Part shown: positions 1 to 64,000 of the stretch, piece by piece | Layout: each line of letters starts with the position of its first letter | Numbering within the stretch: the stretch's first letter is position 1 | NCBI GenBank assembly: GCA_973895155.1 | Contig: OZ316894.1 | Span: 21,547,867-21,611,866 of the forward strand | Direction: 5' to 3' | Length of the DNA: 64,000 nt | From: Marsupella aquatica | Taxonomy: Eukaryota; Plantae; Marchantiophyta | Translations under genes and position numbers: made by a program | Notes under the pieces: model-generated | Databases searched by the model: none | What the model was told of the DNA's origin: nothing | What the model saw: only the letters and a program-made list of their open reading frames with translations

Positions 1-138
1 TTAGATTATGGCGAATTCTCACTACGGCACGGACCACGGAGGACTGGATGCGACCACGCAGTGTACAACTTTAAGTTACGTTGTGGTAAACTGCAGAGTT
101 TGGCCCTCACAAGAACAGTGAGTACAAATCATTAAGAG

Positions 139-219
139 GGGGCCCATCAGGGAAAAAAAGTTCCCCAGGGGCCCATCAGGTAAGAAAGGTTCGTAGAGGG
201 CCCATCAAGCATATATCTC
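139..219. mobile_element. Terminal fragment (one TIR-like end) of a Mutator-like/MITE element
   Basis: Three GGGCCCATCA motifs ending in ...CCCATCAAGCATATATCTC. The same terminus type recurs at 20530-20552 (GGGTCCCATCAAGCAAATACCTC) and 22181-22202. The partner end is not in the window. Confidence 0.45.
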
Positions 220-389
220 CTCTTTTTTGTGAATACATACTTTGCCTCTCTGTTTAGTCTAATTGTTAAATTGCCACCTATTTTCATTTTTGGTTAACAA
301 ACAAGTAACTCTGATTAGCTTGGAATGATCCAACAGTCAACATCCTGCCTATTTTCATCATCAGAGAATTATCACCCGTCTCAACTTAA

Positions 390-408
390 ACCACAGCTGC
401 CAGTATAA
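390..408 (+). repeat. Left terminal inverted repeat of Kolobok-like element
   Basis: ACCACAGCTGCCAGTATAA, a 19-bp perfect match to the reverse complement of 8413-8431, preceded by TTAA. Confidence 0.9.
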
Positions 409-2294
409 AAGGGCCCTTGGTCTGCCCGCCTAGTCATTCTTTGCTGCCCGGATGCACAGTGATCCCGGGTGAACAGCTCCTTTGGCCCGACAACTTTTCC
501 GCTTTCCTCTCCAACGCCAGGTGAGTGAAACGCATGCATGACTTTGCAAGTGACAAAGCCTGTGTGTGTGACTGCCCCATCTCTCCTTCGCGCACTGACA
601 TAGCTGTGCGTCGCTGTCCAGCCTTTCCACTCGTTTTGGATCAATCAAAGTTACTTTTCGGATTGGTATTGTTGACGACATTGGCTTTGGTGTTTACTTT
701 GCATTGGAACTCGTCCCACTTGGTGTCATCGCTAGGGATTGTTATCAGGTACATATGAATTCAATAGACTACTTTTGGTTCCTTCAACGGCTGCTGAATT
801 GCAGTTTTCACCGACAGCAATCAGCATTCCTTCACTTCCACAAGTTTGTACTTCGCAGTTTTTACTCGATTTGAACCAGACCCGATTTGAAGCAGAAGCA
901 TCGTCTCACCTCTGTTTTACATTCACCTTCTTGTCATAGAGTAGCTTACTTCGGCCAGAATTTCATTGGCGAATTTCTGTGGAGCTGTTGTGATCGTTTC
1001 TAATCTGGGTGAGTGATCGTGGTATGTGTCGCCTCCAATCTGTAGTCTGCCTCGATCATCCTTTGAGTCCTCAATTGAGTCAGGGCAGCAGGCAGTAGTC
1101 TAAGATACCTGATCCCCAGACATTTCCAGCTTTTCTGTCTATCTTTTTTCTCTTGGAGTATATTGTTGAACGGACCTCAGTCTTTTAGTAGTCCTCTTTT
1201 GTACAGCACAAGCGATAAGCGATAAGCGATAAGGCACAACGACAAGCGATAAGGGATAAGCGCAATAAGGTGGAAATCCGGTGTTGGGCTTGTGCAGCTT
1301 CGCCCCGTTTAGGCCAATCACTATCACTATCTCACCCTAGCTAATTACTAATTGGAATGGCAACTCGGAGAAGGAATTATTGTAGCAGCTTTATCATACA
1401 CATTGAAACAGCGAAAGACACAAAGACGATGACATCGCGATATAGAAGGACATTTCAATTTGCTGGTGACATCAGCCCTATTGGCAGTGCTAGCTTGCTA
1501 CCTGACGGATCAATTCTTCACGACCTCTACCTCCACCGTTCCACTACTCCCTTCTCCTTTGTCGCTCTGCTGTTGCTGCTAAAGTTCTCCATCATCGACC
1601 AGCTAGCTACGTCCTTATCCAACGCTTTCCACCGGAACATACTTACACCGGACATTTCATTGTTGCGTGGTGTGCATATGCAAATAGCTAGTAAGGTCAA
1701 TTGTGCTTGTAATTGTGATGTGCAAATATTAATTTCTGCAACTCCGTAGCTCTCTAAAAGCGAAAACAACTTCGACGTCACTCACTAATTCCTTTGCCTC
1801 AATAATGTCGAGCCTTCGTAAGAAAGTCCAAGGTGTCATCCAGTATCGACACAACTCCTTTACCATGTTTTCAGTACGGGAGTCACGACACAACTCCTTT
1901 ACCATGTAATCAGTATGGGAGTCACCATGCATGTCATCAGTCCCGTAGTCAAATTGACCATGTAGTCAGTATGCCTGTCAAGATCATGTTGGGAAGCCGA
2001 GCCCTTTTTGTTGGATATCATTCTTACATTCATCATACTGATTTCTCCAAAGGTACTTTCTTTCAAGTACTGAGAGACGTGAAGCTAGAGAAAAGAGGAG
2101 GAAGGACAACCGGCCTTATCTGCCACGAATATTCAGGTTCTTCACCCAAGTCACTCCATGGTACCCCGTGAAGTGGTCTCCATTTATCATAATGCAGTTT
2201 GAGTTCCACTATAGAGAGTCATTGTGACCGATTCCATGTTCAAATATTTTATTTTTCAAAGTACTTTGCTTTTGTCAGACTTCTTTACTTGCAA

Positions 2295-2933
2295 ATGGAA
2301 GAAGATGGAACCAGGATCGTTGCTTTGGTCATGGCTTGCAATCAACATGTCAAAAAAGATTGGCGTTACTGGACAGTTCCTTTTATGAAGCCTTCACAAC
2401 AATTGTTCATAGTTGGCAACAGACATAAGAGTTGTGATGTTTTGAGGTAATTGTTTTCACCCTCCATTGTTCTTATGTCATTCCACATCTTGGCTTTGAC
2501 TAACATCTACCTTTCTTATGGCAGTCCTAGAAGAATGACCAACAGGCAGAGAACCAAGGTTAAATTGAGTGAATGCGATGATGGGTCCTACATGTTGCTT
2601 TGGCAAGATGCCCAAGCTGAACACGAGGCTCCTCCCATCCAACGGAGGACAACCTTAGACGAGATCCGATCTGATTTCCCTGAGTTTTGTCGTGTGGTCA
2701 CAGAATATCACGATGACCTCAATCCAGTTGTACCTTTGGACCAACTTTTGATTTGTGCTGCATATAGTTATGTGGATAGTGTGAAGAAGCGGAAACGTTA
2801 CCAAGTGTACACGCACTTGGCTTGGGTATGTGGGTATGCAGAGCGAACAAAGTTCCCAGATGCAGTGGAAGCAGTCATCAAAGCAACATGGCATGACCCA
2901 CATGAGGAATTTGTAGGATTTCGCCCATATTAG
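2295..2933 (+). CDS. KolX-like accessory protein (P2X7-ballast/nanor-like C-terminus); predicted exons 2295-2446 and 2525-2933, 5' end uncertain
   Basis: C-terminal KRKRYQVYTHLAWVCGYAERTKFPDAVEAVIKATWHDPHEEFVGFRPY fits the KolX pattern R-Y-x-x-Y...G...R...P-x-x-V-x-x-x-I...P...Y/F-x-G-F. GT-AG intron 2447-2524 joins in frame. The gene converges on the transposase inside the TIRs. Confidence 0.7.
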
Positions 2934-3854
2934 TCTTTAATCTTGTAATGTCCTTTGCATACTTATAATCTAAATAAAATCCTTTTTTGGGGATTGAACT
3001 CTCGCTGGTCGGCAGCACAAGGGGTTCAAATCCCCTTGGGAGTAATTTGTTCATACATGTGATAAGAAAATTCACCTCTTCTGGTCCCTAGATCTAATTC
3101 TCAACTATGGATTGTATCTAAGTATGTTGTGAGTATCCTTTTAGAAATGTTGAAAGTCTATAAACTGTTGTCATCCATTTTAGTTTGGCAGTACCCCCCC
3201 TTTTACCAAAATAAAAGTCTTCTTCAAAAAAATGTTGGCTTTCCAAACTAGGATAATAAGCATAAGTAGTTTGTGTTATTATAATATAATATTGTATTTT
3301 ATTTCTCCATAGAAGATTTGTGTCACATTATCAAACAATTGTGTATACATATGGGTTGATGGTTTACCAAATTGCAGGTTCACAAATTAATGCTTTATAC
3401 ACCGTACCCTAGTTATATTGAACACAATATTTAGGTCCAACATGATTAGAATCAAATAAGTCCCCAATTGTACAAAACATAAAAAAACATTTTTGAGAAT
3501 GAGACAAAGCTAGTTGCACCAATGTATTACAACTTGTACATGACACAAGAAAACAAATCAATAATAAATAATGTATATAATGTTGTACAATCATGCTAAA
3601 CACTAAAAATACCAAGTGCCTCTATAATTATATGGAAGTAAAATGCTCATAGGTCGTAGCTTGATATCTTCAAAGAAACAACTCTCTGCAATAATAATGT
3701 GATGCAATCAATTCATAGAACAATTAGACTAATTGTGAACATAAATTAAAAATAGGGTATTTGGTCATATCCATCCTCAATGCAATGTATGTGAACAAAA
3801 ACAAATGTGACTTTGAGGGCCAAAAATAATTACCTGATGTATGTTGGTTTAGGT

Positions 3855-6800
3855 CTAAGGTAGTCCATAGATACGTGCACTCGTCTGCTCCTTCCAACTT
3901 GTGGTACGATCCACTAATACTCGTGAATGAGAGGGTCTATCGCGAACCACTGTGTTCATTGCACGACGATCACGAACCTTCCAAACATGTCTCCTAATAT
4001 TTTCATTCCAATCCATAGCAGTACAACATAAGCGCGCGTCATGAGTAGCTGGAAAATGGATACGCTTTATGGCATACTTGCCCATTACAGAATGAAATGT
4101 TTCAGACATGAAGTTCTCACGGGCCATGGTATAAAATCGCATTTTTTCTGGCCTTATGTACTTGGCCATAAAAGCTTTCATGGCCTTATGAGTTTCCCCA
4201 CCTGCATAATTTCCAACAACAGAAATGGTTATTTAAATCCTAATTACTATATCATCCAACATCCAAAATAACACTTTGTCTAAAAATTCATGAATACTCA
4301 TGGACAGGTGAAGTGTATAAGTTACCTCTCTCATAGTACAAGTCCAGCTGTAATGCATTAGGTTCTCCAAGATGCTGACAAGGGCGATCTGATAGTGTCA
4401 TGCACCTTTCATGATCACCAGCCCAATGATCTGCGCAATTTCCTAACTCAAAAGCCAGGGATTCACTATCTCCACCCCTGCATTGCAAAGTAGTGAGAAA
4501 TAAATATAAACAAAGTACATATTGAACTTCATGTACCAAATATTTATGAAGCTAGCATTACAAACAATATGCAAGACTTTAGTATTGGCATACCTGTTTT
4601 TACATGTTCGGGAACACACATAGAACCAGGTCTTAAATTTGCTTGCCAAATTGTGCTATGTTAACTCTGGAAACTTCAGACCACGCGTAGCAATATGTAC
4701 AAGGTCCTCCTCAGGCAACCCAAGCAAATCAGCAACTCGATGAACTAACTCCTCCTTCCTCAGGTTAGAGTAGCCTCTAATACCCCGATCCTTCAACCAG
4801 TCTTTCAATTTTTTATTTGTAACGGCTTGCAAATTAGAACGAGATGTCACAGTGTCTATGTCAATGGTAAGGGTAAATGTGACACTTGACAACTTGTCCA
4901 CAAATTTCCTTACCAGATTTTTTGCCTTGTGCCATAAATCCTTATGGTTTGTAAATCCCATGTCCTCAATAATTCTATCAATGGTACCTTTATCATCATG
5001 GATAACCTCTGTAATGACCACTCCTGCGTCCGTAAGAGTATCTAGTACCCTTCTTGCTCCTATCTCCTCCATGTACCAAGAATTATTCTCTTCCCTTCTG
5101 CTCACAGTGGTCATCTCAAGAACCCTATTATCGTAACTATCAATGATAGAGGAAGTACCATGATACCCACTCCGAGAAGAATCCCAACGACAATCTAGAT
5201 ACACAACTAGTCCAGGATCTGCAAGAAAACCAAGAATATATTATGCTCGGAAAAAGTATTCTAAAAAATCATTCAATCATAGTATAATGCATACATGTCT
5301 TTCATGTTTGATCAAAACCTTTGTAACGACGATAAAAAATACAATTTTGCGGTACAAAACTTAAAAAACTGAACTAAATTATACATATAATAACTTAAAT
5401 TAGTAGTTTAATTTGAAGACCTTCATGTACTGCACGTTGCTGCTCAAGTCGGGTTTTTACATCCTCCCACACCTTGCTTTTGTTTACCTCCCATTGCTGC
5501 TTTACAACATCTATCCATCCTACTTGAGGTCGTCGTCTTCCACTCTGAAAATCATGCCAATGGGTTGCAGAAGGAACATGCAAACCTAAATGCGATGTCA
5601 ATGCGGCTAGAGCTGTAAATGTAAGACCAACACATAGAGTGGAATGATACAGCATAGGAGTAATCAATGGTGAATTCCTCCCAGACTCATTCTCACCAGT
5701 GACAAACGTCCACCCATGTCCATGTTGCCCACAACTGATCCTAATAGACCAAACTTGTTGCAACTCACCAATACGCTCCACTGTAGGAGTCAATGCACAT
5801 CCAGGTATATGACACGTAGGAAGTAGTCTCTGAACAAAAGTATGAACTAGTTGTCGTTCAAAAAATGCTACTGTAGCCGGTCGACGAGGTGGAGACCTAC
5901 GTGTAACGGGTGGGTCAAAGGTAGGTGGTTCCGATTGCGAGTTTGGGACTAAGGATGGTTGCGAGGCATATCGTTCCGGTGATTGGGAATCCAAGTTTAC
6001 CACCTCCTAATTCAATACAAATATTTATATTATTAAAAGGAATGCAAATAAAACACAAAGTGTCACAGGTGTAAAAATAGAGTGTGGTTGGAAAAACTTA
6101 ATGTGTATGGATTGTAAATTGTTGCACCTCCTCCACAACCTCCTCGTGTATAGGAGCTCCTAAAGCATGAAGAACCGTTGTGTCTTCATCTCGAAACATG
6201 GCTTCATCCTCTGCATCTGATGGGTATTGCTCAACAATATGCTCCTGCAATTCCTCTTGCTCTTCCGTCAGTGCATCACTTGTTATAGACTGTTGACTCT
6301 GTAAAAAATAACCAAAGATGTAACAACATTATGGACTGGTTATGGTTTTGGAAAATAGGACTTGCAAAAGTCCACATCAACAACCCTAAAGAAAAAATTA
6401 TCCCAAAACAACACAAGCAAAACAAAGAAAAAATAATGTACCACATAGAAATAAATTTCTTTTTACGTTGAATAAATACAGAAATAATGTAGAAGACATA
6501 ACAGAATTATTTACAAACATACATCACATAAATCCGTAAGCTGGCCCTTACTGTTGCTAGGATCCATAAAACTCGACGAAGCTCCAATGTCGGTCGCTGA
6601 TGCAAGTTCATCTTGTAGCATTCTAGCAACTTGTGCTACTTGCCATCTCCTCAAATGCTCAACCCTATCTCGCACTTCATGAAACAACCACTCAATGACA
6701 ATTGAGTGTGTAGTATGTTCATCACCAAGTAAGACTCTCAATTCCTCCCATTCATTCCACAAGTGAAGAGGGACTCGGATTGCAGGCCTTGCATCCGGTC

Positions 6801-6921
6801 TCCGAACCCTTTTATAGTCTATGTCATCACTAGGGTATTTTTTTCTCGGAGGGCCACCATGTTGAGGAGGGCGCTTTCGCTGGTGTGAGGGACGATGACG
6901 TGGGTCATCCTCTGTACTCAT
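3855..6921 (-). pseudogene. Kolobok-type DDE transposase, 6 exons (6921-6523, 6298-6128, 6006-5421, 5218-4594, 4477-4326, 4201-3855), ~759 codons, with one in-frame TAG at 4656-4658
   Basis: All five introns are GT-AG and keep frame. Motifs: CHIPGC...SCGQHGH zinc finger, VYLDCRWDS (first D), EVIHDDK (second D), HKDLWHKAKN, DHWAGDHERC, and MSETFHSVMGKYAIKRIHF...ARLCCTAMDWNEN (E), matching Kolobok transposase signatures. Confidence 0.85.
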
Positions 6922-7274
6922 GGTGAAAAAATATAGTCTCTACCGCATTTGACTCAAATCATCAGCTGGAAAAAAGTTGGATGTCAAACACTTAGAAGTA
7001 CTAGCAAAATATCATTTAAAAACACATAACAAACAACAATGACCACATAGTGGTGCATTAATAATGTACAAGGTGGCTTTATGCCTCTTTATGCATGGTT
7101 CACCTCATGGCCAATGTACTCTTCTTTTCATTTTATGGGCTCCTCACAATTCTTTGTCTAAGCTCTCCTTTCATACACCGAGCACACATTCTTTGTAAAC
7201 ATACAGATTGTCAAAAGTAGTGGCTACTCCCTTCCTTCTAATGAACTAGTGTGCACATATTTTTTGGAAAAACA

Positions 7275-7459
7275 CATATTGTAGAGAGCTTCCGCTACTC
7301 CCCTAGCCTCCTTCTTACGAGTACATATACCGGGACATATATAGTGAAACATATACAGTAAAAAGCATATTGTAGAGAGCTTCCGCTACTCCCCTAGCCT
7401 CCTTCTTACGAGTACATATACCGGGACATATATAGTGAAACATGTACAGTAAAAAGCAA
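7275..7459. repeat. Tandem duplication, 91-bp unit x2, inside the Kolobok element upstream of the transposase
   Basis: CATATTGTAGAGAGCTTCCGCTACTCCCCTAGCC... starts at both 7275 and 7366, near-identical. Confidence 0.9.
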
Positions 7460-8412
7460 GTGAAAAGCATAGACTCTTGCACCTCCGTTTGACTCCCGCG
7501 CCTCCGTTCGACTCTCACACCGTACCGCCTCTACTTCGCACCTCCTCACCTCGCCTCTCTTTCCTTCGGGGCTGCGACGACGAGCCCCTCCTCTACCTTG
7601 CCTTCATCTTCATGCACGCCACAATTTGCAAAAGCAACAGCGCTTGTTCTACGGCGCCGATAAAGTAAACATGAAATAATATTTGAACAGGATCTAATTC
7701 ATAAGTCCTTCATTAGGAGCGGGTAGCCTTGGCACTCCGTTCGCCATGTGTCCAGGTAATATTCGTCGTCTCCAACTGCCCTCCCCTACCTCATCGCTCT
7801 TTCCTTCCAGGCGCTGCAACAATGCACCCCGCCCCCCATATTTAGAGTTCATCAAAAGGCCAAGCGTGACCTCCGGCGCCGGCGAGGTCTGATCCCTGGA
7901 CCTCCTGGGTGCAAGTGAGAGTGTGTTACCAGCAGAGCCGTCCAGGCTGTTCGAGTGTGAATGCAAACAAAAGTGTATATGAACATGAGGGAGATCCTCA
8001 GTAGGCCTGCGTTGGCTTAGGATTGCCTCGGCCCTCTGTCCGCCATGTGTGGCTGCTATGGCTCATCATCCCCAACCTGCCCTCCGTCGGCCTAGGGCTA
8101 ATCTAAGAGCCCATCTTCTTTCCTGCCATGTGTAGGGTCAAAAGGGGAGAGGTTTGAACACACGACCTCCTCATTGGCAAGGAACAACACTACCAATGGA
8201 ACAGCTCAACGTCATACCTGGAGTGACGGTACCAACTGGTAATAAACAAGTTTCAAAATGTAGTGACCCGGTAAGCCGGCCTGGCAGTCGCGACTGTCTA
8301 GCCGGGCTGCCCGACGGCAATCCTGCCCGTGTGCCTTGCTTCTCCGTACATTACTCGCGTATCACTACTTTGTTCTGTGTATAATGAGGGGCTACGGGTT
8401 ACCCGTAGCCTC

Positions 8413-8431
8413 TTATACTGGCAGCTGTGGT
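8413..8431 (-). repeat. Right terminal inverted repeat of Kolobok-like element
   Basis: TTATACTGGCAGCTGTGGT followed by TTAA. It is preceded by the 21-bp palindrome GGCTACGGGT-T-ACCCGTAGCC (8390-8410). Confidence 0.9.
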
Positions 8432-9129
8432 TTAACCTCAACACCCTCACCCACCGATGGGGTAGCCAACCAGGAGGGGGTTGGAGCAGGTTGTGGCAGG
8501 AGCAAAGTAAAGAGACCCACTCAACCCAATGTTGATGGTTGGAAACAATGTTGCGGTTAGTGTAAAGGACATGAATGACACCCTCATAGTCAACCTGGTT
8601 GCAAGTTGACAGTAGGATTGTTTCTAGGTAACTAGAGTTGATTTGCTAAACCAGTATCGAAATGGATGACAACTAAATAACTAAAGGAAAAGAGTGGCAA
8701 AGTATGTATTTGGACAAAGAAGAGTGGCAATAAAAACAGTTTTTCTGCTGAGGTTCCTGGAGACCAGAATGCAGAGGGCTGGGTCACGGGAAATAATTTG
8801 CGGTTTCCAAAAAAGGCTATCGCACTAACTTGGTGGTCAGTGCACTAGCGTCCCCAATAATACTTGGTTCCCGTAAGTGAGTCTGTGCCTTCATGAATTT
8901 GTCGACACTCCAAAAAATGACGATGACATGAACAGGTGTCGTCTAACCAGAAACCCTTGGGTTAAGTTTACCTGAAAGTTGGGTTTGGTCAGGTTGACGG
9001 ATGCAATTTCCCGTACCTACTGACCGTGGAAAAACATACCTACTGACTGGGAAAAGGGTGAAATAGGTGGTTTGAGAGGCCCTAGTAAATCAACACTCTG
9101 TATAATGCTCTCCTTAGAAGTCCTTTGTC

Positions 9130-9900
9130 CTGAATCTTACTTATCAAGGTTGCACTTATCCGGGATTGCACTTATCTGGCTTTCACTTATCAAAGTTGCA
9201 GTTATCCAGGATCTCAGTTATCAAAGGTGCACTTATCTGGGTTTCACTTATGATAGTTGCAGTTATCCTGGATCTCACTTATCAAGGTTGCACTTATCTG
9301 GGGTTTTCACTTATCATGGTTGCACTTATCCTGGATCTCACGTATCAAGGTTGCACTTATCCAGGATTGCACTTATCGGACATTCACTTATCGGTGTTGC
9401 AGTTATCCAGGGTTTCACTTATCATGGTGCACTTATCCAGGGTTTCACTTATCATGGTGCACTTATCCGGGGTTTCACTTATCCTGGATTTTAGTAGTGG
9501 CTGTGAAGAAAAAGGCCCTTGTTGTGTATTATTTTATAATAAATAATTGATTTATAGATTGAAATGAAATACACATAACAATTGAATTAAATCATAAATG
9601 TGTTATTTATTTATAAATTTAATGAATAGTGGTGTCTCTTGAATAAGCCTTTTTATGTAACCAATCATAAAAAGAATAAAAATCATTTGATTAACCAAAA
9701 GTGATTTTTGGAATGGACAGCCTTTTCACTTATCCTGGATCTCACTTATCAAGGTTGCACCTATCCTACACACTTATTAACATTGGATCTCAATTATCGA
9801 AGGTGCACTTATCCGGGGTTTCACTTATCATGGTTGCACTTATCGTGGCTTTCACTTATCAAGGTGCTTTCACTTATCAAGGTTGCACTTATCGAGGTCT
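9130..9900. repeat. Two blocks (~9135-9490 and ~9725-9900) of a ~15-16-bp minisatellite built on CACTTATC, separated by an AT-rich spacer
   Basis: About 25 exact CACTTATC cores, alternating TCACTTATCAAGGTTG and CACTTATCCNGGG/AT units. Flanked by an imperfect ~30-bp direct repeat containing CTCCTTAGAAGTC (9110-9122 and 9919-9931). Confidence 0.9.
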
Positions 9901-9997
9901 CAGTGTAAAATGCTTCTCCTCCTTAGAAGTCTTTGTGGTGGAGCATACGGCGAAGTGACAAGCCGAGAGACATAACAAATTCACGAAGCTAGCATCC

Positions 9998-12652
9998 ATG
10001 GCGGCTTCAGCAGATGCGCCAATTGGAGTCCTCTTCGTCTGTTTGGGTGAGTTCCCACATCTCCTCCTCCTCGGATTTTAGATGGGCTTGTTTTGCTTCT
10101 CCCCTGAATTTTTTCGAGAAGAAGCACTGTTTCCAGTTTGTATCGAGAAGCAATGGAAATTCTTTTGAATCAGGAGCACCATTTCTAGTTTTGCTCTGGA
10201 GCACCATTGCTCGTGTCTAATCCTATGAAAAATGCGAAGGGGAAACGTCACTACCGTATCTTTCACCCAGATCAAGAGTTATGATGAGGGACTGGATGAC
10301 AAAATTAGCTCCCTTGAAATGGGAGCACTTCCCGAATCGTTTAACTGATTGTGGCTGCCTCTTAGTTCGGAGGATGGTAGAGGGAAAATCTGGTCACTCC
10401 TGTTCCCGACCCGTAGTCCATTGCACTTGAACTAATTACGTGAACTGGTTGTATTGCTGCACTGAGGATGATGTGACGGAATGGGATGAGGGACTTTTCG
10501 CGAATTGCAGAGCAATGACTGCTGGGTCCCCCAGATGATCGATCACGTGTTGGTGGCTTTTGTTTGTTCCTGCATCTGCTCGTTTCTCGAGCCATTCATT
10601 GCTTGCTGGGATTTCCGCTCCCCCGTTTCTGATTAAAGCGTATAAGGCGCTGTTGAACTCATAAGCGAGTGGACTAAATACTGAGATTACATTTTATGAA
10701 TACTTGACCTCATTCTCCGGGTGAAACGTACTCATGAATTACAAGTAGCGACAACAGTGACGAGATGACTTCTTGGACGAGAAACCTTTTTGCCATGGAC
10801 AGAATGACTGATGTTTTTAGACTGACCTGACTTCAATCTGACCATGAAATGGACAAGGAGCAAATGAAAGATGCGAATGAATGCGTCACCTCATTATGCA
10901 AATCAGCCCCCTCGCCATCATACTTGTTCAGGTTGACAGTAGTACCGTACGTTTGCGCTGGGGCATTTGATAGGGCAAATGGAACTCTTGATGAAAGCAG
11001 GAAATGGTGCTGGTCATCTAGTCTAGCGATGGCAGCAGAATTGTTTTTGGAAATGGAGTATGAACGTGCTAGAATATCCGAGTCATACATATTTGCGTAT
11101 GCAAGAGATTATCCGAGGTGATGAGAGTGGCTCTTGTATGTCATTGCATGTTTACTAGGTAACATCTGCCGGAGTCCAACAGCAGAGGCAGTTTTCATAA
11201 ATGCAGTGAAGAAGAGAGGATTAGAGGGCCAATTCAAGATCGATTCCGCTGGAACAATCAATTATCATGAGGTGAGCACGGAAGATTTGCTTCAATGTCA
11301 TATCTGTGTTGGTGTGCTTACTTCATTGTCCAGAGTTAGCTCCTGTATCTGGACTAGTTCTTTCTGTCGTTCGAAACCACTTTCAAATTGTTGGAATCTT
11401 CAGTTATGGTGAAGAAAGAAATTGACTTGGGTGTGAAGGGGGACCCAGCAGATTCCAGAATGAGGGCAGCTGCTCTCAGACGTGGAGTGAAGCTAGAATC
11501 CATCTCCAGGCCCGTACGTCCATCAGACTTCAACGACTTTGATTACATTCTAGCGATGGACAAGAAAAACAAAGGTTTGTGTTAGTTTGAGTGATTGTTG
11601 CAGACAGTTTTGCACTTGGGAGCAAGTTGGGATTGTGATACAGTCTTCGTCCTCCCCCTTGAGGGCCCAGCGGACAGCAATTTATTTTACCTGTGGGCAT
11701 GGCTCGACCCTTTCCCTGGTCAGTCAAGACTAACGATCGTGATTCCGTTGCAGAGGACCTTTTCGGATTGCACAAAACCTGGAGAACTCAAACAAAGCTG
11801 GCTGATATCACTCCAGAGAAGGTCTGTATATATTTCCTGACGTTTTCAAAATTTAGCGGAACCGAAAAAATTGTAGAAGGAAATTTGTTTTCATGATCTG
11901 GAACAGTCTCAGTCCGAGATAGCCACCAATGCGTAAGAATTAGGAAAGCCCCAGTCCACCCATAAGTTCTTTTATCGAGCAGTCTTTCCACACCGTACCC
12001 GTCAATTGTCATTACTGGTAAATCATCTTCGTTGGCATGTATCATCAGGGTTTCTTGCTCCAAGGTCCTTCCTGTTCACTCGTCTCAGTCTCAGGCTTTG
12101 TGGTTCACAGATACATATGAAACTTGCGATTCGTGGATCCTTCAACTTGTGTACTATAGTAGAGCTCCTGACACTAATTGTAAGATTGGCTTGATTTGCA
12201 ATAGGTGCAACTCATGTGTGACTATTGCACATCACACAAGGTAAAGGAGGTTCCTGACCCATATTACGGAGGACCTCAAGGCTTTGAAAAGGTATGTTTG
12301 AACCCTTCCTTATGGAATACATCATATATCATTTCCTAAGTAGATAAGCCAGTCATGCTCTGTAATTGGCAATTGTCAGCGGTTTGCTAGAAAGTTGACC
12401 TACTCGAGTGGAAAACCTTGATAAAGTTTTCTGGAACAGTTGTTCTACCATACCTGAAGAATTGTCATATTTCCTTTGACCCATATTGTCTCAATGTTTT
12501 CGACTTGGACCAATACGGAACATCTTATCTCTACAAGTTGACAAGTGCTTCGTAACTCTTAGTAAAACACTATCTGGGTCTCCATGCAGGTGCTTGACCT
12601 TTTGGAAGACGCCTGCGAAGGTTTCTTGGAGTCCATTGTCACGAAAGAGTAG
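9998..12652 (+). CDS. Low-molecular-weight protein tyrosine phosphatase (LMW-PTP), 6 exons: 9998-10046, 11159-11271, 11439-11574, 11754-11821, 12205-12291, 12590-12652; 171 aa
   Basis: Spliced product [29 protein letters not shown]...IDSAGT...DFDYILAMD...[28 protein letters not shown]. It has the CLGNICRS P-loop and DPYY general-acid motif. All introns are GT-AG and in frame. Confidence 0.93.
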
Positions 12653-15600
12653 TCTAGGACGCGCGTGTAATGAAGCGTGTAAGGATGAACGTACTTCTCA
12701 TGCCAGGCCTTAAGTAGAACGTGTTGAGGTCACAATTCTTGAAACAGATTCTTTTCCGAGACCAATTCGAAGATCACGAAGCAGCATCAATGCGTTAATT
12801 GCTGACTTGCACTATGAGGGGTTTTCGAAATGGTACCCACGAAACATGCTTCAAAGGACACACAAAAGGTGGTCTTCATACCCCTACAGAGGTGCATGTT
12901 CCGGAGTTTGATCATCTATCCTCTGTTGGATGGGTCAGCTTTCGGTTTCAAGGCAAAAAGAAGAAGAAGTGTGGTCTTCATCGCCGCTCCACTGCCCACC
13001 CTGGGCCTGTGCTTATGTACAGTCTCCCAAAATCTCGAGGTTTGAAGGGAGTAAGAACAATCTAGCACTACAAAAGAAACCTATCATGCCGTTGCCCTTG
13101 AGGAGGCTGCATAGTAGCAATGGTATGGCCTCATTGGGGGAATGTGGCGGGACTGGGATTCCCGAGACGATTCATTGGGTTAGAAATTCGAATTGGTAAT
13201 ACTCGATTGTAATTTGCATAATCTCTTCATTCTCTTTGTGGAAATTTTACTGGCGATGAAAAATAGGTGCACTAATTAGAGGAGCATTAACATTCCATAT
13301 TCAATGTTAACAATTCCGATTACGAATCTGGCAGTGTATTCAAAGGTCATCAGGATGACACTGTAGCTGGTCTAGAGAAGGTGGAAAACAAGTTTTAAAC
13401 CACCCTTTGCAGCACATTCACTTACATTCGAGAACTAGAATTCCAACTGAAATACTGACTGTTGTAGGCTGAATTCAGGTTAGCTCTAGCAGTCGCTGGA
13501 TAGAAGAGATCAAACAGTCCTCTGAAACCGTGTGAATGAAACTAAATCGTACGCCCTCTGCTCAGACTGTAACTAGACATCGTTCTTGTCTCACTGTAGT
13601 CACGTTTGAGATGTCGTGCACATGGCTGCCGTGATTGTCTGAAACATCTGTAAGGTCAACGCAATCATGCACCACATGGGAGGGCAATTGAAGACACACA
13701 TCATACCGATTGATAGTCAGATCGGTGTGTAATTGATACTTCGCGACTCTGAAACATTTACTCTTGTGTGTTGGGGCTTACATTATGTAATATATTGGAC
13801 ACGACTAAACGATCCCAAATTCGCTACTACAGATTTAACTGCACATTTGGGAGAGGTTCATTTCCCGAGATCGGCTGTGTTGTCGTTACGAGATTTTGAA
13901 TGAAGCTTGGATGAACTCCTTTGGAGCAAACGAGAGCTGATTCAGGTTACTTAAAGTAATGTCTTGTCGCTCAAACTCCAATGTGAACTTGGCAAATGCG
14001 CAAGATAAAGCTCCCGTCCGTCCTTTGCTGTCAGGATTGATTGACACTGTGCAGGCTAGAATCCAGTTGCTCTTGTATGACTCAGAAGAGGACTGATGTG
14101 TCTCCTTAGGGAGTGCCAAGTTGAAGATACACAAGAAGATACAAAGTATTCGTAAACTCATAGACCTCGGAAAATGTTGCCCAATAAACTCTCCTCTTTA
14201 ATGTCGTCATATGCCCAAATAGGGACAGAAAGTTGAACTTCTAAACGGGGCCAACTCCCAGATCAGAAAGACTTCATCAACAATAAAATTGGCAGATGGT
14301 TGATGACGAGGAAGTCAAAGACCGAACTCTCAAGGTCGTTGACAGAGATGGATATCAATCACTTTCCTTCCCTAGATAGGCTAAGGAAGGTTGGCACAGA
14401 AGTGTCCACCGCAGTGACTATGCCCACTGATGCTCGAAATGGTAGATGAAGCTGACTCCGCAGAAGCTCTGTGGTTCTATGGAGACTCGCGCGAAAGCAA
14501 CAAAGGAAAACTTGTATTCGACTACCCTCTCTTTCATATGCTAAATAATATCCTTCCCCATCAAGGTGCCGTGTAGCCACCGTGGACAGCCCTGAAGTCC
14601 ACATTTATCCCAAACGGCCCGTCTGTCATCTCGATCAGACGAGTTGATGGGAGTCGGCTGGAAAGGCCAGTGAAAAGGCGAGCATGCTTCGACAGCAAGG
14701 CCTTTGTTTTCAGTGGTAAAGGAACGATTCAGTCCCCACTTAACAGACGTCTTATAGGCAGTAAACTGTCCTCCCACGAAATGAGTATTTTTCAGTCAAT
14801 CTATCGAAGCGTTTCCAGCAATACTTTGAACAACGAGAAGCTTTCGATTTCTTTCAATTCTTCCGTTTAATTATTCGGAGCTTTGTTGGGACAGTTCTGT
14901 TGGAAAGAGCAAATCTAGAATGATCACAGTAAGCTTTGGAGATTCACATGCACACGCAGAGGCTGGTGCTAGCGATGCTTTCATTCTAATGCACGACACA
15001 GCTTTTGATTATACTAACAACTGGTCCTAAAGCTAGAAATGATGTACCTGGACACTGCATCGGACATCAATGATGGGGATCTTCTGATATATCATTGAAC
15101 TTGGAGACTGTTGACTCTTCTCCTTCCACAACTCTGTTGTCTTGGAGCTTTCAATCTGAATCCAATTTGACGCCTTTTTATTCGGTTCAGAAGCCGTTCA
15201 TTGCGTCAGAATAAGGAGTCCATACAGAGTACTTGCGAGATTTTCATTCACTACAGGAGTCACTACAGTACTCGTAGAAGCATGTTTGGACTATACAAAG
15301 GTAACCCATGATCTTTTTCTGCGTCTTTCTCAACTCTGCTGTTGCTTTCAATGCATGCATGACTGTGATCATCGAGGTCTGCACGTTTCTCAGGTTTTCG
15401 CAATGTGATTCGCATTTAGTCAAAGTTGGGCATTCGTGTAGCTAACACCATAACTGGCGGGGGGCTAACGTGTTGAAAACGTGGTGGACGTTTGATACCC
15501 TCACGTAACTCACGTTCGCGACCCTAAACCAGGTGAGCTCAAACCGGAGTCCAATCCTATCAACAGGACTGCCCTTAGACGACGGGAATGGATGCTTGAT

Positions 15601-18600
15601 TTGGTGAATTTACTGAGTTAGGTACTTCATGTGGGTCTAAAGTTGAGTGGCTTGTTACAGGGAAAGTGTACTGAGTTCAACTTGGGCCCTTCCAAATTTG
15701 GAGGTGCACCATGAATGGCGTGGTTGGGTTGCTCTCCATGTTGGCAGTGTTGGTTATTTGGGAAAAAATTCTGGAGCTTCTCTGTAGGATGCAACCCATA
15801 CAAGAAGGCTGGATCTGGAGATATTGTTCACCTGAAATGTGCCACAATAATGTAATCATGTGCTCCCCGACCACCACTGAAAAGCAAAAGCGTGTGGAGT
15901 AACGAGCTTGACAGGTGACCGAGCAATCATGGTCAGTAGCTGCCGTGGCCAGCTCCAGCCTGAAAATTGTTGTTCATTAATTTGATGGTCCAAGCGGGGG
16001 TGCTAGATATGTAGTAGAAGCTTCTACAACGAGCTTGACGGGGAACCGAACATTGGTAGCTGCCGTAGCCAGCTCCCGCCTGAAAATTGTTATCCACGGT
16101 GCAAGGAATCTACCGTGGTTAGCAAGTTCGTGTTGGGAAGGTCCTATGAAAGTAAACTGTTACACCAGCTAGGCCATTCGGATCTGCAGGTGAATGTCTC
16201 TAATTAATTGGAGCACCAAGTACTGAGTTTCTGCTAGCAACTGTAGCGTTAATCGCGTCAAAGCAAACTTACCTTAACCGAGATTGAAGGAACCAAGGCC
16301 GGACGGAATTGACAGCCTTTATTTGAGTCTCAATTTCTCCTGAGATGAAAGGACCCCATGTTTGACAGCAACATAATTCCAGGATTGTTTTAGAACTTAC
16401 TTCCTGTGTCGTGCGTTAAATAATCATACGGTTGCTCGTTTTTTCTTTCCCTGTGTCTCAATGTCCATAGAATGCTGTGCATCATGTCTATCACAGCCCG
16501 AGATATAAACAAAGATGGTAGGAAGAGCTTAATTTTCTCGGATCAAAGATCGTAGCGGTGCCAAGCCTCACTTTCTGCTTGTTTAGAGGGTGTAGAAGTT
16601 CACCTTTCATGGTGAGGATATGAGGGCTCGGAGCAAATCTAGCCACAGGTGATGGATGGCAGCCGAAGGTCGATCCTGGTACTGCTTTGATAAATCATTC
16701 TATGACGTATAGCGTACCTTTGTGTCGTCGCTAAGCAATTTGTAATGATAAATTCCAAGCGCACTGGTAATGGTCAATTTTGAAACCTCTCGAAGTGCAT
16801 AATCCGACAGACTGTAGTTGGTCAATAATCTCAAATTTCTTCTTGAGTTCATCACGTCAAATGCCAATTGACCATTGTCTCACAATTTCTCCCGAGATTG
16901 AAATATCTAAAGAGTGCGACCATCACCTCCTTTCTGGCCGGGGATGTCCCAACCTTCTTATGATCTCAATTTTTGCAGAATAGATCTGTGTCAAGACGTA
17001 TTGGATGAATCCTCTTGCAGCTCCTTCTGCATAGGGCGGGAGGCTAGGACTCGGAGTCGAACCTCAAATTAAAAAGGGAAGATCAGAAATTAAGAACGTT
17101 GCATTCAACTTCGACCAGGGATACATTTCAATCGTTGTCTCCTTCTTCGGCAATTCTTGGCTGATCTCTACGTTTGAATTCCTATTTGGCTGAGCGAACA
17201 TTTAATACTTAATTTGTGACCTATTTGTGGTCTGCTTCGAAACTTGGCCAAAAACCATCTAAAGTATTCCTTTCTCTATCTCAATTGGCTGGTCCGTGTC
17301 CAAGTTTTGCTTACAATAATAATGACTCAGTGTCATCGCACCCCCAAGCAACAATGTCAGGTGGGACTATGTCGACACCGATGAACAGCAGGACCTCATC
17401 ATACTATTGTCAGTCTCGTCTCTGGCTGACCAGGCTACTGGACATACTAGATGTTAGCTAGACTCCGCTCCGTTCTGGCATTTTATAAATTCTCCATGAG
17501 GCATGATCCTCCATACATTTGGGTCGTCTCACCGGACCTCAGTTGCCTCCCGGAGTGCTGGTTTCGGTGTCCACTAAATTCATAACTTCTCGATCAGTGG
17601 AACACTGTATCATTCTACAGAAGTGGGTGTCGAGCTAAATTTGGAGCATCGCTGAAATTCGATGCAGCTCACGGGGATTATGACCTCCACATTGGCCTAC
17701 GGCGCCGCCTCAGCAAGGTGGGACTGTTAGCGTAACATGGCTACAGGGACCCACGAGCTTCTCAAATCTCAATCACGAGTTTACGTCAATGAAGCTTCTC
17801 AATCACGAGTTTACTTTAATGAAGCTTCTCAATCACTCAGGCCTCAGCGAGCTGATTGATCGAGCTGCAGTGATCGGGGCAGTCAGGACCCAACAGGAGA
17901 GCGGCGGCTGGGCAGAAGCATGGAGAACAAATTATTGATCTGAAGGCGAGATCAGAAAATGCCTTCCTGCGAGAATGTCGCGTGAGATTCGCTGCGCCAT
18001 TAGATTGTGCATGCTGGACTGGACTGGACTGTTCTTCTGAGGTTGAACGTGGTTGACATGGGCGAACGCACGCAACTCGATGAGGAATGTCGTTGACGTG
18101 GCCAGGCCCCAGATTAATAGGCCGGATTTGGGTTGGGGCCCAAAGGAAGAGATATAGTATTGGTCTCAAATAATACAATGAATTTTTGCGCTTGACCGGG
18201 GCAGCGGGACGACTGGACTGGTCCGGCACAGAATGTGAGGCCCTACCACAGAATGTGAGGCCCTACCAGTCAAGCCTGGGAATCTTGATCAAAACTGAGG
18301 GCCAACTGTTACGAGGAGAGTACCCCATTTCAGTGAGTTCATTGACTCACCTTGCAATTTTCGCACACAACCATGCCCCTCTCAAATCTGAGAGCCCAAA
18401 AATATCACTGGCCGGCTATACCCAATTTTGGTGCGCCCTTGAGATGGATTATTTTTTCAATATCTGAGATGACCTACTAGAGGTTCTCAAATAGGTGAGG
18501 TTCAGACTAACGGGGCTGAAAAGTGTGCTGGGCTAAAAATGTGCAGGTTACCCAGGGCCCATCGTCTTTCCCTGTGAATTTTTTTGGGTCCTATGACAAA

Positions 18601-19939
18601 AAACAAATTAGATTTCAAACACAACGTCTTTTTATTGCATTAGAATATTGGGGTTGTGTTTGAATTTTGACCCTTAATTGTTGTACATTGAGCACAAACA
18701 GTAACAAATTCATAAAATCAATATTTGAACACAAAGGCAATATTCAAACATAATGCCCATTTTCAAACACAACACCCTGCAAGTACCAAAAATGAAAAAA
18801 CATAGTCAAACTCGAATACAATGCCCCAGACACACTTACAATTCGAATAAAGCACCATTCAATCAAATACAAGGCCGCGGCGTTATGTTTGGGAGAACCG
18901 TAGCCACCACACATCTATAGTGGGATTTTTTGTTTTTCTGTTGGCCATTTCCTCCCACCAGGTCCTGGCTGTTACAGAACCAAAATAAGTGAACTTGGAA
19001 AGTCTTGGCACTGGTCAACTAAGGCCACTTTATAGGCAATGGCCCTGCAGTCCCACGGAAGAAAGAAATTGATCCATATAGGAAACCGCCTGCTAGGGGG
19101 TCTCAGATACAACCCTGTATGCCGACAGTCTCATGGCTGTCCGGTTTAACTTCGAAGGGATACAGGCAAAAAACTTGCAGAACTCATTGAGTCTAGCCCG
19201 CACACTTGTGTTGCAGGAATTTACTATTTCTCACTAGTCACTTCCCCCCACAACGGCCTGGACCCAAAAAAATGAACCTGAAGAGGTCGGTGCATCAGTG
19301 AAACTCACCTGCAGGTGTTATGAGTAGAAGCCCTATCCTGTGGAAGATAGTAGGATCCTTGTTTGAGACCCCCTACTTGATGGACCTGATGGGTCACCAT
19401 AGTGTTTAGGTGCAATAGTTTGTCAGATTCTACCTCACCCAATATTTTTTGAAACTTTTGGCAAAACTCACTAGATTGTTCAAATCCCATTTGCCAGTTC
19501 CCCACCTAGTCAAAGACCCCATTTGCCAGAATCTAACGGTCATCATTAAATCTAAGGAGATCTTAGGTCAGGAGATGATTAAGGAAACAGACAAGGAATA
19601 TTCCTAGTGTATTCTCTCTTAAAGAGGCTCAGGTTTGCCACATTGGTAAAAAAGAGGAAAAACTTTCAAGATTATCCTAGGCAGGACCCTTCACATGGAC
19701 GACCCCTCTAATTTGAAAATTGTTACTTTATGGACCCATGAGGTTTGAGTATGTTGATCTAAGGTCCATAAACGGTATGGATCACCCATGGGATTCATCA
19801 ACACTTTTCATTTTGGAGCTCGCTCAAGTATATCTCTTGGCCCAAAGGAGTCTTTTCCAAAGTCCGTCCGTCCGTCCCAAGGTAAAAGGCTCCTACTTGG
19901 GCTTTACAAGAACTACCCTCTGGACACTTCTTTGTTATT

Positions 19940-20170
19940 TTGAGTGAGGTTTCATCGCAACCATGACTTTAGTGTGCCTGGTCGTTCTTGACTTTTTTGG
20001 AGTGAGGTTTCATCCCAACCATTACTGTAGTGTGATCTGCTATTCTTGATTGCATTCAAGACTGAGATTTCATCCCAGCCTTCAGTTTAGTGTGACCCTC
20101 TTTCTTAATATATTTATGGACTGAGATTTCATCCTAGCCCTTAGTTTAGTGACTTCACATTCTTGACTGC
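19940..20170. repeat. Tandem repeat, ~57-60-bp unit x4
   Basis: GA(G/C)TGAG(G/A)TTTCATC...TTTAGTGTG...TTCTTGA repeats at about 19941, 20000, 20060 and 20119. Confidence 0.8.
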
Positions 20171-20389
20171 AGAAAGCTGCTGGTGACTGTGGGTCCAGAT
20201 GAGTATCTATGTGTATGCCCTTTTTGTGACCAGAGTTTAGATCATCCCGTGACATGGTCTACTGTTTTGTGGCCAAGCTTTAGATCATCTCGCGAGATGG
20301 TCTAAAGTTTTTGTTGCTCAGTCTCTTGGTGTGCATTGATTACTTTCAGGACACTAAAGTTTTGTGGCCAAACTTTAGACCATCTCGCA

Positions 20390-20552
20390 AGATGGGACCC
20401 CAATATGAAAATTTCACTTGATACCACCCTGGAGTGATCCGGACCATTGATTAACCTTGAATCAATGCACCTAAAACTTCAGGGGTCCTATCAAATTCAG
20501 GGGTCCTATCAAGTAAAGCTTTTCATTTTGGGTCCCATCAAGCAAATACCTC
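20390..20552. mobile_element. MITE (Mutator-like TIR family), copy 1
   Basis: Inverted ends GATGGGACCC.../...GGGTCCCATC with inner CTTGATA/TATCAAG repeats. The internal sequence is the reverse complement of 22086-22165. Confidence 0.65.
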
Positions 20553-21346
20553 TGCGAGATGGTCTAAAATTTTTGTTGCTGAGTCTCTTGGTTTGCAATG
20601 ATTACTTAATTTCAGGACACTAAAGTTTTTGTTGCTCAGTCTCTTGGTTTGCATTGATTGCTTTCCAGACACTGGCCCCTCCATGTGTCTCAGGAAGATT
20701 ATATTTAGGTTGATATTGACCCAATAGTTTTGGTATAAGAAACTTGTGACCGTACATATGGTCTTTACAAGAAGGACACCTGACTTTTGGACCTATCCCT
20801 CCCCCCCCTTCCCTAGCAGGTGAAATCTTGGTAAGTCAGAATCGAGTCTTTTCCCATTGGAATGCACAGTCTTGTTGAAAATGTGAGCCCCCCCCCTTCA
20901 ACTTGAAAATTAGATTCACATTTTTTTTGACGAAAACGTTGCTACCCTTGCTACCATGTAGGGGACAGCAAAGGATACTTTGACATGCACCGTCTTGAAA
21001 GTATAGTAGTGCCATCCGAGTTAGTCAAGCACCAGATACTTTGAGATCCTTAGTGAGACCTCCCAAGAAAATTGTCATTTCACTTTAAGGATTAGAATAT
21101 TCTTAGGGATAAAAAAAGGTTAAACACGAGAATAATATTTCGAGAATATGAAGTCTATCCCCACGGCTGCTTAAGGTCATCAGCTAGTTTTACACCTTAA
21201 AGAAAAAGTGACATGATGTCCTTAAAAGTCTCTCAATTTCCTGGATAAAGCATTGAGCGCATGACCACAAGATAGTCTTGTCTTCTGTTTTTCAAAAGTC
21301 AGGTGTCCCTACCTTGGCCTCGGTTCCATTGAAGCAGTTGAGCGGT

Positions 21347-22320
21347 GCAGATGGCCTCAGATTGAAAGGGCCCATACATGCAAAACAACTTTAAGACCAA
21401 TCGGCCCCAAAACACCCAAAGTCCAACAGAAGGTAAGGTGTAAGCTTTGAGAGCACTTTGAGGTACAGTAGGGTGTAAGCTTTGAGAGTAGTAAGATGTC
21501 AGCTTTGAGTTACATTAAGGTGTACGCTTTGAGAACAGTAAGGTGTCAGCTTTCAGAGCAGTAAGGTGTTAGCTTTGAGGTATTGTTGTGGCAGATGGCT
21601 GCAACTTGAAGGGCCCCCATAATGCAAGACCAAAGAGCCAAAAGAAACCAAGGGACCCACACACAAGAGGGTGTAAGCTGTGAGAGCAGTAAGTGTCAGC
21701 TTTGAGGTACAGTAAGCCCAAAAACCCCAAGTCTCACACAACGTAAGGTGTAAGCCCTGAGAATACAGTAAGGTGTCAGCTCTGAGGTACAGTAAGATGT
21801 AAGCTCCAAGAACAGCATAAGCTTTGTCGGGGCAGATGGCTGCAAATTAAAGCCCCCAGCCCCCCCTCTCCCCCCCTCTACATGCAAGATAGCTCTCAGA
21901 CCAAAGAGCCCAAAAAACCCAAGAGTCCCACACACCCTAAGGTGTAAGAACATCAACGTGTAAGCTTGATCACACCCCAAAATCAGCTTACACATTGATC
22001 AGACCCCAAAATGTAAGTTGATCGGACCCCAAAATGATCAACCCCAAAATGTAAGTCGATCAGACCCCAAAATGTATTGTTTTACTTGATACGATCCCTG
22101 AAGGTTTGGGTACATTGATTCAAGGTCAATCAACGATCTGGATCACTCAGGGGTCCTATCAAGTAAAAAGTTCCATTTTCGGATCTGATAAGCAAATCCC
22201 TCAAGCTTTGAGAGGAGTGTCTACTTTGAGGTACAGTAAGGTGTAAGCTTACAGAACAGTAAGGTGTAAGCTGCGTAAGAACAGTAAGGTGTAAGCTGCG
22301 TAAGAACAGTAAGGTGTAAA
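21347..22320. repeat. Higher-order tandem repeat: ~240-bp units (heads at ~21347, 21591, 21832), each with a run of ~20-24-bp CAGTAAGGTGT(A/C)AGCTTTGAG subrepeats
   Basis: GCAGATGGC...GGCCC...ATGCAA...GACCAA...CCCAAAA heads alternate with CAGTAAGGTGTAAGCT arrays. The array is interrupted by a MITE at ~21962-22202. Confidence 0.8.
21962..22202. mobile_element. MITE (Mutator-like TIR family), copy 2, opposite orientation, with an amplified left subterminal motif
   Basis: Right end ...GGGGTCCTATCAAGTAAA...GATAAGCAAATCCCTC. The left side has five GATC(A/G)GACCCCAAAAT-like copies. The core matches the reverse complement of 20416-20495. Confidence 0.6.
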
Positions 22321-24467
22321 TAATGGTTTTGCATAGATTGTAGCGTATGTTTCCCACGTTTCATCGCAACACGGGCGACACGGGATGCTTGAGAGTGCGT
22401 GCCGAGGCAGCGACGTGATTGTTGGAATTGACGCGGATCTTTTCGGCGGTGGTCTCGGCTCTGGAATGAATGGTTGGGAGCCTGCTCCATTCCTTTTGGC
22501 GACTTTATATAGACTTTTACACTCTACTAGAGTACTAGATCTGGACCGCGCGGGTGTTATCTGATTCGCTTCTGCCTGCGGGAGCAAAATTCTGGCCCGG
22601 CGTTTCTCTGCTGATGAATGTCGCGTACGGCAAAGGAAGCTGACTGCTGCTGCAATCAGCATTTCAGCTACGCGCTCGGTCTAGATTCATGACAGATTGA
22701 CCCAGAGATTATTATACTATTGTGGTTGCTGGCATGTGGATTCTCTACGAGCGGGTTGCTTGAGTCCGGGGTCCGATTGGTTCGATTTCGATCGACCTCT
22801 GCACGCCAGAAGGGCATATCCAGCCCGGCGTTTTGATGCTCAGTTACTAGTGCCGAAAAGTACCGGTGCACATGATTCTGCTGTGATGTTGCCACTTGGT
22901 CTTTAGGGTCTTTGGATCATGGGGCCTGAGTGCTCCTTATTAATCAAGGGGGAGAAAAAGTTCTACTTTACGAGAAGTAATAATGCAGTAGAATGATGTC
23001 TGAGGGTGCCCTTTGGTCTTTGAATACATAGGTGTTTACTGAGTAGTCTGCGGGCAGCAGGGTGAATTGGAATTGTATTGCATTAAATTGTTCGGTAATT
23101 TTCGATTTATCTTGAGAGTCCCGCAATCAACGATCAAAAAGTTAAGCTGGAGAAGTACTGTAGATCAGATGTACCGGGGGGTTTTGGATCGAGGACGAAA
23201 GTTTTTTGAATCGGCTGTATGAGAAAATTAGTTAGACATGTAAGCCAGAGAGTTGATCTTCCCATTGATACATTTACCGGTTTGAGATGAATTAGAGGTC
23301 CAATGATTCTGTCTGACTGAACACAAGAATCAATTCAGAGGAGATCCCATGATTGTGAAGAGAGTGAAGGGCGTTCTGTCAAGCCTATAAGGATCTACCA
23401 CTTGAGGAGGTTTACCTGGGATGTAAAAGGGCATTGGATCACAGGTTGGTACAGGGCATCCCATGGCAGGGAATTCCACCACCTGATTATTCGAGAGCAT
23501 TTCACCATGACGACGCGCGAGAGTGCTTTCCATTCCAACTACCTGTACTTTTCTTGACGAGAAGGCCATTTATTCCATCACGCGATGGATCTTTCATAGA
23601 AGGTTCGAGGGCCTTTCTCACCGACGACGGTCTGTCTGTGAGAGAAGGTCAAAGCCCATTTCATCACGGGGTTAGAAGGCATTCCGTCACGAGGCTGAAG
23701 AAGTTTCACACGGATCACATTACAACTACCTAATAAAAGGACAGCAACCAGGGGAGGTACAGCACTACAGACCATCCACTGTTTCAGGCCGATCTTTGAG
23801 AAAGGGAGAACTTGGGTAAGGGTGATTCAATAGACTACTTCGATCAGTCCAACAGGACACTTTGAATTTCCGGGCGCATTTCACGGAAGCATTTGGCGGT
23901 TGCTTACTTGCTTACTTTTAGTCTGCAGTCTTTACCGGGCCAGGAGGAGGAGCTGCCTGAAGCGATCAATACCTTACTAGAATTACGGAACGGGCGGGAG
24001 TATTTTGCCAACCGGGATCGAGTTGGGAACTGTGGGTCGAGATACATCTTGCATCCCATCTATCAGCTTTCATTGATATTCAATCAAGGGCATATCTGGT
24101 GAGCGATAAGATTCCTCACCACATCAACATCAGAGTTAATAACTGGACGATTGGAGGTAATTGAAGCTGCCGAGTCTAGAGCGTCCAGCTAGCTTTACAT
24201 TTCGTTGATTGTAAAAGCGTGGACGCAACAAGTTGCAGTTTTTAGTGGGCCATCGGCGTCTGCACTCTGTACCCACTATCGTAGTGAATAGAATTGCAGG
24301 TCTGCGGCATTGCCAGTCGAGAAAAAATCTAGTTGGTTTCCATCAGCAGTGGCCCGGGCTCGATCAGCAGTAGGCCATATATACATCTATCACGAAAAGG
24401 CGTCCCCAAATCGCACCGAATCGGAGCATTTCTTCCCACCTGAATTCCAGTATATGGACGAGAGACC

Positions 24468-25385
24468 ATGGAGCTTACGGAATTCAGAACATCGACAGAC
24501 CGGCTGAGGTTTCCTCATGCTCACCGTCACAAATTCTTTAGCCGCGAAGAAGAGCGAGAAGAAGAGGAGTCAAATCTTAGAGGAGAGCTCTCCCACGACG
24601 ACTCAACCATGAACATAATGGACTCTCATTATCGCCATCAACAAGCGGCAGCAATTTCAACAACAAAAACAAATGTTGACTCGTCGAGTTATCGACCACT
24701 ACATCGATCTTCACCCAAAAATGTGCAGAGTCATCATATCGAAGGCCATCTCTATCAGCACCCATGGGGTCGGTCTCGCTCGTTCACCCGCTCGATCTCA
24801 TCCTTGTCCAATTCGAGTTGTGGTTCCGATTCGGACACAGGGGCCATTCAGACAACGATCACGAAGTCTTCAGCGAAATCCTCACCTGTAGGCAGTGACT
24901 GCTCGGTGAGCAATTATGATTTCAACCAGACGGATACCGGAGCATCCTCAGTGACAACGATCGCCGGTGGCGACACAGGAGGTGAAACGGAGACCGACGA
25001 TCGAATACCAAGATTCAGTTATTCGTCCACTCCGACTGCCGAGGAGCTGAGTTTGGTGTTCACGTGGGTGGACGAGACCAATGACGGGCTGATCTGCAGA
25101 GCTGATCTGCGAGGGTTCATGAGCCGGGTTTTAAATTTCGAGATATCGGAGAGTGAGGCGGAGACTCTCCTCCTTGTCTATAGCAATGGGAGGACTCTTC
25201 GCACAGATACTAGTCCGGGAGGTCGGCGAACCAATAGTGGGGGTGCTGTGGTGGACTTCGCAGGTTTCCTTGCTCTGTACCACTGCTTATGTGGGGAGCA
25301 AGCCTCGCCTGAGGAGCAGAGTATGATGGCTGCAGCCTCCCAAGTCTTTGACAAAACACAGCTCCGATCTGGCAGATGGGGTTAA
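24468..25385 (+). CDS. Degenerate calmodulin-like (EF-hand) protein with long Ser-rich N-terminus; possibly truncated
   Basis: 305-aa single-exon ORF. EELSLVFTWVDETNDGLICRADLRGFM is an EF-hand, VVDFAGFLALY is a second EF-hand exit helix, and MMAAASQVFDK begins a third EF-hand before an early stop. Confidence 0.6.
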   Translation: MELTEFRTSTDRLRFPHAHRHKFFSREEEREEEESNLRGELSHDDSTMNIMDSHYRHQQAAAISTTKTNVDSSSYRPLHRSSPKNVQSHHIEGHLYQHPWGRSRSFTRSISSLSNSSCGSDSDTGAIQTTITKSSAKSSPVGSDCSVSNYDFNQTDTGASSVTTIAGGDTGGETETDDRIPRFSYSSTPTAEELSLVFTWVDETNDGLICRADLRGFMSRVLNFEISESEAETLLLVYSNGRTLRTDTSPGGRRTNSGGAVVDFAGFLALYHCLCGEQASPEEQSMMAAASQVFDKTQLRSGRWG

Positions 25386-27962
25386 TTATACGAAAACTTA
25401 GATGCAACTCTGAACATTTCGAGAGGCTTCTAGGTCTCAATTTCTCGTCCGAGTCCAGCAGTTGTCCTCGCCCAATTCTGGCCCTGTGAAGAAAAGTGCA
25501 ATTTGAGGAGTTAGGTGATGCCTGTCGTGAGAGACACCTCCAGATCTCTGCTTCTCGTCCTCCAGCAAGGTATCACAGTCCCAATCTGGCATATGGGTTG
25601 CGAATTCAATGATTGTCAGTGATACAGGTCCCGCGAGAGAGTTGGAGAATGATCGCTTTTTCTCCTCCTGCAGCAGGGAGTGCAGCTATAATGATCAGAC
25701 AGATTGGCTCGAGGAAAGAATGTCGATGATGGCAGTATGGCGAGAGGGCTGCAAATCTGTCAACTCTCTTCCTCCAGAAGAAAAGCTACACCTCGAGTTT
25801 ACAAGACATAACTCCGATTTCACAGGTGGTTTTCATGAGTGATGACCGAGTGTGGCGCGTTCATGTCCATGTTTCCTATCCCTTGGCTCCAGATATGCGA
25901 CTCGACTACTAAAAGAATTTGGGTGCACCATCCGGAAGACGAGTGTTCAGATCGTCGGTATGTTCCATCAAGCAGTCATCTCCATAAACGGCGAGAAAAT
26001 TCTTAGGATGTCGGTGCTGGGAGTTCAGTTCATTTCACCCCAACAGAAACGACCTCTCCGCTGGTCTAATTCAACGAGGACAGCATACTCTTCAAATCAG
26101 TTCAACCCAACGATTCCTTCTGTCGTTAGTCTTCCAAAAGGAAATCTCTCATACGGAGTACTGTTTACAGGGACGGGGAATCAATTCTTCGCAGGAAGAC
26201 AAATCTAATAATCGGTGTTGTCTCCAGGAGAGGACGAGTTTTACAGAATATTATTAACTGTGAAAGACCTTGGGCAGCCAGAAGCGGACGAGTCACGAAG
26301 GAAGAAGCTGCACTGGAGCTATCACCGCACGTACGAAGCGAAATAATCATGGGGTTCGCTCATTGACATTCATAGCAGATTGATGGCTCATTGGCGGTTG
26401 GCTACACAGGACTCGCGCCCCGCCACAATTTCTCCACTAATCTCCTGTCAACCTCCTCTCCATGGGATTTGATTTAATTAGAAGAGGGATAGGTTGAGCT
26501 GCTAAGAGATGTACGTGCAGGCGACTTGACACGTTTGGGTAGTTAATTGATCTGTAGTCGATTCAGACGTAGGAAATCTACTTCAGCTCTGGCCGGACCA
26601 CACCCCACGTGCATTTGCGATTTCGTCACGGAGGTGTGGCACGATTCTAAATTGAGAAGGTTGCCTTCCGTTCCGATTTCCTCAACATCGATTTCCTCAA
26701 CATTCTAGCTCCAATGATTCACGACCGGTTGTTCCAGAGACTGTCTATGTATACAGAGTTTCTTTCTGAGGTTTTTCAACCAAATTATTGCAATTTGAAA
26801 GCTCGAGTCATAGCACAAATGAGCACATTCACTCCCATTCACACCGTGACGGCAATTGCATGAATTATCGACTATTCGACAATATCGTCTAATGTACTCT
26901 ACAGAAGTGGATTCAATCTTGTTAAGGACTGAAATTCTTTATGTTGTTTTCTTAGTTTAAACATCACAAAGAGTGAGCCAGATCAATCCAGATGTAAAAG
27001 TTGGAGTGAAGAGTTTGTGCACAGATAATTTTTGTACTCTCTCACAATTTGATCAGCAGGTTTTCAAATTCTAATAAAGGCATATTCCAGGAAAGAGACA
27101 ACAAAGTCTGGTTGGACACTTGCAATCATCTGAAGGGCATCCAAACATATTTTCAAAATTAGCATCTTATCGTCACCAAAATCTGCTTTGTCTTCACATT
27201 GCAAGGATCTTCTTCCTCTCTGTCGAAGTCATTTGCCCATTAGGCTGGACTTGGTACAGCGTAAGGTCACCAAAGGCTTCAACAGCTTGGACTTAGATGG
27301 GCAAGCATCTAGGCAAGTTGATCCTTTGTGCGACAGAGTGTACGATCCTACTATACTGGGCTTGCTAGCAAATTTGGGTAGTAACATTCGTCCTGGAGCC
27401 TTGGACCGGTGTTCTCCGCCGCCATATGTGTCACTTTGTCCTCGGTCAAGCCGTCATGACAGGAAGCAGCCACGAAGATCATTTTTGCAAGCAGGCTAGC
27501 ATGGAAGCAGGGAAGGATAATTTTTGAAAAGAATGATCTTTGTTCTTGTGATGCTCTGCGCTCCACATGATCGGGAATAGAAGTCAAGAAGTTCTTCGTT
27601 GCCATCTTTCGTCATGTCGTGATCACTGCCTTGCCCATAGCATTTTGGCAGCCAAGATTCCGCGAAAAGGCCTGCTGACTGCATAGAATCGCTTCATGTT
27701 GGCCGTATTGTGTTGGTACCTCACCCAAGGAGTGATCCTACTTTACTACGTACGGTACCTGAATTTTTCTTCCAGGAATTCCGGAGAAGGTTATCCCGTT
27801 ACGAGTATGCACGGTGAGGAAATAGAGCATTTTAACGCAGTGACATCAGAGTTTTAACTTCCGCAGAGCTATTTCTCTGTTTTCTTTCTGCTTCACTTCA
27901 AACCATCGAATCTGAAGTCAGCTCTGCTTCAAGGTGGATCAACTGCTACTGACACACCTTGC

Positions 27963-28133
27963 TTAAACCACAATTGCCCTTCAAAAACTACGGGTTACCC
28001 GTAGTTACCATTAAAAGAAGATTTTTCCTAAAATTGTGGAGCAAACTGGCATGCTAGAGGAGAAGAGTGATTGAAATGTGGAAAAAGAGAGGTCTTGGAC
28101 ACTTCCCCTTATATAGGGCAAGTTGTGGTTTAA
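27963..28133 (+). mobile_element. Kolobok-derived MITE, copy 1 (163 bp plus TTAA on both sides)
   Basis: TTAA-ACCACAATTGCCCT ... AGGGCAAGTTGTGGT-TTAA. It shares the ACCACA terminus and the CTACGGGTTACCCGTAG palindrome core (within 27986-28006) with the 8-kb Kolobok element. Confidence 0.85.
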
Positions 28134-29060
28134 CCTCTATCCGGCCCAAGTGATCGAGTTCTTTTTGCCTTGAAAGATAAGTGATCAAGTTCTTGCCGAC
28201 ACACTTCCGCAAGATCCCGAGAGAAACTTCAAGTAATCCTCCAAATCGGGTCCCAAAATGTGCTTTGCAAGCTACCAGTTGTGTTTGATGGAATTGAAAA
28301 AAACTTGCCCGTTCTGATTGATTAGTCGAGGAGTGAGTCGTAGCAGTTCGTCTAGCGCTCAATAGTACCATTCATTTGAGAACATGCGAAATCCTGTATT
28401 GGCATGCTCATGAAGGTCACTCGAATTCCATTCAAAGTCATAGCCTGAGTTTTGAAACTTCAGCATTCGGTGAGAAACGGTTTAGGGTTTGCGTCCATGG
28501 TAGTAAGTTGTAACTCGGTTCAAGCACGATTCTCAACAATTCGACCTCCGGCAACAATCATCATCTTCGAACCGTCTTCTCCGAACAGACAACATCCTCT
28601 TCCTCTCACAAAACAAAGATGGCCGATCCAACGCCATGATCAGGTGGGTGATCCAGACAGTGCGAGAATTCATCACCAGCATGAAAGCTTCTCAATTTGA
28701 GAGATCAGTCATGGTATATCCTCTGCCGACCAAGCTGCATTCAATCAAGTCACAACAATAGTCTTGTTTGCAGTGCAGCCTTCTCCAAAGTAGCACTGAG
28801 CCCAGTGAGTTCATGTCCAAGAGTTGCTGTGAAAACACTCGCCACAGGTATTGATTAGCTGCCACTTCGGGCATGCTTGCTTCCTCCTCGTGTGTGACAA
28901 TCCTCCCGATCCTCCTCGGGCTTGAAATCGCTGCGCTGCGAAGCTTTCCACACGAATACCTTGGAATCCAAAGGGGTTCGAAGCCGAAGCTCAATTGCGA
29001 CGAGGAAGATCTCAGTAAGTAACATTATATATAAAATGTCTGTTTCGCTTGAGGTGCAAG

Positions 29061-29134
29061 GCCCCCGTAGCTCAGTTGGTTAGAGCATCGGTCTTATGAG
29101 CCGAAGGTCGTGGGTTCGAGCCCCCCCGGGAGCA
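29061..29134 (+). tRNA. trnI-UAU: tRNA-Ile (anticodon UAU), intronless
   Basis: GCCCCCGTAGCTCAGTTGGTTAGAGCATCGGTCTTATGAGCCGAAGGTCGTGGGTTCGAGCCCCCCCGGGAGCA forms a cloverleaf with CT-TAT-GA loop and intact A/B boxes. It has an upstream TATATATAAA (~29027-29036) and CAA, and a downstream T-run. There is one acceptor-stem and one T-stem mismatch. Confidence 0.88.
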
Positions 29135-32100
29135 CAGTTCTGCAGCGATCCAATTAGGCTTTTGTAGAAGGTCTCTCAGAGGACTGTTTGGAAATTTAAC
29201 GCACCATATGCATCCAAATACTCTTTTTCTCCCCTTCATTGGGGCTGCTTTGCCACATTAAGATAATGTATCCCGGGTTAGTATAGTTTTTTGCCCTTGG
29301 GCACTGTGATATATATAATTCACAAGACCTTGTATAGGAAAGACTGGTTAGTAGTTTCTGGCCATTGGGCACTGTGATATATAATTCCAAAGACAGTGTA
29401 TAGGAAAGACAGCTGTGAGGAAGACCAGATGGGCAGAGAGTTGACACCCCTTACTGTAAGGCCTCTTCACAATTTCTTTGTCCCAGGCTAAGCTTTGAAT
29501 TAAGGGACCTAAAGCTTTGATGTTTGGAATAGAGAAGCCCTATTGGTATTATTGACAAACTAGCTTAGGTATGTGGAAACTGACACCCTATAGACCTAAA
29601 TGTTTGACAAAATGTCCAGATGGACAAAAGAAGAACTATTTTTGCACTCAGGTAGAACTTCTTCTTCAGAAAAAAATCTAAACTTTTCTGGTTAGCATTA
29701 GCATGGTCCATCTGGGTTGCAAGGTTTGTGAGAGAGGTCCATCTGAGCATTATTTATTTCCTAGTTCTGTGCCATGCCTTACAGAAATGGATGTGGTAAA
29801 CAATTCCTGGGACATTTCCTTGTAGGTAATACTGCTTTGTTTCCTTCAACCAATTCAAATGAAGTCTCACAATAATTATATCTCTCCTTTCATTTACTAT
29901 TTATTACACCTTCCAGTATCCTCCATCAATTCAAATAATTCTCTCAATGTATTTTAAAGACCTAGATCATCCAAAGGAGTGCTTGAAATTTGAGAATAGA
30001 CATCCTAAGTATTTTAAAGGCCTAGATCATAAACTAACCCATGATCCAATCACATTAGCGCAAGTTCTAATTTCTATCATTTCACGTGAAGCTCTCTTCA
30101 CTTTTTACTTAATTCACTTGCAAGCTTATTTAGTCTACACAGTTGACTTGTAGTCCATAGTTACAATGCTAAATTCGAGATCAATTTCATATTCAAGCTT
30201 CAGTTTTCACTTTATCTAGTAACTTAATCTGTGGCTTTAAATTAGTTTTTGAGGCAGGTTTAGTTATTTTTGCTAGTTTGGGACAGGAGAGTAAAAAACT
30301 GAAAGACAATGAAAAAATTTGGAGGGGTACAGCAAATGGAGAAAGGTTAGCAAAAAAGGAGCAAGAAATTAAGAAAAAGAAAGAGGTTTGAGGGGGAACA
30401 GGAAATGGGCAAAAGGTCAGCAAAAAGGAGCAAGAGATCACAAAGTATACTAGTTCAATGCCTGAGTTGCACGCAGTGCTTTTGTTAATTGAACTTCTCA
30501 AACTATCTGGTATGGCTGCCATAGACTGCCATAAACTATGTTTGTTTATGACCAATAGGTTTTTTTTATGTTTGTTTATGACCAATAGTTTATGGCAGTT
30601 TATGTCATATGACATGGCTGTACGGCCAATCCACCTTTCAGTTGTTTCACAAGGTATGAAAAAGTTTATTTTTCACTAGCCTCTAGAGTGACTGGTGGTC
30701 TTTTCACAGGGTTATGCGACAACAACAAAATTCACTAGCCTCTGACTAGTATGACTTGTGGTTATAGCATATGACACTGTTATATGGCCAATCCACCTTC
30801 AAGTGTTTTTTTTTCTCATTACAATTTTTGGCTAGAAATGTTTGTTTCAATGTGCCATTACAAGGTGCATCACTTGTATGATATGTGGACACCTCCTGCC
30901 TTAAGTCCTCCTCATACTTTTATTTGCTAAGCTTATGGTTTTTTTGTGTCATTACCTAAGGCAAGCAAGGATCTTCTCTAAATTGTGTGCACAATGTTTG
31001 CTTGATTTAAGGGTGGCTTTACAAGAAGTTGGGGGCAGTTTTCACATTTCTTTGTCTCCAAGATATATCTGATCAGAGCCGTCCATTTGAGAGGCACTGC
31101 TGCTGTTCACTTTACAAAACGTTGGGGGCACTTTCAACCAAACTTGTTACTAATCCTACATGGAATGCAGTGGGGCCCAATTTTTGCTTATGCGGAGCAC
31201 TCTTTTGTCCTAGAATTTAGATCACCTCTCTTGGTAGTCTCTTCTTCTGGCCGCTTGGTCCATTTCTATTTTAAGTGATTTGCATTAAAAAGGACCCACA
31301 AGTCCTTCATAAGATTAATATTCTCTTCCTCACATTTACAAAGACTTTAGCCAAAGATTATGTGACATTCTGGTGGAGTGGGTCCTCAATCTGTCTTTTA
31401 GTCAATTAATCTGGCACCATTGGCTGCACTTGGCTTTACAAGACCTTGGGGGCAATAAAAGGATTCAAAAAATGCTTTTAGCCCGAGGACACTATATTTA
31501 GTGTGTGCAATGGCCATCCAGTTTGCTTTGGTGAAAAAATCCCAAGTGCCCCCATGTATTGTAAAGTCCTCCTAAGTATCATTAGGGACCTCTACCCTAT
31601 GTGCACAACCGTGCACAACTTTGCAAGACTTGTGCACTCTTACTTTTCCAGGCCATTACATGCAATGTATATTAATTTTTTTGACATGTGCTGTACTTCT
31701 CCCACTCAATCCTACCAAATACTTTGCAATAGTTATTTACACATCACTCCAAGACAAAAAAAGAAGCATGTTCATCCTATGACCAAATCTTTGTGGAAAA
31801 AAGTTATGTTTAATGGATTTGGTTTTCCATAATCAACTTCTTCTGTCCTTAATTGAAGTGAGAACTTTCATCAAATTTTGTGAGGATTGAGACCAAAAGT
31901 TTATGTATCATGAATTTGGGTTTCCATAACTTCTTCTCTCTTAAATAATTAGGGAGTCTCAAAGCTTTGAAATTATGCATGATGACATAAAAGAATGGTC
32001 ATCACTTTTTAACAAGTTATGTCAAAGTGTCTTTTTCATTTTCCTGTCACCAGCATCTAAGTCACCAGCATCTACACTGAGTAATGGTTATGGCATGCAA

Positions 32101-32473
32101 CCAATCTTTAGGGCAGAAAGTTATGGACTATGAAATTAATTGTCGAAAGCCTTTTGTGTCCATAACCCATAACTAGGGAGTTAAGGTCCATCAAATTGTC
32201 CACCTTTGAGACTCCCTAATTAAAGTTAACTTAGTTAAGGTCCATCCAATTATGTGAGGTTTGAGACCCCACAAAATTGTACAGAAGTCTTGTGTTAATG
32301 GGAGCACTGTACCGAAAGGAGAGCGGAATCAGTGCTGCACGAAGTCTTGTCGATGCAGAAGACTCAGCCCAACGACTGACCATCGAGCTTTCATTGATGA
32401 AGCACCTGCCCCGTTTCTAAAGGGCAGCTGTCTAGAGCATTCTCGTAATCAACGTGAGAGAGTTTTACAAATA

Positions 32474-32527
32474 AAGAAGAAGAAGCAGAAGAAAAGAAGA
32501 AGAAGAAGAAGAAGAAGGAGGAGGAGA
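32474..32527 (+). repeat. (AAG)n/(AGG)n microsatellite
   Basis: AAGAAGAAGAAGCAGAAGAAAAGAAGAAGAAGAAGAAGAAGGAGGAGGAG upstream of the IND1-like gene. Confidence 0.85.
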
Positions 32528-33184
32528 ATTCATTCAGGTGGGATTCGATAGATTACTAGTGAGAAGCATGCCGCACCCAATTGTGACGGAAGAGAGAGAG
32601 AGTTCTGTGTGTGCTCGTGCTGGCTCCAGCATTCTGGAATATCTTTTCTAGCAAGGAGAACAATTTCGACGACCTGTCGTTATAAGCATTCATGATTCTC
32701 CCTCCAAAGCTCTGAAGCTCTCTTCCGGTACAACCCTAAACATTCCACAGTCTTCGTACGACCGATTTTTGTGATGGATCAGGGAGGACTGTGATACATT
32801 TGGTGAAGGTCCCTCTGGTGAACCAAAGAAGAAATCAATTGGCTGCAATGGGGATGCACTGCAGAGGCGCTACAGTACAACAGCTACTGAAACTTTGTAG
32901 ACAAGTCCACTCTGCACAGGTTGGCATTGTCTCTGCTCTTCCATGTCCAGCGGCAATGCAGCTTTAAACCTAAATATGGCTGTGAATGACTTTCTAGAGA
33001 AGGAATTTGGTTAGGGAGGTCTTTGTCGGAAGCCTAGAAACAGGAGTAAATGGATTCGAAGAGAGGAATGAGCTGAAACAGCTTTAAGCAGTAACCGAGT
33101 GAGTCCCGCGCATTGTTTGCTGAGGAGGAATTGTGCAATGTTGCCCTCTGTAACCAATCTGGCATCATCTTTGTTCCTTCCCAG

Positions 33185-35470
33185 GGTTCTAATATCCGCT
33201 CCTTTGCAAGCGGTCCAAGAGGAAGGTCCCCAGGAGAGCAAATGAGAAGTCCTCTGAGTAGACTGGCAGTAGAGGGCGTAGAACATATAATTGCTGTTGC
33301 TTCAGGGAAGGGCGGAGTTGGGAAGTCGACCACTGCAGGTAAGGTCCTATTTCTCAATGACAATGCACCAGCTCAAATTGTTTGATTCGGAGCTAGACAG
33401 ATTTCCTCTGCTGTAAGATGGTGACGTTCATTTTCCTGTTGGAAGACTTTCAGTCGAGGGACCAATGAACGTCGTCTTTGTGTGTAATTTGATCTACCTT
33501 TTTTCTACTGACCATCTACCAAATTGCAGTCAATTTGGCAGTTGCTTTAGCCTTGGAGTGTAAGCTGAGCGTAGGTTTGCTGGATGCTGATGTATACGGT
33601 CCTTCCATCCCGACTTTGATGAAGTTGAATGGTCGTCCTCAATTAGACGCAGGTAATATTCAACTCATGCTTCCTATTTTCTACCTGAATTTATTCGTTT
33701 GTTTTCGAAGCTTGGGTTAGCTTCATCTCTCAGCAGGTGGAAGACACCTTGGGCAATGTGCATCCCCCAGTACCAGCAGGGACCTTCGCTGCTTATTTGT
33801 TGTGCCTATCCCATAGCTATGAAGTGGTTCATAGACCAATTGCAATTTACTTCTGTCGATCGTACCCCTACCGCTGTTTCAGTTCAGTACATGAAGGAAA
33901 GGCGTGTCCCAACTAGTTAGACCTAGAGGTCACCCTTTACTTTCTAGTTTATTCAGCTTTGAAATTATTTGCTGAGATCAGCAGCCTCCAGACGGTCTCA
34001 TCAGATTTGTACTTCTCCAGTTATCAAAAACCGGCAATCATATCGTGGATGGGACATCTCAAGTTTGATGAAAGGCCGAAAAACCTTTCGTTTGTTGTGC
34101 TGAAATGGTGTCAATGTTTGGCAGAATCAAAAATGCTGCCACTTGAAAATTTTGGGGTACGATGCATGTCAATGGGATTCTTGATGGACAAGGATGCACC
34201 AGCAGTTTGGCGAGGCCCAATGGTAAGGAATAAAGAATGATACAACTCACCCTCTTATCTACAATATGGTATGAAGAATGTTCCATTTTTCCCTCTTTAC
34301 TCTCGTATCAGTGAGTCTCCAACTGAGGAAAGTCATTCTCACATGTGCCAGTAGAGGTCTGTCCCGTAGAGATATTTGCGGGTGAGCACTTCCTTTGTGT
34401 TGAGTCCGTGTTTCAGTGGCAAAGTGGCAACGCAGGTGATGAGTGCCCTAGAGAAATTGATGCGTGGGACAGCATGGGGTAAGATCGATGTTATGGTGGT
34501 GGATATGCCTCCTGGCACTGGTGATGCTCAGATATCCATATCACAACGTCTTCCTCTTGCAGGTAATTTGACAATGGTCATGTTTAGTTTGTGCATGTGA
34601 TAGGGTATGTTCTATACCTCCACTGCCATGCACTGAATATGTCAGCATCAGTGCCTGAGGTTCTAAACTTGGTGACGAAGGCTAAGTTGAAATCTTCCTA
34701 ATCGAAGCAAGGAGTTCTAATGGCGCGCTCTGCGGTTGTATCAATTGCAGGGGCTGTGATTGTCTCAACTCCTCAAGACCTTGCACTAGTGGATGCCCGC
34801 AGAGGGGTGACTATGTTTCAAAAAGTGGACGTGCCGGTAGGTTCACTAGTCCGTTGAAATCATACATGAAAGATGCTCCTGTGCTCGTAATCGAAGCTAT
34901 GTGCTGTTAGTCGAAGCAAAGTCGGTAGACCTGGCAATTATCGAGTAAGCTTCTACTTCTTGGCAATCCAGATAGCAAGGCTCCCTGACATTCAAGTTAG
35001 CTAAGTACAGTGCACAGAATAATCCTAACAGAAATGTTGAATGATGACAGATCTTGGGCCTGATTGAGAATATGAGTTTTTTCAAGTGCCCTAAATGTGG
35101 AGAGAGAACCGATGTGTTTGGCCACGGGGGAGCCCAACTGACAGCAAAGGAAATGAACATGGAATTTCTTGGAGAGGTATCGCTCGTATCTGACATTCAG
35201 TTTTGAAGTGTCTGAACTTTTATTCCTTGGGATGCATCAACCCAGGATGGTTAGCTTGGTCTCACACATGTTTCGTTCTTGCGCTGGTGACAGGTACCAT
35301 TGAATATTTCCATCAGAGAGACTTCGGATTTTGGCACCCCGATCGTGGCATCATCCCCAGAAAGCGAAATCACTATTGCCTATAAGACTATAGCAAGGCG
35401 GATAGAAAGCAAATTGAAGGAGTTTGCCTCCGACGACGACAGCGCTGGACCAAAAATTGTTATTAAGTAA
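33185..35470 (+). CDS. IND1: Mrp/NBP35-family Fe-S cluster P-loop NTPase, mitochondrial IND1/NUBPL (INDH) type; exons 33185-33338, 33530-33652, 34125-34222, 34436-34562, 34751-34836, 35051-35176, 35294-35470; first coding exon not resolved
   Basis: [39 protein letters not shown]...[27 protein letters not shown], and [12 protein letters not shown] (CxxC). GT-AG junctions keep frame to TAA at 35468-35470. Confidence 0.9.
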
Positions 35471-36016
35471 AGCCGATGGGTTCTCCGTATGTGGAAAGGT
35501 GTGCGAGGACGAGAAGAGTAGTCAGATGCACCTTTGTATTAAATCAGATTCCACTGCCGGAATTCACTTTGGACATGATACTTGACTATATTGAATGTCT
35601 TCAGTGGACAATGCAATTGAACAGTTCTGCCAACTTCGTTCTAAGAGAACTCTGCTACTTTAAATACTAGAGACTTAAGAGTGTATTTCATTGAGCTGTG
35701 CTTCCTGCTTCAGACAAGCGAGCCATCTGCTAGTCATACAGAAGTTTTCAATGTCTTAAAGAATATAACGCATTAAAGAGGTCCTTACCCCTCATTCTAC
35801 AGGAAAGCTACTAACCATCGCTTCAACTACCAGAGAGTCCTGGGTGTAGTAAATTACACGTTGATGTCGTCATGATTTTTTTTAAGAACGTCATCTGCTG
35901 ACACCCCTCTCAATTTAAAACCCATTTGACGATACATCTTCACTTCCAAGTGCAAATTTGCAAATTTCAAACGTGGACTTCAATATTTGAGAAACCTTGG
36001 TGCACTTATTCCATCT

Positions 36017-36876
36017 TCAAGAGAGATTGTTGGCCCGCTCGCACTCGTCGATCCAATCACTATACACATCAATTGGGTCGCTCAAAGCTGCATCACACAG
36101 AAACACGAAAAAGTGTGAGTGTTCAAGAAACAAGGTGAGCTAACATGTCCTAAGCGCAACGGACATGCCCCATGGTTTGGGGTTTCGGGGTTGACGTGTT
36201 TAAAGAGAAGACCCCTTTTGTCTCTACCCGCAGCAGAAATAAGCGATCTGATCCATGCAGAACCGAGAATCACAAATTGGAGCACGAAGAAGAGAATAAG
36301 CGATCTGATCCATGCAGAAATGAGAATCTCAAATTGGAGCACGGAGAAGAGAGAGAAGCTCCTTTGTCTCTACCCCCGGCCGATCTCGTCCACACACAGT
36401 TCAAAATCTCAAATTGAAGCACGGAGAAGAGACGTAAGGAAGTGGAAGGCCAAATAGGCAGAAAGGTTTAACCGAAAACCCTAAATTGGAGGACAGAACA
36501 GAGAAGCAACGAAGAATGGAGGCCTGATTGGTGCTGCCATCAGAACTTGAGCTGGAAACCCTAAATTCAAGCGTCAGCTGATTGCGTATAATCACTCGTC
36601 CATTCCTTTCATCTCTGTTTTCGCTCATCACCACTTCCACGCACAGGTCATTGTGGAATTCTACGAAAGCAGCCAAAAAGAGGTCGAGTTCGAACCGTCA
36701 ATGGTTGTGCTGAATTTCTCTTGGCAAATTCGACAGGAAGCCTCTCCGATCTGATTCTTTCGGTCCATTTTGCACTCCACGCTGTTGTCATGGTTGCAGA
36801 AGGGGCAACTGAACACGGTAGCCAATTTCTCCTGCCCTCTCTTCGGTGGAGCCTTAGCGGACTTCCTCTTCCCCAT
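36017..36876 (-). CDS. ELF1: Transcription elongation factor 1 homolog (Elf1 zinc ribbon), 2 exons 36876-36696 and 36087-36017; 83 aa
   Basis: MGKRKSAKAPPKRGQEKLATVFSCPFCNHDNSVECKMDRKNQIGEASCRICQEKFSTTID|ALSDPIDVYSDWIDECERANNLS*, with the canonical Elf1 CPFC...CRIC and PIDVYSDWID motifs. Confidence 0.95.
36236..36430. repeat. Intronic tandem repeat (~57-bp unit x2 plus partial) in the ELF1 intron
   Basis: AATAAGCGATCTGATCCATGCAGAA...GAGAATC(A/T)CAAATTGGAGCACG is repeated. Confidence 0.8.
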
Positions 36877-37301
36877 GATCACCTCCTCCGCCCCGTTCAC
36901 CACCAAATCGAGCTCGCAAAGCTGTCGTCTCGAGCAAACCCACAACACGAATCCTTCAAGTCGCAATCCAAAATTCTCCGCTGTGAGCAGCAATTCCGCC
37001 ACAAATTCTCGTCTCCGCAAATGTTGGTGCCACCGAAAGACCTTTCCGTTCCGAGCTCTGGCCTTTATGAGGACGTCTGGATTCAACCCAACTTCTCTTT
37101 TCGTGAATTGCTTGCGTGAATCCAGTGCAATAGAGCTGACGACTGTAGTCGTGGGCCATTTTTCTAGACTACAGGACTCGGTCTGCTTCGGGAGGACCAC
37201 AGCGGTGACTCATGAATTTACTATTCTTGGTAAGGGTGCAGCGCTTGGTTCTAGGGAAGCTAGTAAGGTTCCTTTGTTTGTTAGGGAAGTCTTCTTCCAT
37301 G

Positions 37302-37832
37302 TAAGGGTTCAAATAATAGGCCCCTTAAGTGATCAGGTGTCACCTTTGGAATGAGCAAGGGTTCAAATAATAGGCCCCTTAAGTGATCAGGTGGCACCTT
37401 TGGTATGAGCAAGGGTTCAAATAATAAGGCCCCTTAAGTGATCATGTGGCACCTTTGGCATGAGCAAGAGTTTCCTGCCTCAGCCCCCTCCTGAACCAGT
37501 CCTGACTCCTATACTTGTGGAATTTCAAGGCAAGGGCGGGAAACTTGAGGTCTTGTCCTTTGAAGTCACATAAACCTTTGAAATGGGCAAGAGTTTCCCA
37601 CCTCACCCCCCTCGTGGACCAGTCCTGACTCCTATACTTGTGGAGTTTCAAGGGCAAGGGTCGGAAACCTGAGGTCCTGTCCTTTTGAAGTCAGATTAAA
37701 CTTTGGAATGAGCAAGAGTTTCCTACCCCGCACCCCCCCCCCCCCCTCCTGTGGACCAGTCCTCACTCCTATACTTGTGGAGTTTCAAGGGCAAGGGGCG
37801 GAAACTTGAGGTCCCACCCTTTTTGAAGTCAG
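37302..37832. repeat. Two adjacent tandem arrays upstream of ELF1: ~54-56-bp unit x3 (37302-37465) and ~125-145-bp unit x3 (37462-37832)
   Basis: AAGGGTTCAAATAATAGGCCCCTTAAGTGATCAGGTG x3, then CCAGTCCTGACTCCTATACTTGTGGA(A/G)TTTCAAGG...GGAAAC(T/C)TGAGGTC...TTGAAGTCA x3. Confidence 0.88.
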
Positions 37833-40399
37833 ACAAAACAGACGACAATAACAAAAAATGGCAAAAAAAAACTGTGCACCTTGCACATAGCAATGGACAA
37901 GAGAATCTACATCCAGCAATTTAGGCAGTGCAAAGGGCCTATTTTTCGAAGAACTCACACCTGCAAGACAACCCTTAGACCCCCTCTGCAGTTCACTCCA
38001 GACTCTACTAGGCTCTACAGTTTGCCCATAGACGGGATCCTAGGTACTTCTTTCTTGTTGGTTTTTTGGTGGAGTTTTGTTTTTGTCCTTTAGGCTTTTG
38101 GGCTTTTTGGTTGTCACCCCTTGATTAAGTATTCTGCCTGTGAGACCTTGTCTCCGGTTTGGACGCCCCTTGACAGACCTGGTCTCCTGTTTCGATGCTC
38201 CCTGTTCTTTTGAATTTTGATGTGTAACAAATGTCCATTTAATCCTTAGTTTAGTGGTGGACCTTGCCACCCAGCGCCCTCACCAATCCCAACACTCACG
38301 CCTAAGTGCCCTTGGTGCCCGAACGCCTTTGCAGAATACCTCGAGCAAGTAACCTTGTGCCCCTTGAACCTCCAACGGCCCCTCCCATACAAAGCCGCAC
38401 TTGCTCTCCAACACGACCGCTACTCAACGGTCCTCACAATTTTCACAAACAACCAAGCACCTCGGTAAGTAACCCTTCAGGATCTAGAACTTGCCAAGTC
38501 TAGCATCCTAACTCAAGCTCAACAGACGTTGATAAATAGGTCAACGATAGGTCCTCCCGATGCCATAAGCCGGAACCAGAACCCACGCCCACTGTTCGTC
38601 CAGAACAACTCCTTCCTTGGGCGCGGCCCGGGTTCCCCCTCGTACCTATCCATCACCAACTGACCACCTTGACCCCAGGACATGCTCATGGCCCAAAATA
38701 GTGTAGCTTGTCCTAAAGCTTGTCCCAAGCTTGTCCCAACACGCCGGGACCAGAATGGCCCCGACTCTAGCATCCAACTCCCGGTTTGCCCCACTGATGG
38801 TCTAGGGGCCGAGCACCCTTGGAACTCAACCTCCACACCTACTTGGCCTTGCTGCTGTTCGGCAGAATTTGGCAAGTGGGCAAGTTAACACCCGCAAACC
38901 CCAAGAACCCATGGTGCCCCCAGACCCAGCTGAGCTCAGGAGAGCGTAGCCCTCCTCAAGAGCTTTCCAACGCACCCAAGAAGTCCTCTAACGGACTTCT
39001 CGTTGGGAAGATATTGTCGTTTCCATTTGGCGGTTTCCTTTAGTGTCGCGACCGCCGCGACTCACGACTTTGGCTCGCCATTAGCCCCCAGGGAGACACC
39101 ACTCCCCTCATATATGCTTATGGAGACCTGCCACCCCCGGACCAGCTTTGGTCCTTAAACATTTGGCCCCCAACCCGGATCCTATCGCGCATAATGGGCG
39201 CACCACCAACTGACAACGCCCATAACTTTCTCGTTAGGTATCCGCAAGAGGAGTGCCTTAGCCCATTGTGATTGGGCCGACCCAGTGCTCATGCCTAGGC
39301 CCTCAGGTCTCATCACCGCTCGGGGTCCCCGACCGGCCCAACCCGGATCGGGTCGTAACTTGCGCCCCAAGCGTCCGTTGCCCATGGCGTCAACTCCATT
39401 GGCCTTGGGCCCAAGAGGAGCTCACTCTCAAGCCCTCAAAACTCAAAGTACATCCGGAGGTCTGGATGACCATTCTTGAGCCCGACCCATTTCCCCTTGA
39501 CCCGACCAGCTATCAGCTAGTCCAAGTCCTTAGTGTGTGTCCCCAGCTTGGCTCCTTGCCTCGCAAGTGCCACGTCTCATTGCCCACAAGTCTCCCCATG
39601 CTAAGTCCTCCCTGGATGGCCTATCCGGACCTGGACCATAAGGGAGCTCGGCGTCGGAGTCAGTGACGCCGGAGCTAAGTGTTAAGGTAGTTGAGTTCCG
39701 CGACTAGTTTGAATGTTAATAGAAATCATAACATGAATAATCATCATTTTGACATGCATAATATCCTATCCTTGTTTCCATTCACATGTTTCTTCACTCT
39801 ATAGACATAGTGAGTCACATCCTAGCTTCTTTACTCTAGAAACCTAGACCCCAACTCTAGCTCCTAATCACAATTGGTTGGATAGATTTTAATAACAAAT
39901 TTGACCTAAGTTTGTATTTACCTTCCGTTGGTATCCAACTCAAGTAGATGTTCTTGGGCTCTCTAAAAAAGCAATTTGGAGAGATCTTTCCAACAATTGT
40001 TAGGCATTTACCTAAGTTAGTATTTATTCTTAGGTCTAAGGTTACAACTGTAGCTGTAGTTAGGGTGGACCTTAGTCACGGACTAGGTTAGGTTAACTAG
40101 GTTGCACATTATCTCCCAAGAGGTGTTGGTTTGGATAGGAGGAACTCAGACTCATTGTTACAGAGCCAATTGAGAGATAAGGAGATCTTGTATTTTGGAG
40201 ACTCGGCATGGCCGACTTGCGGAGACAACTTTATAAATACAAAATTTTCAATGAAATCTTATCAGTGGGGAGAGACAATTCGATCCATCAAATCAAACTG
40301 ATAAGTGCATGGCCTTTTGTATTGTAGTAAAAGTTGTACTTGCAAAGTATGGGGCCAAATTTAGGGTGGGGAGTCATCAGACTCTTCCGTGAAGGAAGA

Positions 40400-40870
40400 T
40401 AAATGCACATTTAACAAAGAAATGTAAACCAGCAACTACTCTTGTCAATTATTTTACAATTCTAAGTTTTTGCACTTATCAGGTAGCGCAAATAAAGTGA
40501 TGTAACTCCTACACTCTTATTGATAAATGTAAATCTAGGTCTTTGCACTTATCATGCAGTGCAATCCTGCAATAAATGCTTGATTAAGTGCACAACACAT
40601 GCTTCTTACCAGTGTGCACTCAGAGAGAGACACCTGTAATTGCACATTTAACAATGAGATGTAAACCATACATTCTTATTGATAAATGTACAATCTAAGT
40701 TTTTGCACTTATCAAGTAGTGAAGATCCGCATTAAGTGCACACCCCATGCTTCTTCCTGGTGTGCACTTAGAGAGAGATGCCTGTAGTTGCACATCTAAC
40801 AAGGAGACATAAACCATACACTCTTATCAATGAATGTACAATCTCAGTGTTTGCACTTATTATCTAGTGC
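40400..40870. repeat. Degenerate ~150-230-bp tandem units containing TTTGCACTTATC and a TAAGTGCACA...TGTGCACT hairpin
   Basis: GCACATTTAACAA...ATGTAAACCA...CTCTT...TACAATCTAAGTTTTTGCACTTATC recurs at ~40406, 40642 and 40791, with hairpins at ~40585 and ~40733. Confidence 0.7.
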
Positions 40871-40879
40871 AAACCCTTG

Positions 40880-41041
40880 TTAAACCACTCCTTGCCATAC
40901 AGAAAGGGAAGTATCCAAGACTCTCCCTTTTTCCACATTCAGCTCACTTTTCTCCTCTACTGTGCCAGTTCCTCACAATTGTAGGAAAATTAAATTTTAA
41001 TGGTAGCTATGGGTAACCCCTGGCTTTTGAAGGAGAGTGGT
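40880..41041 (-). mobile_element. Kolobok-derived MITE, copy 2 (reverse orientation, diverged)
   Basis: TTAA-ACCACTCCTTGCC...GGGAAGTATCCAAGAC...CACAATTGTAGGAAAAT...TAATGGTAGCTATGGGTAACCCCTGG...GTGGT aligns along its length to the reverse complement of 27963-28133. Confidence 0.75.
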
Positions 41042-41289
41042 GTCTGGGTTATTGCACCTCGAAATATGACAATATATGGTGTACAATGTCACTCCATACC
41101 ATGATAAACCTAATGCTTTTGTTAAAGCACTCAGTGCACACTCTATATTATCGCATTTTGATGTGCAATGAGCCTGAATGCCCATTCTTTGAATAGAAAG
41201 AGAGTCATAACACAAATCCACATGCATGATCATCATATTGACATTCCATACATCTATCAACATATATTTTTTGGGACCCTAATGTTATG

Positions 41290-41580
41290 GAGGCTTCACT
41301 TTAGAATCACTCTAGAAGCCTAGACCCCAACTCTAGTTCCTCATTGCATATAGTAGTAAAGCTTCACTCGAGAAACCTAGATCTCAACTCTAGCTTCTCT
41401 TAGCAAATTAGTAAAGGCTTCACTCTAAAAGCCTCAACCCCAACTCTAGCTTCTCTTAGCAAATTAGTAAAGGCTCCACTCTCAAAACCTGGACCCCAAC
41501 TCTAGCTACTATTCCGCAAATTAGTAAAGGCTTCATTCTAGAAGCCTAGACCTCAACTTTACTTTCTCTTAGCAAATTAA
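41290..41580. repeat. Tandem repeat, ~58-60-bp unit x5
   Basis: AAAGGCTTCACTCTAGAAGCCTAGACCCCAACTCTAGCTTCTCTTAGCAAATTAGT-like units. A related solo copy lies at ~39825-39865. Confidence 0.85.
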
Positions 41581-41587
41581 TAGTAAG

Positions 41588-41732
41588 ATTAAGGGGCCGC
41601 GTTTAAGTGCACACCACATGCTTTGTCCTGGTCAGCTGGTGTGCACTTAGAGAGAGACTATTAAGGGGCCACGTTTAAGTGCACACCACATGCTTCGTCC
41701 TGGTCAGCTGGTGTGCACTTAGAGAGAGACTA
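41588..41732. repeat. 72-bp direct duplication, each copy with a 13-bp-stem hairpin
   Basis: ATTAAGGGGCC(G/A)CGTTTAAGTGCACACCA...TGGTGTGCACTTAGAGAGAGACTA x2. TAAGTGCACACCA is the reverse complement of TGGTGTGCACTTA. Confidence 0.85.
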
Positions 41733-42774
41733 CTGTAATGTGATTACGTTACCCCCTGTAATGATGACTGCCGTTGGCCTGTCAGCAGAGCAGAGCAGGA
41801 CAAGTGGTGAGCGCAGGAGGTTCCAGATGCATCGAGGTTTTTCGAGGGTTTTCGATCGGATTTCTCTCGAAAGTGGTCGAATCGTCGAATTGCGCTTTCT
41901 CTGCTCAGCAAAACTCACTGTCGCAAAATCACTGCCTCAGTGAAGATAATCCTGCGAATGGGTACTGGACTCATGTAGAATTCCTTCCATTCCCCTCATC
42001 GCCCACTCAAAGCAATTGTTGGCTCATTTACGCAAAAAGAGTAGTAGATTTGACACTGTTTCTAGAGAACTCTCTTCTCTCTCCCTCCTCTGCCATTTCC
42101 CGTGTTGCTCACATTGTATGATCATGTAATATGTATGTCTAAGGGTCTTTATCTGGAGAATTTGTCCCCCGTTCTCTGTCATTCCTCATCGCCGCACATA
42201 GAGAGCAGTTTTTGGCCAGGCGACGAAATCTTGAACCCCAAGTGTCTAATCTTATCCTGAGAATTGGCGGCCACACATTTTCATCATCTTCGTTTCCTTC
42301 ACTTGTAAGTAAGGTCCAGAATATCGGCGCACACTTCAGGATCGACTCGCAGCACTGCCGGAGCTAGCATTCGGGAACCTTTCCATCCTTTGAGTGGGTG
42401 TTACTGCCTAACCAGTACGCTGACGTTGATTAGATACAAAAGCTTATAAGCTGTTGCTGTGGAGTTTGAGCAGATAGATCCTTACTCAGGGGACGTGGTT
42501 TGTGAATTGAACGTTCTAGGCCCTCTTCCTGTGGTTGTAGCTGTAACTGTTGATCCACCATTTCCGTAGGCAAGAACTATAAAGACTGCCGTGAGAGATT
42601 GATGGAGGACTGAACTAGAAGAGTGTCTCGCGAGGCGCGGTTTTGGGGTGGGAGCCATATATGCAGCGGTCATTGACACGATTGGCGAGGAGTTCTCTCC
42701 ATTTCACACTCCCCGTCCGAAATTCTTCTTCTTCAGTAGTCCAACCTACGAATTGCCTTGTAAAATTAGCAAAT

Positions 42775-45700
42775 ATGACATCGGCTGGAGTTCTTCCGTC
42801 GACTGCTGTGAGTCCTCCGATTGTCTCTACGTCTGCCTCCGCTTCGGCGAGCGCCAGTATCAGTTCGAGGTCCACTGCCAAGCCGGTGCAGAGTCTTGCA
42901 AATGGTTGGGCAGGACGGAGAACGTCGGCGCTCTCTGCCTCCTCTACATGGAGACGGACTTCGTTTCCGACGCATGTAGGGCTGAGGCAAGATGAAGCGG
43001 GAGAGAAGAATTTCGGGGGCAAGGTGCAGCCTCTACGGAGAACCATTCACGCGACTGCTCCTCGTGCGCAAGCTAATGACGGGAGGGTATGCCATACTCC
43101 ATTCCTCGTCGTTAAATTCGAACGTTTTTCCTCGTCTCTCGTTGTTTCTCTGTTATGTTCGTTCTTTGTCATTTTTAGGTTCAGTCTCAGCTGAATCTAA
43201 GTAGTCTTCGTGTGTGTTAAGTAGTTTGCTTTCCTGAATGAAGCGGGTTTCGATTATTTGTCAATTGCTTGAAGTAAGGGTGAATTTACAACATGTTGAA
43301 GGAAGTGCCTTCATTATTTGGATTCAATTCCCCCTCAATGCCTGATATTATCCACATCATTCGAGACCTAGATCCATTGTGGAGTCTCACTGCATCCTGG
43401 AATTGAAGCCATGCATGCCATTTGTCGTCCTTTCTTTGCATCGTTGATGCGGACTTGGTAACTGTTTGGCAGTCCAAAATTCTGGACGTTGTGATTTATG
43501 TCAGAGGGTTTAAAGTGCTGTCTAGTAAAGTTAACAGCGGAGATTGATTGGTCTTGTTTTGGGTTTTGGTAATGACTTTATGTCCGCAGATTAGTCAGAC
43601 GGAGTTCACTGACATGGCATGGCAAGCTGTTATCGCATCTCTCGATGTGGCGAAGGAGAGTAAGCAACAGATGGTCGAGACGGAGCATCTACTGAAAGCG
43701 CTGCTAGAACAGCGGAATGGGCTCGCTCGCCGGATTTTTGCTAAAGCCGGGGTTGACAATACCTCTCTTCTCAATGCTTCGGAGCGCTTCATTCAACGGC
43801 AACCGAAGGTATGTGACCATGATTGAATTCACATAACGGTCCTATGTTCGCATTTTGAAGTACTGATCAATTCTAATGTCTCAATGGTATTTCCTAAAGT
43901 TGAATGATCTCGTGTGCGATGTGTCTGATACAGAATCCTTGAAAATTTGGAAATTGATCGCCGTTTGAATGGTTATCATGTTGAGTACTGAAAGTTTTTA
44001 CATGAACACTCAGGTTACGGGGGATACTACTGGATCTGTCCTTGGGCGAGATTTAGAAGCTTTGATAGAGCGAGCAAGAGGTCAAAAGAAAACTATGGGA
44101 GATTCTTTCGTTTCTGTGGAGCACCTTGTACTCAGCTATCTCAAAGACCAGCGGTTTGGTCAGAACCTTTTCAAGGAGTTTAAAATTACTGAGCAGAGTT
44201 TGAAAGCTGCCATTGAAGCCATACGTGGCCCACAAAAGGTGACTGATCAAGGTAACTGTGCTACTCTCTGACAGTCATATCACCTCAGCTCCTCTTGTCA
44301 TCTCTGTCACCTCCTGCAACCTGGATACGATGACAATTGATTGATAGATCATTTAATTTAAGATTTTTTCATGGTTTCTCTCTTTCTTCCATTCTATCAT
44401 CCAACATTCTTTCTTGAGTTGCTTTCGTTTCCATGATTTTAGTGGCCCTTTGGCAAGATTCTTCTCAGGCTAGTCCAAGAGAGGAGAAAAAATAAACCCC
44501 ATTGTCCGAAAGAATGGGAAACCCGGATTGGTCACACTTACTCCCCTCTCCCAGTAGGGCGCCTGTTGTTCTTTGCTGTATTTTACAAACTTACTCATCC
44601 TAAAGTTTAGAGTGTAGTCCAGGTGATCTAGAGGTTCTCTGTGTTGTAGTCACAGTATCATTTTACATCTAATGATCACCTTCCATCCTTACCTCTCCGT
44701 TTCATTGTCACCCTGTACATCTGGGAGTCTACTTTGAAAATTCTCACATCTACTAAAATGCCTTATCTGATCGAAATTGGAAATCTGAATTCGTAGATGC
44801 TGAAGGAAAGTACGAAGCACTGGAAAAATATGGGATAGACTTGACAGAGTTGGCACGGCAAGGGAAATTGGATCCCGTCATCGGGCGAGATGATGAGGTT
44901 AGACGTTGCATTCAGATTCTCTCTCGGAGGACCAAAAACAATCCCGTTCTCATTGGTGAACCAGGAGTGGGTAAGACAGCAATATCTGAAGGGCTAGCCC
45001 AAAGGATAGTGCAAGGAGATGTTCCTCAAGCTCTCACCAATTGCAAGGTATATTTCACGTGCTTTCTCACGAGACTGATTTAATTTGATTTTAATAGAAA
45101 TTTGAGTTTTTTAATGTGTTGAAATCGAGGGCTGTTGTAGCAGATAAAAAAGTTCCAGATGGAAGTGCTTTCATGCAAGGATGCATTTCAAATTGCTGAG
45201 TTGTAAAAATGGCTTCCTCGTGCAGCTCATCTCCCTTGACATGGGTGCACTCATAGCCGGTGCCAAGATGCGTGGAGAGTTTGAAGATAGGTTGAAGGCA
45301 GTCCTGAAGGAGGTACAGGGGTCCAATGGAACGATCATTCTTTTCATCGACGAGATTCACACTGTTGTCGGCGCCGGTAATATGAAGTTGCATGGAGATT
45401 CTTAGTTTTTAACTAAAGACTAGTTTTAGTTGGCAAGACTAGCTTTAGAATAGGTTCCTGATAAGTGCACTGCAGAATTTTTTGATTGGTAGCGAAGATT
45501 AATCGTTTGAAGCTTTAGTTTAGAAACAAGGTGGATCGTAAATTGGGATTTTGTCCAGACAAGTGCATTGTGGACTCCTGAATGACTACCTCTTTGGAGC
45601 TTGATTTTAGGGAAAAGACGGAGCAACAGTCTTGTTCAATTATCTCATCGTCACGGTGGAATTCTGACTTTCCAGGCAAAGCCGATGGGGCTATGGATGC

Positions 45701-48506
45701 CGGAAACTTGCTGAAGCCAATGCTGGGAAGGGGAGAGCTGCGGTGCATTGGTGCCACAACTCTGGACGAGTATCGCAAGTACATAGAGAAAGATGCTGCC
45801 CTGGAGCGACGGTTCCAGCAAGTTTACGTTGACCAACCCTCTGTAGAAAACACAATCTCCATCCTTCGGGGCCTTCGTCAACGATACGAGCTGCATCATG
45901 CAGTTCGAATTTCTGATAGCGCCTTGGTGGAAGCTGCGGTGCTTTCAGATCGCTACATCAGCGATAGGTTCCTTCCTGATAAAGGTTCGTTCTCAACTGT
46001 TGTGTGTTTGTGTTGTATTGGGACGGTATCATTTTGCATCATTCGTTCCTCTGACAGGCGAAACTCAATGTTAAGTTAACCGGTTGAATGTTGAGGACGT
46101 CTATGTGACCGTCTGCTGCGGGATTCGAGCCTAACCCCTGAATTCGTTGCGTGGGTGGCATACAGCTATCGACTTGGTGGACGAAGCAGCAGCAAAATTG
46201 AAGATGGAGATTACTTCGAAGCCTACAGCATTGGATGAGATAGATCGAGCAGTCTTGAAATTAGAAATGGAGCGGTTGTCATTAGACAATGACACTGACA
46301 AAGGATCTCGGGACCGTCTCAGTAAGATTGTAAACGAGTTGAATCTCTGGAAGGAGAAGCAAAAGACGCTCACAGATCAATGGGAGCTTGAGAAGTCTGT
46401 CATGACACGAATCCAGTCAATTAAGGAAGAGGTAAACTCCGCAACCAATATCTATTGGAGTGAAAATTCTGCAGCATTTGAATTCAAGACTCGCACTCAA
46501 TTTTGAGGTTGGAGGGGCATTTCTTCAAACTAGACGTTCTGTCATACTGATAAATATTTGGTTGACGTTGACAGGTGGATAGAGTGAATCTAGAAATACA
46601 GCAAGCTGAACGTGACTACAATCTCAGCCGGGCCGCCGAGCTCAAGTACGGCAGTCTCATAACCCTCCAGAAGCAACTAGAGCAAGCAGAGAAGGGGTTG
46701 GACGAGTTTCGAGGAACTGGGAGGTCATTGCTTCGTGAGGAAGTGACCGGAGATGACATTGCAGAGATAGTGAGCAAATGGACAGGCATTCCATTGTCAA
46801 AATTGAAGCAGTCCGAGCGAGTAAAGCTCTTAAATCTGGACGAAGAGCTCCATAAACGTGTGATTGGTCAGGACCCAGCCGTGCGGTCTGTTGCAGAAGC
46901 GATCCAGCGCTCACGAGCTGGGCTTTCGGATCCCAATAAACCCATAGCGAGCTTCATGTTTATGGGCCCAACAGGTGTTGGGAAAACGGAGCTGGCTAAG
47001 GCGCTGACCGTTCATTTATTCGACACAGAGGAAGCATTAATCCGCATTGACATGAGCGAATACATGGAGAAACACTCTGTCTCCAGACTGATTGGTGCTC
47101 CCCCCGGATATGTAGGCTACGAAGAAGGTGGTCAGCTGACGGAAGCTGTGCGTCGTAGACCTTACTCGGTCCTCCTCTTCGATGAAATTGAGAAAGCACA
47201 TTCAGATGTGTTCAATCTCTTCCTCCAGATTCTCGATGACGGGCGAGTGACTGACTCGAGAGGAAGAACTGTGCATTTCAACAACACCATCATCATCATG
47301 ACGTCGAACGTGGGATCGCAATACGTTCTCAACAGTGCTGACGAGATGACATACGAGGCTATGAGAAACCGCGTGATGGAGGCTGCTAGGATGACTTTCC
47401 GACCTGAGTTCATGAACCGGGTGGATGAGTACATTGTATTCCAATCTCTCGACCGCGAGCAGATCAGCCGCATTGTAAAATTACAGGTATGTCTCTCTCA
47501 TTTGTCTTTGTAATTAAGCTAGACTAACAAGCAGTATTGTGGAGGGAGATCAAACCCTTAAAGATTTCGTCGCGGTCTGTAAGAGAGAGACCAGAGGACG
47601 AACAGTATAGAACTGTTACTTCGGAATTTCTGTAGTCATTAGTTTATCAGGCCCCATGAGTTGGATTCAGGGTTTCAAACGGATTTCGAATCAGACTCCT
47701 TGGAATTTTGTAGCAGTTTGTAAGAATGTACAGAGGACGGACTGTATAATGTATGAATGAGTGTTGCGGGGTTTCGTCAGTCATTAAGTTGGAAGCGGTT
47801 TTCAGAGGGATTGTGTTGAAGAAATAGCATGACTGAATGAACGTATACTGATAATGTACTAGAAAGATAAAATGGTTACTGCTGACTTGGTTTCTACTTG
47901 ACTTGATAGAGAGGCCCTGGAGCTGTCCACTCTGTAGGTTAACACTGGATTTGAGTCCTATCTGAGATTATCAGTCATCGAGCTGATCGAACGTCTAAAC
48001 TTTCCGAGAGCTAAAGTCATTTTGGGCTATATTTATTGATTTGAATTACTGGAACTAGAGTCGAGGAGGCTTTTTGTTTGTAAATTTGGTTTTCAAACAA
48101 AACGTGACGTGATCTTGTAAATCTGATTCGATGTTCCCTCTTTTTGGAATTGCGTTTGCAGTTGAATAGAGTACAAAAGAGACTTGACAGCAAGAAGATA
48201 ACTTTGAAGGTAAGCGACACAGCAATTTCACTACTGGCGAATCTCGGCTACGACCCCAATTATGGTGCTAGGCCTGTGAAGAGGGTGATTCAGCAACATG
48301 TAGAAAACGAGCTGGCAAAAGGCATTCTTAGAGGAGACTTCAAGGAGGACGACAAAATTCTGGCGGACACAACTCTCACAGCAGTCGATGGTGCTTCTCT
48401 CCCACAACTGAAGTTGTCGTTCACCAGGATAGAATCTGATGATGACTCTCCTCAGGAGCCCGACGTGGATCCACCTAAATATGCTGCCAGCTCTCTCAAC
48501 GCCTAA
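42775..48506 (+). CDS. CLPB3: Plastid-targeted ClpB/Hsp100 chaperone (ClpB3-like), 9 exons: 42775-43086, 43590-43808, 44014-44251, 44797-45047, 45226-45376, 45676-45984, 46166-46431, 46575-47486, 48162-48506
   Basis: Ser/Ala/Thr-rich transit peptide, Clp-N repeats ([17 protein letters not shown]), NBD1 [15 protein letters not shown], middle coiled coil, NBD2 [18 protein letters not shown], and GARPVKR. All junctions are GT-AG and in frame. Confidence 0.95.
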
Positions 48507-49202
48507 GATGGTAAATCTTAGTCAACTACCACGTATTTCTAATTGCAACACGGGTTTGTTTGGCAGCATTCCTGACTGAGCATGAGCCTTCGTTAGAGTG
48601 CTGTGAACTGGGATCGGATAGTTAACATTTTCTTCCTGAACATGCTGAGGAAGCCGCTAACCGATCTATCAGGATCTGAGGTTATTAAGGTGGTAGGCAT
48701 TATAGCTTCGTTTATTTATGGACGTGAGCTGAGCGACAGCTCCATGCTAGTAGAGTCCCGGGCCCGGAGAAACGTTGAGGTCAAGATAGGCAACCGTCTC
48801 CAGCTTGCACGTTCAGAAGGGTGTATTATAAGCAGCGACTTATAATTATCCTTTAGATTAAGAATGTTTGTATCATAGACATCGATTACCAAATATACCA
48901 CTTCGGAATAGGAAATAAATCCTACTTCCTGCAAATTGGGTGGAAGTTGTAACTGTCGTTCAGATTTTGTTCTCCTCAATGATGTTTGGTCAATGTCCCG
49001 CTTAGTAGCATTAAATTAAACTGATTGAAAAAAAAAGCCGATTGCAAAATATCGCATTGACACACCGATTAGATCGACCTGGCATTTTAGCTCCATGTCA
49101 AAATGAATTGAACCCACAATTCTGCGGAAAGTCACTTTTTCCATTTGGTCTCTTTCATCTGTTCAATAACAGCAAAACCGCGTTTGCAAAAAATCTTCAA
49201 AT

Positions 49203-49800
49203 GGCATGCAGCTGGGGACACACCTCTCGCCATTTGGCACGGATCGAAGCAATCCACAGTTGAAGCGTCGCACATCTTCACCGAGTACAAGACAGTCAGG
49301 CCCTTTTCCTTGTCTCCAGAGCATTCACCCAAAGGCTACCAATTTTGTTGCATCCTGGCGTACATCTGGAGACACACCCCTCCCCATCTCGCACGGATCG
49401 AAGCAGTCCAGAGTTGAAGCGTCGCACATCTTCATCGAGTACAAGACAATCAGGCCCTTTCCCTTGTCTCCAGAAGATTCACCGAAGGGTTACTAATTTT
49501 GTTGCATCCTGGCGTACAGCTGGAGACACACCATCGCCAGACACACCCCTCGCCATCTGGCACGGATCGACGCAATCCAGATTTCAAGCGTCGCACATCT
49601 TCATTGAGTATTGAGTATTGAGTATATATATAACAATCAGGCCCCCTTCTCGTCTCTCGTCTCCAGATCCTTGCATCGAAGGCCTACAAAAACTATATAT
49701 ACGGCATCACGGCATACGGCTGGAAACACAGCCCCCGCCCTTTGTCAAGCGTCGAAGCAATCCAGAGGTGAAGCGTCTCACCTCTTCATCGAGCATGTGA
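49203..49800. repeat. Tandem repeat, ~154-bp unit x4 (last copy diverged)
   Basis: GGC(A/G)T(G/A)CAGCTGG(G/A)GACACACC...CACGGATCGAAGCAATCCA...GAAGCGTCGCACATCTTCA at ~49203, 49357, 49511 and 49711. Confidence 0.88.
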
Positions 49801-50779
49801 CGATTCGGCCCTCGACTCCCCTCCCTCCTCCCTTCTCCGGGAATTCTACGTGCTCCTCAGCAAGATCTTTATTGATTTCAGAGTTAGAATGAATTCATCG
49901 TGAAGCCTGCAGAAAAATTAGAATGAATTCATTCTGAAGCCTGGCGAAAAATCGTCAAACCATTCATCCTGTGACAAAGTCGGCAACAATCAGTGAAATT
50001 CGAATCAATCAATGGTGAAACCATTCATCCTGTGACAAGGTCAAAACATATTCTCGGTGGAATTGGAATGAATCAATAAATGTGGAATCTGGATGAACAG
50101 CTACGAGACATGAGATTGGAATGAATCAATAAATGTGAAATCTGGATGAACAGCTACGACACATGAGACTGGAGTATATGACATGTGAGATTATGTCAAA
50201 TGGAGGACAAGCTGTGGGGCCTCGTCCCCCACGTCTAATATCACTCTTATTTACCATCAACAACACCCACCGTATTTGTAAACATGCCTGAATGGTGAAT
50301 ATTGTTCAGTAAAGCCACCTTTGCCTCAACAAGTATTGTCGGGAGCAGTACTCAATAATCAAGCTTCCAATAGGCCATCACCTTCACCTCTATAAGCTGA
50401 TTGAGGAGCATAATTTTGAGGGTCAAATCAACCGCAAGCTTCCCTATCTACGAGTCCACTCCGCTTGTTTCCTTCGATACATCAAATTGTGAGAGTTTGC
50501 AGCCCAATAACTTACGAGGAGACCTCTTTGGATTGGGACGAAGAGCATCAATGAGTTGTATGGACTTGACAGTTGACAAAAACGTAGTGATGCAATACAC
50601 AATAACATTGGTGAGACTTCTTTAAGGAGACTACCTACCGAGCTCTTTGAAGAGGGACAACAGTCCAGCCTGTGTATCCGAGCAGGATCTATCACCTCTT
50701 GTTTTGAGGTGCAGCATCATTTTGAGTACTTCTGAAGAGGGATGGAACTCCACATTTTCAGTAGAGGGGACTCGACGTC

Positions 50780-52240
50780 AATGATAGCCACCTCCAATAT
50801 TATATATGGAGTCTTTTATGTTTATGACTAACAACATCCATCATCTTTACGTAAACTCAATAGACACTTGAAAACTTGATCGAGAAACTACACCTTTGAT
50901 GGCCAACCATGTATGTCACTCAAGAGCGAAAAACTGGGCTTCAGTGATAGCCACCTGGAGAGTTCAGTGCCAAAGGTACCATCCTCTCTGATTATGACCA
51001 ACAATAACCATCATTTTTACATCAACTCAGTAGACACTTCAAAACCTGTGAAACTACTACCCTTTGGCCAACCATGTATTGCATTGAACAAGGAAGCCAT
51101 AGGCTTCAATGATAGCCATCTGGAGAGTTCAATACCAAAGACACCATCTATTCTAACTGTGACCATCAATACCCATCATCTTTACATCAACTCAATATAT
51201 TTTTCCCAACGTGAGAACTAGAACCCTTTGGCCAACCTTGTATGACACTGAACAAGCTAGGGAAGATCTAGGCTTCAATGATAGCCATATGGAGAGTTCA
51301 CTGTCAAAGAAGCTGTTTATTCTAACTCTGACCATCAACACCCATCATCTTTACATTAACTCAAAAAATGTTCCCAAACCTGAGAATTATAACCCTTTGG
51401 CCAACCTTGTATGACACTGAACAGGCTAGGGAAGGCACCATCAACACCCATCATCTTTAATTACATCAACTCAAAGAATTAGTCCGAACCTGAGAATTAC
51501 AACCCTTTGGCAGACCATGTATGACACTGAATAGGCTAGGGAAGACCTGGGCTTCAATGGTAGTTATCTGGAGAGTTCAGTGCCAAAGACATGATGGACT
51601 ATTCTGATTGACTGTGACCATCAACACCCATCATCTTTACATCAACTCAAAGGATTCTTTCGAACCTGAGAATTACAACCCTTTGGCCCACCTTGTATGA
51701 CATTGAACAGGCTAGGGAAGACCTGGACTTCAATGATAGCCATCTGGAGAGTTCAGTGCCAAAGATATCTTCTATTCTAACTCTGATCATCAACACCCAT
51801 CATCTTTACATCAACTCAAAAAATCTTTCCAAACTTGAGAATTTTAACCCTTTGGTGCCAACCTTGTATGACACTGAACAGGCTAGGGAAGACAGCCTAG
51901 CTTCAATAATTATAGCCATCTGGAGAGTTTAGTGCCAAATTAAGACACCGTCTATTTTAATTGTGACCATCAACACCCATCATCTTTACATCAACTCAAA
52001 ATGTTTTTTCCAAACCTGAGAATTACAACCCTTTGGCCAACCTTGTATGACACTGAACAGGCTAGGGAAGACAGCCTAGCTTCAATAATTATAGCCATCT
52101 GGAGAGTTTAGTGCCAAATTAAGACACCGTCTATTTTAATTGTGACCATCAACACCCATCATCTTTACACCAGCTCAATACTAGACAGTTCAAAACTTGA
52201 GAAGTCACAAGCTAGGCCTTGGCCAACCATGTATGCCATT
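50780..52240. repeat. Tandem satellite-like array, ~165-180-bp unit, ~8-9 copies
   Basis: GGCTTCAATGATAGCCATCTGGAGAGTTCAGTGCCAAAG...ACCATCAACACCCATCATCTTTACATCAACTCAA...AACCCTTTGGCCAACCTTGTATGACACTGAACAGGCTAGGGAAG repeats, and the last two units are near-identical. Confidence 0.92.
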
Positions 52241-53770
52241 GTTAAAAAACAAAGAGCCAGAGTGTTCCTGGTTAAACATGTGTCAATATGATCATGGCTT
52301 TGCAAATCAATGTGTGAAAATAGTGGTCATCACATACTTTGTTATCTTTTCATTGTTCCCTAAAAGCCTACCGTAGTCTTTAGTCCCAATATTATGAAGT
52401 AGAGGGTACCCTTCAATCTTTTGCCGTAATTTTGAATGAGTGGGCTTTGATCACCCACTCGTAACACTCGTAACTCACGCCTAGGCATATTTTGTCCCTG
52501 AATTGGTACCTCAAGGTCTGCCCAGCACTATAGCCCCCACCATCAACCGTTGTGACTGTGTTGCAAATCATGGATGTAGTGTGATGCTTGCAAAAGATGT
52601 CTTTGTGCAAAAGATGTTGTGAATGAAGTCATTGAATGAGAAAAATAAGTGTTGTGGAGGCAAGTTGAACTCCTAAGCCCTATGTGAAGGCCGCTTGCAA
52701 GGCCTACCCCCATGCATGCAATTAGTACATTTTATGCTATTTTGAAACAGAAAACTCTGTGTCTAGAGGTGGTTGCTAAACATTGACCAGACTGAGCAAT
52801 CATCAAAATTTTGGTCATCCCTTGAATGATGGGAGACCAGTCGGGTCATTATGTCTCATTCAAATCATGTTTATTGTGTATTTTTATTTTTATTTGCGTT
52901 TGATAAAGTGCATCTTTGTGCTATGGAATTTTGGAAATGTTTCCTCCAACACCCCCCGTGTATAGTTCACTTTAAAGCTGGAAGTCAAGGTGCTTGCGCT
53001 ATTGTTGATCTATTTTCTATAACTGCAATTCTTGGGCAAACTAAACCCTAGGGTTTAATGGCACAATCTTTCTTACTCCGAACCGAATCAGTTACCCTAA
53101 ATCAGAACTTTTCTTATAAACCTTCACCGAATTGTCATATAGCATGATCTTTTAATATTGCAAAGAGTGGGTGCACACCCTACTGACATGAGTTTTCTGG
53201 ATTTTGACTTTGGTTATGAAGACGAACAATGTCCGTAATTGTGAACAGGGCGTCAAGTAATCGGCCCTGATCATTTTCTGCAGCTGACTATGGCGACCCA
53301 ATACGACTCCGAAGACTTGGCGACTCTGCTGAAACCCTTCCATGACCGCGCCAAACTTGCGGAGGTAAAGTTTGTTATGTCTGAAACCCTCAATGATTTA
53401 AGTTGATTCTTATAGACCTCGGAGGTTGTAGAGGTGTACGTGTCTGGATTGAATCCTACCCAGCATTGCACTAATGTTTTCGAGGACGAGAGTTTTTCCA
53501 TTACCTCTTGCTGTTGCTGTTGGTTCCAGTCGTGGTTTTGTGGAGGTGATTTGCAAAATTGGACTTGGCTTAGAATTAGAAACCCTTAGTTGACAATGAA
53601 TTCTCTCCTGATTAATTGCTTTGGAAGACGGGTCTAGCAAGAAATTGGGTGAAGAGTGGCTCATGGTTTTTGAAATTCGACTTGGCTTATAATTGTAGTA
53701 ATTTACAATACTAACTGTTATTATTTTTATAAATATTTCACTAAAACACTATGCTCTGGAAATAGGGCAT

Positions 53771-56600
53771 TTAGTATTTACAAGAACAGCTTCTTTGTAC
53801 CCTAAACCTATTAAAACTGGGGTTGGTTTCCATGCAGAGTTCATATAAAGCTAATTTTGACTCGCAGCTAGGGAAGAGCAGATTTCTTCTTGGGCAAGAT
53901 TGCATTGACAACTTTATGTCGTGATGAGAACCCATCAAGTACAAGCAAAGCTTCAAATGGAGGGGAATTAAATAAGACCGTGCTTCTAAACTGTGAAATC
54001 TTTCTTCATCACACTAAAATTTTCAGAATGAGCATTCTGAGCAGCTTTGATGTGAGATATCTTGTCTTGGGAACCTGTTGACAAAGGAAATGATACATAT
54101 CATCAAATGACAAATCTTGAGAGAGCTATGGTTCTCTTTTAGCCATTGTTCTGCTGCAGCTACTGGGCTGTTTGTACATGGAGCACCTGACCCCAGCAGA
54201 GCTTCTCAGGTTTGTCCGCCTCACCTTCTTCTCCTAAGACTTTGCTCCGTTTGTTGAGAAACAGACTGATTCCTTTGTTTTTTCCACTTAGAGTTTTGGG
54301 TTTTGGGTTTAAGTATTGTTTGGTATGGATCGAATGGCCTCGGTCTGATAACTTGTCCCATGGCAGATTCTTAGAAGAAGAGGCCAACACACTTCAATTG
54401 AGGAACGCAAAGATCGCTGATCAGCTCCACTGCCTTCACGTCTGTTTGGCACATGTCCTTTCCCGCTGAATTGAGATCGAGTCTCCTGGCATGAACCTAA
54501 ACCCTCGCATGATCGTCCATCATGACAAGCAATTTAGCAGATGGTGACTCTATTGAGCGATCGTTGACAAGAGAACTACGTTCATACGTGTCCTGAATGA
54601 AAATGGCATAAATTCTTATTGTGAGTCAAACAAGGAAAGGCTGATTCTTCGACCTCACTAAAGATGAAACTCAAACCCTGAACCCTGAATTTTACTTGAA
54701 GAATGGCTGTGACTCGCTCTAGTGTGAATATGCTATTCTGCAGGTCGAAGAAGAGTTTTTCAGTTGGCAGTTGTTGGATTTAGACAAAGCAATCGAAAGA
54801 TCTTCTGTTGTCCTTTTTGGGTCCGGCCAGAGGAACCAGGTAACGACACATGCATAATTATCTCAAATTTCTATTTCGATTCCAATAAAGGTGGAGAGTG
54901 TTTCTGTTTATAAGTTGCCGTAATGTGACCTTTGGTTGGTACTAACAGGGTTTTAACGTGGATATGGACAATGAAGACAATTTTCAAGACAAGATACTTG
55001 ACTGAAGGATTTGAACCTCATTCCACTGTACCCAATGGATCTACTGACCAAGCACTAAACTCAAAACCAAAGCTTCACGAGAGTCCCGAAACACGAAATA
55101 GTTCAGGTACAGGTGGACAGGTGAGCCGCTGTCACTATTTTTCAACTTTGTTCAAATTTTGGTTACCTACATTGTCTCCATTCATACTGAAGGCCGTGTA
55201 AATCTCTGTGACTTCCATGTTTCCAGCAGAGTTACTGGATAGATGGCCAACCTTGTAGAGAACAATCCTCAGACGATTGCCATGGATGAAGTCTATACTG
55301 TTTAGCTGAAAGAAGATTACTAAGAAAGGAGTTGGTTCGAGTGTCTGTTAGTCGATGGGGAGCTAAAATGTCTGATACTTTCGGCTCGCTCAAGAATATT
55401 TAAATTCCTTCAGATATGCTCAATTTTTTCCTCATGCAGTTCGACAATGTAGTCGTGACCTGCCTTTGTGGAAACAGTTCCCATTGGCCGCAAAAGACCA
55501 TTGTAGGAGCCAAAGTAGTTTTTTGTCCAATTCCAGTAAATTTTATCCATTAATTCCGTATCTGTAAGGCTGACCTCCTTTTTTGGGATACTTTTTGAGG
55601 ATGTTTTGTACATTGAATATTGGAACCCAGTGAGGCAACTGAACTTGAAAGTGACCACAACATGGCGGAGGATTTGCAAGGTCAGCAACAAGAACAGGAA
55701 GTTATAAACCTTAAAGAACTGTCACCGCCTCACCATACCTTTGGGAGGAGGCCATCTCGATGACCAGCCAGGCTTCAGGACTAGAAACAAGAAGTGAATT
55801 GAACACAAGATCTGACGAAGGTTGTGGACTCTGAACTGTAGCTGGTCGGTTATTGAACCTCAACTGAACGATGGGAGGTGTCCATGGGAATGGTGCTTAA
55901 GGTGATATATTTGAACTGAAAGGTGCTCGGCCAGGTTTAAGCAGCTTAATTTGAGATTTGAGAATTCTAGGTTGAAGACCCTCCCATGCTCACAAACGTA
56001 GTGCCAAGCTGATTTGTAACTTCTTGTTGGCAACTGCTTCCAATTGCAATGAATGCATGTAAATAAGAGGTTAGAACTAACAAGGTAGAGCACATTCGAC
56101 ACATTGAGGGGAGTAAGGACACATTCAAGAAGGAACTCATCAACGTCAAGGCAGACTTTGGTCAACAGCCTAGCTATTACCGCACCTCCAGATTGAGATT
56201 GGAAAGTAAATTGTACAAAGATCAGGGAGACCAATATATTGTCTCAGTTGGGAGCATATGTCCTTAACTCTGGTAGGGAATGGGCACCAATTCTTTTTAA
56301 TTTCCTTTTCCAAAGCATCATACTGTAAGAGTAGTATTGATCGTTTGAGCTATGCTTGTCCTAAGGGACTGCCAGAGGCCTCATTAAGTGCCTGTTCAGC
56401 AGCTCTTTGCCGTTTCCTGTATCTTTTTCAGTCACCTGCCAAATTGGACTCCGTTCCTTGTCCTAAGCAATCCAGCAAACCCTAAGCCTCATGTCTTTGT
56501 TGCCACCAAAAATATCTCCTACTGGACTCAAATCACCCCTAGGCGACCTGCATTGCGTACAAGAACATGCCGGGGTCGGGTTCTAGGTGGGGGGAAATTG
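53771..56600 (-). pseudogene. Degraded multi-exon coding region of unknown function, downstream of and co-oriented with the MTase gene
   Basis: Protein-like minus-strand stretches broken by stops and frameshifts, e.g. KRYRKRQRAAEQALNEASGSPLGQA*LKRSILLLQYDALEKEIKKNWCPFP, VIARLLTKVCLDVDEFLLECVL, and KIYWNWTKNYFGSYNGLLRPMG. No recognisable domain. Confidence 0.35.
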
Positions 56601-56742
56601 GGTGTATTTCCTTACCAACCTCACAAGACAGTGTTTTTTGGTTTGGATTGACCATGGTCTCTAAATTGCCATAAATAACAAAATGTACCCCTCTCTGAGG
56701 AATGATGAAGATTACTGTTAAGATATCTGAATGGGCATCACA

Positions 56743-56910
56743 TTGAACCACCACTCTCCATATAAAAGGAGAAGTGTCCAAGACCCTTCACTTTTTCACA
56801 TTTCTCTTCTCTGGAGTGAGGCTTTGCTCCACAATTTCAAGAAAATGATACTAAAAATGGTGAAACCTGGTGCATGGAACCAGGTTTTGTCATGGACAGT
56901 GGCGCTTTAA
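56743..56910 (-). mobile_element. Kolobok-derived MITE, copy 3 (reverse orientation, most diverged)
   Basis: TTGAACCACC...TATAAAAGGAGAAGTGTCCAAGACC...TTTGCTCCACAATTT...GAAAAT...AATGGT...GTGGCGCTTTAA aligns to the reverse complement of 27963-28133 and has similar length. Confidence 0.65.
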
Positions 56911-57897
56911 GCTAGTACTCACATTTCACTGAAAAGGGGAATAGTCCAACCTGCCCTCTTTTTCCACATTTCCTCTGGCATGAGCATAAGCTACTGACAT
57001 TTCGCTGAAAAGGGGAATAGTCCAACCTGCCCTCTTCTTCCACGTTTCCTCTGGCACAAGCATCAAATTGACCAGAGATAATGAGTGATGCACAAAGGGC
57101 CACTCATAACAATCTTCTTGGTCCTAACTTGGAAGACTTCTAAATTCAAATCAGCAATGATGCAAAGAAAGATGGCTTTGTTCCGAAACACTGAGAAGAA
57201 TGCAACTTATGTCCCAAAAGCATCCCGTTCATATTTTCAGTTCATTGTAGTTCTTCAGATGTTAGAATACTTTTGACAATCCCTTGTTAAATGGGACTCT
57301 ATTAAATTCTTGTAGTTCTCTAGATGTATATATACATGTTCCTCAGTATCAATTATTCCTATTGTGAAGCTTGATCCTTAAAAGAATCTATGCTCTCAGA
57401 TTGAAATTCTCAGTATTTGCACATGACCTTTTAACATAGCAGGCCTTAAAACTTGGGACATCATGAAAGGGTGTTGGAGAGCAAATTATAATCATTATAT
57501 ATGCATATACGACGAATCCATAAATCGAGAGATTGAATCCATAAGTCGAGAGAGTAATCTATAATTATCAGACCAGAACAAGAAGCCTTAAGGGATGAGT
57601 CCAAAGCCTTATTTCTCTTTTCAAAATCTTCATGATATTAAAAAATGTGTACCAAAAAACCACCAAAAAATGGTATGTATTTTCCAAACTAGACTCAAGA
57701 GAATTTTACCACCAAAATCTAAGCATATCTTATATGATATTCTCACAATTGTATAAACCTTGAAATATGCACTTTATAAAAGTAATCAAAATCAAACTCA
57801 TCGATCAGAGTTTAAGTCAAACTCAAAGTTTTACAAAATATAACCCAACTTAAGCCCAAGTGGTTTCAAATGCTACGAGTCCCTCTATTTACCTAGT

Positions 57898-60800
57898 CTA
57901 ATCCAAAGGGACCGCTTCCCCTTCCTCGGTTCTGGAAGTCCCTGTCGTCAATTCTGGAACAATTGTGGCATCGTCAACCACGCTATCCTCTCCGGCCTGA
58001 GGAATGTCTTCCTCACTCTCCTCATCCGTCTCCCCCTGTCCGTCTTCCTCTTCAATGTTATCTGCAAGGTTAAGAATCCTCCCTTTCAACACACTGCTCT
58101 GTCGCTCGTCAATCTCAATGGCAACGCAATGTCTCCCCATGGCCAAGGAGGAGGTTGTCCCAGTCCCTGATCCTGAACAAATATCCAAAACCCAGTCTCC
58201 AACCTCACTAAAATGACTCACTTCCCAATCTAACAATGCACGTGGTTTCTGATAAACATTCACTGCCTTGTTATCCCCGTTGTGTTTCAGCTTCTTAGTC
58301 ACAGCTGCGCATACAACCACATTGTTCCTTGATTCATTTGTGTCAAAATTGAAGTGCTCCAATGACCGTTTACCATCCTGGCTGTGAAAGCCAATTGTAA
58401 AGCACTCAAAGTTGCTGTTCAATCTTGGTCCACCAGCATTCTTCACATTATCCTTAACCCTGAAAAGTCACAAAAAGTCAAGGAGTTATTTAAACTTAGA
58501 AACATGGTTCATGAAATCATGAATAACTAATAGTTGTTTTTTTCAAAAACAAATATTTCTTACCACACACAATTCTGGAACCCTCCATTACACTCCGCTT
58601 TCAAAACGGTCTTGATGGCCTCATATTGGTCAAGGCTGTGGTGAATGATAATACGCCACAACTTTGCAGTAGTAGCCACCTTGAACGATTGGACCATTTT
58701 TGTGATCTCCTCAGTTCCCCATCCAATAGTGTCCTCATGAAGACATCCAGGCAATGCAAACCCGTAGGGAATATCCACTAAAGCTAATGTGTAAGCCCGA
58801 CCCGGAACCACCTCATGTAATCGCTGAGCATCATGAGTAAAAATATCATAGTGCACATCACCAAACTCTGGATGCTCAAACGAATTTGGATGAAGTTCCC
58901 CCTCTTGGGTTTGCCGACTAGAAGTCTTCATGGATAGCCAATTTTGGGCTTGCACAATATGCGCATTGAATTTTTCCGGGAATGACTGGAGATCTTTGCC
59001 TTCCTCATCTCCCTTCTTTTTTCGGGAGGTGGTATCTTTCTACAAAAAAGAACTGTACAATTAGAAACAAGGATTCCAAATATTAAATGAATTCAAACAA
59101 TCATTCGAAGAAAGGTGACAGAATCTTACCCATGTCTGGAAAACAGGTACGAAATTCTTAAGCACATTGTCTGTGCAATGCTCAGGGTACTTGGTTTTAC
59201 AACCTGACCAACTCTCCTCGTGTAGACACGTGAGGAAGGCCTTCTGCACCTGCATCTGAAATTTGTGTCGAGTAAATTCGTGACCCATTTCCTGTAAAGA
59301 GAGTTCTTTAGTAAGAACTCTCTGTAACACTGGGCAAATCATATCAGGATCTTTCAAGGCCTGCATGTGTCTCCACTCTGTTAATTTCATGTCCTCATAA
59401 GGCAATTTGGCATCTCCAGACTTAGAGACTTTCTTCTTGCCCTTGTCTCCTTTTTTACCTTTGATCTCACACATCTCCCACTTGTCACAAATCTGCCTCA
59501 CAAATGACCACACAGGATCTTGTCGGAATGCCAACTGAAAAAGGTTATCATTGGCATTAAGAACCTCAGCATCCTTTTGTACACCCCAATCCTTGAGATT
59601 GATTTCAGTAGCACACTCTTTCTTGAAATCCTGGTTGGACGACAATCCATTCTCAACAAATCTCATGTGAATATAATTTACTCTCTGGATTGTCGTCATC
59701 TGTTGTCAAAATTCAGAATCAATATTGTGACTCCACGCCAGGTTTCTTGCCTCTTGCACAGTCAATCCCGCAAATATCCAAGATTGCACTCTCCGAAATG
59801 CCTTGTTGTTAGGGAACTGAAGAGCAAGGTCTGCTTTGGCACAGGCTGAATGGTTGCCCCCAATCACATAATAATGGTAATCAGCTTTCCTTGAAAAATC
59901 AAAGTCTTGCCTAGTAGCACACTCCTTCGGATCCACCAAGAGGACAAACGGAGCTGCAAGTGGACTGGCACCTACAGTCTTCATACGCAAGGTCAATTGG
60001 GTCAAGAAATATGGTTGGATGTGTCGGACCTGGTAAATGGGCAAGCCCACAGCCTTCTCTCTCACTGGAGGGTAAAGTTGACCAATGTCAACGATCACGG
60101 TCTCCTCTTGAACACCACATCTTCCTAGAATCTCCTCCTGGTACAATACCCGTGCATCCATTGACATTGATTGAGCCTTTTGCTCCAAATGCGTTGGAAT
60201 TTTCTCCAAAGTCTTCTTTTTTGACTTTGGAGCACTGGGCTCGGTAGGCTCAGGAGTCATAGCAGGTCGCTTCTTTGAAGAAATGCGAGTTCCAGTCGTA
60301 CCTTGTGCCGACCCACCAGTCAAAGTTGTTCCCTAGGATGATCTGCCAACTTGAGATCCCCCTCCAGATGCTGCTGCTTCCCGGGAGGTTGTAGGCGCTA
60401 CCATGGTCAAAATATCATCGGGTAAAATGCTAGGCCTGGATCCAGAAGGAACACCAGAAGCCCCAAATTTGGGTGGACGACTTACCCCCTTCTTTGCCGA
60501 CCTTTTCCGGAGAATCTCTCTTGATTTTCGGATTGCACTCTTTAAAGTGCTAGGGTGAAATTCGAACACAAAACCGGAAATTTTTCCCGCGACATCGTGG
60601 TAACATTCCTCACTCGAAAGAGACTTGACAGTCTCAATGATGCTATCGATGTCCTCATCGAGATAGCAGGTGGCAGCCGTTCCAGAAAACATCTCCACAT
60701 CCACGACAATCAAAGTTGACGTTTCCTTCGTTGTGATCAACATGTTCACAACTTCGTCGCCCCGTCGAAATACATCGATGCGGCCGTAATTTACCCACCC

Positions 60801-60959
60801 TAATGCCCCCAATGGAAGCCCCTCAAATACACACAGCATTAGGAAGGGCTTCTTCCATGTTTCCGTCCCTAAGGAAATTGTCCAGGATGAGTTGTGGAAG
60901 TCCGTCAAAGGATGGCGCGAAAAGATGTCATCCACCAGCTCTTCCTGCGACATTGTCAT
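57898..60959 (-). pseudogene. ParB/Srx-like domain fused to beta-class N6-adenine/N4-cytosine DNA methyltransferase; 3 exons (60959-59130, 59039-58564, 58459-57898), ~955 codons, two in-frame stops (60333-60335 TAG, 59706-59708 TGA)
   Basis: The five minus-strand ORFs join into one reading frame via two GT-AG introns and read-through of two stops. ParB-like: VDIGQLYPP...YQVRHI...PFVLLVD...YYVIGGNHSACAK...EARNLAWSHN. MTase in beta order: LALVDIPYG (motif IV), CVWVKDN...E (spanning the splice junction), NVYQKPRALL (motif X), GDWVLDICSGSGT (motif I), GRHCVAIEID (motif II). Confidence 0.88.
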
Positions 60960-61737
60960 GTTTTTGCCTGATCTTCAAACCTGAGAACATACCACAAAAT
61001 CAGTCCACTTCAACCCCAACCTGCGAGACAAAGTGCCACAGAACCAAGGAATGTGCCAACAAATGGCTACTAAAACCGTGTCCTTACGGATCTAACAACG
61101 CTCTCGGCCACCCTAGGACTCCTATCATGAATTCATGAAGGGAGTCTCCCTCTCGCTCCGACCTTCATGAATTCATGAAGGGAGTCTCCTCTCTCTTTGC
61201 TTGTACACCTCGGTGATGCAGAAGGGTATTTAAAATAGGGTTCGGAGGGGGGTGACGTGAAGAAATCACCCAGGGCCTAAATTACTACCTAAAACAGGGT
61301 CGAAATGAAGTGCGACCGCGACAACTCGCGACACGTCGCCGATGAGTGCTGAAAATGGCACGAAATTGGACAGCGAGATTGTTTTTCACTCTTTTACAAA
61401 GGAAATCCAATGACATTGAGTGAAAATGAATGGGTTGCCCCGTGTTCCTTGGTTATACATACTAATCACGGATCAGGCGCGACTTAGTAAAATTAACCCC
61501 GAATCATGATAAATCAATGTTTTTGGGCCAATTATTCATGAATATTTCGGGGTATTAACGGGAAAAAGCTTGCAAATTTCATGAATATTTGATATTTTTG
61601 AAGTTAAAAAGTCCCAACAATCCGTGAAAAACTATAAATAGGCTCGTTTATTCATGACTCTTGGTCATTATTTTGAGAAGATTTGTTAGATTTTACTGAT
61701 TTTCTGAGTTTCTTGTCAATTTGCACTAGTTTTTCCA
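60960..61737. promoter_or_regulatory. Putative bidirectional promoter between the MTase gene and the transposase gene, with palindromic TCATGAATTCATGA sites
   Basis: 778-bp divergent intergenic region with CTATAAATAG TATA-like box (~61632-61641) upstream of the transposase. Palindromes at 61117-61146 and 61162-61181. Confidence 0.45.
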
Positions 61738-64000
61738 ATGGCGGCATGTTACGAATCAGATGATTATTCAGATGGAGTTTCTGATGATGTTTCATTGCCG
61801 GATGGCCCCTACACAGTGGTTGGCCCAGATATCCCTGGAATAACTACTGTTTTAGATATGCCACCCCCCACCCCTATGAGCAAGTTAAAACGTAGTCCTT
61901 TACGACTTGCAATTAGTGGGAAGAAATCATTGGTCGGTGGTAAAGAGAGGTCAGGGAGCTCCTCTGACTCCTTGGAGAGTATTGGTCCCCCTGGACGTCA
62001 AGTTGTATCTCCTTTGTCACCAACAAAGGACAAATTGGGGAGTAATCTGGAAGGTTCAATGCCTATTTGGATGTCTGGGAAACGGTCTCATGAATTCATG
62101 AAGACTGGATTTGGAAAGACGAAGAAGGCACTAAGTGGGGAAAATGACAGAGATTTTTGCAGTCTCCAAAGTGTTCAGCGGCTGAAGCAAATGCCAAAAA
62201 GTAAAACCTTTGGTAAGCCAACGTCGGAAACATTTCACAGGGGGATGAGGGAAGAAACTAGACGACCAGTGTTATTGAAAAGTATTCCAGAAAAGAATTC
62301 TAATGTGCGTTCCTCAGTTTTACCTAGGAGTCATGGTGTTGGGGCAGGGAGCGGATCAAGTCACGGAAACTCAAACAGGGAAACCAACCTGGTGGAGAGG
62401 GACCCTAGGAAAATATTGAAAGGGTCCCTACAAGGTAATGGAGGGATTTCTGAAATACGCCCAGGTATTCCAAGGGTGCATAGAGTGAAGGAAGAGCCTC
62501 CATCTCCGAAGGCTGCAGGTCTGGAATCTAGGCATGTTCAGAAGCAAATGTTGGTGACCATTTCATCATCGAATGAAAGCGAGTCTTCGGAGAGTGGGGA
62601 GGATGATGATGTTCCGATGGCATCTAGTCATTACAAACATACGAGCAACGCCACTTTGTGTGAAACAAAGTTGAAAGAGGAGGATATCAAGAAAACAAAT
62701 AGTAAGTACTGTTGTCAGAGTCATTGTCTCCTAAGTCTATCTCCAAAAGAAATTCGTGAGGCGCGTTCTAAATTTTTGAGGCAGAAATCTCAGGATCGAT
62801 CTTTATCTTTGCAGTGGCTTATAAAGCGAGACGGAAATGAAGGAGGGAGGCAAACTATATCTTACACGTTTGGTCAAAAGAGTATTTGTCGGAAAGCTTT
62901 CAAGCTTATATTTTGCGTTGGCAATCATAGATTAAATAGAATTTTGAAATTAGACAACCAAGACTTAGGATATTCTAAACCAGTTGGACGCCCTCCATCT
63001 GTTAAAAGATTAGTCTTGGTCAGTTGGCTTAGGTCGTTTTTTGAGACACGCGTGGAAACATTGCCAAATAAAGAAGTTTCACATTTACCGGATAATTATT
63101 CAAAGCTGGAGGTATGGAAGATCTACGACTCCAACTATGCCAAGATTGATGAATCTTCAAAAATATCCTATCGACAATTCTTGAAAGTTTGGGTTCAAGA
63201 ATTTGGTCATGTGAAGATTCCTCCAGTCAATCGATTCAGTGCTTGCGCGGATTGCGAGGAGTTCAAATCAATTCGGGACAAAGCTGTCTCGGAGACCGAA
63301 AAGAGTAAGTTACTTACAAGATTGACAAGTTTTTGTTTCAAGAATATGGCTTAACACATGATTTCTAATTTTTTTTGAAGAAACTAACAAGTTGTTTTTC
63401 CAGGGCGAGGGGAAATTATGTTACAAAAACATAGAGACCAACAATCCAAAGAACGTGAGAAACTCGCGAAGCATCGTAAGAAATGTTTTTCAAATTCTGA
63501 TAAATATTTGGGAGTTGTCATTGATGGGATGGATCAGAAGAAGACAAGGTTGCCTCATTGGCCGCGGCCCCCAAAATCGGTGGACGAAACATGTTTGATC
63601 CAAATGCACGTTGTCGGATGCCTGGTTTTCAATGGTGCACTATTTTCAAGAGTGTTTCTTAATTATCCTGTATTGCATAATGATGGAAACTTGACAGTCA
63701 CAATCCTGCAAAGGGTGTTTCACGAATGGGAAGAAAAGCCTGGTGGCTTGCCGCCTGTTCTCTATCTTCAACTTGATAGTACCAGTAGAGAAAATAAAAA
63801 TAATTTACTCTTTGCCTATCTTCATATGTTGATTCGAAGAAAGGTTTTTCGGAAAATCAAACTAGGATTCTTGTTGGTTGGACACACACACGACCAAATA
63901 GATCAAATGTTCAGTCGATTTTCTAAACGACTAGCAAGGTTTAAGGCATTCACATACGAAAGCCTATGTGATATTATTTGTGAATCATATCAACCCCAAC
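61738..64000 (+). CDS. DUF7869-type / Sola-like DDD-DDE transposase, partial (exons 61738-63304 and 63404 to beyond window end)
   Basis: Intron 63305-63403 (GTAAGT...TTCCAG) joins the 538-aa ORF to an open frame: RFSACADC (Cys motif), VIDGMDQKKTRLPHW, LYLQLDSTSRENKNN, FLLVGHTHDQIDQMFSRF. These are three acidic catalytic-type motifs of an RNase-H-fold transposase. There are no stops up to the window end. Confidence 0.82.

Follow-up and report, generated by a model that had tools for sequence, protein, structure and literature searches.

A conserved palindrome and a ParB-methyltransferase pseudogene in a putative two-gene transposon of the liverwort Marsupella aquatica

The locus raises the question of why a bacterial-type DNA methyltransferase gene with a ParB-like module lies head-to-head with a transposase gene in a liverwort, and on what DNA such an enzyme would act. 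Both genes are found at the right end of the window, i.e. the whole stretch of 64,000 nucleotides analysed from contig OZ316894.1. The preferred reading, to which we give a probability of about one half, is that they belong to a decayed two-gene land-plant transposon, in which an intact ParB-methylase would bind the palindromes of its own element and methylate the element's DNA.

The ParB-methyltransferase gene comprises 955 codons in three exons on the minus strand. Exon 1 (59130..60959, codons 1-610) encodes a conserved N-terminal domain, a low-complexity linker and the ParB-like module, exon 2 (58564..59039) the catalytic motif IV (DIPY), and exon 3 (57898..58459) QKP, the SAM-binding motif I (DICSGSGT), an acidic tail and the stop codon. 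The exons are separated by two GT-AG introns of 90 nt (59040..59129) and 104 nt (58460..58563), the second of which contains a palindrome and the first none. The conserved motifs are located at codons 363 (YYVIGGNHS), 699 (DIPY), 769 (WVK, split by intron 2), 839 (QKP) and 861 (DICSGSGT). Many alternative splice combinations preserve the frame; the model used here was fixed because the same two intron positions recur in all three related loci (L001-L003, metagenomic loci of 2.0-4.8 kb carrying relatives of the gene) and because gene calls of homologues run on from the same Trp into intron 1. The spliced gene of about 955 codons and the complete beta-class motif set of the original prediction were both recovered in this form. 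The reading frame and motifs described there hold, but the gene is not intact, as two premature stops had been left out. One is a TAG at codon 209 (60333..60335) in the poorly conserved linker, and the other a TGA at codon 418 (59706..59708), where 12 of 12 close homologues have Arg. The window copy is thus a pseudogene. Treating the codon 209 stop as part of an intron acceptor was rejected, as codon 418 is also a stop and the gene is not rescued.

By its sequence, the C-terminal part is a beta-class amino-methyltransferase with predicted activity. Exon 3 matches the Pfam family N6_N4_Mtase (PF01555) with E 2.2e-8 and 34.8 bits, above a cut-off of 26.7 that is exceeded by 7 of 52 scanned relatives, and motif IV precedes motif I, the order that characterizes the beta class. 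The highest ranks obtained with the methylase profile are held by beta-class N6A enzymes (5hek, E 1.4e-10; CcrM, 3.6e-10; MboIIA, 3.7e-7), with weaker scores for N4CMT (4.7e-4) and PvuII (0.37). The target base of intact copies is therefore predicted to be, most likely, adenine N6; the N6_N4 methylase domain is described as having switched specificity repeatedly.

Motif IV of the family can be written D-[IFALV]-P-Y, with DFPY, DLPY, DAPY and DVPY among the relatives, and reads DVPN in a Ptychodera relative. Such a variable second residue, the DVPN sequence and the description of DIRS1 methylase domains as likely inactive would agree with an accessory protein that binds the palindromes but has no catalytic role, serving as a regulator or scaffold whose methylase domain only grips DNA. 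This appears rather improbable, since D-x-P-Y, QKP and motif I are retained from Chara to ferns and liverworts, and DIPY and QKP are present in all four close copies (window and L001-L003) although synonymous sites between the window copy and the three loci are saturated; motif I has one change each in L001 and L003. In all three exon parts pS is 0.51-0.84 vs a pN of 0.10-0.30 among these copies, and the relatives of the gene are under purifying selection.

Elements of this kind had also been suggested as the vehicle that brought amino-methyltransferases such as Marchantia DN4MT1 into bryophytes. DN4MT1 and the bdelloid N4CMT are likewise bacterial-type beta-class amino-methyltransferases in eukaryotes, and DN4MT1 shares with the family studied here its occurrence in liverworts. 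Delivery of DN4MT1-type 4mC enzymes to bryophytes by this family is nevertheless hardly credible. Motif IV is TSPPY in DN4MT1, an SPPY motif as in N4CMT, and DIPY in the window methylase, and the window methylase is less similar to N4C enzymes. As far as they are described, DN4MT1 and N4CMT are host genes rather than transposon cargo that make 4mC and have no ParB module, DN4MT1 having no added domains. Nothing found links the window methylase to DN4MT1, and the suggestion is not supported.

The ParB-like segment of exon 1, also part of the original prediction, was supported by structure prediction. No family was found for exon 1 in Pfam, PHROGs or NCBIfam, its ParB-likeness being undetected in Pfam, and a PDB sequence search with a profile of the ParB region gave at best Spo0J with E 1.7. 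The structure model of the region (pLDDT 90.7) obtained 14 Foldseek matches with E<=0.001, and all among the matches listed were ParB/Noc proteins. A ParB/Srx N-terminal (CTPase-type) fold is predicted in codons 285-416 (59712..60107, minus strand; Foldseek E 2.7e-5), where alignment to 7bm8_A gave a VIA Z of 9.4 with rmsd 2.4 over 98 aligned residues. It is followed in codons 419-567 (59259..59705, minus strand) by a predicted helical DNA-binding fold of ParB type, resembling the parS-binding domain of ParB/Spo0J; the matches to the parS-bound structures 4umk_A (VIA Z 6.2, rmsd 4.2, 99 aligned) and 6s6h_A (Z 4.4, rmsd 4.6, 97 aligned) are middling for a helical domain. GGNH[S/T] stands at the position of the canonical ParB P-motif GxxR, in a register taken from the motif. 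The Arg of GxxR is required for nucleotide binding in ParB, and in the family alignment it does not rank among the four most frequent residues at either 370 or 371. Since this Arg is not conserved, a CTP-driven sliding clamp is doubtful for the ParB-methylase. In the Atlas, the ParB part was close to DUF3723 (31-47% of members) and ParB_N (32%) clusters, which are leads only.

The start codons of the two genes (60959 and 61738) face away from each other across a divergent intergenic region of 778 bp (60960..61737), as originally described. The partner gene, on the plus strand, consists of an exon 1 (61738..63304) with a low-complexity N-terminus and, starting near residue 310, a conserved region that contains Cys, a GT-AG intron of 99 nt (63305..63403), and an exon 2 (63404..64000) that encodes the DUF7869 core with a candidate Asp triad (DGMD, QLD, HDQID) and exits the window. 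It matches DUF7869 (Pfam PF25273) with E 1.1e-43 and its frame is open for 721 codons up to the window edge. The fold was modelled on the best transposase match (P0165, 81% identical to the window core), and the best matches of the model among 48,161 chains were Mos1, Metnase and intasomes (Z 8.6, 8.3 and 8.2). Asp47, Asp131 and Asp173 are kept in 52 of 54, 63 of 63 and 61 of 61 alignment rows. The partner is thus predicted to be a DDE/D transposase with an RNase H fold.

The methylase family is multi-copy, dispersed and often decayed, which supports a mobile origin of its copies rather than a single-copy host gene. In Riccia there are at least 32 annotated copies, mostly fragmentary and dispersed on 8 sequences, and the copy in L001 also has a premature stop. 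The pairing with the transposase gene recurs as well, as the original prediction had anticipated. In L001, a divergent ORF lies 1.0 kb away, and 15 of its first 21 residues are identical to those of the window transposase, the next best start among 4,146 Met-started 21-mers having 7 of 21; no catalytic domain of this partner was found on the contig, its BLAST match has E 0.13, and it matches none of 100 other transposases. In Riccia, the best methylase match (R1sor_010796) adjoins the second-best DUF7869 match (R1sor_010795). The transposase P0165 and P0005, a homologue of exon 1, were each found on a Logan contig 8,829 bp long, and from this equal length we infer that the contig is the same.

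It could be argued that the two are independent mobile or host genes that happen to lie side by side, the methylase travelling with other transposases or with none. Only one of the 32 methylase-family tags in Riccia is beside any of the 34 listed DUF7869 tags, the other 31 having no listed DUF7869 neighbour; both tag lists are incomplete, and one such neighbour would arise by chance with p about 0.08 if 27,000 tags are assumed. One further methylase tag in Riccia and those seen in Adiantum and Ginkgo do not adjoin a DUF7869 tag, and algal relatives are described as being carried by other transposase families. Independence is very unlikely, however, given that L001, although saturated at synonymous sites, has the same head-to-head layout and start peptide, that one type of palindrome spans both genes, and that the same pairing is described in Ectocarpus (PMC12477816).

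Named relatives of the methylase gene were found in liverworts, a fern, Ginkgo, Chara and hemichordates. None were found among viral contigs, and none among prokaryote genomes by a pattern-based search, which distant relatives would escape; phage matches in tblastn span the methylase part only. Bacterial contamination, dismissed already in the original prediction on account of the introns, and an endogenous virus were both rejected, the intron positions being conserved in L001-L003 and no prokaryote or viral relatives having been found in these searches. The tree (FastTree, midpoint root, 48 of 100 rows kept) places the window copy with Calypogeia and separates Riccia, Adiantum with Ginkgo, Chara, and the hemichordates, with weak deep nodes.

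The evidence for what an intact protein would recognize comes from a palindrome, TCATG-N4-CATGA, of which the window contains four exact copies. One lies in intron 2 of the methylase gene (58509..58522), two are 40 bp apart in the intergenic region (61125..61138 and 61165..61178), and one is within the 5' coding region of the transposase gene (62088..62101), with the same placement in L001. All four are thus inside the element and none in 57 kb of host DNA. Shuffled sequences had a mean of 0.14 exact palindromes and reached four copies in 0 of 100 shuffles; with one mismatch allowed the enrichment is weak (9 vs a mean of 4.0; 3 of 100 shuffles). In intron 2 the palindrome is the only conserved block apart from the splice sites in all four copies, and the upstream pair, spaced by 40, 40 and 42 bp, is found in all three copies that reach that far. 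The palindrome and its fixed placement among copies are a new observation. The outer bases of the centre are complementary at 12 of 12 sites and the centre is fully self-complementary at 9 of 12, reading CTAG at all three L002 palindromes. A self-complementary centre would fit a two-fold protein site better than the loop of an RNA hairpin, and an RNA-hairpin role was disfavoured on this ground. The peptide footprint of the palindrome is found neither in 100 other transposases nor in 196 proteins of the methylase family, so the palindrome may be confined to the clade of the window copy.

The conserved palindrome is likely to be a docking site of the intact ParB-methylase. Transposases commonly bind repeated internal motifs, and the palindromes could instead be recognized by the transposase or by some host factor, with the ParB-methylase acting elsewhere or without them. 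The unconserved P-motif Arg would agree with this, as would two TCATGA half-sites (57461 and 57630) close to the presumed left end, in the AT-rich DNA flanking the methylase gene on its 3' side (57440..57897) that is probably still element DNA. It is nonetheless unlikely, as the palindromes are in an intron, intergenic DNA and coding sequence, and not at an end, as the predicted domain of the accessory protein resembles a binder of 14-16 bp palindromes, and as inverted-repeat arrays are described beside ParB genes despite an unrelated Plavaka transposase (10.1101/2025.02.11.637652). No terminal inverted repeat came out of a repeat search over 44000-64000, and neither an element end nor a target-site duplication was found; the right end of the element is beyond the window, and the window and L003 have no common left terminus. 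A CAGGCC stretch near 57440 resembles the L003 tail at chance level.

In the preferred reading of a two-gene transposon with a self-docking methylase, both genes would be mobilised together as one cut-and-paste DNA transposon, and it would be the helical ParB domain, not the transposase, that recognizes the palindrome, in dimeric form as ParB does on parS. The docked methylase would then mark the DNA of the element, with N6 of adenine as the most likely target, and the mark might keep the shared promoter region active or tune transposition, by analogy with VANC on VANDAL elements. The window copy, with its methylase gene dead, could be served only in trans. We know of no ParB or methylase domain in VANC. 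In the Arabidopsis VANDAL/VANC system, too, an accessory protein is described as binding to a short motif that occurs in introns and intergenic regions of its element, but the system belongs to a Mutator-type transposon, the 9-base motif is in tandem repeats of the same orientation, and VANC removes 5mC (PMC5735166). More tentatively, the lineage from Chara to liverworts, ferns and Ginkgo may have repurposed bacterial ParB-parS for self-marking, its ParB-methylase loading on element-specific TCATG-N4-CATGA sites and placing 6mA at the element's own promoter and introns. The 6mA would possibly be written on the CATG half-sites and would help the element escape silencing or license transposition, while site and reader would co-evolve between families. 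If so, land plants would have a genuine adenine mark in their DNA, made by a transposon at specific sites.

Where the adenine methylation of plant DNA comes from is disputed, and the present family bears on this question as well as on transposon evasion of 5mC silencing. Although the window copy itself is a relic, land-plant members have intact catalytic motifs and a precise candidate site whose positions are fixed, which makes the writing of 6mA or 4mC by a plant transposon checkable in long-read modification data. Algal transposon ParB-methylases are, as described so far, known from sequence, with neither site nor activity shown.

The two-gene design is not new, since Sola1-1_Ec32 of Ectocarpus is described as a Sola1 element with a ParB and N4C/N6A methyltransferase gene on the strand opposite to the transposase (Dinatale et al. 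2025, PMC12477816); the earlier statement that Sola elements contain nothing but a transposase is outdated. The same source cites similar proteins for transposons of green and red algae and proposes that the protein binds and modifies its own sequence, and its available text gives no binding site. The two elements, compared by their descriptions, share their layout, with 1104 aa in Sola1-1_Ec32 vs 955 codons here. Sola1-1_Ec32 is from a brown alga and has 21.5 kb, AACCG termini, a 282-bp TIR and a 4-bp TSD (PMC12477816), whereas the window element is a broken copy from a land plant with a conserved palindrome. The literature search found no land-plant report of a transposon-borne ParB-methylase, and the design, already known in algae, is apparently new in land plants.

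The Plavaka accessory genes PAG2/PAG3 of Bostrychia are also described as transposon cargo with an N6-methylase (PF01555) and a ParB-like domain, and inverted-repeat arrays beside the ParB gene are proposed as its sites (10.1101/2025.02.11.637652). Their elements differ in having an EnSpm/Plavaka transposase instead of DUF7869, separate genes (the methylase fused to SET, ParB to a 2OG oxygenase) and sites in tandem arrays, unlike the single sites at fixed positions here. With ParB/Noc and parS/NBS the window element shares a predicted ParB N-terminal fold and palindromes of similar length, the helical domain being a middling match, but the protein has 9-19% identity, GGNH[S/T] in place of GxxR, and a spliced eukaryotic gene. 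Phage ParB_N + N6_N4 clusters are, as leads only, Atlas neighbours of a full-length relative, with scores of 0.86-0.87.

The ParB-methyltransferase gene and its divergent transposase are a real feature. They add a land-plant example to a kind of element known from brief descriptions, and the copy in the window is decayed. The original prediction of a spliced minus-strand gene of 955 codons held, with three exons at 60959-59130, 59039-58564 and 58459-57898 and all the motifs quoted for it. Exon 3 scored above the Pfam cut-off for N6_N4_Mtase, as had been expected. The transposase said to lie 778 bp away does start at 61738; its core is DUF7869 (Pfam), and it has one intron and 721 codons open up to the window edge. 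The methylase gene copy in the window is a pseudogene, and has a TAG at codon 209 and a TGA at codon 418, the latter at a position that is Arg in 12 of 12 close homologues. C-to-T transitions in CHG and CG contexts would account for the two premature stops, and the CpG observed/expected ratio is depleted to 0.37 in the ParB region against 0.61 in the host part of the window.

Three related metagenomic loci, L001-L003 (3 of 28 pattern matches), have the two introns of the window gene and each of its three exon parts. In these four copies pS is 0.51-0.84, which is saturated, while pN is only 0.10-0.30, and DIPY (motif IV) and QKP are retained in all four; the comparison shows that purifying selection acted on the methylase in their ancestors. 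That the accessory protein is a non-catalytic regulator is given rather little weight. An extra intron was found in the 5' part of the gene in L001 (~2140-2330) and L002 (~1000-1120) and is missing from the window copy.

The ParB region (codons 250-610) was modelled with AlphaFold2 from 100 aligned sequences, with pLDDT 90.7. The ParB fold that had been anticipated is supported by Foldseek, with 14 chains at E<=0.001, of which those listed are all Noc or ParB. With VIA-align, codons 285-416 of the predicted fold superpose on the N-terminal fold of ParB with Z 9.4 and rmsd 2.4 over 98 residues. Codons 419-567 match the helical domain of parS-bound ParB moderately, with Z 6.2 and rmsd 4.2 over 99 residues for one entry and Z 4.4 for another. 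The GxxR position of ParB, whose Arg is described as required for nucleotide binding (bioRxiv 10.1101/2025.10.10.680097), reads GG-N-H-[S/T] across the methylase family, and a CTP switch is therefore doubtful. Codons 1-150 of exon 1 form a conserved N-terminal domain (W-x-x-x-LG...GRID) common to close relatives, for which the Pfam search gave no match. The homologue P0072 begins with a sterile alpha motif (SAM) domain, which is joined to the helical portion of its ParB module. The Atlas neighbours of the ParB part (59709-60200, minus strand) include fungal clusters of DUF3723, a Starship cargo, so DUF3723 may likewise be an accessory protein of ParB type.

The exact palindrome TCATG-N4-CATGA occurs four times in the window (58509, 61125, 61165 and 62088; shuffle mean 0.14), always within the two-gene region. 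Apart from the splice signals, nothing else in intron 2 is conserved as a block across the four copies, and their intron 1 lacks the palindrome. Upstream of the methylase gene the palindrome is paired, with a spacing of 40 bp in the window, 40 bp in L001 and 42 bp in L002; the pair is 559/599 bp from the partner ATG in the window and 541/581 bp in L001. The window and L001 also have the palindrome near the 5' end of the partner's coding sequence, and a corresponding peptide footprint was seen neither in 100 further transposases nor in 196 proteins of the methylase family. All 12 sites have complementary outer bases in the centre and nine of them are perfect palindromes, paired sites not being independent; the centre is CTAG in 3 of 3 sites of L002 but A/T in the other copies. 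Most likely, an intact ParB-methylase would bind the palindromes as a dimer via the predicted ParB helical domain and methylate adenines in the element DNA, which may keep the divergent promoter active or tune transposition. A reading by the transposase instead is the less likely case, though one with some weight. Binding by the ParB-methylase would resemble Plavaka, for which Petroll et al. propose binding of a ParB protein to inverted repeats of its own element, and VANDAL, where VANC21 is described as binding motifs within introns and intergenic regions. Because the element comes with a concrete candidate site, its function is testable.

A recurring head-to-head pair had been proposed as a check. 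On the evidence from L001, Riccia and one homologue of each gene, linkage of the two genes is likely within this clade but unproven for the wider family. In L001 a divergent ORF starts 1.0 kb upstream of the methylase gene and shares 15 of its first 21 residues with the window transposase (next best of 4,146 Met-started 21-mers, 7 of 21); the contig stops short of the region that would encode the partner's catalytic domain, and by BLAST on its own the match is at E 0.13. The best methylase match in Riccia, R1sor_010796, adjoins the second-best DUF7869 match, R1sor_010795, but such adjacency concerns 1 of 32 methylase tags, with a chance of ~0.08. The exon-1 homologue P0005 and the transposase match P0165 are each on one Logan contig of 8,829 bp, probably the same one. 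That the two genes are chance neighbours is improbable. Repeat search of 44000-64000 and comparison with the related loci revealed neither an element terminus nor a target-site duplication. P0165 is the best transposase relative, 81% identical over the core. Its predicted fold (pLDDT 88.7) gave weak RNase H-fold matches in Foldseek, none at E<=0.001, and top matches to Mos1, Metnase and intasomes in a wide structure search; the Asp triad is conserved in the family.

The exon-1 profile found 437 clusters at E<=0.001; the 30 looked up included Chara braunii (10), Riccia sorocarpa (4), Adiantum nelumboides (4), Ginkgo (2) and hemichordate (3) clusters. PF01555 was passed by 7 of 52 scanned family proteins, which confirms the ParB-methylase fusion within single proteins. 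The closest named relative of the methylase gene, with 60% identity, is from the liverwort Calypogeia fissa, and the tree places the two together, which makes a bryophyte host likely. In Riccia the annotated copies number 32 or more, spread over 8 sequences, and most are fragmentary. The hemichordate relatives P0121, P0106, P0163 and P0295 (Ptychodera, Saccoglossus) form their own clade; motif IV of P0121 reads DVPN, and judging from its sequence this protein may be inactive. Searches of viral contigs and pattern-based searches of prokaryote genomes yielded no relatives, and the phage matches (25 listed of 574) cover the methylase part only, at 23-29% identity. In the family profile search beta-class N6-adenine methylases rank higher than the bdelloid 4mC enzyme N4CMT and PvuII; that the family was the vehicle of the Marchantia 4mC enzyme DN4MT1 is highly improbable. 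ParB-linked and transposon-linked N6A methylases are reported by Iyer et al. (2016) from algae, fungi and Trichomonas, with few in land plants in that account, virus-borne Mariner elements carrying methylases are described (PMC3627910), and Sola is given as rare among active elements in a plant-wide survey (PMC12973397). The precedent for the design is Sola1-1_Ec32 of the brown alga Ectocarpus, for which Dinatale et al. (2025, PMC12477816) describe an opposite-strand gene combining a ParB-like domain with an N4C/N6A methyltransferase. Searches of the open literature, a scope that leaves out Repbase, subscription papers and the DN4MT1 article in Cell, showed no land-plant report of this element or of the palindrome.

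The surrounding DNA is eukaryotic, with a GC content of ~43%, and contains two ordinary spliced host genes, a ClpB-like gene at 45582-48506 (plus strand) and Elf1 at 36664-37209 (minus strand). Three ORF pieces at 4656-6939 (minus strand) resemble a broken-up transposase of Mutator type that has a SAP-like motif; they gave no Pfam match above cut-off. Degenerate tandem arrays with a unit of ~154-185 bp occupy 49196-52241.
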